This document shows, piece after piece, positions 1-32,000 of a DNA stretch of 32,000 nt. How positions within the stretch are numbered: position 1 is the stretch's first letter; each line of letters opens with the position of its first letter. The notes below the pieces were generated by a model. The model worked only from the letters and a program-made list of their open reading frames with translations. It searched no databases and was not told the origin of the DNA. The DNA is from Desulfotalea psychrophila LSv54 (GTDB lineage Bacteria; Desulfobacterota; Desulfobulbia; Desulfobulbales; Desulfocapsaceae): positions 89,588 to 121,587 of the forward strand of contig NC_006139.1 in assembly GCF_000025945.1 (NCBI RefSeq), written 5' to 3'. A program made the position numbers and the translations under genes.

Positions 1-887
1 TCATATTTTTTCGGTGTAAAATAAGCCCTTCCACCAGAAGGAGTAAATGTTAATTCTCCAAAATATATTTGTTCACCTGTTGTGTATAAGTCAACGCGTA
101 CAAAAGGAAAACCTTTACTCAATAATTCAGCACATTTTATCATCTCTTTCAAGTTGTCAGGCTTTTCTGCTTTTCCATGATATATAGGTTTTTTTTCGTA
201 TGTAAATGGTAATAAGTTAAAGTTAGTATCATAAAAATTTTTATGATGGTTTGAAAATCTTCCTATATCAACTTGGATATATTTTACCTTAGCGTCAAAA
301 CAAAAGAATTTATAATCTTTTAGTTCATTTCCATTAAAAGGTTTTATGTATTTTTCCGCAATTATACGTGGTTTTATATCTTTATATATGTATTCTCTAC
401 TGTATTTGTAAAAATTCCTATTTAAATATTTTTTAAGCTTTTTTTTCATAGAAAAAATATCAAGAGATGATTTATCCTCACAAATGATAACGCTACCACT
501 ATCATGTGTACACTTTATCACAAATTGTTTTGGTAGCATATCAAAATCTATATCTTCAACATCATCCCAAACACCTATTGTAGGTATAATTTTATCCTTT
601 CCTGTTTTTTCTGATATTATTTTTTTTACATCATATTTATCTACATATTTTGATAGATCCTGATTTCTAATGTTTAATTTTAACCATTGAATTTTTTCAT
701 TAAAAGTTTTAGGCGCTTTTAAATTTATAACTCGGTTCATAGAACAAAAATAGTCTATAATAATAAAAGATTTGTCACTAATCCACGATACTGGAAGTTT
801 TCTCATAATTGTTGGAATAACAACTAATGGCCTAAACCATAATCGTTTTAAAATAGATTTGAACTTTGAAATTAACATTGTTTTCAT
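1..887 (-). CDS. ATP-grasp fold amidoligase (TupA-like); C-terminus runs off the left window edge
   Basis: Absent from the ORF track because no stop lies inside the window. Own translation from ATG (885-887, minus strand): MKTMLISKFKSILKRLWFRPLVVIPTIMRKLPVSWISDKSF...NLKAPKTFNEKIQWLKLN...AEKYIKPFNGNELKDYKFF...SKGFPFVRVDLYTTGEQIYFGELTFTPSGGRAYFTPKKY-. The KTFNEKIQWLKL motif and the FGELTFTP tail are what I associate with TupA-like ATP-grasp enzymes of capsule/teichuronopeptide loci. Frame verified codon by codon at three separated points. Confidence 0.75.
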   Translation of the reverse strand, partial: MKTMLISKFKSILKRLWFRPLVVIPTIMRKLPVSWISDKSFIIIDYFCSMNRVINLKAPKTFNEKIQWLKLNIRNQDLSKYVDKYDVKKIISEKTGKDKIIPTIGVWDDVEDIDFDMLPKQFVIKCTHDSGSVIICEDKSSLDIFSMKKKLKKYLNRNFYKYSREYIYKDIKPRIIAEKYIKPFNGNELKDYKFFCFDAKVKYIQVDIGRFSNHHKNFYDTNFNLLPFTYEKKPIYHGKAEKPDNLKEMIKCAELLSKGFPFVRVDLYTTGEQIYFGELTFTPSGGRAYFTPKKY

Positions 888-900
888 ATATAATATATTT

Positions 901-1983
901 TTATTTATCTTCTTTAAGTAGATCATAATAAATATTTTTCAATTTATTTATTACAATATCTGGATAATAATTTTTAATTATTTCTTTTGATGTTTGGCCA
1001 TATTTATCTATAAGTTCTGGATTGTTAATGAAAAAATCGATTGCCATTTCTATTTTATTTTTGCTTTGAGGTGCAATTAAGAGGCCATTTTTATGTGGAA
1101 TTACAATATCTGGTATTCCACCTACTTTTGTAGCTATTATACAACAATTATAGCTCATTGCTTCTAATATTGATATAGGCATAGCTTCCATATAAGATGG
1201 TAAAATAAAAATATTACACCAATTTAGTAAATTTATTTTTTTAGTTCCAGTTACCCATCCTTTGTATTGAATAATATTTTGTATGTGGTTATTTTTTATT
1301 ATATTGTTTAATTTGTATATTTCTTTATCACCACCAATTTTTAGTGATACGATATCTTTGTATTTAGATTTGTTTTCTATTATTGTTTGCACTAGATCAA
1401 AAATGCCTTTTTGTTTTATGATATTTCCGAGGAATAATAGTCTTATCTTAGGAGCGTATATATGAGTCTTATTGTCTAATACCGGATAGTTTATTATATT
1501 ATTTAATACATATATTTTAGTTTCATCTATACCTAGAGAAACAAACCAGTTTTGCCAATTATTTGATAGTACTATAAGTCTATGGCAAGAATTTAAAGCT
1601 CTAAGAATATTGCATTTATTTCTTGATGAATTGTAAAATTCTATAAATCCTCCTCCGTGAATGTGGATAATTATCTTTTTATTAAATAAATTCCCTAATT
1701 TTATTAATAAAGAAATTCTTTTGAAAGACGAATTAGACGCACTATGAAAATGTAAAATTTTAATTTTTTTTCTGAATACTAAAATGAAAAATAAACAAAC
1801 ATAAGCCTTGATAAAGATCAAAATTTTATATAGTAAGTTACTGTCTGCCCAAGTAGTAATATATTGCAAATGCTCAAAGATTTTATCATAATTTTGAATT
1901 ACTGATGCCATACCGCCTTTAGCATTTTTTTTATAATTTACGCCAATCATTAATACTTTATTTGATAATTTTTTATTAATCAT
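901..1983 (-). CDS. glycosyltransferase family 4 (GT-B fold)
   Basis: 360 aa ORF with ATG at 1981-1983. C-terminal EAMPISILEAMSYNCCIIATKVGGIPDIV matches the E-x7-E / GGxxE region of GT4 (Glycos_transf_1) enzymes. Very AT-rich. Lies in a polysaccharide locus. Confidence 0.85.
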   Translation of the reverse strand: MINKKLSNKVLMIGVNYKKNAKGGMASVIQNYDKIFEHLQYITTWADSNLLYKILIFIKAYVCLFFILVFRKKIKILHFHSASNSSFKRISLLIKLGNLFNKKIIIHIHGGGFIEFYNSSRNKCNILRALNSCHRLIVLSNNWQNWFVSLGIDETKIYVLNNIINYPVLDNKTHIYAPKIRLLFLGNIIKQKGIFDLVQTIIENKSKYKDIVSLKIGGDKEIYKLNNIIKNNHIQNIIQYKGWVTGTKKINLLNWCNIFILPSYMEAMPISILEAMSYNCCIIATKVGGIPDIVIPHKNGLLIAPQSKNKIEMAIDFFINNPELIDKYGQTSKEIIKNYYPDIVINKLKNIYYDLLKEDK

Positions 1984-2205
1984 ATTTTTTTTATAAATTT
2001 CTTATCTCCTTAATTTCTTGTACTGAAAAGTAAAGCACAAGAAACCTGTCCCTTACGTTGAAGGGAGCATCTGATCGTGCTGGGACGCCTCTTGACAGGC
2101 AACGATTTTGCGATTTTTTGCTCCAGATCTGCCATCAAGGGCTTATCCACTCAAGATAGCGAAGAACCACATCATTTATGCCAAATACAAAACTCCCATA
2201 ATATG

Positions 2206-2641
2206 GGTCGTGATGTCAAAACGTTGAAGGTGTGGTAGATTGTGATTTTTTTTAAGGTTCTGATATGGCTACATGTCTTGCCGTTTTTGCAGTGGTACTG
2301 ATGAGGTAGGTCGCCATGGGTAGTAATGGAAATCGAAGGTGACTCTGGTACGCATGGAACCACGCTGAGGATTATCAAACCTGCTTTTAGGATTGTTGAC
2401 ACCTTTCGGTATAAGGCTTTTCGGCACCGATGACTTTAACCTGTATCGTGCTGAATCACCTGTTGAAAAGCTGTGGAAAAGTTATGGCCATGAATTGAAC
2501 GACAGAATCTAAATTTGTGAACGAGACTGAAGCGACTCAATCGTAAAACAATCGAATTTTCAAAAAGCACCGAGCTGCATGATAAGGTAATTGCACATAT
2601 CCAACGAAAATTTTACCAAACAACAATTTGGCATCACGACC
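2206..2641 (+). mobile_element. IS1-family element, internally deleted and decayed (mini-IS, ~436 bp)
   Basis: Plus-strand frames give MSCRFCSGTDEVGRHG (InsA-type zinc-finger N-terminus, ATG 2273), then ..GTDDFNLY.., then [41 protein letters not shown]. Compare the E. coli IS1 InsB C-terminus [43 protein letters not shown]. There are several frameshifts and an in-frame TGA. Terminal repeats are GGTCGTGATGTCAAAACGTTG (2206-2226) and the reverse complement of 2621-2641, GGTCGTGATGCCAAATTGTTG (18/21). They resemble the IS1 end GGTGATGCTGCCAAC. Confidence 0.8.
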
Positions 2642-2659
2642 AGGGGGAAGTTTTCTCAA

Positions 2660-2680
2660 CAACAGATTGGCATCACTACC
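2660..2680 (+). repeat. second, solo IS1-type right terminal repeat 18 bp beyond the first
   Basis: The reverse complement of 2660-2680 is GGTAGTGATGCCAATCTGTTG, a third copy of the same IS1-type end in the same orientation as 2621-2641. It ends 7 bp from the stop codon of the polymerase gene. Confidence 0.6.
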
Positions 2681-2686
2681 CTATTT

Positions 2687-3829
2687 CTAAAAAAAATTGA
2701 AAATAAATTGGTAGGGCGCTATTTCCATACGACATCTATAGATTGTGACATAATAGTATGCTATACAAGAGATTAAGACGTAAATACAAAACACCCTAAG
2801 TAAAATATTATTCCTACTTTTAAAAATGAAATGGAAAAGCGTCGCATATATATAAAACCTATAAAACACAAAATAGCTGGCCAGCCTAACTCCCGTTTCG
2901 TGGCTTAACAAAATGGGATGCAAGATAATTCCTATATAGTATAAATTGTAAAATAAAATAAATCCATTTTTATTATAATTAGATTTAAGTAAGGGGCTAA
3001 AATAAATTGCTACCGTATCAACTACAATTAACAATAACACAAATAAACCAGTTGAATTTGCTTCAGAATAGTTCCGAGCAGTCTTTGCAAGAACATAGTC
3101 TATATTTCTAATATAATAGTTATACTGTCCTAAGTTTAAAAACGAAAGTCTATCGGTCAAAAGGCTTAGAATATTATTAAAGAAAAAATTTCCACATGTT
3201 AAGCAAATGAAAAAAAGAACAAGTTGCAATTTTACTGATTTTAAAATATCTCGTTGAACAATAAAGAGTAAAGGCAGGACAATTATGCCAGCTTTGTGAA
3301 TAACTAGTGCAAATATAAAATGAAACGAAAATGATATATAGTCCTTCTTTAAGAACTTTGTGATGGAATAAAAAATTATGAAGCTGGCAGCTGTTTGTCG
3401 CATAATATTCAACGACAAGAAAAAAATTCCTAATCCAAAAAAGAAGAAAAAGCACCAAACTACGATATGGATATTTTCTTTCATGATTTGAAGGAAATAC
3501 CAAATAGTTATAAATGCCAAAAATAGAATAAACCAATTATATCCATAATTATTAACAATTGGGAGAAAAAGGTAGTAGATCAGGTCTTTTGTTAAAAAAT
3601 TGTTACTACTCTCTACAAGCAAAAAATGATATTTGTACGAAAGGTAATCAATGCCGACATTTTCTCTTGTTCCAATTGTTAAAGTATAAAATAAAGTGAT
3701 CATATACCAAATAGGCCAAATCTCATTATTTTCTATAACATTGGAGTTGCGATTGATTTTGACTGATAAGCGCATCAAGCTCATCGTAAATACAAAAACT
3801 AAAGTATATATTGTGTATGCAAGTAACAT
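2687..3829 (-). CDS. EpsG-family / Wzy-type polysaccharide repeat-unit polymerase (polytopic membrane protein)
   Basis: 380 aa and extremely hydrophobic, with about 10 or more predicted TM stretches. The N-terminal region ..TIGTRENVGIDYLSYKYHF.. resembles the EpsG-family signature. AT-rich gene flanked by glycosyltransferases, as is typical for wzy. Confidence 0.7.
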   Translation of the reverse strand: MLLAYTIYTLVFVFTMSLMRLSVKINRNSNVIENNEIWPIWYMITLFYTLTIGTRENVGIDYLSYKYHFLLVESSNNFLTKDLIYYLFLPIVNNYGYNWFILFLAFITIWYFLQIMKENIHIVVWCFFFFFGLGIFFLSLNIMRQTAASFIIFYSITKFLKKDYISFSFHFIFALVIHKAGIIVLPLLFIVQRDILKSVKLQLVLFFICLTCGNFFFNNILSLLTDRLSFLNLGQYNYYIRNIDYVLAKTARNYSEANSTGLFVLLLIVVDTVAIYFSPLLKSNYNKNGFILFYNLYYIGIILHPILLSHETGVRLASYFVFYRFYIYATLFHFIFKSRNNILLRVFCIYVLISCIAYYYVTIYRCRMEIAPYQFIFNFF

Positions 3830-3840
3830 TGATAGAAAGT

Positions 3841-4935
3841 TTATAACTTTATATTGTTAATAAGTGATTGATAAACATCGACTGTTAAATCTCCAATTAT
3901 ATTCCAATTTAGTTCAGAATATAACTTTTTATGTCCTGCCTCACCAAAACGCTCTCTTTTTTCTTTACATATTAAAAGATCACATAATGCATTGGCAAGT
4001 TCGTTTACATTTTCTTTTTCAACTAATATTCCTGTTTTAAGATGATCTACAACCTCAGAGATAGCCCCCACATTACTAGCCACGACAGCTTTTTTAAAAT
4101 CATATGCTATAGGGATAATACCACTTTGACTTGCCTCTCTATACGGCAGGACAATCACACTTGCTTCTTGAAATAATTGAGAAATTTCTTCATCTGGGAT
4201 GAATTTGTTAATGATCTTATATTTATTATAGTCAGTAATTAATTTTTCATATTCTCCAAATTTTGAACATCTTCCAGCAACTATGATTTTGAGATTTTGT
4301 ATTTTCTTGGAAATTAAAGGCTCCGCTTTTATGAGAATATCTAGACCTTTATAGTGATGTATTCTCCCAAAGAATAGAATTGTATTTTCTTGTTCTTTGT
4401 AAAAATTACTATTCTTTAATCTATAGTAAGTTAGTGGCCCATGCGGGATTACATGAATTTGCTGATTTTCTATCCATGGATGTTTGTCGAGTAACTCATT
4501 TTTTAAAATCTCGCCATGAACTATAAACTTGTGTGACATTTTTCTCAAAATATGTTGAGTAATTTCAATCCACTTTTTTTCTTCTCCTATGTGAGATTTA
4601 ACATCATGTACTGTAATAACTATACCGTACTTTCGAAAAAGTAACCTCAGCGGAATAAACCAAACATGCTCTCCTTGAAAATGGATAATATCAGGTTTAA
4701 ATGATTTTACTTCAAAAAATATTTTAATAATTAAAATAATGTTTTTTAGCATATTTCGGATACGTGGCTTATGGAATTTAATAAAATCACCATGGAATCC
4801 GGCCTTATGCGATGAATCCATTAAATTACTATTATTAGAAACAAAAATGAACTTTTTTGATACTTTATCGCTAAGTCCTTCAGCCAATCCTAAAACATAT
4901 TCATCAAAATGGTACGATATATGTACAATCCGCAT
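3841..4935 (-). CDS. glycosyltransferase family 4
   Basis: The ORF track gives 3841-4989, but MRIVHISYHF (ATG 4933-4935) is the typical GT4 N-terminus. The C-terminal region YREASQSGIIPIAYDFKKAVVASNVGAISEVV..GILVE matches the GT4 nucleotide-sugar binding region. Confidence 0.85.
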   Translation of the reverse strand: MRIVHISYHFDEYVLGLAEGLSDKVSKKFIFVSNNSNLMDSSHKAGFHGDFIKFHKPRIRNMLKNIILIIKIFFEVKSFKPDIIHFQGEHVWFIPLRLLFRKYGIVITVHDVKSHIGEEKKWIEITQHILRKMSHKFIVHGEILKNELLDKHPWIENQQIHVIPHGPLTYYRLKNSNFYKEQENTILFFGRIHHYKGLDILIKAEPLISKKIQNLKIIVAGRCSKFGEYEKLITDYNKYKIINKFIPDEEISQLFQEASVIVLPYREASQSGIIPIAYDFKKAVVASNVGAISEVVDHLKTGILVEKENVNELANALCDLLICKEKRERFGEAGHKKLYSELNWNIIGDLTVDVYQSLINNIKL

Positions 4936-5090
4936 AATCCTTTTTCCATTATATTGCCAATAAATTAGTTTGTAGTTTGCACAAGACATTCATACCGTTT
5001 TCACAGTGACAAAAAAACCAATGAACTCTCATGTAAATTCAACCGAAAATACAAAATTAATAAAAAATTTATTATATGAGATATAAACCT

Positions 5091-6173
5091 TCACTCCAAC
5101 GTCCCCAAACATCTAAGAAATACATCAGATTTAATCCTCTCTTGCTGGATTATTTTATTTACTTTATCCCAATCAATTGAGCTTTTTATTATATCACTTG
5201 AGAAATCAGTAAGGTCAAAAACCAACCTATCATTTAAACCAAATATGTTTAGTAATGAATTAAATCTAGTATACCCTCTTTTTTTATTTGCATAAGCGAT
5301 AAATGGCTTATTAAAGATAATAGAAAATACAACTCCATGAAATGAGTCAGTAAATACAAAGTCTGCATCGTTAAAACCATTAATCCAACTATAAACCGAC
5401 CGGTAGTGAAAAAAAGACCAAAACAGTACTCGTTTCTCCAACTTCCTACCTACAGTAAAGGAATCCTTTTGCAAAATTTCACACACTTTTCTCGATAATT
5501 CGCTGTATGCAGGATTATCGTCTAAAAGATAGTGCAATACCTTCCCTTGATTATTTTCCTCCTGCACGTGCAAGCTACGGTACTCATCAGCATGCAGCAA
5601 AAAAGCAGGATCAAGCACCAGTTCCGCTTTAAAATTGAGATGATCTGCGCACAATTGGATCCCAGAATCTTCCCGCACAGAAACAGCAGTGAATCGATTT
5701 AATAATTGTTTTATATTTTCAGTTTCTTGCTCGTCTATCGTCCATTTGTCAATGCCGAAAGAGGCAGCAAAGGATAGTAATGTTTTATTGGAACTCGCTA
5801 CGAAGTCAAAAAAATATTCTTTTTTACTATCCTTAGTATAATCGAAACGCCAGACCTGATCGCTACCAACAATGAATGCATCAAAAGAATAATCAATACA
5901 ATTATAATCTTTTCTGCATGTAATTGGTTTTGTAAGTTTCATATTGCTGTATTCAAACTCTTTCATTGCAGAGTAATCAATAATTATTGGACAAAACCCT
6001 ATCATCTTCTTAACTAAATTTTTAAAATTTTGAAAATTTGATATTTGACTTGAAACCCTTTGAATAACTAAGACATCATGCCCTTGCTTTTTCAAATATG
6101 TCTGCAGTGCGTATGATTGCAATAATCCGCCATAATTGTTATTAAAGGGTAGCGTTAATATTCCTACTTTCAT
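5091..6173 (-). CDS. polysaccharide pyruvyl transferase family protein (WcaK/CsaB-like)
   Basis: 360 aa. The N-terminus MKVGILTLPFNNNYGGLLQSYALQTYLKKQGHDV is the characteristic start of PS_pyruv_trans family proteins. ..VGSDQVWR.. and the C-terminal ..TDSFHGVVFSIIFNKPF.. also fit. Confidence 0.85.
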   Translation of the reverse strand: MKVGILTLPFNNNYGGLLQSYALQTYLKKQGHDVLVIQRVSSQISNFQNFKNLVKKMIGFCPIIIDYSAMKEFEYSNMKLTKPITCRKDYNCIDYSFDAFIVGSDQVWRFDYTKDSKKEYFFDFVASSNKTLLSFAASFGIDKWTIDEQETENIKQLLNRFTAVSVREDSGIQLCADHLNFKAELVLDPAFLLHADEYRSLHVQEENNQGKVLHYLLDDNPAYSELSRKVCEILQKDSFTVGRKLEKRVLFWSFFHYRSVYSWINGFNDADFVFTDSFHGVVFSIIFNKPFIAYANKKRGYTRFNSLLNIFGLNDRLVFDLTDFSSDIIKSSIDWDKVNKIIQQERIKSDVFLRCLGTLE

Positions 6174-6253
6174 TAAATTCCTTACAGTTTTCTGTATAAG
6201 TTCCGAAATTTTACTAAAAAAATTTGATTACCACTAATGTTCAGCTAGTACAG

Positions 6254-7212
6254 GGCCTTGTTGCACAAATAGAAGTTGCTGACGCTGCTCGATGATGTTT
6301 TCTTGCAACATGGAGCATTGGAGGAGTTATGGGAGACAGTAGGAGAAAGATCAAAAACTGGCCGGAGTGGGGCACTAAAGCAATAGCTGTGACGTTTTGG
6401 GTGGACAAGAAAGCGATTGAAAGTTGGTACAGTACGACTGTATCAGAGCAGCGTGGCCGTGTCGCAAGTACGCGGATGATGCACGACCTGTTTGATGTGG
6501 AACCATTTATGGACTGTCTCTCAAGGGTACAGAAGGTTTTCTAAATTCACTTTTTGAACTGATGGATATCGACCTCCAGCCGCCTGATACACCTGTCAGT
6601 AGACGTGCACGAACTGTTGAGATGAATTGCAGGTTGCCAAGTCGTGGGACGATTAAGCATATCGATTCGACTGGGTGTAAACCATGGAGAAGGAGAGTGG
6701 AGCGTCAGAAAACACGGGGCTTCCAAACGTAGAACCTGGCGTAAAAGTCACCTTGCAATCGATACCGAGACTGATCGCCTAAGTGGTGAAATTTCTATGG
6801 AGTGAGTTCATGATTCCAAGGTATTGGGACCTCTTCGTCATCGCATTGAACAGATATCGGATGATGGCGCCGGACACGAAGGATTGCTATGCCGTGGCCA
6901 AGAAAAAAGGATCAGTTGCGACTATACCTCCACGGAAAAATGCTGACATGTGGGAGGATGGGCACCCACAAAATGATGCGGTAAAAGCACAGGGTGTCAT
7001 CAAAGGTCTCTTGCTGAAACGGCGATGTATCGCTACAAACAGTTGATCAGTGGCAAATTAAGCCTCCGCGAGGAGGCAAGCAGGTAGGGCTGCGATCAAG
7101 GCTTTGAACAAAATTAATACGTTAGGGATGCCTGTTCGAGAGGGCGTTTGCTAAGATGAAATGAAGCAGAGAGGGACTGATTTCCTTCTCTCATGATTTA
7201 TGCAACAAGGTC
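6254..7212 (+). mobile_element. IS5-family (IS903 group) element, decayed transposase
   Basis: Inverted ends: GGCCTTGTTGCACAAATAG (from 6254) versus the reverse complement of 7191-7212, GACCTTGTTGCATAAATCATGA. Plus-strand frames give RRKIKNWPEW..VTFWVDKKAIESWY.., ..GEGEWSVRKHGASKRRTWRKSHLAIDTETD.., ..LAETAMYRYKQLISGKLSLR.. and AIKALNKINTLGMPVREGVC*. These track the IS903 transposase (NWPAYN.., GEGEWKVKKHG..WRKLHLAVD, IAETAMYRVKQL, ALNKMTKAGMP). They are spread over all three frames with internal stops. Confidence 0.85.
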
Positions 7213-7617
7213 TCACCGAGACACTTTCTATCATCTTGAGCTCAACCATTTTTCCCGCCAATAGCCGCATAGCCCAGCGCTCTCCACCCTCTGAGATTTC
7301 TGAACACGCAAGCGCTAATAGATGAGCTTCAAACTCTCCGCCAAAGTGAATTTTCCTGGGTGGGGTTAATCGTTTCTTACGCTCAATAGCAGCTGTAACT
7401 CCCTGCTCAACTCATATATTCTAGACTACGAGTTGTGACGTCCCAAGCGCTTCTGCAACTTTGCTACAACCCATTTTGGCCCATATTCATCAGCATCAAG
7501 CACTAGGAGTGCTCTTGCATATAAAACGGTTCGAGCAGCTCTTCTCCCCTTTGTCGAAATAGCTTCCGGATCTTTGCGTTCTTCCTCAGTCAGTGTCACT
7601 CGATAATGTGGTGCCAT
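7213..7617 (-). pseudogene. IS630-family transposase, N-terminal HTH fragment, truncated by the IS903-like insertion
   Basis: Minus strand: MAPHYRVTLTEEERKDPEAISTKGRRAARTVLYARALLVLDADEYGPKWVVAKLQKRLG.. (ATG 7615-7617). After a frameshift near 7430 it continues ..VEQGVTAAIERKKRLTPPRKIHFGGEFEAHLLALACSEISEGGERWAMRLLAGKMVELKMIESVS. This pattern is typical of IS630-family N-terminal domains. The reading frame stops abruptly at the right end of the IS5-family element (7212). Confidence 0.75.
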
Positions 7618-7705
7618 CTCTTCCTCCAATTGATTATAATTATGGAGGATTATACAAGAAAACAAATAAACAGCGAACAGTTAAAGCTTACTGTGTACTA
7701 GGTGG

Positions 7706-9250
7706 CTATGCCTTATTCAAAAGCAAAGATGCTTTACCCACTAGCCGTTTACCTGCCCTGCAAGCAAAGCCCCGCTCCGAGTCATCCAGTGCCCATAACC
7801 AACTGGCCAGCAAAGAAACTACAATACAAACTGCCGTGGTTAAAACCAATCGGCTAAAAGACGGTGACAAAAGACAACGGGACAGCAGGGCGCTGAGGGT
7901 GGCGGCAGTGGCAACCATGCCGCAGGGTATGAGGACTGACGTGAGCCATTTGGTGACCGGCATGCCGAGCAGCCTTTGACCCCATAGAACCCTGCCCAGA
8001 GAACAAACAGTCATGGTGATGATAAATGCCACCCCAACGCTTGTGGGCGGATAGCCGAGTTTAAGAAAGAGCCAGGCCAGGGGCAGGGTTAGAACCAGGC
8101 TTGTGCCAAGGGTTGCCTGGTAGACGGCGATCCTGCCGTGGGCATTTATGGCAAGCATATATCCCGAGGTCAGGCGATCGATCAGAAAAGTGGTCAGGAT
8201 CAAGCGGCAGAACATGGCGGTATATTCCGGGGGCTGACGGAGCCAGAGTTTCAGTACGTATTCCATTTCAGTCATTAGGGGAATGGCGAACAGGAGGATG
8301 AGGATTGTGGCGAATTTGGTGGATCGAAGGGATAACGACAGCATCCGTTCACGATCACCCCGCCCCTCGCAGGAAGTGATCTCCGGGGAAAATGCACCCA
8401 TCATGGCAGCGGAAAGTTGGTTGGTTTGGGCGGAAACCTGATTGGCGATAGCGTAGGCAGCATTAACCTTGGCACCGAAAAATATATTCAGCAAAATAGC
8501 CGAGCCTTGATTACGAAGCAATGCTCCAAGGCAGCCGATTAGATTCCAGATGGCGAATGAAAAAATTTCCTTCAGCCGTTTTTTATCGAACCAATACCGC
8601 CTTTCCACAGCACATTCCCTGAAAAGAAAAAGAGCTCGGAATATCTGGCAGGATTGCACAAAGACAGGAATCATTGCCATCCCGCCAGCATACCATAAGA
8701 GGCGGTCACCCGAAGCCTGGGTCAGAAAAAATGCAAGGATAAAGGTTAAAACGGATTGAACCATTCCCCAACTGGCAATTTCAGGCATATGCTGTTTGGC
8801 GGTGAACATGGCGATAAACGGTACGGAGACCATGCCAAAAAAGGTGGAGACCAGCGAAATGCGAAAAACCCATAGGCAGGCGCTTATGCGGTCTGCCGGA
8901 ATGGTAAGATAGTTTGCAATGACATATTCGCCGAGGGGCCACCCGGTCAGGATCAAACCCGTTGCAAGACAGAGATGAATACTGAATGCAGCGTTGAACC
9001 AGCGCTTCACCTCTTCAGGATTCCCTTGCCCCATGGCATAGGCAAAGTGTCGGGAGGCACTTGCTGCCATGACCGAGTTCAGAAAAGAGATGAAAATAAT
9101 GAGGGAACCGACAACCGTAAAAAGGCCGAAATCAGTTTGCCCCAGAGCATTCAGCACCCAGCGACTGCTAAACAGCGCCAGGCCGATGGCGAAAACAGAA
9201 CGGGTATATGTAGCTGCCGTGTTGATAATAATACGATGCGAGGGATTCAT
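7706..9250 (-). CDS. wzx: Wzx-type oligosaccharide flippase (MOP/polysaccharide biosynthesis protein family)
   Basis: 514 aa with about 12-14 TM segments. The N-terminus MNPSHRIIINTAATYTRSVFAIGLALFSSRWVLNALGQTDFGLFTVVGSLI is typical of polysaccharide-biosynthesis flippases. ATG at 9248-9250. Confidence 0.8.
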   Translation of the reverse strand: MNPSHRIIINTAATYTRSVFAIGLALFSSRWVLNALGQTDFGLFTVVGSLIIFISFLNSVMAASASRHFAYAMGQGNPEEVKRWFNAAFSIHLCLATGLILTGWPLGEYVIANYLTIPADRISACLWVFRISLVSTFFGMVSVPFIAMFTAKQHMPEIASWGMVQSVLTFILAFFLTQASGDRLLWYAGGMAMIPVFVQSCQIFRALFLFRECAVERRYWFDKKRLKEIFSFAIWNLIGCLGALLRNQGSAILLNIFFGAKVNAAYAIANQVSAQTNQLSAAMMGAFSPEITSCEGRGDRERMLSLSLRSTKFATILILLFAIPLMTEMEYVLKLWLRQPPEYTAMFCRLILTTFLIDRLTSGYMLAINAHGRIAVYQATLGTSLVLTLPLAWLFLKLGYPPTSVGVAFIITMTVCSLGRVLWGQRLLGMPVTKWLTSVLIPCGMVATAATLSALLSRCLLSPSFSRLVLTTAVCIVVSLLASWLWALDDSERGFACRAGKRLVGKASLLLNKA

Positions 9251-9414
9251 ACGTGGTATTTTGCCCGTTTATCAAAATAAAATCACGAAGGTGGGAGGTG
9301 CTATTTTCCGCTCAAAGATACAATGGTCCTTTCCGTCGTTGCCATGCGACACCGACTCTTTCCGCATGCCTGAAGAATAGTGCTGCGCATATTCTCAACC
9401 GCAGCCGCCAAAAT

Positions 9415-10581
9415 TTATATCACCCGCATCCGACGCAGAACTCGGCCAGCCAGTCTTTTCACCTTGCCAGCCCTTCTACGCCACAGCGGAGTTGGCCGCA
9501 TATAGCGTTTCATTACTTTTTCAAAAGGAAGAGTGTTCAAGTCGCTGAAAAATGCTTCACGACGCGCCCCCGGTGCAACCGAACCGCAAATACAAGGGTT
9601 CGACTGAATTGCCACGTTCAAATCCGCATCATGTACCGTGATATCCTGCCGACAGGCATCAAAGGCACTCTTTCCCTTTTCCGTCTGGACGATAACCAGC
9701 GAAGTTCCCCGATCATCATCCCACTCCGGATGATGTGTCCCGACACCCCAGAAATCAGCCAATGAAATATCTGCAACTCTGGGCAGACGCGAAAAATTGC
9801 ACGCATGGCATGACGGGCGCAAGTATGTATTGGATAAAAAACCGATCATGAATGCATCTTCGTTCAAAACACGGCGATACTCTGTATCGTTGTCGAATGA
9901 CAAGGATACAGAGAATCGCTTCCAGCCAAAATTCTTTCGTCTGAAAGCGATTCTCTGCGCTTTCGCGCCATGCTGGCGCTCAAGCTCGGCACGGTACGCC
10001 GCAAAAACTTTCGGAGAAGGCACACCGTGGCATACAACATCACAGGTAAGGAGATTATCATACTCTTTGCGGAGAAAAGCATACAGTCCGGCTATCTGGC
10101 ACGGGGTGCCTGAAAACAAAACCTGCCGACCCTGCTTGAGATATTTCCGGGCCTCCTGATACGCAGTACCGATGGTACTCTGCAAATATTTTGACCCCCG
10201 CAATGCCTGCCCTTCCACCTCATTGTGAGCGGCTTGATGACAGAGAGTCATGGAATCATCAAATGCAGCACCAAAAACGACCCCGTTTTGTTCAAAGGTG
10301 CACTGCATAAGAGCATTGAAAACCCCCCCAGAGGAACTGTCCGCACGAACATCCTCATTCCGATTCCACGCGGCAAAGGCTACCGAATCCCCTTCCTGCC
10401 GAGGAGGATTGATTACAGGACACACCGATTCGCAAAGCCCGCATTCAGGACAAAGAGATTCATCAACCATCGGATAAAGAAACCCCTCTGTATCGGGAAG
10501 CATCTGTATACATTTAGCCGGACATATAGACAGACACGCATGACAGCCGCAGCAGTCTTCTTTTGTATTTAGATGAATCAT
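9415..10581 (-). CDS. FrhB/FdhB-like protein (coenzyme F420 hydrogenase/dehydrogenase beta-subunit family) with N-terminal 2x[4Fe-4S] ferredoxin domain
   Basis: There are two CxxCxxCxxxCP motifs (CCGCHACLSICPAKC and CPECGLCESVCPV), followed by an FrhB-type core (..GGVFNALM.., ..SKYLQS.., ..VLFSGTPCQIAGL.., ..CHGVPS..). The likely start is MIHLNTKEDCCGC (ATG 10579-10581). The 55-codon upstream extension in the ORF track has no supporting features. Confidence 0.8.
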   Translation of the reverse strand: MIHLNTKEDCCGCHACLSICPAKCIQMLPDTEGFLYPMVDESLCPECGLCESVCPVINPPRQEGDSVAFAAWNRNEDVRADSSSGGVFNALMQCTFEQNGVVFGAAFDDSMTLCHQAAHNEVEGQALRGSKYLQSTIGTAYQEARKYLKQGRQVLFSGTPCQIAGLYAFLRKEYDNLLTCDVVCHGVPSPKVFAAYRAELERQHGAKAQRIAFRRKNFGWKRFSVSLSFDNDTEYRRVLNEDAFMIGFLSNTYLRPSCHACNFSRLPRVADISLADFWGVGTHHPEWDDDRGTSLVIVQTEKGKSAFDACRQDITVHDADLNVAIQSNPCICGSVAPGARREAFFSDLNTLPFEKVMKRYMRPTPLWRRRAGKVKRLAGRVLRRMRVI

Positions 10582-11035
10582 TGTAAATCCATAGTGGGCA
10601 GAATCATTGAAATCGCTAAAAAACGTATAAGTGTTTGCCTGGGTCTCTGAGACAAACAAGTGCTTAATTTTCATACTTAAAAACATGTTTTCGGCGTCAG
10701 GATACACCCATTCCGCCCAAAACAGCCATTTCCAACACATATCCATCCGATATCAAAAACAAAAACTCAAAAACGAACGGTAAGCCGGGCTTTATCCAAC
10801 CTTTTGAGATGACTGCGTGGAGGAAATAGTTCAACTCAGCCAGTGAGATTCCTCATTCTCCCGCTAATTGCCTCTGGCTGACGTTGATGGCCAGACGACG
10901 GCAGCTGGCAAGGCATTTCGTCTGCAAGAGCAGGCATGGAGGTTTTCGATATTTTTAGTTAGGAAATTGGCTCGTGGCTGAAGCTTAATGGATCTGTAAA
11001 TCTTGCAACTACTACTGAACAAATTCTCAAATTGG

Positions 11036-11047
11036 CACGCTACCGCC
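11036..11047 (-). promoter_or_regulatory. ops (operon polarity suppressor) element, RfaH loading site
   Basis: Plus strand reads CACGCTACCGCC, so the minus strand reads GGCGGTAGCGTG. This is a perfect match to the ops consensus GGCGGTAGnnTG. It is in the sense orientation of the operon, intergenic, and about 110 nt downstream of the rfaH-like stop. Confidence 0.7.
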
Positions 11048-11051
11048 ATTT

Positions 11052-11072
11052 GGGTGAACATTGCGTTCACCC
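11052..11072 (-). other. perfect 8-bp stem / 5-nt loop hairpin 4 nt upstream (in transcript sense) of ops
   Basis: GGGTGAAC-attgc-GTTCACCC (11052-11059 and 11065-11072). No U-tract follows, so it is not an intrinsic terminator. It could be part of a JUMPStart-like leader. Confidence 0.5.
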
Positions 11073-11089
11073 GTTGAAGACTTACACTA

Positions 11090-11118
11090 ATCTTACGTTT
11101 AAGTGATCGTTTAGTAAA
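11090..11118 (-). promoter_or_regulatory. candidate sigma70-type promoter for the ops-containing leader
   Basis: Minus strand reads TTTACT (11118-11113), a 17-nt spacer, then TAAGAT (11095-11090). This would place the transcription start about 35 nt upstream of ops. Based on sequence pattern only. Confidence 0.35.
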
Positions 11119-11159
11119 GGAAAAAAAACTTTATTATTAGGCCAATGAACGATCAGCTT

Positions 11160-11741
11160 TCAATCAATCTTGATGCGATCTAACGACACCGTGGTTTTAA
11201 CCTGTCGACTGAGGATATTGAGTAAGACATCCACATTCTCACTTCCCCGAATGGAGTAAACTACAGCCTCAACACTTTCTAAACCAGGGATATTGACTGT
11301 GACGACAGAGCCGGGTGTCAGGTTTTCTTTTATGAGGTCTTTTGCTAGGATAGAGAGGCCTTTATCTTCTCGGGCTTTAAGGTCGCTTATCACCCAACCA
11401 GGGATCTCGATATAGCTATCTCCAAAACACAGTGCCCCAAGTGAACCACGGGTTGAAGCTATTGCAGTCCAGTTTTGTTCTGCCGGGGCAAGGTTGAGAA
11501 AAAGGTAACCAGGGAAAAAGGCAACAAGCTTTTCAGTAGTGCTTCTCGCGTGATGGACAGTTTTGCGAAGCAGGGGTAGGTACACAGTATACCCCTGTCG
11601 TTGATAGTTGAATTTGGCGACCTCTTCTTTTTTGTTCTTGGTACGAATTGCATACCAATGACCTTCAGTTTCGTTATCTCTCATCATGTTTATCAATTGC
11701 TCCCTCTCCATGGTTAAGATGTTGGGTCCCCATCCGGGCAT
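11160..11741 (-). CDS. rfaH: RfaH-type specialised NusG paralog (transcription antiterminator)
   Basis: Aligns by eye along the full length of E. coli RfaH. WYAIRTKNKKEEVAKFNYQRQGYTVYLPLL matches WYLLYCKRGQLQRAQEHLERQAVNCLAPMI. FFPGYLFLNL matches LFPNYLFVEF. TRGSLGALCFG matches TRGVSHFVRFG. The KOW region PGSVVTVNIPGLESVEAVVYS..VDVLLNILSRQVKTTV matches [37 protein letters not shown]. The real start is probably internal (MEREQL at 11711 or MMRDNE at 11687). Confidence 0.85.
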   Translation of the reverse strand: MPGWGPNILTMEREQLINMMRDNETEGHWYAIRTKNKKEEVAKFNYQRQGYTVYLPLLRKTVHHARSTTEKLVAFFPGYLFLNLAPAEQNWTAIASTRGSLGALCFGDSYIEIPGWVISDLKAREDKGLSILAKDLIKENLTPGSVVTVNIPGLESVEAVVYSIRGSENVDVLLNILSRQVKTTVSLDRIKID

Positions 11742-11784
11742 AGAGGATCAAGGTATTTTTTGCAACCCGCTCGGCGGTTCCCAT

Positions 11785-13041
11785 CTAAGCCACACCCCCT
11801 TTACTTTTTTCGATCTGCTTAGGGCCAGATCCAACGAGGCTGATCAGCACGGTAAAAATGAGAGCATTGGCCGGAATATGCAGATTAAAATCGACAGAGG
11901 AGTGACAGGCAATTGCCAGCAGCCCAGCCAGAGCAGCCAAGGTGAATCCCCAGGTTTGTCGGCTAGCCTCTTTTATTTTCCTACAAGCTTGTTTAGCAAC
12001 AGTGAGTAAAGCCCAAAGGATAATCAGCACTACGGGCAGACCAAGTTCGGCGATGAACTGCAGATAGTCGTTATGGGCATAGTAGAAGCGGGCACTGGTT
12101 CCCGGTAGTTGAAACTGGGTAAAGATGGTGGCGAAGGAGCCGGGGCCAGAGCCTATGAAGGGGTGGGCCGCAATCATTTTATAGACGCCCTGCCAGGTGT
12201 GGCTGCGACCATTCAGCCCGGCAACTGTCTCCTGATCGGTAAGGGAGAGCAGACGTTCGAGGATGTCGGAGCCGGCCAGGATAAAAATCGAGAGGAGGAG
12301 GGTGAAGGAGATGATGAGCAGGAGAAGCTTTTTCGCTCTAAAGCGCTTTTGGCCAAGAAGAACAGTTGCCATAAAGAGGAGGGAGAGGGCAAGGGCTAGC
12401 CAGCCACCCCGGGAGAGGGTGGCGATATGGGCAGCTAGCAAAATCAAGCTGATCAGCAACAGGGCAAAAAAGCTTACGCCCCTTCTCGTTCGAGTGAGAA
12501 AAAGGCAGAGGCTCAAGGGAATAACCATCTCCAGATAGCCCGCCAAATGGTTATGATTGCCGTAGGTACTGGTTATAAATGTATCATGCTGAAGATAGTC
12601 CCACCAGGGGAAGGGCTTGTAGCCAAGCATCTTAAAAAAACCAAAGATAGAGAGGAAAATCCCCAGCCCAATGAGCAAACAGACCAGCATCCGCTCCTTC
12701 TTACGGCTATCGATCAGATGGATCACTGAGTAGTATAAGAGGATATAGGTAAAGAGCAGCATCAGGGCATCGACGCCAACACCTTTTAGCGGAGAGAGGG
12801 CAAAGCTGAGCAGGGTCCAGAGAATCAGGGCCAGAATGGGATAGAAGAGAGGGGTTGGAATAAAGAGAGCTCTGTTGCTGCTGGTAACTTTTAGGAAGGT
12901 GAAGTAGCTGGTGATAATAACAAGAATCTGCAGAGTCGATTGGGCCCAGGGAGAGACGCTGCCCCGGGCGAGGGGGGCAAAGAGGAGTAGGGCAAAGAGA
13001 GAGGCCATGGCAAGAGAGTCATAGATTTGCTGACGGTTCAT
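11785..13041 (-). CDS. O-antigen ligase / Wzy_C family membrane protein
   Basis: 418 aa and polytopic. Motifs ..HIATLSRGGWLALALSLLF.. and ..YYAHNDYLQFIAELGLPVV.. are typical of the O-antigen ligase (Wzy_C) domain. Its start overlaps the upstream stop as ATGA (13038-13041). Confidence 0.8.
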   Translation of the reverse strand: MNRQQIYDSLAMASLFALLLFAPLARGSVSPWAQSTLQILVIITSYFTFLKVTSSNRALFIPTPLFYPILALILWTLLSFALSPLKGVGVDALMLLFTYILLYYSVIHLIDSRKKERMLVCLLIGLGIFLSIFGFFKMLGYKPFPWWDYLQHDTFITSTYGNHNHLAGYLEMVIPLSLCLFLTRTRRGVSFFALLLISLILLAAHIATLSRGGWLALALSLLFMATVLLGQKRFRAKKLLLLIISFTLLLSIFILAGSDILERLLSLTDQETVAGLNGRSHTWQGVYKMIAAHPFIGSGPGSFATIFTQFQLPGTSARFYYAHNDYLQFIAELGLPVVLIILWALLTVAKQACRKIKEASRQTWGFTLAALAGLLAIACHSSVDFNLHIPANALIFTVLISLVGSGPKQIEKSKGGVA

Positions 13042-14624
13042 GATCTCCTCCTGAGCTGGGCCAACTGTTTCTGGTACCTTGCGTTGCCAGGCTCCAGAAC
13101 AACTGCTCTCTCTGCATACTCTCTGGCAAGCTCATCGTTTTTGCCGGCCTGATAGGCCAGGGAGATCTGAAACAGAAAGCCTGGTACTTCGGGTTTAAGC
13201 CTGCTTGCCTCTTGCCAGTCAGCAATGGCAGCACTGTACTTTTTTTGGGCATAACGAATCCAGCCACGTTTATTGAAATACCAGGGGTTTGGCCTCAGGC
13301 TTGTGGTAAGGACCTCATTCATGGCCGCTTCGGCCTGGGGATATTTCTTCTGCTGCTCAAGAGACCTGGCAAAAAGGTAGTGGTATTCAGGCCTTGTCCT
13401 ATCTTCAACAACTGCTTTCTGGGCGGCAAGCTCCATCCGATCCCAATCCTTCTGCTCACTGTAGATACGGGCAAGACAGTAGTAGCTCTCGCCAGCATAG
13501 CGACCTGTGGTCAGCCGCTGAAAACGGGCAATGGCAAGTTCGGGTTGGCCGCTATACATCAGACTTTTACCAAGGTAGATATCGGTTATTGCTGGCAACT
13601 CTCTCTCCTGCCCGGCTCTTTTAACAAAGAGAAAAAAATCTGTCTCCCGTTTTACCCCGTGATAACTGTTAAATATCTGCTCAATAGCGCTGTTTTTGTT
13701 CTCGTTCTGACGAAAGGCCTCTAAAAAATAGCTTATCGCTTTAGAGGTATCTTCTATCTGCAGGGCCAGGCGTCCCGCCTGAAGGTACAGGTTAGGGCTG
13801 TTCCGTTGATAGGGGAATGCCAATTGCTGCTCACAATAGCTGAGGGCGGTGGGGAAATCTTTTCGTTCAAGCGCGATGTTTCGCAATACGCCAAGGGCAT
13901 CACCTCTTAAATTTGTGCTCGTACTTGCCTGCAAAGCTCCCCGCTCCACCGCTGAACGAAGAGAGTCCGTATAGAAGTCCTCTTTTCTCAGCTTATAAAA
14001 GAGGAAGGGAGCGATTGCCATAAGCTGCTCAATCTCAGTCAACATTTGACTCTGCATCCCCCTCTCGGCAAGATAGAGAATAAAAGCGTAGGCTCGTGAC
14101 GCTGAGTTGGGGCGAAGCTGTTGGGCTTTTGCAAAGATGGGCAGGGCATCATAGAGCTGTTGCCTATCACTTCGGCGGGATAAAGATTGCAAAGCTGCCA
14201 GAGTTGAGGCCCAGCCGGCCATAGCAGTGGAGTCATAGGGGTTCAAATCTACCGCCTGCTTATAGGCCCGAGCCGAGTTCTCCAGCTCTTTTTTAAAAAG
14301 AGAGAGAGAGTTGGCATTGGCCGCAAGTCTGAAATAGAGCTGCCCCTTCACTGTTTCGATTCTGTGAAGATCGTCTGCAAAGAGGGTGATGCCTGCAGAG
14401 TGAAACGGCAGATAGTGTAGAGAGAGGTTCAATTTGGCTAAAGCTTTATCAAGAGATGGACGCTCCAACAGGGTCAGAGCACTCTGATAGTGCCAGCGGG
14501 AAAAGCTGAGCATAGCGAGTATCCCGAGCATGGCCAGAACCAGCACGTTTGCCAGCTTAAGGCCTCTCTTGCCCCACTCACTCGCCATAATAGGCACTGG
14601 GATAACCATAGTAGCTGCTTTCAC
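13038..14624 (-). CDS. membrane-anchored TPR-repeat protein
   Basis: One N-terminal TM segment (LKLANVLVLAMLGILAMLSF), then repeated A/Y/L-rich 34-residue-type units (..AIARFQRL.., ..YYCLARIY.., ..AEAAMNEVL.., ..ISLAYQAGKNDELAREYAERAVVLEP..). Start is uncertain: GTG at 14624, or ATG at 14609 or 14588. The first overlaps the kinase gene by 47 nt. Confidence 0.8.
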   Translation of the reverse strand: MKAATMVIPVPIMASEWGKRGLKLANVLVLAMLGILAMLSFSRWHYQSALTLLERPSLDKALAKLNLSLHYLPFHSAGITLFADDLHRIETVKGQLYFRLAANANSLSLFKKELENSARAYKQAVDLNPYDSTAMAGWASTLAALQSLSRRSDRQQLYDALPIFAKAQQLRPNSASRAYAFILYLAERGMQSQMLTEIEQLMAIAPFLFYKLRKEDFYTDSLRSAVERGALQASTSTNLRGDALGVLRNIALERKDFPTALSYCEQQLAFPYQRNSPNLYLQAGRLALQIEDTSKAISYFLEAFRQNENKNSAIEQIFNSYHGVKRETDFFLFVKRAGQERELPAITDIYLGKSLMYSGQPELAIARFQRLTTGRYAGESYYCLARIYSEQKDWDRMELAAQKAVVEDRTRPEYHYLFARSLEQQKKYPQAEAAMNEVLTTSLRPNPWYFNKRGWIRYAQKKYSAAIADWQEASRLKPEVPGFLFQISLAYQAGKNDELAREYAERAVVLEPGNARYQKQLAQLRRRS

Positions 14625-15336
14625 GGCTATCTGCCTGGTTCAACACAGCCCCCAGAACATTGGCACCCGAGCCCTCTATCCGAGTTAAGGCATCTTTGAG
14701 TGCCTTCTTATTGCCTCCCCCAAACTGAACAATCATCAAGGCGCCATCACAATATGGGCTCAACATCAAGGCATCACTGGCCGGCAACACCGGCGAGGTG
14801 TCCACAATCACCATATCATACCTCTGGCGACAGGCAGCAAAAATGGCCGAAAGCCCTTGAGCCCCAAAAAGGGCAAGAGGATTGGGGGGGATCGCTCCCG
14901 AGGGAAGCAAAAAGAGATTATCATACTCTGTGGCAATAACAGTCTGGGCAAGACTCTCCATAAGATGCTCACTCTCCAGAAGGGTTTGCCCCAAGGTTTC
15001 ACTGATCAATGAGGAGAGCCCGAACCTGGGTTTAACTTTTCCCGAGCAAAAGCAGGTCGTCAGACCTGGCCTTCGCAAATCAGCATCCACCATCAGAACT
15101 GACTGCCCCATCTGGGCCATGGTGCGGGCGAGATTGGCAACGGTGGTAGATTTTCCCTCCCCCGGCAAAGCGCTGGTCACCAAGAGCACCTGCAACTTTT
15201 TATCAAGGCTGGCAAAGTGGAGATTGGTTCGTAAAGTTCGATAGGATTCGGCATACCGCGATTTAACAGAAAAATTACTCAACAGTGCCTTGACACCGCT
15301 ATCTGTTTTACTCTCAGCTCTCTTCTGGAAAAACAT
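14578..15336 (-). CDS. BY-kinase catalytic subunit (CpsD/CapB-type tyrosine autokinase)
   Basis: Walker A is LPGEGKSTT. Walker A-prime is VLMVDADLRRP. Walker B is MVIVDTSPV. The C-terminal tyrosine cluster is SRESSYYGYPSAYYGE. The ATG at 15334-15336 overlaps the upstream TGA (TGATG). Confidence 0.9.
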   Translation of the reverse strand: MFFQKRAESKTDSGVKALLSNFSVKSRYAESYRTLRTNLHFASLDKKLQVLLVTSALPGEGKSTTVANLARTMAQMGQSVLMVDADLRRPGLTTCFCSGKVKPRFGLSSLISETLGQTLLESEHLMESLAQTVIATEYDNLFLLPSGAIPPNPLALFGAQGLSAIFAACRQRYDMVIVDTSPVLPASDALMLSPYCDGALMIVQFGGGNKKALKDALTRIEGSGANVLGAVLNQADSRESSYYGYPSAYYGE

Positions 15337-16862
15337 CAATAGCCCTCCTTCGAAGCATTCAGCATGTCAGTAGATGGCACTGTGGCGAGAACCGGAATAT
15401 CCAAATAGGTACGAAGATCATCTTCGGTGCGGATGGATTGGTCAAAGTACTCCAGTAAAAAGGCAAGGCCTATACCACCAAAGAGCCCCAGCACCAGGGC
15501 AAGCAGCAGATTCTTCCGCTTATTTGGCGAAACTGGAGCCACCGGAACCGAAGAGTACTCTACCACCCTGATATTAGAAGAAGTTCCCGAAGAGAGGAGG
15601 TTTGACTCCTTAATTTTAGAGACCAAGGTGTCATAGAGACTCTGACTGGTGGTCAGGTTACGTTGCAAAATGGTATAGCGCAACTCTTTGCCACTGGCGT
15701 CCACTGCCTCATCCTCAAACTGGGCAACATTTTCCTCCATGATCTGCTCTTTACTCAGGAGAATGGCCCGTTCGGTTTTTAAATTTTCTAACTCTTTCTT
15801 CAACTCAATTCTAATTTTGAACCGATTTTTGCTGATCTCACTATCAATCTGAACCATCTTTGGATGCTTAGACTTATAGACTTTGGTTAGGCGGGTACGT
15901 TGCAACTCAAGGCGAGTGAGATTCTCAGAGATGGCATCAATGGAGGGATTACCCAGCAAGGAGCGGATATGGGTAATATCTCCGGAAGAGGCCGCAAGAC
16001 GCTTGATCTCGGCAAGTTTAGCATCAATCTCCTGACGCTTATTACGCGCTTCCAGATATTGATCATTAAACTCCTCAATTTTATGGCCAATTTCCTGCTG
16101 CTTGCCATCAATTGAGAACAACTTACTCACCTGTTTGAAGTCGTGGAACTTCTGTTCACCATCTTCAAGTCGCTTTTTCAGTTGATAGAGTTGGCCATTC
16201 ATCCACTCCAGATTCTCTTTGGATGACGAGAGCCGACTCTCCATATCAAACTCGATATACTCCCTGGCAAGGGTATTGGCGAGACGGCTGGCCAATACCG
16301 GATCGGTATTTTCGGCACTGATGGTCAAGAGCCGGGTGTCACGCACCTGCTCAATGGTGATAAGGTCTTGAATTTGCTTTACCAGAGAGGCCAGCTTCTC
16401 ATCTTCGCTCAGCTCACTGGCTTCGCCATCCTGCTCCGGGGAGAATCGGGCCAGGAGCAGTTTAATGTTGGCCTTAATCTGTTGCTTGATTCTGGCAAGC
16501 GGTGAGGCGATAACATCCTCCTCTTTCTCATCCAGCTTAAGTTTTTTAACCAGAGCTAACACCACCGGTTTAGAGTGGATCAGCTTAAAGTGGGTATTAA
16601 AGGTGAGTAACTGGGACGCATAGCTCGAATTGTCAATACGCTCGCCTGTCAGGGGCGAAGAGGTCTGCTCCTTATCAATCACGAGGTTGGCCGTGGCCTG
16701 GTATACCGGTTTCATCATAAAACTCGCCGCCATCACCAGAACCACTGTCACCAGCAAAAACAGGAGAATCAGCCGCTTGCGCTTAACAAGAATTTGAATG
16801 TAATCAGAAAGATGAATCTCTTCTTCAAACTCATTTATTGAATTTTGCACAATACCCCACAA
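15336..16862 (-). CDS. polysaccharide co-polymerase (Wzz/GumC-type chain-length determinant, kinase-less)
   Basis: N-terminal Wzz-type segment IHLSDYIQILVKRKRLILLFLLVTVVLV..KPVYQATANLVID. This is followed by a long coiled-coil periplasmic region and a C-terminal ..VVEYSSVPVAPVSPNKRKNLLLALVLGLFGGIGLAFLLEYFD second TM. The start is non-ATG: TTG at 16862, or more likely GTG at 16850. Confidence 0.85.
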   Translation of the reverse strand: MWGIVQNSINEFEEEIHLSDYIQILVKRKRLILLFLLVTVVLVMAASFMMKPVYQATANLVIDKEQTSSPLTGERIDNSSYASQLLTFNTHFKLIHSKPVVLALVKKLKLDEKEEDVIASPLARIKQQIKANIKLLLARFSPEQDGEASELSEDEKLASLVKQIQDLITIEQVRDTRLLTISAENTDPVLASRLANTLAREYIEFDMESRLSSSKENLEWMNGQLYQLKKRLEDGEQKFHDFKQVSKLFSIDGKQQEIGHKIEEFNDQYLEARNKRQEIDAKLAEIKRLAASSGDITHIRSLLGNPSIDAISENLTRLELQRTRLTKVYKSKHPKMVQIDSEISKNRFKIRIELKKELENLKTERAILLSKEQIMEENVAQFEDEAVDASGKELRYTILQRNLTTSQSLYDTLVSKIKESNLLSSGTSSNIRVVEYSSVPVAPVSPNKRKNLLLALVLGLFGGIGLAFLLEYFDQSIRTEDDLRTYLDIPVLATVPSTDMLNASKEGY

Positions 16863-16879
16863 ACCTTTTCGTTAATCTC

Positions 16880-17737
16880 TTAGAACCAGGATTCTGGAAC
16901 ATTCAATCTATCGCCGGGCTGCAGGGGATAATCTGGGATTTTCCCATCCACTACATCCTCTAGATTGACCTTAATAACCTTCTGCTTATTATTTTCAGTT
17001 CGAACAATTATAGCTCGGTTGGGCGCTGCATAATCATCAAATCCACCGGCCATTAAACAGATACTCAGGGCGGTTAGGCCTGGCTGGTACTCCTGCAGGC
17101 CCGGATTTTTAATGCGCCCTCCCACGTAGACCATAGAGTCGCCTTGACGAAGCCCTTTAGCCAAGGGGATATAGATTGAATCTCCAGTCTCAAGCCGAAG
17201 ATTCCCACTCATATCGCCTTCGTCGAGCAGCTTGGTCAGGTTCACCTTAAGGGGTTTGCTCTCTTTGTCTCCCCGGTTGCTTTCGCGCATCACATAGGCC
17301 AGAGAACCACGTTCACTGGTGACACCTCCGGCCTTGGCGATCAACTCCATCACCGTTGTTGCAGACTGCATCTTGTATTTCCCTGCCTTGGTCACCGCGC
17401 CCGAAATGGTGTAGTGCAGGCTGTGATAGCCATCTACTTGGATAATCACTTGGGGGTTGATGAAATAGTCTTTTGCCAGCTTGGTATAGAGTCTCTTTTC
17501 AAGGTCACTGGGCGTTGCTCCAGCGGCATGGATACTGCCCACAAAAGGGGCATTTATCTTGCCGCTATCTGAAACGGTTAAGGCGACCTGGACCTGCTCC
17601 TCTCCTCCTGCAAAAACTGAGACACTGATGATGTCACCAGCGCCGAGCTTGTATCCCAAAGAAGCTTGGGCCGAACTGCTCCAGATAACGATGAGCAGTA
17701 AAACGATGAGATCTCTTTTCATATAGAGCCAGTGCAT
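16880..17737 (-). CDS. short OPX-family polysaccharide export protein (Poly_export + SLBB domains), no lipobox, no C-terminal OM helix
   Basis: Signal peptide ..LIVLLLIVIWSSSAQA with no Cys. Also YKLGAGDIISVSVF (Poly_export PES motif region) and two SLBB-like segments (..GAVTKAGKY.., ..VYVGGRIKNPGLQEY..). At only 285 aa it is too short to contain a Wza-type D4 helix. Alternative start MKRDL at 17722. Confidence 0.85.
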   Translation of the reverse strand: MHWLYMKRDLIVLLLIVIWSSSAQASLGYKLGAGDIISVSVFAGGEEQVQVALTVSDSGKINAPFVGSIHAAGATPSDLEKRLYTKLAKDYFINPQVIIQVDGYHSLHYTISGAVTKAGKYKMQSATTVMELIAKAGGVTSERGSLAYVMRESNRGDKESKPLKVNLTKLLDEGDMSGNLRLETGDSIYIPLAKGLRQGDSMVYVGGRIKNPGLQEYQPGLTALSICLMAGGFDDYAAPNRAIIVRTENNKQKVIKVNLEDVVDGKIPDYPLQPGDRLNVPESWF

Positions 17738-17742
17738 ACGCG

Positions 17743-18947
17743 TTAAAAATTATAATCGAGGCTTATTATGCCAAAGGTGTTTTGGTAAGACATGCCGGTT
17801 GCATTTGAGTCCCGATCTTCATAGCCTATTTCTAGGCTTACTATTAAATTCTGCAGTAGATCATAGCCAACAACAGCAGCTATTTTATAGGTGTTGTCAT
17901 CTCTATCGGTGTTGTTATCACCGTTATATACGTCATAAGCAGAGTTTTGGTAATACCCTTTAAGGGTGCTTGTTAATTTTTCCATGAACCGATAGCCCGC
18001 ATTCATGTTTAAACGAGTTGCCAGGTAATAGGAGTCGCCAGTTCCTGCATCATTGTAGTTCTGGGTCAGAGAGGTCAAAAAATGAAATTTGCGTTTTGTC
18101 GGATCTAAATCTGGTTTTTCCCCCTTCAGCGAAATGGCCCATGAGAAGCTGTCTCTATCCTCAACGGCAGCCTGATCAAAATTTCGTTTATGATAACCAC
18201 CGCCCACGTTAAATTGGAGATAATTGAAGTGGTACTGGTAGTTCAGCCAGACCTCGTTAGAGAGATAGTCACTGCTGTCTTCGCTATCGTAATCTCTGGC
18301 CCAAACGTCGTAGCTAATGAAAATTTTACTGTCACTGTTCAGGTGGTAGTTGAAGTCAAAGGTTCCCTTGTTTTGGATAGAGTCGGTGCCATCATCAGTA
18401 TAATCGGGATAGAGATTGCCATAGCCAGCTATGGCCGAAAATTTTTGGCCAAATTCATAATCCCAAACATCTCAAAATCATTGATCAGAAATTTTTCACG
18501 GTCTGTGGAGTTACTTAATTTATCGGCTTGGGCTGAATCTCGTGTGTAGTGGATTCGGTCGTAACCGTTGATGGCAAATCGATCTGTTACCTGCGAAGAG
18601 AGTGACAGGAAAGCTAGATATCCTAAATAGTTATCGTCACTTGCGCTTTTTACACCCGTTGGCCTACTGTCGAGGTTATCATAGATATACCCCTCTAGAA
18701 CGGCCATTCCTGTGATCTTGGTTTTGCCTGTATCGTAGACTGCCTCAATCCCAGGTCGAATTGTATAGGTCATCGTGCTGATTTCGTTATTTTCCGACAT
18801 CCAGAAGTTCGAGTCATATTGAGTTTCTACTTCAATGCTTGTGGTGATATCTGTTTTGGCAAAAGCAGGAGTTATTAAAAAAGAACTCAAACAGATAAAG
18901 AGACAAGATGACCCGAATGTTTTTGCAGAAACAATCTTTCTTTGCAT
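17743..18947 (-). pseudogene. outer-membrane beta-barrel protein of the EPS export module, split by a single frameshift near 18455-18462
   Basis: The N-terminal part (frame of ORF 18429-19040) has a real start MQRKIVSAKTF.. at 18945-18947, behind AAGAGGA. Its signal peptide is ..LSSFLITPAFA. The rest (frame of ORF 17743-18207) stays open upward to about 18430: ..YEFGQKFSAIAGYGNLYPDYTDDGTDSIQNKGTFDFNYHLNSDSKIFISYDVWARDYDS..NVGGGYHKRNF..ISLDYNF*. The protein shows an alternating beta-strand pattern and a terminal aromatic residue. The frames switch inside ..gggattatgaatttggccaaaaatttt.. . Confidence 0.7.
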
Positions 18948-19014
18948 TGTGTATCCTCTTCCGTGTGTAATCAGGCAAAACAAGTGTAATTGCCACGGAC
19001 TATTAGCCAATTTT

Positions 19015-20004
19015 CTAGATGGAACTTGCATCATTGTCATCTGCTTCAGAACTCTCTAAAACTTCTTCCATCTTCTCCTGCAACTCCGTAATCGCCTCAG
19101 GCATTGGACTTTCGTCTATAACTGGGACGGTGGCCTCTGTGGGTGCAGCGTCAACTACCGGTGTAGCATCAGCTAGGGGCGCAGCATCAGATTGAACCTC
19201 AGCAATATGTTGTGTCGCGGTCTCTACATTTGCCATGGAGACTTGAACTAGGGCCCCTTCTGACTGGTTATAGGCGTCAACAAGATTGTTTTCGACACTA
19301 GCAAGATCGGTATGAGTCTCGGCAGCGACTTCAGTGGAGAGAGCAACAATGGCCTCGGAGACGATCTGTATTTCCAGCGCTACAACTGTTTCAGTGCTCA
19401 GAGGCAGGTGGAGGTCATTTACGATAGCCGCATACATCTGTTCGGAAACTGCCTGTACCGCAGAAACCATTGCTGTATCTTGATCTGCACCAGCCGCAGT
19501 AGCATCGTGGTAGAGAGCGGTTAAACTCTCTTTGTCCGCCACGGGTACGGCCTTGATTGCGACCTCAATTATATGCTGCGTTGCAGTTGCCACATTTCCC
19601 ATGTCGATCTGAACTACGGCACCTTCTGAATGATTATAAGCACTAACGAGAATGTTTTCGACTGCGGTAAGGTCAGTATGGTTCTCAAACGTAACCTCAG
19701 CAGCCATTGTGACAATAGCCTCGGAAACAATCTGCGTTTCTAGCGCTGTAATTGCTTCAGCGCTTAGGGGCGTGAGAGATTTGTTTGCAATGGCCTTGTA
19801 CGTCTGCTCAGAGATTGTTTGTACAGCAGAAAGCATTGCTGCCTCTTGCCCTACGCCGGCAGCAGTAGCATCATGATACACAGCAAGTAATTGTTCTTTA
19901 AGTGCTGGAGGCGGACTCTCTTCGGCTGACATCGCGGTTTCCAGAGGGAGAAGCATCATGCAAATTAAAATTGCTGCTATCTTGAACCAAGTAACATTCT
20001 TCAT
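19015..20004 (-). CDS. secreted acidic Ala/Val/Glu-rich protein with two ~122-aa tandem repeats; no recognisable domain
   Basis: ATG at 20002-20004 behind GGAG. Signal peptide MKNVTWFKIAAILICMMLLPLETAMS. Two repeats follow (LLAVYHDATAAG...TATQHIIEV and LTALYHDATAAG...TATQHIAEV), then a Pro/Ala/Asp linker and an acidic tail ..EVLESSEADDNDASSI. Confidence 0.7.
   Translation of the reverse strand: MKNVTWFKIAAILICMMLLPLETAMSAEESPPPALKEQLLAVYHDATAAGVGQEAAMLSAVQTISEQTYKAIANKSLTPLSAEAITALETQIVSEAIVTMAAEVTFENHTDLTAVENILVSAYNHSEGAVVQIDMGNVATATQHIIEVAIKAVPVADKESLTALYHDATAAGADQDTAMVSAVQAVSEQMYAAIVNDLHLPLSTETVVALEIQIVSEAIVALSTEVAAETHTDLASVENNLVDAYNQSEGALVQVSMANVETATQHIAEVQSDAAPLADATPVVDAAPTEATVPVIDESPMPEAITELQEKMEEVLESSEADDNDASSI
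19192..19890 (-). repeat. intragenic tandem duplication, period 366 bp (2 x ~333 bp aligned)
   Basis: Protein positions offset by 122 aa align without gaps, with roughly 60% identity by eye. DNA copies differ at many synonymous sites, for example TAT CAT GAT GCT ACT GCT GCC GGC versus TAC CAC GAT GCT ACT GCG GCT GGT. Confidence 0.8.
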
Positions 20005-20043
20005 ACACACTCCACATTACGTAAAATAATTACGACGAGTAAA

Positions 20044-20754
20044 TTATTTGCCAATTAAATCAAAACTACTAGCAGCCATCTCTTCAGCAAAAGATGAACC
20101 TAAAATTGAAGCAATGCGCTTATACCCTTTGTGCAAAAGAGGCTTTCTCTGCGTGGCATCATGGGCATCTGACGCGATATAGGAGACACTTTTGCTTGTA
20201 AGGAGATCTAAAACAAAACTTTGTTTCATAAAACTCTCAAAGCGTCCCGGCAGGCTAGAAGCTGTTAACTGAAACTCCACGCCCATTCTTATAAGATTTT
20301 TTACAAAAGTGGGGTTCTGCTCAAGCACCATATTTCTTTCTGGATGAGCAATAATAATATGTAAACCCGAGGAGAGTAGCTGGCATAAAGTATTCCAAAT
20401 CCACTCTTCAACAAATTGTTCCGGGAGTTCAATTAATAAACTTTTGCCTAAACCTCCCAGGGTGAGCAGTTGCTTTTGCGCAAGCAGATCCAGTATCTCT
20501 GGAACCAAACGTATCTCAGCCCCAGGGTATACCCGCAGAGGGATGCCAGCATTAACAAGCTCTAAGCTAAATTGGGCAGAGCACTTTAAAATATCCACCG
20601 CTCTACAGTCATGCACACCATCCAAACAGTGGGGGGTTGCTATCATGTGAGTAATACCATCTCGAACTGCTATACGAGCCATTTTCAAAGCAATTTTGAC
20701 ATCTTGAGGCCCATCATCCAAACATGGCAATATATGAGAGTGTAGATCAAGCAA
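20044..20754 (-). CDS. PHP-domain (CpsB/CapC-type) protein-tyrosine phosphatase
   Basis: The N-terminus (TTG start) LDLHSHILPCLDDGPQD..ITHMIATPH, then ..IIIAHPER.. and ..IASDAHD.., are the metal-binding His/Asp motifs of CpsB-type Mn-dependent phosphatases. Confidence 0.9.
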   Translation of the reverse strand: MLDLHSHILPCLDDGPQDVKIALKMARIAVRDGITHMIATPHCLDGVHDCRAVDILKCSAQFSLELVNAGIPLRVYPGAEIRLVPEILDLLAQKQLLTLGGLGKSLLIELPEQFVEEWIWNTLCQLLSSGLHIIIAHPERNMVLEQNPTFVKNLIRMGVEFQLTASSLPGRFESFMKQSFVLDLLTSKSVSYIASDAHDATQRKPLLHKGYKRIASILGSSFAEEMAASSFDLIGK

Positions 20755-20981
20755 ACGCTACCTCGTTCAAAGTCACAAGTTTACCACACAACAACCTAAC
20801 AGACATGAAAAAATCTATTTTCATGCGTTTTCCTATTAAAAAAGAGCGACATCCCCTAACCAAATGAAGCTTAAGAAAAGTGTTACCATGAACAACAACA
20901 ACAAAACAACACATTTTTTCAAAAAAAATACAGAACAAAAAAAACATAAGACCAACAAATTCAAATAAAAAAAAGATCCCC

Positions 20982-20996
20982 TATCACAAGGTGATA
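20982..20996. promoter_or_regulatory. perfect palindrome TATCAC-aag-GTGATA in the divergent control region
   Basis: Seen directly. A further GTGATA half-site lies at about 21155. Candidate dimeric regulator site; no protein can be assigned. Confidence 0.3.
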
Positions 20997-21110
20997 CCTG
21001 GCTACCAGAACGCCACGAAGAGAATCTCCACATAACTTTTGTAATGCTAACACAATAGCAGTTGGAATCTCTGACCAGCAAAAAAGTTAAAAAAATGTGA
21101 CGAGCGATAA

Positions 21111-21126
21111 GTACAAAATTTTGTAC
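21111..21126. promoter_or_regulatory. perfect 16-bp palindrome GTACAAAATTTTGTAC
   Basis: Seen directly, about 320 bp upstream of the phosphoglycosyl transferase start. Candidate operator. Confidence 0.3.
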
Positions 21127-21442
21127 TCTTTTTTATTTTACTTCTTTTTCCTAACGTGATAGCCACAAGAGAGAGAGGTGTGTTTTAGCTAAAAACGCCC
21201 ACTTAGAGCGCTAAGGAGCAGCATCCGAAGCTAATGATTTAATATTATTAAATATTATCTCACGAGAACACCTGAACGTAGCAATATCAAGTAACGAAAC
21301 ATACAAAAAGGGGAAGAGGGAGGTCAGAACAGGAGCATTTTTTATGAGAGGCATAGGGGCACAGCTACCCCCAAATGCCCCTCCACAAAAAAAGCAACTC
21401 AAGATAAATCGAGACAACTAAACCAAGAGAACCGATAGGAAA

Positions 21443-22885
21443 ATGATTGATCAAAAAAAGAAGTCACTGACAAACATAATGAAATTATTGGATATTGTAA
21501 TAGTTGTCACAAGTTTTATCTCAGCATACTACCTAAAAAAATATGCTCACGCCGATTCGATCCCCCATCTCTCAACCATACCGAATTACTATCTTATATT
21601 AACCTATGCCATTATATCGTGGTATATCGGCTTGAGCCTCACTGGTCTCTATGAGACCCCTCTTGCCAAAGGCAATTGCAGAAAACTTTTCCTGGAAATT
21701 ATTAAAAGTTGCACACTGGCAATTGTCTTACTCAGCTTTGTCTTCTACATTTTCAAAATAACAGATGTAAGTAGAATTTTTATAGCTCTTTTCTTCCTCG
21801 TGGCCACGGTAAGCCTTATCTGCGAAAGACTCTTTTTTTACTTTTTTCGACACTCCACACCACTAAGGAGACATCTCTCCACAAAAATTGTAATTATCGG
21901 TATCCCGGAACAAACGCTATCCATAATTTCAACTATCAAAAAAAATCTTGACAGCTCCCAACAAATCCTCGGATATTTTCAGGTGGAAAAAACAGTTCCA
22001 AATAAAATCAGGGAAAAACATACTATCCTGGGAACCTTGGACGACCTGGATGAGTACCTCCTAAACACCGCGGTTGACGAGCTTTTTTTCGCCCTTCCTC
22101 TGCATAAAGTCCCCAACTGCGAGAAACACATTATTTTTGCCGAGACATTGGGTATAACAGTACGAATAACACCAGACTGGGAACTCCGTTATCTAGCTCA
22201 CACCCCGCAACTACCCCAGCTAGAACTTGGCCTATTCAACAGGCTACCGGTAATAACTTTCCGCAGCAACCCGTTAGGCAAATCTAAATTTCTTATCAAA
22301 ACATTTCTTGATTACAGCTTAGGACTTCTCATTACCCTCGCCCTGCTTCCCCTATTTTTCATGATCGGATTTTGCATCAAGATCTTCTCACGGGGCCCCG
22401 TATTCTACTCCCAAGAGAGAGTTGGACTAAACGGAAGGCTCTTCAACGTTCACAAATTCCGAACCATGGTGCAAAATGCCGACAGTCAACTTGAAAAGCT
22501 CAAAACACTTAATGAGGCTGACGGCCCCGCCTTCAAAATCAAGAAAGATCCTCGGATTGTCCCATACATTGGCTCACTCCTTCGTAAAACTAGCCTCGAT
22601 GAGCTCCCCCAGCTCTTCAATGTCTTGAAAGGCGAAATGAGCCTTGTTGGACCACGCCCACCACTCCCTGCAGAGGTTAGCCAGTACCAACTTTGGCAGC
22701 GAAGACGGCTCTCTATGAAACCGGGAATGACCTGTTCTTGGCAGATTTGTCCCAAACGAAACGACCTCCCCTTCGAGGAATGGATGAAGCTGGACCTGAA
22801 GTATATTGACAACTGGTCACTACTCACCGATATCAACATCCTCCTCTTAACCACAAAAGTGATCATTGCCGGACATGGACGATAA
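21443..22885 (+). CDS. polyprenyl-phosphate hexose-1-phosphate transferase (WbaP/WcaJ/EpsB-type initiating sugar transferase)
   Basis: 480 aa. N-terminal TM bundle, a central domain, and a C-terminal bacterial sugar transferase domain: ..RGPVFYSQERVGLNGRLFNVHKFRTM..AFKIKKDPRI..LRKTSLDELPQLFNVLKGEMSLVGPRP.. . Confidence 0.9.
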   Translation: MIDQKKKSLTNIMKLLDIVIVVTSFISAYYLKKYAHADSIPHLSTIPNYYLILTYAIISWYIGLSLTGLYETPLAKGNCRKLFLEIIKSCTLAIVLLSFVFYIFKITDVSRIFIALFFLVATVSLICERLFFYFFRHSTPLRRHLSTKIVIIGIPEQTLSIISTIKKNLDSSQQILGYFQVEKTVPNKIREKHTILGTLDDLDEYLLNTAVDELFFALPLHKVPNCEKHIIFAETLGITVRITPDWELRYLAHTPQLPQLELGLFNRLPVITFRSNPLGKSKFLIKTFLDYSLGLLITLALLPLFFMIGFCIKIFSRGPVFYSQERVGLNGRLFNVHKFRTMVQNADSQLEKLKTLNEADGPAFKIKKDPRIVPYIGSLLRKTSLDELPQLFNVLKGEMSLVGPRPPLPAEVSQYQLWQRRRLSMKPGMTCSWQICPKRNDLPFEEWMKLDLKYIDNWSLLTDINILLLTTKVIIAGHGR

Positions 22886-23573
22886 ATTTACCTTGCTGCA
22901 GCCCTGTCACCCAGCAGCCAACAATCCATGATCAATTAACCTCCTCAACGTCTCTCTTCAGGGCAACACAACCAATAAACTTACCCACCATCTCTGAGAC
23001 GGAAGTTTTTTTTGCAAACAACAATCTCTGAAAAAGCAACAACACCTTACCTTCGAGGTCATTGACGACAACGCCTACGTATCAGTTGTGTGGGGAGAGG
23101 ATAAGTGTTCTGGTACGCCAATATCTTTGTCTATTACTACATCATGGCTGCAACTCACCTATCTCAATACGTCTGCCGGATCGCTCTGACATGCCAGATC
23201 GGGCAGATATGCTATCACCTGGGTTTTGCCTGCTCTTCATTCTTTTATGTATAACTTTCCCTGTTCTGAATTGATGGATTTACCCGACACCAAAAACCTC
23301 CTTGTTAGAAGTTGCTTTTGGATTGGATTGTACCAAGAATGAACCGAATAAGTTAGTTGTCACACAATAGGGGCTCTCTCTCGATACTGGTAAATTATCA
23401 TGGTAAGCTTGCATGCTTTTGCACGAGTAAAGCTAAACAGAAACTTTCTGCTTTATCCTACACGAGAGCCTTTTCAAGGCACCTCCGCCACTCTTCATAA
23501 ACCGCACAATTTCATTTGCTAGTAACTAGCCGTTTTTTCGTATATATTCTTTATAATTTAAACCAATTCGTCA

Positions 23574-23602
23574 TTGACATCTAAGAAGGGTTGGGATAGC
23601 AT
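23574..23602 (+). promoter_or_regulatory. candidate sigma70 promoter TTGACA-17-TAGCAT
   Basis: Consensus -35 box TTGACA at 23574-23579, a 17-nt spacer, then TAGCAT at 23597-23602. It lies directly upstream of the TGTTTACA box cluster and the small ORF. Confidence 0.5.
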
Positions 23603-23605
23603 CAA

Positions 23606-23670
23606 TGTAAACAAAATGTTTACATGTTTACAGTTGTATACGCCCGAAAACACTGGGGTTGATGTTTACA
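23606..23670 (+). promoter_or_regulatory. operator-like cluster: four copies of the 8-mer TGTTTACA (one inverted)
   Basis: TGTAAACA (23606-23613), aaa, TGTTTACA (23617-23624), TGTTTACA (23625-23632), then TGTTTACA (23663-23670). The first two form a perfect 8-bp inverted repeat with a 3-nt spacer. Confidence 0.55.
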
Positions 23671-23688
23671 CTAAAAAGGAGATTGAAA

Positions 23689-23790
23689 GTGACAACACCA
23701 CTTAGCATGAGAGTTAGCGAAGAAGTGAAAGAATCTTTTGGACTTTTAAAGACGGACTTTGAACCTCAATTGGACGAAAAGGTACTATAA
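23689..23790 (+). pseudogene. small ribbon-helix-helix-like ORF, 3' part replaced by transposon IR sequence
   Basis: AAGGAG (23676-23681), 7 nt, then GTG. Translation is VTTPLSMRVSEEVKESFGLLKTD-FEPQLDEKVL*. The TPLSMRVSEEVKE segment looks like the beta-strand/helix-1 start of CopG/Arc-type RHH proteins. From codon 22 onward the sequence is the Tn3-type IR. Confidence 0.45.
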
Positions 23791-23791
23791 G
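23754..23791 (+). repeat. left 38-bp Tn3-family terminal inverted repeat
   Basis: GGACTTTGAACCTCAATTGGACGAAAAGGTACTATAAG. It shares about two thirds of its positions with the Tn3 IR GGGGTCTGACGCTCAGTGGAACGAAAACTCACGTTAAG, including the GGAACGAAAA-type core and the terminal TAAG. It ends 53 bp from the tnpA stop. Confidence 0.8.
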
Positions 23792-23844
23792 CCCACTACA
23801 TCTTTCCCCAAAGGATTGATGTCGTCCTTTGCCAACTGAAAGTT

Positions 23845-26800
23845 TCAAACATTACCGAATTCCAAATCCAGTTGATTTAGCGGCCTGTGTTCACCAGCCA
23901 GAATAATATCGGCCAATTTGAATGAATAGCGACCCAGAACATTAATATGCTCATAACGTAATGGTGACAGGGTTGAGATGTCGTCGTCCAGTATAGTCAT
24001 TCCACTTTGCCTCAGGTGATGTATTGCGTCTTGCATATAAATTGTATTCCAAAGCACAACAGCATTGGTAATGAGGCCAAGAGCACCAAGTTGATCCTCC
24101 TGCCCCTCACGGTAATGTTTACGAATTTCACCTCTACGACCATGGCAAATCACTCGTGCAAGATCATGTCGTTTTTCAGTCCGATTAAGTTGTGTGAGTA
24201 TCCGCCTCCTGTAGCCTTCATCGCTTACGAAATTTAGTAAGTAAATAGTCTTGTTGATACGGCCCACCTCCATTATTGCCAGAGTCAGGCTGGTCGGTCG
24301 TTCACTTTTGAGCAAGGATCGTATAAGCTCTGACGCTTGAATCGTGCCGAGCTTCAATGAACCGGTAACGCGTAGCATATCATCCCAGTGATGCACTATA
24401 CGTTCTGTATTCAAATAGTTGCTTGCCAATTCATCAAGAGGACCGTAATGGGCATCTCGATCTACACGCCAAAATTTGGCATCTCCAGCATCAGCGAGAC
24501 GCGGCGAGAATTGATATAACCAAGCAGCCAAAATAGACCGAACACCAAGTCACTAGCACCGCTGGTGTCTGTCATAATCTCTTTTGGGCGTAAACCAGTT
24601 TGTTGTTCCAACAAGCCCTCCAACACATAAATAGAATCACGTAACGTGCCAGGTATCACGATGCAATGAAAACCGGAAAACTGATCAGGCATAAAGTTGT
24701 ACCAGGTAATACCACGACCACCTCTTGGAAAATACTTGGGATTCGGCCCTGAGTGAATCGTTTTTACAGGCGTCACAAAGCGCAATCCATCAGCCGAGGC
24801 AACGTCACCGCCTCCCCAAAGATTGGCTAATGAGAGCGTTGACTGATGATCAACCAGACGTGCGTTGGCTCGGACAAGGGTTTCTCCACGGAGATAGTTT
24901 TGCTTCACCCAACTCAGCCTGTGGCGTGTTAGTGCCGGTACATTGGGTTGAATTAATGGGTCCATACCTATATTGCAGGCCTCGGCCAGCAACACAGCGC
25001 AAACACTGACAGGTAGATCGTCAACACGGGCCCGGGCTTCACTCACATGTTTAAATTCGTCGGCAAAACCGGTAAGTGCATTTATCTCTAAAACTATTTC
25101 TGTGAGATCGATCTTTGGCAATAGGTTGCCAACGAGTTTCCGAAGTTCAACAAGACTGGCAGGTTCCTCCTCTTTCTCCAGATTGGTGATTGTCAGGGTT
25201 GGTCGGTCCCCTGTATGGTCAACACGTACTGCATCGTTAACCTCGAAATTGGCAGCGACACTTCGGTAAGTAGTATCAAGCTGTTGAGTGAGTCTCTGTA
25301 ACCCCTCTTCACCGTCAACCGAGTGGCCCAGTGACCGACAGACTTGGACACAATGGGATTGCCATTCAGTGCTGTCGAGCATCTTTATTCGAGGGTCGCC
25401 CCAGCGGTCACTGTTATTGACATATACATCACGGCGACGCAAGCTATCCTGCAACTTGTCTAGAAAACAAAGAATATAGCCACGTGTCATCACTCGGTTT
25501 TGCTGATCAAACACCAGCCGTTGCCACGACTTACTGATGATCTCAAGAGGAGCATCATCTAAAAATTGCTTACGAGTTGGAACCAGTTCACTTAAGTAGT
25601 TGAGTGAGGCCATTGTGATTGTTCCTGCTGGCGCACAGTCAAAACAAATATTGTTCAACAATGATGCCAGAAACAGCTTAACCCGGCCGTATTGTTCCAC
25701 CATTTCTTCATGAAAATGTCCTCCAGGAGGCCTCGCAATTTCGTTGACTGTTGCAATGGACTGTTTGAGTTGGTCTTTGGGAACACAGGCATAGATTGCT
25801 TCACGCAACTGATCATTGCTCATTTCATCGTTCAACACCAGCGCACATACCTGGGCTAATGTTAACGCCGATCTATCTAGGTCCTTCAAGGTGCGCAAAC
25901 GCTTTTTCTTGCCAAGTAACACCTGGCCTTTCCCGCAATATCTGTGATAAGCAGATCGAGTACATCCAACGCATCGTCCAGAGCGATAATCTCGAACGCC
26001 TTCACAAAGGCGACCAAGATTCCAATCCTCTTTTCATCGGACATTCGAGAAATCTGCCATTGCGAAAGTATTCCTGCTTGTCGTGCTATGCTTTTAAAGC
26101 GTGCGGCCGGGATACTGGAGAAGTCGAGGTTTTGTAATCCATAAGCTCTTAAATTACTGTAGCGTTCAACAGTCTCAACAAAAGATGGTCCGCTAATATT
26201 GAAGGGTCCTTTGCGAAAACGATCAAATTGTGAATTGCGTTGATCTTGAGGAACCACTAGCAGTTCCTCAAGTGCCCTCTTCTGCTCCTGAGTGGGTAAG
26301 AAGGCCAGACGCTTCCATAGTTGATTTGACACTCGTTCACGGATTTCAATAATGAGTCTTTGCAAGATTGTTGCTCCTGGCAGGAGTACTCTGTTTTGAA
26401 TAAGCCAAGCGGTACCCATGTCAAACATTAAACTGGGACGTTCATTGTTGATCCAGGATCAACTGTAGAGAAAACGGCTGAGCCGAAAACGCCAGGGTGG
26501 TGCATTAAAAGTGTGATAACCATAATGGCTCTGAATTTCAGATCGATGAGCGAGGCGAGTGGCTCGTCGATTCATGTAGGCACTGAGATTATCAAGGTTT
26601 GAAATGGAAAGTTGAGCTGCAATGAATTGCAAAACGTTACGCGGCACCTGTGTGGGATCGGACAGAAAGGTGCCTAAAAAACGAACGGTAGTCAGCTGCA
26701 AAGCATACCCCAGGCGATTGTAATCACCATGGCAGTTTTCTACGAGCGCACGATCCGTATCATCGAGATGGAAATAGCGGGACAATTGAGCATCATCCGG

Positions 26801-26860
26801 ATCACCTTCATAGCGGCCATATTGACGACGCTTAAAAGTTGTTAGGAAATCTCTAGCCAT
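23845..26860 (-). pseudogene. tnpA: Tn3-family transposase, inactivated (1 nonsense + 2 frameshifts)
   Basis: Four consecutive ORFs (26459-26917, 25886-26428, 24462-25922, 23845-24531) together cover a ~1000-aa TnpA. The real start is MARDFLTTFKRRQYG (ATG 26858-26860), 1 nt after the tnpR stop. An in-frame TGA lies at 26459-26461 (..RFLYS*SWINNERPSLMFDMGTAWL..). A frameshift lies near 25915-25925 (..DIAGKAR / LLGKKKRLRTLKDLD..). Another lies near 24513-24517 in tatat (..FGLFWLLGY / QFSPRLADAGDAKFWRVD..). Confidence 0.9.
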
Positions 26861-26861
26861 G

Positions 26862-27422
26862 TTATTCCGACATGCGAAGGTACTGATACAATGTTTCGCG
26901 GCTGATCCCAAAATCACGCGCGATCTGTGTTTTCTGTTCGCCAGCTATTACTCGGGATTTTACGATGGCAATGTCAGCATCAGAGAGGGCACGTTTTCGG
27001 CCGCGATATGCACCGCGTTGTTGGGCCAGCGTAATGCCCTCCCTTTGGCGTTCACGGATCAAAGCTCGCTCGAATTCTGCAAAGGCTCCCATAACTGATA
27101 ACAAGAGATTGGCCATTGGAGAATCCTCACCTGTGAACGTCAGGTTTTCTTTAACAAACTCGATCCGAATTCCACGCTGTGTCAATTCTTGAACTAAACG
27201 GCGCAGATCGTCAAGGTTTCGAGCTAGTCGGTCCATGCTATGCACGACCACTGTATCTCCTTCACGTATAAAAGAAAGAAGTAGGTCTAGCTGGGGGCGT
27301 TGAACATCTTTACCAGATGCTTTGTCGGTGAAGACTTTATCAACGTGAACGTTTTCGAGTTGTCGCTCCGTATTCTGATCAAGGGTGCTTACCCGGATAT
27401 AGCCTATTCGATGCCCCTTCAT
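26862..27422 (-). CDS. tnpR: serine recombinase, Tn3-family resolvase (intact)
   Basis: 186 aa. MKGHRIGYIRVSTLDQNTERQ.. contains the catalytic Ser motif. ..HSMDRLARNLDDL.. and ..GAFAEFERALIRERQREGI.. are also present. The C-terminal HTH is ..QIARDFGISRETLYQYL. AGGAGG lies upstream of the ATG at 27420-27422. Confidence 0.95.
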   Translation of the reverse strand: MKGHRIGYIRVSTLDQNTERQLENVHVDKVFTDKASGKDVQRPQLDLLLSFIREGDTVVVHSMDRLARNLDDLRRLVQELTQRGIRIEFVKENLTFTGEDSPMANLLLSVMGAFAEFERALIRERQREGITLAQQRGAYRGRKRALSDADIAIVKSRVIAGEQKTQIARDFGISRETLYQYLRMSE

Positions 27423-27565
27423 GGTGCCTCCTGGTTAAAGTGTCAGGTTGAAGTCTATGACTCTAGGCAACATATGTCAAGAATTAAGAAAGACGACTCT
27501 ATACTGACGTATATTATGATACTACCCTGACGTCAGCATAGGGTATACTCTACTCTGACAAATGA
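27423..27565 (-). promoter_or_regulatory. probable res (resolution) site / tnpR promoter region
   Basis: Located immediately upstream of tnpR. Contains several TGTCA/TGACA half-sites (TGTCAG ~27441, TGTCAA ~27474, CTGACG ~27503, TCTGACA ~27553). Also a dyad TACCCTGACGTCAGCATAGGGTA centred on the palindrome TGACGTCA (~27524-27546). Subsites were not resolved. Confidence 0.5.
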
Positions 27566-27830
27566 AGGAGTAATTAGATACAATGCCTGGAATGACCTAT
27601 CATTTGTGAATTTATCGTTCATGCCGTGGTATCTGCAATCCTGCCTGACATAATTTTCTTGACCAAAACAGACAAGATGGAGCCAAAATCCTCCTCCAGT
27701 TCAAAGATTCAGGAATCCCAGCTATGCCACCTAATAACTGAGGCAAAGGTGTTCATGGATAAGCTCGAATTCCAGATTTCGCTTTCGGCGTTAGGGTTTT
27801 GGAGCCGACGATGTGTCTGAAAACAGTCGA

Positions 27831-27866
27831 CATCTTGAGCCGGAATAATTTGATAGTCTCAAGATG
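27831..27866 (-). terminator. possible terminator hairpin after the TetR gene
   Basis: Perfect 9-bp inverted repeat CATCTTGAG (27831-27839) / CTCAAGATG (27858-27866) starting 3 nt after the stop. The loop is long (18 nt) and the downstream U-tract is weak (uguuuuc). Confidence 0.3.
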
Positions 27867-27868
27867 TT

Positions 27869-28462
27869 TCATCTGGAAATCTTCACATCTTTGAGATTAG
27901 CTTTTCCCCCCAAGGCATCCAAATAAAAAGTGATTGGACCTCTTGCCACGTCAACTGTCAGAGATTTGTTACCATCATTACAGCGTGCCGCTAAAGCAAA
28001 CCCGTGCAAATAATCGACTAGCAAATCCATTGCATCTTTCTTGTCGGGCTCAGGTAAGTTCAGCGGAGATAGAATTTCTTCGAACCTGGAGATAAATATT
28101 TTTGCAGGACTTACATCCGACATTGCGAGCATAGTCTCAAGAAGTCCTGCATAATCTTGCAGCAATCTCAAATAGCTAACGCTTAGACATAACAATTCAT
28201 CTCGCCAAGATTTATGTCCATCAGGTTCATAAATCGACTCCATCAAATCCACAGTTACTGCCTCAAGGATCGCAGTTTTATTGGAGTAGTAGTAATAAAT
28301 AGCCATCGGATCGACATCCAGCGTAGAAGCAATTTTCCTAATACTCGGAACCTTGCCACTTTGCTCTAACAATCTTACAGCTGACTCAACTATCGCCTCT
28401 GAAGAAAGTTTCCCACCCATTTTCAAAGGTCGCCCTCTTTTTTTATTCTTGACACTCATCAT
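27869..28462 (-). CDS. TetR/AcrR-family transcriptional regulator
   Basis: MMSVKNKKRGRPLKMGGKLSSEAIVESAVRLLEQSGKVPSIRKIASTLDVDPMAIYYYYSNKTAILEAV is a canonical TetR N-terminal HTH. About 197 aa from the ATG ATG at 28462/28459. The longer ORF-track start adds an implausible Cys/Tyr-rich leader. Confidence 0.85.
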   Translation of the reverse strand: MMSVKNKKRGRPLKMGGKLSSEAIVESAVRLLEQSGKVPSIRKIASTLDVDPMAIYYYYSNKTAILEAVTVDLMESIYEPDGHKSWRDELLCLSVSYLRLLQDYAGLLETMLAMSDVSPAKIFISRFEEILSPLNLPEPDKKDAMDLLVDYLHGFALAARCNDGNKSLTVDVARGPITFYLDALGGKANLKDVKISR

Positions 28463-28516
28463 ATCTCCGGTGTATTTAACCGACACTTTTTCTACACTGT
28501 AGAATAATATGTACGA

Positions 28517-28549
28517 GCAATAATGGCAAGATTTAATTGTCATTATTGC
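28517..28549. promoter_or_regulatory. candidate TetR operator in the divergent tetR / reductase intergenic region
   Basis: GCAATAATGGCAA-gatttaa-TTGTCATTATTGC. The arms are 13 bp with one mismatch and lie between the two divergent starts. Confidence 0.5.
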
Positions 28550-28585
28550 ACAACGATAAGTAAAATGGATGATTTAGGAGTTAAC

Positions 28586-29122
28586 ATGGCAAATATTGTA
28601 TTTATTGGCGTAAGTCTCGATGGTTACATAGCTGACAAGGATGGAGGACTTGAGTTTCTCCAATGTATTCCAAACCCTGAACACGATGAACTTGGCTTTC
28701 CTGAGTTCATGGCCAGCATAGATGCTCTACTTATGGGAAGAAACACTTATGAAACTATCCTTAGCTTTGGAGGGGAATGGCCATACTCAAAGCCAGTATT
28801 TGTTTTATCCAACTCACTCACATCCCTTCCAGAACATCTCAAAGGTAAAGGTGAGCTTATTATAAGCGGATCAGTTGAAGAAGTAACACAGCAACTCAAT
28901 CAGCAAGGATTCACGAATCTCTACATTGATGGTGGAAAACTGATCCAGAGTTTCTTGAAGCTCGATATGATAGATGAACTCGTTATCTCAAAAATACCGA
29001 TTTTGCTCGGAGGGGGAACCTCTCTATTTGGAGATCTTCAATCTCATCTCATGTTTGAGCATGTAAGTACGGAAGTGCTACTCAATGCAATTGTGCAATC
29101 GCATTATAAACGTATAAGGTAG
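28586..29122 (+). CDS. dihydrofolate reductase family protein (RibD C-terminal domain type)
   Basis: TAGGAG-ttaac-ATG. MANIVFIGVSLDGYIADKDGGLEFL..ALLMGRNTYE..PVFVLSN..LYIDGGKLIQSFLKLDMIDELVISKIPILLGGGTSLF is the typical RibD_C/YwjB-like pattern. 178 aa. Confidence 0.85.
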   Translation: MANIVFIGVSLDGYIADKDGGLEFLQCIPNPEHDELGFPEFMASIDALLMGRNTYETILSFGGEWPYSKPVFVLSNSLTSLPEHLKGKGELIISGSVEEVTQQLNQQGFTNLYIDGGKLIQSFLKLDMIDELVISKIPILLGGGTSLFGDLQSHLMFEHVSTEVLLNAIVQSHYKRIR

Positions 29123-29411
29123 AGAAAAGATTTAACCTGCCAACCATCAAGAGGAAGGTCAAGACTGGCCTTCTTCCTGAAAGGAGCTATCAGATAGAAT
29201 GGGTTTGCCCCAAAATGGAGTAAATGCAAAGAAGAGATAACCAAAGATAATCTTCTCCAAAAAATTGTCATGGATAAGATCAATTCTCAAATTGCGTTTT
29301 TGTTGTTGTGATGTACAGGAAGAGTCTCTACTTTTGGTCTGATATTAAATACATAGACCTTCGATATGGCTATATCAGCCCTGAATCGTAACTCTCTTTT
29401 TGAGGCCTATT

Positions 29412-29915
29412 CTATCCATTAAATGCAGTACCGTACGCTACTTCACCAGCAGGCAAGATGTTTTCTTTATTAGCCAGTGATCGAATTAGAAAATACTCAG
29501 AAGGCACACCCGGTAATATCAGATTTTTATTTGCCTTAAAACCAAAACGACCGTAATATCCTGGCTCGCCAAGCAGCACAATGCCACCCGCACCTTGTTT
29601 TTTTTAACTCAGCAATACCGGCTTCAATCAACTGGCTGCCAATACCTTCCCTTTGACGACTTGGACTAACCGAAACAGGGCCCAACCCATACCAGTTAGC
29701 TGAAACTGCACCAATAGTCACTGGAGAAAAAGCAATATGCCCAACAATCCCCGCTTCAACTTCGGCAACCAATGATAAACTAAGGGTACCATTGTCTCGA
29801 AGCTTATTAATGATCATGTGCTCTGTGGGGCTCGCCTCCGGTTCATGATGAGGGTGATTTTCAAAAGCCTGGTAAGTTAATGCTTCAATTTTGTTATGAT
29901 CTGAAATTATCTCGA
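29412..29915 (-). pseudogene. GNAT-family N-acetyltransferase, frameshifted in a T8/A8 run and lacking a canonical start
   Basis: Frame 1 reads (K)IRFEIISDHNKIEALTYQAFENHPHHEPEASPTEHMIINKLRDNGTLSLSLVAEVEAGIVGHIAFSPVTI..WYGLGPVSVSPSRQREGIGSQLIEAGIAELKK. After the homopolymer at 29598-29605 the conserved continuation is in another frame: QGAGGIVLLGEPGYYGRFGFKANKNLILPGVPSEYFLIRSL..*. The position where the family normally starts (M-x-IR) reads ATA. Confidence 0.75.
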
Positions 29916-31090
29916 ATCTTATTTTCCTTTTTTAGTACAAACATCTGATACCCATACTGCCCCAGATATTTCTGATGTATTTCTAATTCGCTTTGAATAT
30001 CCTCAAGCGCTTGAGATGTAAAATCTCTCTGCGGCAATTGTTTTACTTTGGTAGTAAGCGGGTTGAGATAATTGCCCCACGCCTGCTTACTCAATTCAAA
30101 GCTATCAATTATTTTATAGCCAGCGTTCTCAATCAATTGATACCTGCTGGCAACCGTTACCATATCTGGATAATTTTGTTGCCAAAACTTAAGCACCTCA
30201 TTTTCTGGTGATTCAGTTAACCAAACCAAGTCACTAAATACTAAAAACCCTTCCTCTTTAATGAAAGGTTTCCAGTCTTCCAGTGCCTGTGGTACACCCA
30301 TGATATAAGCACTCCCTTCTGACCAGATCACATCAAACTGATGTTCTGAAAAAGACATATCGGTCATACTTGCACAGACGGCAGTCACCTTACCCAATTG
30401 TGATTTCCGATCCAAACTCTCCCTCAAGCAAGCCAGGCTGTATTCGTCATTATCCAACGCTGTGACAGAAAATTGAGTTTGTTCAGCAAGTAAAATAGTC
30501 ACTACACCCTTTCCACAACCTATATCGAGTAGTTCACCAGATTTAACAGGAATAGTGTTAATTGCCTGTAATGAATCAATTTCATCCCCTGGCCCTAATC
30601 GTTCTAATCCCTCAAAGATCAGCTCAAAGTCAGCCATATATTGCTCATGTTCATTCATATCTTTTGATAACCATTTAAGTCTCAATGCCTGTTTCTCGCT
30701 AAATCCTTGCTTCATTAGCCAGTTTAAGTGTGCTAAAGGGGCTTGTTTATCAATGGATTGATGCCATTCTCTCATAGAAGTCATACCCAGCATTGAGCAG
30801 AGCAGGTCTCTGGATTTTTGTTTTTGGGCTATCTCCTCATCCAGCACTTTAAGACGTTGAAGTAGCCTTTCCCTATCAATGCGTGCTTCCAAACATGCAC
30901 GACATTCTTTTAGCGTCAATCCTCCTGCTTGGAGTTGCTGCAACAATTTTAATTGCTGAACATCTTGTTCAGAGTAATTTCGGTATCCATTCGCCTGTCG
31001 TTTCGACGAAATCAGCCCGAGCTTTTCGTAATAAAGAATCGTTGAGCGACTCAATCCGACTTTGTGTGCTAATGCAGAAATACGATACAT
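29894..31090 (-). CDS. MerR-family HTH domain fused to a class I SAM-dependent methyltransferase
   Basis: The N-terminus MYRISALAHKVGLSRSTILYYEKLGLISSKRQANGYRNYSEQDVQQLKLLQQLQAGGLTLKE is a MerR HTH plus coiled coil. The C-terminal half has methyltransferase motif I, LLDIGCGKGVVTILLAE, and the post-I/II regions (..VTALDND.., ..FDVIWSEGSAY..). A strong AAGGAGAGG lies before the ATG at 31088-31090. Confidence 0.85.
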   Translation of the reverse strand: MYRISALAHKVGLSRSTILYYEKLGLISSKRQANGYRNYSEQDVQQLKLLQQLQAGGLTLKECRACLEARIDRERLLQRLKVLDEEIAQKQKSRDLLCSMLGMTSMREWHQSIDKQAPLAHLNWLMKQGFSEKQALRLKWLSKDMNEHEQYMADFELIFEGLERLGPGDEIDSLQAINTIPVKSGELLDIGCGKGVVTILLAEQTQFSVTALDNDEYSLACLRESLDRKSQLGKVTAVCASMTDMSFSEHQFDVIWSEGSAYIMGVPQALEDWKPFIKEEGFLVFSDLVWLTESPENEVLKFWQQNYPDMVTVASRYQLIENAGYKIIDSFELSKQAWGNYLNPLTTKVKQLPQRDFTSQALEDIQSELEIHQKYLGQYGYQMFVLKKENKIRDNFRS

Positions 31091-31113
31091 AAATGCCTCT
31101 CCTTTGTGAACAC

Positions 31114-31144
31114 ATCATAAACTATGAAGTTGTAGACAGGTCAA
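31114..31144 (-). promoter_or_regulatory. candidate promoter with 19-nt spacer upstream of the MerR-fusion gene
   Basis: Minus strand reads TTGACC (31144-31139), a 19-nt spacer, then TATGAT (31119-31114). An over-long 19-bp spacer is the hallmark of MerR-regulated promoters. No clear dyad was seen in the spacer. Confidence 0.35.
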
Positions 31145-31378
31145 GGTTGATTGTTACTAATGTGATATTTTTTCGGTATAGATTCAAGAGTTGGTACGCT
31201 GAGAAGACAGTACTGTCAACCTGGTTCTGAAGCTTGGAACTGGAGATTTCAACATGATATCAAAGATATAAAGTTAATATTCTTCCTATGGAGATAGAAT
31301 CAGACACTTCATTGGAATTATTCAAAAATGGAGTAATTGAAAAGTAGAGCTTACCAAAGAGAAGGTTTCGATCTTCTC

Positions 31379-31415
31379 CTTAGCGTCGGCTTTCGTTCTA
31401 TTGGGTTTCAAAACC
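31379..31415 (-). repeat. second, divergent Tn3-type IR abutting the inner side of the right IR
   Basis: The reverse complement is GGTTTTGAAACCCAATAGAACGAAAGCCGACGCTAAG. It has the same architecture (GGT.TTTGAA...GAACGAAAG...ACGCTAAG), but only about 26 of 38 positions match the functional pair. Confidence 0.55.
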
Positions 31416-31453
31416 CTTATAGTACTTTTTCGTCCATTTGAGGTTCAAAGACC
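31416..31453 (-). repeat. right 38-bp Tn3-family terminal inverted repeat
   Basis: The reverse complement is GGTCTTTGAACCTCAAATGGACGAAAAAGTACTATAAG. It mismatches the left IR only at positions 3, 17 and 28. Confidence 0.8.
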
Positions 31454-31669
31454 GAAGACCCTTTGCCAGGAGGCTACCAGTGCTTCCGAGGGTTTTGTAG
31501 CCCTCTCAAGGCCGCTTTTACTGCTGATCGCATCGTTCCCATTCAGATCTAACCCTTGGAATCCGATCACCTTGATTTCAGTTTTAACGATATTTCATTC
31601 GAAGGAAATGAGATCCGTTTTGTCATTGAGTGGAAGGTGGATCAATTGCTGTTTTGTGAATTTTGGCAA

Positions 31670-32000
31670 AAGCTGTTTTTCTAGAGCGTACGTTGTCTAA
31701 GTTATCTTTTTGGACGCGTAGGTTGTTCACAGTGCGGTTTGTTGGTTTGTTTTGGAGTAAGACATAGGTGGGGTGGTATTTTTTAGATTGTTGAGCGCAG
31801 AGTAAATATGGGTCTTTTTGGTTTTTCTTGGAGAAGATAAGTAGGGGGTTGTTAGAAGCTGTTTTTCTAGAGAGCATGTTGTCCTTGCTATCTTTATGGG
31901 TGTCTAGGGCGCCTGTGGTGTAGCCTGGTGACTTAGTTTAAGGCGAAGCATAGGTGGATATGGTATTTTTAAGATCGTTAAGTATAGGGTGAATATGAGC
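31670..32000 (+). repeat. ~186-bp tandem repeat array (two units plus a degenerate upstream unit), truncated by the window edge
   Basis: Unit starts AAGCTGTTTTTCTAGAG lie at 31670 and 31856. A second conserved block, CATAGGTGG..TGGTATTTTT.A.AT.GTT.AG....G.GT.AATATG.G, lies at 31763 and 31949. Both are offset by 186. The segments between the blocks differ. The plus strand is markedly G+T rich. Confidence 0.75.

Follow-up and report, generated by a model that had tools for sequence, protein, structure and literature searches.

A putative RfaH-type gene and its composite ops leader element in an exopolysaccharide cluster of Desulfotalea psychrophila

Does the product of an rfaH-like gene in the exopolysaccharide (EPS) cluster of Desulfotalea psychrophila LSv54 load onto transcribing RNA polymerase at an ops site just behind its own gene? 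The window analyzed here is a stretch of 32,000 nt, and its minus strand carries the 12-mer GGCGGTAGCGTG, an exact match to the ops consensus GGCGGTAGnnTG (0.01 expected, from dinucleotide shuffles of the window). An earlier note, made from the sequence alone, had put this 12-mer at 11036-11047, in the sense orientation of the operon and about 110 nt downstream of the gene. All of this was confirmed: the gap from the TGA stop (11162-11160) to ops was 112 nt, and ops lay on the strand of all the EPS genes between 901 and 20754 (Table 1).

We consider it probable that the locus is a functional RfaH-type elongation-control module, made up of the gene for an RfaH-like NusG paralogue and a composite leader element behind it. 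The parts of this element are a hairpin, a TTCACCCAAAT box and a canonical ops. Sequence comparison established the identity and conservation of the parts and their linkage across genomes, and the putative function is assigned by analogy.

Table 1. Positions of the features of the locus and of the surrounding EPS cluster in the window
Feature	Position	Strand	Remarks
Upstream cluster part	11785..20754	-	CpsB phosphatase, two unknown genes, barrel fragment, Wza, Wzz/GNVR, BY-kinase ATPase, TPR protein, Wzy_C-type protein
rfaH-like gene	11160..11687	-	175 aa; specialised NusG paralogue, NGN domain and KOW-like C-terminal domain
Weak sigma-70-like promoter remnant	11090..11118	-	TTTACT (11118-11113), 17-nt spacer, TAAGAT (11095-11090)
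47-nt conserved leader element TCTTCAACGGGTGAACGCAATGTTCACCCAAATGGCGGTAGCGTGCC	11034..11080	-	Layout hairpin-TTCACCCRAAT-ops; ops at 3' end
Hairpin	11052..11072	-	Perfect 8-bp stem GGGTGAAC/GTTCACCC, loop GCAAT; ends 4 nt before ops
ops 12-mer	11036..11047	-	Sense (non-template) strand; conserved downstream of rfaH-like genes
Stretch with no intact ORF, ops to first intact downstream gene	10582..11035	-	454 nt; stops in all three frames
MarR-family EPS-associated regulator pseudogene (TIGR04176)	10770..10937	-	Frameshift, in-frame stop, ~24-codon deletion, truncated 3' end
First intact gene after ops, FrhB/FdhB-like 4Fe-4S protein	9415..10581	-	Pfam FrhB_FdhB_C, FrhB_FdhB_N, Fer4
Wzx-type flippase gene	7706..9250	-	Polysacc_synt
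Gap without intact genes, broken ORFs	6174..7705	.	Probably insertion-sequence scar; 1.5 kb
Distal AT-rich biosynthesis block	901..6173	-	24-33% GC; pyruvyl transferase, GT1, EpsG-type polymerase, GT1

The open frame of the rfaH-like gene spanned 11160-11741. The start is likely to be at 11687 and not at 11741, which gives the 175 aa of the database protein; the NCBI entry 'transcriptional activator RfaH [Desulfotalea psychrophila]' is 100% identical to the product. Pfam detected the NusG NGN domain in it (64.9 bits). The best NCBIfam model was RfaH (TIGR01955), which scored 88.3 bits and aligned over positions 1-157 of 159. The curated cut-off of this model is 144.5, and equivalog status as RfaH is denied by it. 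The second RfaH model, NF006534, scored 65.8 bits (cut-off 124). The models for UpxY (NF033644, 47.1 bits, cut-off 100) and LoaP (NF033641, 23.3 bits, cut-off 125) fitted less well, and housekeeping NusG (TIGR00922, 21.2 bits, cut-off 135.7) came fifth.

RfaH was also the top model for all 97 family members scanned with HMMs. In phmmer the protein paired with residues 4-155 of E. coli RfaH, so that the end-to-end alignment proposed in the earlier note held. A search of PDB sequences returned RfaH only, and the leading Foldseek matches were RfaH chains, the best being 5OND, RfaH bound to ops. No relatives were found in a scan of viral contigs. We class the product as an RfaH-like NusG paralogue, not as housekeeping NusG, in agreement with the note's assignment.

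We take K10, H20, R23, Q24 and R73 to be the E. coli residues that read ops G5/T6 in the 5OND structure. In an alignment of about 25% identity, four of the five were identical in the window's protein (K10/K17, R23/R30, Q24/Q31 and R73/R80), and H20 was replaced by N27. F56, which E. coli RfaH needs for RNA polymerase binding, aligned with F63, a residue invariant across the family. The salt bridge of autoinhibition, E48-R138, was not conserved.

Modeling with AF2 from 97 sequences gave a C-terminal domain of four beta strands (pLDDT about 80-85); with 16 sequences the domain was mixed and of low confidence. In RfaH an autoinhibited, alpha-helical C-terminal domain refolds into a beta-barrel. 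The barrel predicted here in place of the alpha-hairpin hinted at a protein that may keep a single fold, and the activation cycle known from E. coli may therefore not hold for it.

The leader element stood out from its surroundings. Its 47 nt were 79-87% identical to those of six relatives, compared with 22-46% for the 60-nt flanks. The 20-mer core, TTCACCCRAATGGCGGTAGC, occurred once in the window even when 3 mismatches were allowed. Nor did the window, the 20755-21442 region included, contain another ops or element at this tolerance, in line with the earlier note, which had seen none in that region. At the ops position itself, most close relatives have GGCGGTAGCCCG (T11 to C), and one has GGCGGAAG (T6 to A).

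The perfect 8-bp hairpin described earlier was found as GGGTGAAC-GCAAT-GTTCACCC (11072-11052), and RNAfold gave -13.7 kcal/mol for the 32 nt preceding ops. Among 117 related sites, the stem had a mean of 5.5 of 7 pairs (4.1 in shuffles), and at least six pairs were formed in 59% of the sites as opposed to 6% of the shuffles. A hairpin directly preceded ops, with a gap of 1-4 nt, in three sequence-divergent types. Compensatory changes in the stem were seen by inspection in type B. In type A the 5' arm varied, with some mismatches uncompensated and with A-to-G changes that preserve G-U pairs; its invariant 3' arm was partly fixed by the search pattern, and two-sided covariation is therefore not assessable in this type.

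Two familiar roles for the hairpin were considered. The idea of an intrinsic terminator was dropped, since the scan detected none in the interval from rfaH to ops and the hairpin is not followed by a T-run. A his-type pause hairpin seems improbable; by our count, 16 nt separate the end of the stem from the expected 3' end of the pause, too great a distance for that class. Rfam, whose library includes a JUMPstart motif, gave no match in the window at gathering scores, none over 10700-11250 at E up to 10, and none to the elements from 14 related loci at E up to 0.1.

These properties bear on the alternative that the element acts mainly at the RNA level. The RfaH-like protein would then bind the nascent hairpin and flanking bases, or the hairpin would act in pausing or against backtracking, and the ops letters would be part of an RNA signal and not of the non-template DNA. 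LoaP binds a leader hairpin. The short spacing between stem and ops in three types, the changes in type B and the preserved G-U pairs in type A are as expected from such a signal, and the TTCACCCRAAT box would lie outside the single-stranded DNA region of the ops-paused E. coli complex, as judged from the known structure. On the other hand, the unpaired GGCGGTAG core is the same as the E. coli DNA signal, and the residues contacting ops DNA are mostly retained. The invariant 3' arm and the uncompensated mismatches of type A suggest read-out of sequence and not of pure structure, and no Rfam family was matched. We consider a mainly RNA-based signal unlikely; it is compatible with loading at ops, to which it could be an added layer.

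The gene and the element were linked in many other genomes. All nine loci obtained via close homologues have the element after the rfaH-like gene. In a scan with the 20-mer, the core was found in 107 genome stretches, compared with roughly 4 expected by our own estimate; these were mainly from Alphaproteobacteria and Desulfobacterota, with D. psychrophila absent from the matches. In 53 of the 107 stretches the same strand had an rfaH-like ORF that ended at most 450 nt upstream, and in six others, all alphaproteobacterial, it started just downstream of the element, an order like that of PrfaH. In an independent sample anchored on the protein, an exact GGCGGTAG lay within 700 nt downstream in 36 of 74 rfaH-like loci (about 0.8 expected). 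The 12-mer is thus kept beside homologues in many genomes. Two outcomes that the earlier note had named as refuting its reading, a housekeeping NusG and a 12-mer without conservation in related genomes, were accordingly not observed. That it is a chance match beside an unrelated NusG paralogue has nothing in its favor except the shortness of the motif; it is refuted by the conservation and by these linkage statistics, and we give it a negligible probability.

Downstream of the elements sampled, the genes were polysaccharide genes in eight of eight cases. We interpreted the adjacency of rfaH and ops as an ancestral cassette common to the two phyla. Related genomes also carried extra copies of the element, unlinked to rfaH and ahead of export and sugar-nucleotide genes. 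Because the same element heads unlinked polysaccharide operons in these relatives, the RfaH-like protein probably also acts in trans. For the same reason the module is not necessarily self-contained, and the description of it as such in the earlier note is doubtful.

The sequence around the element was less well preserved. The promoter proposed upstream of it has the two hexamers and the 17-nt spacer. It fits the consensus at only 8 of 12 positions, and a promoter scan reported nothing there. In relatives L002 and L007 it aligned with TTGACA-18-CATAAT (11/12), and we took the window's copy to be a degenerate form of this near-consensus promoter. Likewise, the leader of about 455 nt did extend for 454 nt, from ops to the ATG at 10581, and was found to hold a decayed MarR_EPS gene. 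It is C-rich and G-poor from 10996 to about 10880 (C 31-32%, G 14-19%).

In relatives an intact marR_EPS gene occupies the same position. The intact 113-aa orthologues, which score 138-142 bits on TIGR04176 (cut-off 88), matched the leader in tblastn at E = 2e-14 to 1e-13, split across two frames. Since it is interrupted by a frameshift, an in-frame stop and a deletion, the window's copy is a pseudogene. Across the loci, the MarR_EPS gene lies downstream of the element in Desulfobacterota and upstream of rfaH in Alphaproteobacteria.

The company of marR_EPS suggested that the element might be a DNA operator for this regulator, conserved because a repressor or activator binds near the promoter and not because an elongation factor is loaded there. 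Many loci have MarR_EPS genes beside the module. Desulfobulbales copies have an inverted repeat, GTTCA-N5-TGAAC, right behind the promoter, and in the window, where marR is dead, the left half-site is mutated (CTTCA). But the invariant 20-mer, whose core is identical to the RfaH ops, does not form a palindrome, and the alphaproteobacterial copies lack the GTTCA repeat. The 20-mer is also kept at loci without a nearby MarR_EPS gene, as well as in the window with its marR pseudogene. An operator function as the source of the conservation is very unlikely.

Loading of the RfaH-like protein at ops remained the preferred reading. The upstream part of the cluster ends 97 nt ahead of the rfaH-like start, and the order kinase-TPR-Wzy_C ... 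rfaH-like-ops was also found in relatives L004 and L005. The barrel-protein ORF in this part matches just the C-terminal third of its family. Its region gave no tblastn match to the outer-membrane barrel gene of related export operons. Downstream, the open frame of the FrhB/FdhB-like protein reaches 10746, and the domains start about 59 residues into this long ORF. The gap farther on contains a weak DDE_Tnp_1 match at 6644-6805 (E = 0.006, below cut-off). A broken Tn3 transposase (Tn3 element) is present elsewhere in the window. A megablast of 10400-12400 against PLSDB gave no match.

The earlier note had held that ops sits exactly where transcription enters AT-rich DNA, and that the regulator is kept here to rescue this IS-interrupted segment. 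Neither proposal was sustained. The scar begins 3.3 kb and the AT-rich block about 4.9 kb beyond ops, with two genes of about 50% GC between ops and that block. Because the pairing of rfaH and ops is an ancestral cassette common to two phyla, it was not placed for the IS-scarred, AT-rich DNA of this locus. That putative dependence on the regulator is limited to the distal half of the cluster is still plausible.

Counting against the module are its decayed neighbors (marR, the IS scar and the Tn3 element) and the degenerate local promoter. The gene and the element might accordingly be an inherited relic, irrelevant on this replicon: the EPS cluster would be decaying, with distal transcription already broken, and the two would not yet have mutated. 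Besides the pseudogene and the promoter, the 1.5-kb gene-free scar, the truncated barrel-protein ORF and the broken transposase agree with this. However, the 175-aa ORF retains every family-invariant residue. The element is intact and its stem perfect, while the DNA 100 nt away has acquired a frameshift, a stop and a deletion, and the distal biosynthesis genes are all intact ORFs. A mere relic is quite unlikely.

In the mechanism that we infer, every step of it from E. coli RfaH, RNA polymerase would come in from the export and polymerisation genes upstream, or else from the weak promoter inside the cluster, and would pause at ops, in which G2, T11 and G12 fit the consensus pause. The non-template ops bases would be exposed in the paused complex. 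The N-terminal domain of the RfaH-like protein would bind them and remain on the polymerase, excluding NusG and hence blocking Rho. Transcription could then continue through the 454-nt stretch with the dead marR_EPS, past the IS scar and across the AT-rich glycosyltransferase genes. Nothing in the E. coli mechanism corresponds to the TTCACCCRAAT box.

The locus shares its main parts with the RfaH-ops system of E. coli, Salmonella and Klebsiella (JUMPStart; LPS, capsule, hemolysin and tra operons). The 12-mer is exactly the same, on the sense strand, in a leader before polysaccharide genes. Over its full length the protein can be aligned with enterobacterial RfaH, and it keeps K10, R23, Q24, R73 and F56. 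JUMPStart leaders have a stem-loop upstream of ops, as does the window; the Klebsiella cps leader is an example (PMC3438125).

The differences are equally clear. Enterobacterial rfaH is described by Wang et al. 2020 (PMC7593976) as monocistronic, unlinked to its targets and trans-acting, whereas the window's gene ends 112 nt before ops. The window's protein reaches 88 of the 144.5 bits, lacks H20 and E48-R138, and has a predicted beta-barrel C-terminal domain. The element adds the invariant TTCACCCRAAT box to ops, and the host belongs to Thermodesulfobacteriota.

A regulator gene in or beside the operon it serves is also known for Bacteroides UpxY, plasmid PrfaH (IncX), Myxococcus TaA and Bacillus LoaP, whose targets are, as here, long polysaccharide, antibiotic or conjugation operons. 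The operon of PrfaH itself contains the ops-like site that PrfaH uses (PMC11880322). With PrfaH and UpxY the signal is upstream of the regulator gene, in contrast to the window and the 53 of 107 stretches, where it is downstream. The models for UpxY (47 bits) and LoaP (23 bits) also fit the window's protein worse than that for RfaH.

Further parallels come from two sources. One is the set of RfaH-like clusters CL2-CL8 in Wang et al. 2020 (PMC7593976), above all CL4 beside an HTH regulator, and the other a 2026 preprint on 'monomorphic' RfaH homologues (PMC13015549). Their genes are likewise from outside Enterobacteriaceae and neighbor an HTH regulator as well as envelope and exopolysaccharide genes. 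The products have predicted beta C-terminal domains, the genes adjoin a long LPS/EPS operon, and action in cis was proposed. As far as the available text of the two goes, they give gene neighbourhoods and folds and no recruitment site; for the window a conserved hairpin-ops element was identified. [quoted passage not shown]

A full-text literature search for 'GGCGGTAG' returned unrelated primer lists only, and no description of a hairpin-TTCACCCRAAT-ops element was found in the literature on RfaH, ops, MarR, exopolysaccharide, JUMPStart and Alphaproteobacteria. A bolder proposal is that this arrangement, directly behind an rfaH-like gene, is a composite signal for recruitment, hitherto undescribed and deeply conserved in Alphaproteobacteria and Thermodesulfobacteriota, and read by a non-metamorphic, always-beta-barrel RfaH-like protein delivered mainly in cis. 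It would represent the ancestral mode, and the enterobacterial RfaH, autoinhibited and acting in trans, would have arisen from it together with the minimal 12-nt ops. We offer this tentatively and consider it on balance doubtful.

Taken alone, the window has the kind of regulation expected of an EPS cluster. We regard the locus as a real RfaH-type/ops module, of putative function and only moderately new relative to the known RfaH-ops system. What it adds is an ops core that two phyla far apart have kept beside their rfaH-like genes; a hairpin and an 11-nt box that does not vary lengthen this core, which is physically tied to the gene of the regulator. For annotation, the 20-mer marks polysaccharide operon leaders in Alphaproteobacteria and Desulfobacterota. 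The locus is a natural test case for the proposal, in PMC13015549, of ancestral RfaH homologues that act in cis and do not switch folds, and the element is a concrete candidate recruitment site for non-enterobacterial RfaH-like proteins.

The window carried a Wzx/Wzy-type EPS cluster on its minus strand, and the ops 12-mer (the RfaH loading site) placed there by an earlier note was present as an exact GGCGGTAGCGTG. Shuffles of the window gave 0.01 expected exact matches to GGCGGTAGnnTG. Two one-mismatch matches, both within coding regions, were at the level of chance. The site lay in the sense orientation of all EPS genes (20754 down to 901), 112 nt downstream of the TGA of the rfaH-like ORF (11162-11160), in agreement with the roughly 110 nt claimed, and was preceded by the perfect 8-bp hairpin also claimed. 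The proposed promoter stood only as a pair of hexamers; they matched just 8 of 12 consensus positions, and a promoter scan reported nothing there. No terminator-like site was found between the rfaH-like gene and ops. As the note had said, the 20755-21442 control region held no second ops; no further copy of ops or of the element was found anywhere else in the window.

Features on the EPS strand of the window and neighboring genes
Feature	Position	Strand	Remark
398-aa protein	29894-31090	-	MerR HTH domain fused to SAM-dependent methyltransferase domain
Tn3-family transposase in at least three ORFs	23845-27422	-	DUF4158 and two DDE_Tnp_Tn3 pieces
Resolvase gene, intact	26862-27422		adjoins the broken Tn3-family transposase
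CpsB phosphatase, two unknown genes, barrel fragment		-	cluster order 1
154-aa ORF between cpsB and wza	17743-18207	-	match to the BBP2_2 outer-membrane barrel family limited to its C-terminal third; gene possibly truncated or frameshifted
Wza, Wzz/GNVR, BY-kinase ATPase, TPR protein, Wzy_C protein		-	cluster order 2
rfaH-like ORF, then ops	11160-11741	-	cluster order 3
Promoter-like hexamers TTTACT-17-TAAGAT	11118-11090	-	
47-nt element (hairpin, TTCACCCRAAT box, ops)	11080-11034	-	
Perfect hairpin, 8 bp	11072-11052	-	
ops 12-mer	11036-11047	-	
MarR_EPS (TIGR04176) pseudogene	10937-10770	-	between ops and first intact gene
FrhB-like Fe-S protein, Wzx flippase		-	cluster order 4
1.5-kb gap, broken ORFs	6174-7705		cluster order 5; one weak DDE_Tnp_1, E = 0.006
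Pyruvyl transferase, GT1, EpsG, second GT1		-	cluster order 6

GC content was about 48-52% at 7 to 20 kb and 24-33% below 6 kb. The distal glycosyltransferase/EpsG/pyruvyl-transferase block (window 1-7705 region) looked foreign, with its drop from about 50% GC. The 154-aa barrel ORF showed no similarity to the barrel gene that related export operons carry.

The ORF product contained a Pfam NusG NGN domain (64.9 bits). Its best NCBIfam model was RfaH TIGR01955 (88.3 bits, with model positions 1-157 of 159 aligned), followed by UpxY (47), LoaP (23) and NusG (21 bits), every score being under its curated cut-off. This supported an RfaH-like protein over housekeeping NusG, and RfaH was also the best-matching model in all 97 relatives scanned. 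The 175-aa NCBI protein 'transcriptional activator RfaH' of this host (Thermodesulfobacteriota, order Desulfobulbales; Desulfotalea psychrophila) was identical to residues 19-193, so the gene likely spans 11160-11687 rather than the full ORF.

Among PDB sequences only E. coli RfaH chains matched (E = 2e-7, residues 11-168 against 4-155). We take E. coli K10, H20, R23, Q24 and R73 to be the residues contacting ops G5/T6. In the alignment, four were identical in the window protein (K17, R30, Q31 and R80), and H20 was replaced by N27. F56 corresponded to F63, which was invariant across the family, and the E48-R138 pair, which belongs to the autoinhibited state, was not conserved. From 16 sequences AF2 predicted the NGN domain confidently and a mixed, low-confidence C-terminal domain. 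With 97 sequences, all five models showed a four-strand beta C-terminal domain (pLDDT about 80-85). Foldseek ranked 5OND, the RfaH:ops complex, at the top.

Conservation was examined in nine loci encoding close homologues (53-72% identical). All nine had GTTCAACGnnTGAAC-N5/6-TTCACCCGAATGGCGGTAGC(GT|CC|CT)GCC after the rfaH-like gene, on the same strand. The exact 12-mer occurred in three of them, GGCGGTAGCCCG (position 11 still a pyrimidine, position 12 still G) in five, and GGCGGAAGCCTG in one. The window element was 79-87% identical to those of relatives, versus 22-46% for the 60-nt flanks. In three loci (L002, L007 and L008) a TTGACA-18-CATAAT promoter aligned with the weak hexamers of the window, scoring 11/12 in L002 and L007. 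The kinase-TPR-Wzy_C order upstream of the gene was shared by L004 and L005. Protein class and conservation of the 12-mer thus both favored the RfaH/ops identification of the earlier note, which was correct.

The adaptive account attached to it, of a self-contained module with an empty leader and a promoter, kept beside the AT-rich DNA that it has to rescue, needs correction. The supposed 455-nt leader, 454 nt from ops to the ATG at 10581, is C-rich and G-poor directly 3' of ops and has no intact ORF. In six of the nine relatives, the gene after the element encodes MarR_EPS, an EPS-associated MarR-family regulator (113-151 aa; 138-142 bits on TIGR04176 against a cut-off of 88), intact at the same position. 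In tblastn, these proteins matched 11100-10400 of the minus strand in two frames (E = 2e-14 to 1e-13). The window copy had four lesions: a frameshift after MPALADEM, a stop codon in frame (GE*GISL), about 24 missing codons, and a stop after KARLTVRF. The split-frame match and the lesions identify the leader as a pseudogene. That the element is intact while the adjoining marR decayed argues for selection on the element in the window.

In the Desulfobulbales copies (L001-L009), an inverted repeat, GTTCA-N5-TGAAC, overlapped the 5' arm of the hairpin and may be an operator. Its left half reads CTTCA in the window (11073-11080, minus strand), coinciding with the loss of marR_EPS.

An independent sample of 80 metagenome loci (relatives at 31-70% identity) was chosen without DNA motifs; 74 had at least 150 nt downstream. 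In 36 of the 74, the 700 nt following the gene contained an exact same-strand GGCGGTAG, versus about 0.8 expected. The sites had three flank types: the TTCACCCRAAT box (A), GCGAGG...CCTTGCAG immediately ahead of ops (B), and ...GGTAG ahead of ops (C). In each, the RNAfold hairpin ended 1-4 nt before ops. By inspection, type B stems varied among loci with changes on both sides. The mean for type A stems was 5.5 of 7 pairs (shuffles, 4.1); at least six pairs formed at 59% of sites (shuffles, 6%). The type A 3' arm, TTCACCC, was invariant and the 5' arm often carried an uncompensated mismatch; this part of the element is therefore under sequence constraint as well, from some reader.

An exact scan for TTCACCCRAATGGCGGWAGC across 185,579 species genomes gave 107 stretches, with about 4 estimated by chance (19 specified bases, 1.2e12 positions). 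Most were from Alphaproteobacteria (Nitrobacter, Methylocystis, Hyphomicrobium, Rhodospirillales, Roseiarcus) and Desulfobacterota (Desulfobulbaceae, SeepSRB2, Desulfatiglans, Thermodesulfobacteriaceae). A few, mainly of the GGCGGAAGC variant, were likely chance matches (Paenibacillus, Akkermansiaceae, Eubacteriales). Two lay on contigs assigned to Heimdallarchaeota or 'archaeon' MAGs (L018 and L093, the latter with a bacterial-type rfaH-like gene), probably through binning contamination.

Of the 107 stretches, sorted with an HMM of the rfaH-like family, 53 had a same-strand family ORF ending no more than 450 nt upstream of the element, 6 had one starting just 3' of the element, and 3 had one elsewhere; 36 had none within 800 nt upstream and 9 were not classifiable. 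The element stood just upstream of the gene in alphaproteobacterial L022, L024, L030, L032, L054 and L092, an autoregulatory order like that of plasmid PrfaH; L032 had two copies, 283 nt apart. MarR_EPS followed the element in Desulfobacterota and preceded the rfaH-like gene in Alphaproteobacteria. In L061 and L110 the rfaH-like gene beside the element was broken into a pair of ORFs, overlapping or adjacent, through either pseudogene decay or assembly frameshifts.

Elements without a nearby rfaH-like gene (such as L038, L045, L089, L112, L020, L056, L036, L041 and L074) make it doubtful that the module is self-contained. They preceded Wza/outer-membrane barrel/Wzz export operons, Wzz genes, DegT aminotransferases, epimerases, dehydratases and UDP-sugar dehydrogenases; all eight downstream genes sampled matched polysaccharide families in Pfam. 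Several assemblies had two or three elements on separate contigs, as in a SeepSRB2 MAG with one rfaH-linked (L104) and one unlinked (L040). Multiple copies per assembly suggest a regulon.

The system resembles RfaH/ops-JUMPStart of enterobacterial polysaccharide clusters (Klebsiella cps, PMC3438125). It differs in having a regulator linked to its own site, a protein under the equivalog cut-off that may not be metamorphic, and an additional invariant box in the site. Earlier work has described RfaH-like genes in 23 phyla, with envelope-gene neighbors and an HTH-associated cluster CL4 (PMC7593976), and cis-encoded paralogues: UpxY, TaA and PrfaH, the last having an ops-like site (PMC11880322). 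The hairpin-box-ops element, or ops conservation in Alphaproteobacteria/Desulfobacterota, was not found described in the searchable literature, and no Rfam family matched the element.

From the observed parts, their conservation and their linkage, we infer a mechanism that most likely follows E. coli RfaH (PMC7819879, PMC7593976). RNAP would pause at ops, exposing its non-template bases; the NGN domain would bind these and remain on RNAP, excluding NusG and Rho and possibly recruiting ribosomes. Transcription could then continue across the leader without an intact ORF, the probable IS scar at 6174-7705 and the distal AT-rich genes. One proposal (PMC13015549) is that RfaH homologues without fold switching work in cis next to long LPS operons, and the predicted beta C-terminal domain and a gene beside the site would fit it. 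The unlinked copies of the element in relatives argue that action in trans also occurs.

Follow-up and report, generated by a model that had tools for sequence, protein, structure and literature searches.

Anatomy and probable decay of a 7,700-bp Tn3-family unit transposon in a Desulfobacterales-like host

The window, which is the whole 32-kb stretch of DNA analysed here, contains a 7,700-bp element bounded by 38-bp inverted repeats (IRs), IRL and IRR (Table 1). Starting from IRL, the element is composed of a tnpA pseudogene, the tnpR gene of a serine resolvase, a 138-bp res region, genes for a TetR-family regulator and a DHFR-like protein, a GNAT acetyltransferase pseudogene, the gene of a MerR-methyltransferase fusion protein, and IRR. 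The tnpR and tnpA genes are colinear, res is positioned upstream of tnpR, and the cargo lies between res and IRR. The 32-kb window does not contain a second copy of the element.

Table 1. Positions of the element, its parts, and its lesions in the window
Feature	Positions	Strand	Description
Left flanking target-repeat copy	23749..23753		AAGAC (AAAGAC if 6 bp, from 23748)
IRL	23754..23791	+	38 bp, GGACTTTGAACCTCAATTGGACGAAAAGGTACTATAAG; same as IR of intact copy L001
tnpA pseudogene, Tn3-type transposase	23845..26860	-	About 1003 codons after repair; four ORF fragments match Pfam DUF4158 + DDE_Tnp_Tn3
tnpA lesion 3	24515..24518	-	TA>TATA tandem duplication, +2 frameshift, codon ~781; L001 and L002 have GGTTATCAA
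tnpA lesion 2	25919..25922	-	GT>GTGT tandem duplication, +2 frameshift, codon ~314; L002 has AGGTTAC
tnpA lesion 1	26459..26461	-	Nonsense CGA>TGA, codon 134; CGA in 6/6 other copies
tnpR, serine resolvase	26862..27422	-	186 aa, intact; Pfam Resolvase + HTH_7
res region	27423..27560	-	138 bp; conserved in all relatives; repeated YGTCAG..TAG half-sites
Proposed res site I	27531..27560	-	TGTCAGAGTAGAG-TATA-CCCTATGCTGACG (13+4+13); inferred
Cargo: TetR-family regulator	27869..28462	-	197 aa from second Met cluster; Pfam TetR_N
Cargo: RibD_C / dihydrofolate-reductase-family protein	28586..29122	+	178 aa, full length; Pfam RibD_C
Captured block, MerR-methyltransferase + GNAT	29312..31287	-	93.6% nt identical to non-transposon locus in L030/L031
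Cargo: GNAT acetyltransferase pseudogene	29412..29928	-	Start ATG>AGG at 29928-29926; +1 A at 29605
Cargo: MerR-HTH / SAM-methyltransferase fusion	29894..31090	-	398 aa; relatives 390-392 aa
IRR	31416..31453	-	38 bp, GGTCTTTGAACCTCAAATGGACGAAAAAGTACTATAAG read on - strand
Right flanking copy	31454..31459		G + AAGAC (GAAGAC); AAGAC at 31455-31459, extra G at 31454

The metagenomic contig L001 (Logan SRR23636737) is 98% identical in nucleotide sequence over the segment IRL-tnpA-tnpR-res (98.1% for tnpA) and encodes an intact 1003-aa TnpA. Further metagenomic and MAG copies of the same lineage are L002 (GCA_024449855.1), L010, L008, and L011 (Desulfobulbaceae / Desulforhopalus MAGs), and L020, which is a complete element without cargo. 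The window element has the same TnpR protein as L001-L006 and shares the IR consensus with the lineage. In contrast to the window element, tnpA is open in the lineage copies (full length in L001), and other cargo or none is found beyond res. Near-identical DNA was not found among 72,556 plasmids, which contain only short matches of 72-76% to the MerR region and tnpR, and a search of viral contigs for the IR pattern returned 0 matches.

IRL and IRR are identical in 35 of 38 positions, with three mismatches, and no comparable pair is expected by chance (100 shuffles). They resemble Tn3-family IRs in their length of about 38 bp, internal ACGAAAA box, and inner TAAG. Both motifs are included in the 25 of 38 positions that match the Tn1/Tn3 IR of the E. 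coli plasmid pMAR7 (NC_010862.1). The tips of the window repeats are GGAC and GGTC, not GGGG. GGGG tips are usual in the Tn3 family, without being taken as strictly defining, and are present in pMAR7 and in contig L028. Related termini on other contigs number more than 20; all of them begin with GG(T/A)C, and the sequences outside them are unrelated. The common start of these termini at the same GG fixes both ends of the element. Because the GG(T/A)C tip occurs in all of them, including L001 and L020, it is a trait of the lineage and not damage; the lineage consensus is GGTCTTTGAACCTCAATTGGACGAAAAAGTACT(A/C)TAAG. The similarity of L001 to the window ends exactly at 23754, and L027 alone has the same IRR together with about 100 nt of inner sequence, followed by a different flank. 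The repeat pair, the shuffles, and the related termini thus agree with the original prediction, which had placed the boundaries at these 38-bp repeats and described them as sharing a core and the terminal TAAG with the classical Tn3 IR but not its tip. An IR length of 39 bp, to which automatic repeat extension had pointed, was rejected, because the base outside the GG varies among all related termini.

The four ORF fragments of tnpA jointly span DUF4158 1-164 and DDE_Tnp_Tn3 1-389, the two domains of the approximately 1000-aa DDE transposases of the Tn3 family. The fragments are in three frames: those at 26917 and 26428 share one frame and are separated by a TGA, and those at 25922 and 24531 are shifted. 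The in-frame TGA and two frameshifts, which had been read from the window sequence alone, were located exactly by comparison with intact copies, and all three are private to the window copy. Programmed recoding was rejected as an explanation of the frameshifts, because copies with 98% identity do not have them. The substitutions in tnpA that are private to the window comprise 15 nonsynonymous (including the stop) versus 9 synonymous changes. The intact TnpA of L001 reaches 999 bits on the NF033527 transpos_Tn3 model (cut-off 500) and matches Tn4430 TnpA in the PDB with E = 1e-126, and together with the Pfam matches of tnpA and tnpR these results bear out the predicted membership in the Tn3 family. 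L001 TnpA and a PGAP "Tn3-like element Tn3 family transposase" share 59.4% identity over 995 aa. Pairwise identities of TnpA are 59-61% with PGAP "Tn3-like element Tn3" and ISEc63 transposases, 66.5% with a copy on a Nitrosomonas plasmid, and 48% with those of Pseudomonas/Xanthomonas. The Tn3 subgroup is the TnpA clade that contains Tn3 (Lima-Mendez et al. 2020, PMC7157771).

The tnpR reading frame is whole, and its stop codon (26864-26862) is 1 nt from the tnpA ATG (26860), as predicted; L001 has the same spacing. TnpR contains S12 in the context GYIRVST and a DRLAR motif. An exact-sequence look-up found the identical protein in eight other contigs, and the window copy of the gene has zero private nonsynonymous changes and one synonymous change. 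The PDB matches of TnpR are Gin and the Tn3 and gamma-delta resolvases, with the Gin invertase scoring as well as the resolvases. Tn3-family elements transpose replicatively through a cointegrate and show target immunity. A recombinase gene next to a res of about 100-150 bp constitutes their cointegrate-resolution module, and both components are present. Relatives with different cargo resemble the window element up to position 27560. L002 is a res-site recombinant among the relatives, as it changes parentage in the centre of the proposed res site I. We infer a division of res into three subsites. The resolvase had been called live, which holds in the sense of an intact reading frame and a conserved res. 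The other genes carry about six disabling lesions in about 4.7 kb (about 1.3 per kb); at this density, a 561-nt gene would escape all lesions by chance in about half of cases.

The cargo is organized in two modules: module 1 is the divergent pair of TetR and DHFR-like genes, and module 2 is the operon encoding the MerR-methyltransferase and GNAT proteins. The TetR-family regulator does not reach any NCBIfam cut-off. The RibD_C protein is 55-58% identical, at 100% coverage, to those of Photobacterium, Pseudoalteromonas, and Vibrio. Exact-protein look-ups of the RibD_C and MerR-methyltransferase proteins found neither on record. No known resistance families were found in the cargo, in agreement with its earlier description as non-resistance cargo. 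Module 2 has three lesions: the loss of the GNAT start codon, the GNAT insertion, which sits in a run of eight A (29598-29605), and a 13-bp deletion at about 29935 in the 3' part of the MerR-methyltransferase gene, which replaces the last residues. The decay of the cargo was absent from the original prediction.

A duplication of AAGAC with a 1-nt ambiguity had been proposed as the target repeat. AAGAC is present on both flanks and its offset is real, but there is no clean 5-bp repeat that abuts both ends. Taken as 6 bp, the repeat copies AAAGAC and GAAGAC match in five of six positions. By chance, a 5-mer would recur at offset 0 or +1 with a probability of about 0.0025, and a 6-mer would match with no more than one mismatch with a probability of about 0.006. 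Duplications of 5 or 6 bp are on record for Tn3-derived elements (PMC4133298). The putative target duplication of the window element is imperfect and can be taken as a 6-bp repeat with one mismatch. Among the relatives, the cargo-less L020 is flanked by a perfect 5-bp duplication, ATTAC, and L007, L014, and L017 have no matching target repeats.

Removal of positions 23754-31459 generates a computed empty site, ...CTTTTAAAGACCCTTTGCC, with the junction TTTTAAAGACCCTTTGCC, also TTTTAAAGACCCTTTG. The flanks are thereby fused into an open frame of 101 codons, from GTG at 23689 to TAA at 31698-31700. The predicted fusion ORF therefore exists mechanically, but it has no support as a gene, since it has no Pfam match and no homologue; its right part gave a single marginal match (E = 5e-4) among 1.84 billion representatives. 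A two-anchor pattern search for the empty site in metagenome contigs (241 million records) returned 0 matches. The site was not recovered because the host does not have a close relative in the databases, and the insertion event is thus deduced from a single sequence. A distant-mode search of the flanks against plasmids gave no match. The best matches of the adjacent host gene are from Desulfobacterales, with at most 48% identity, and an exact-protein look-up did not find it on record; the host appears to be Desulfobacterales-like. The element lies downstream of a gene cluster for exopolysaccharide, at a distance of about 0.9 kb. Neither the Rfam nor the tRNA scan gave a match in the window, and the flanking repeats of about 186 nt were rejected as integron attC-like sequences or a known RNA (no Rfam match, fold z-score -0.56).

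The window element is similar to Tn3, Tn1, and Tn2, for example the blaTEM-2 element of pMAR7, in its TnpA type of about 1000 aa, its 38-bp IRs, and its serine resolvase with res. Short AT-rich target duplications are found in pMAR7 (TAATA) and in the relative L020. However, in Tn1/Tn3 tnpR and tnpA are divergent with res between them, whereas in the window element the genes are colinear. Further differences from Tn1/Tn3 are the GG(A/T)C tips, a resolvase with only 33.7% identity, regulatory and metabolic cargo without a beta-lactamase, and the dead tnpA. The colinear order res - tnpR - tnpA is the organization of Tn21 and Tn501, which the window element resembles in gene order and in the position of res, with site I distal to tnpR. 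By pairwise identity, however, the TnpA is much nearer the Tn3 type (59%) than would be expected for the Tn21 subgroup, and there is no mer operon and no integron. The TIMEs have Tn3-type 38-bp IRs and no working transposase, are moved in trans, are 0.26-3.9 kb in size, and duplicate 5 or 6 bp of AT-rich target DNA; one derivative, TIME-RES, includes res and a gene for a resolvase (Szuplewska et al. 2014, PMC4133298). Like the TIMEs, the window element is a Tn3-type IR pair without a working transposase, with a resolvase and res as in TIME-RES. However, the TIMEs are devoid of any tnpA, whereas the window element retains a full-length tnpA pseudogene.

With the anatomy, boundaries, lesions, and module origins as observed, the element is very probably a decayed Tn3-family unit transposon with a Tn3-subgroup-type transposase in a Desulfobacterales-like host. 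It would have inserted by the replicative paste-and-copy route of the family and produced a short target duplication, imperfect today. The source of cargo module 2 was a chromosome resembling that of L030. The decay comprises the nonsense mutation and two +2 duplications in tnpA, the lost start codon and shifted frame of the GNAT gene, and the 13-bp deletion in the 3' part of the fusion gene. The decay of tnpA makes the element non-autonomous. The previous description of the element as fixed in place was overstated, because both IRs are intact and transposase-less Tn3-derived elements have been moved in trans (PMC4133298); it might still be moved by a cognate TnpA acting in trans. Site-specific recombination with another copy could be mediated by the intact TnpR at the conserved res.

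There is a small chance that the 7.7-kb unit never moved as such. A shorter or other element would have inserted, and the half from res to IRR would have been swapped later in situ by TnpR in a res x res recombination, or the junction would have been rearranged otherwise. Such a history would account for the imperfect target repeat and for the differing IR types, with IRL being the same as the tnpA-side IR of L001 and IRR being of the L027/L023 type. It is also in line with the similarity of many relatives stopping exactly at res, with the site I recombination in L002, and with the unmatched flanks of L007, L014, and L017. However, AAGAC persists on either side of the element (p ~0.003), indicating that both ends belong to a single insertion event here, and a difference of 3/38 between left and right IRs is normal for the Tn3 family. 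Furthermore, a cargo swap at res does not touch the flanks and is therefore compatible with the insertion and decay of a unit transposon, not an alternative to it.

A recent transfer across phyla is an improbable, although conceivable, history of the element. A GG(T/A)C-tipped Tn3-subgroup lineage that circulates in marine and sediment bacteria would have carried regulatory and metabolic genes of marine-gammaproteobacterial type (MerR-methyltransferase + GNAT and TetR + DHFR-like) into a Desulfobacterales chromosome. After the death of the transposase, selection would have maintained tnpR and res as a portable recombination system, which would still be swapping cargo between copies.

Even less probable is an autonomous element whose lesions in tnpA and the cargo arose in sequencing or assembly of a metagenome-derived contig, such as from a consensus of several copies. 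The host has no sequenced relative, the contig has a MAG-like look, intact copies with an identical TnpR circulate in metagenomes, and homopolymers contain at least two of the window's 1-nt indels (the A8 run of GNAT and A5T4 of a host porin at AAAAATTTT), so some indels could be assembly errors. However, none of the tnpA lesions is a homopolymer indel: one is a C>T nonsense mutation and two are tandem dinucleotide duplications. In addition to the stop, tnpA has 14 private amino-acid changes, and the cargo contains the 13-bp deletion and the start-codon loss. This pattern of substitutions, deletion, and start loss fits decay and not read error. Selection for tnpR and res as a domesticated site-specific recombination module, serving for instance stabilisation or switching beside the polysaccharide locus, is hardly credible in place of simple decay: TnpR identity to eight contigs, one private change in tnpR against 24 in tnpA, unchanged res half-sites, and the Gin-like score would suit it, but a 0.56-kb gene escapes this lesion load about half the time, the window has no second or inverted res-like site, and the element, 98% identical to free copies, is a recent arrival.

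The Tn3 family is known mostly from clinical plasmids. The decayed transposon adds a fully delimited, unnamed, probable member of the Tn3 subgroup from a poorly sampled Desulfobacterales-like lineage and documents a lineage with GG(T/A)C instead of GGGG IR tips. Comparison with the intact 98% reference copy shows how such an element decays after insertion, and the alignments of the relatives illustrate cleanly how cargo is exchanged at res site I. The understanding of Tn3-family elements is unchanged. Positions 23754-31453 are best annotated as a non-autonomous Tn3-family element with two pseudogenes.

The transposon at 23754-31453 belongs to the Tn3 family; it is unremarkable for that family, arrived recently and is already decaying, and the original prediction of its structure was right in nearly every particular. 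Its terminal inverted repeats lie where they had been placed and have three mismatches in 38 bp; none of 100 dinucleotide-preserving shuffles produced a comparable pair. Related termini were gathered by a genome scan with the transposase of L001, a metagenomic relative (Logan SRR23636737), and by a metagenome scan with the core of the repeat. All of the more than 20 termini start with GG(T/A)C(T/A)TTGAACC, whereas the base that precedes the GG varies from one terminus to the next. The repeat length of 39 nt obtained when a repeat search adds this variable base is therefore rejected. The similarity of L001 to the window ends exactly at 23754, and the contig L027 has the right repeat and approximately 100 nt of inner sequence in common with the window, followed by a different flank. 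Together with the related termini, these two breakpoints make both predicted ends, 23754 and 31453, firm and the repeats 38 bp long.

Features of the Tn3-family element (window positions)
Feature	Position	Strand	Detail
AAGAC left	23749-23753
IRL	23754-23791	+	38-bp inverted repeat
tnpA fragment 4	24531..23845	-
tnpA fragment 3	25922..24462	-
tnpA lesion	24515-24518	-	TA>TATA
tnpA lesion	25919-25922	-	GT>GTGT; L002 reads AGGTTAC
tnpA fragment 2	26428..25886	-
tnpA lesion	26461-26459	-	CGA>TGA, codon 134; CGA in 6/6 comparators
tnpA fragment 1	26917..26459	-
tnpR	27422..26862	-	intact, 186 codons
res block	27423-27560		138 nt upstream of tnpR; kept in every relative with tnpR
Cargo module 1	27561-29311		TetR-family gene and divergent RibD_C / dihydrofolate-reductase-family gene
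Cargo module 2	29312-31287		MerR-methyltransferase fusion and GNAT gene
Module 2 lesion	29605		extra A in A8 run
Module 2 lesion	about 29935		13-bp deletion; last residues of fusion protein rewritten
Module 2 lesion			GNAT start codon ATG to AGG
IRR	31416-31453	-	38-bp inverted repeat
AAGAC right	31455-31459		preceded by G at 31454

A genuine Tn1/Tn3 read from E. coli pMAR7 (blaTEM-2) served as a control; its inverted repeat is GGGGTCTGACGCTCAGTGGAACGAAAACTCACGTTAAG and its flanks carry a perfect TAATA duplication. The window repeat is like it at 25 of 38 positions, including ACGAAAA and the inner TAAG, which agrees with the common core that had been proposed. Unlike in Tn3, the tips of the window repeats read GG(A/T)C and tnpR and tnpA are colinear; the resolvases of the two elements share only 33.7% identity.

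The four tnpA fragments match DUF4158 and DDE_Tnp_Tn3 of Pfam and jointly span both profiles. The 5.1-kb contig of L001, which is 98.1% identical to the window at the DNA level, contains tnpR followed by an intact tnpA of 1003 aa, so that an intact copy of the lineage, for which the original prediction advised a search, does exist elsewhere. The L001 transposase scores 999 bits on NF033527 'Tn3 family transposase' (NCBIfam; cut-off 500) and matches the structure of Tn4430 transposase with E = 1e-126. It is 59.4% identical over 995 residues to the PGAP 'Tn3-like element Tn3 family' transposase and 60.7% to that of ISEc63. A copy on a plasmid of Nitrosomonas reaches 66.5%, and those from Pseudomonas and Xanthomonas about 48%. 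Comparison with the relatives L001-L006 pinned all three predicted tnpA lesions, the in-frame TGA and two frameshifts. None of the three is a homopolymer indel; they differ in kind from two further 1-nt indels elsewhere in the window, both of which are in homopolymers. The insertions are absent from nearly identical copies, which excludes programmed frameshifting. At sites with two or more comparators in agreement, the private changes of the window copy amount to 15 nonsynonymous (stop included) and nine synonymous in tnpA, and to none and one, respectively, in tnpR, a pattern that fits relaxed constraint on tnpA. The window transposase is very probably dead. The main correction to the original prediction is that the element should be called non-autonomous and not fixed in place, as both inverted repeats are intact and elements of this type can be moved in trans (PMC4133298).

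A single base separates the stop codon of tnpR from the tnpA ATG (26860), and the intact reading frame of the predicted 'live resolvase' stands. TnpR matches Resolvase and HTH_7 of Pfam, its scores against Gin invertase are much the same as those against the Tn3 and gamma-delta resolvases, and an exact-sequence look-up found it in eight other contigs. The activity of TnpR and res of the window copy is something that we only infer. Roughly 4.7 kb of other genes in the element have accumulated about six disabling lesions, and at that density a 0.56-kb gene stays intact by chance about half the time; the intactness of tnpR is therefore not evidence of selection. The res block holds repeated YGTCAG..TAG half-sites, the outermost pair of which, TGTCAGAGTAGAG-TATA-CCCTATGCTGACG (27531-27560), looks like res site I. 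Past TGTCA at 27560 the sequence is unrelated in L002, L008, L014, L017/L020, and L026. In L002 (GCA_024449855.1, ~140-175) site I is chimeric: the left half-site is like that of L008, a Desulforhopalus MAG, the right one is window-like, and the switch of parentage falls in the 4-bp centre. Exchange at site I mediated by the resolvase is expected to leave such a chimera, which shows directly at the sequence level that recombination at res exchanges cargo in this lineage.

Complete relatives are present in metagenomes and MAGs (L020 577-4547, L017 318-4288, L007 4646-8126, L014 4582-9054). L020 is a cargo-less element of 3.97 kb and L017 is the same element, and L007 contains tnpA alone plus remnants of tnpR. 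The flanks of L017, L007, and L014 do not match, which suggests later rearrangements or assembly joins.

The cargo has a GC content of 40%, compared with 46.5% for the element core and 47% for host genes. The RibD_C / dihydrofolate-reductase-family gene is full length and shares 55-58% identity with genes of Photobacterium, Pseudoalteromonas, and Vibrio. The MerR-methyltransferase fusion family has 972 homologues, mostly from marine Gammaproteobacteria. Module 2 shares 93.6% DNA identity with a locus of the contigs L030 and L031 that is not part of a transposon and in which a 392-aa fusion overlaps a 171-aa GNAT gene. Read relative to this locus, the deletion, the start-codon change, and the extra A indicate that the cargo, too, is decaying and partly dead, which the original prediction had missed. 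No cargo protein reached a curated NCBIfam cut-off, and the proposed non-resistance nature of the cargo is therefore compatible with the data, short of proof. The cargo also contains short coding-like repeats on the minus strand (27753-27792, 29212-29307, 31325-31363): two copies of KRNL..(D/E)LIH(D/E), with 73% nucleotide identity, and two of (I/L)(I/L)FG.L.F..TPF, with 85%, the latter also found beside the L027 repeat (~1860-1900). A former cargo gene or junction is their probable source, although their order does not follow any simple model.

The five bases just outside the fixed ends are AAGAC on the left and GAAGA on the right. AAGAC is on both flanks, as noted for the proposed 5-bp target duplication with a 1-nt ambiguity, and the repeat is either 5 bp offset by one base or an imperfect 6 bp, AAAGAC/GAAGAC, with one mismatch; both are unlikely by chance (0.0025 and 0.006, respectively). 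L020 has a perfect 5-bp ATTAC next to GG tips of the same kind, and both 5- and 6-bp duplications have been reported for Tn3-derived elements (PMC4133298). The predicted empty site, ...TTTTAAAGACCCTTTG..., is the same under the two readings. It joins a 101-codon frame from GTG 23689, with AAGGAG (23676-23681) 7 nt upstream. The flanks do fuse into one open frame, as predicted, but neither Pfam nor homologue searches gave a match to it, and the junction can be read through on the other strand as well; we cannot say that the insertion interrupted a gene. The empty site was not found in the metagenome collection. The best non-self relative of the adjacent host gene, from Desulfobacterales, is 48% identical, and a sister genome for comparison is therefore lacking.

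The AAAGACC target (23747-23753 + 31460) is identical to the final seven bases of the right repeat on the plus strand (31447-31453), and the right junction reads ...AAAGACC-G-AAGACC.... Insertion of Tn3 beside sequences resembling the ends of its inverted repeats is a long-known observation. Just upstream of the small ORF starting at GTG 23689, positions 23608-23670 hold repeated and palindromic TGTTTACA motifs (TGTAAACAAAATGTTTACATGTTTACA ... GATGTTTACA), which resemble a set of operators bound by a small DNA-binding protein; homologues were not found. About 200 nt to the right of the transposon begin two direct repeats of ~186 nt (31663-31848 and 31849 onward, past the window end), which are 69-75% identical. 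They match no Rfam family, and shuffled sequences fold just as well (z = -0.56). Across the insertion, 18 nt of the unit are found again at 23302-23319.

Positions 1-22885 form an exopolysaccharide cluster. Its BBP2_2 beta-barrel porin gene (17743-19040, minus strand) is split into ORFs of 203 and 154 aa by one frameshift at GGCCAAAAATTTTCGG, near 18429-18445. The break may mark a pseudogene of the host or else an assembly error in a homopolymer, and it bears on the trust to be placed in 1-nt indels of the contig. The glycosyltransferase, EpsG, and pyruvyl-transferase part (1-6200) has a GC content of 25-33%, typical of an exchanged, serotype-specific segment, versus 47-50% in the export and regulation part. 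Between them lie 1.4 kb (6241-7665) with short ORFs only and weak, sub-threshold matches to the IS-type families DDE_Tnp_1 and DDE_Tnp_1_5, probably a degraded insertion sequence.
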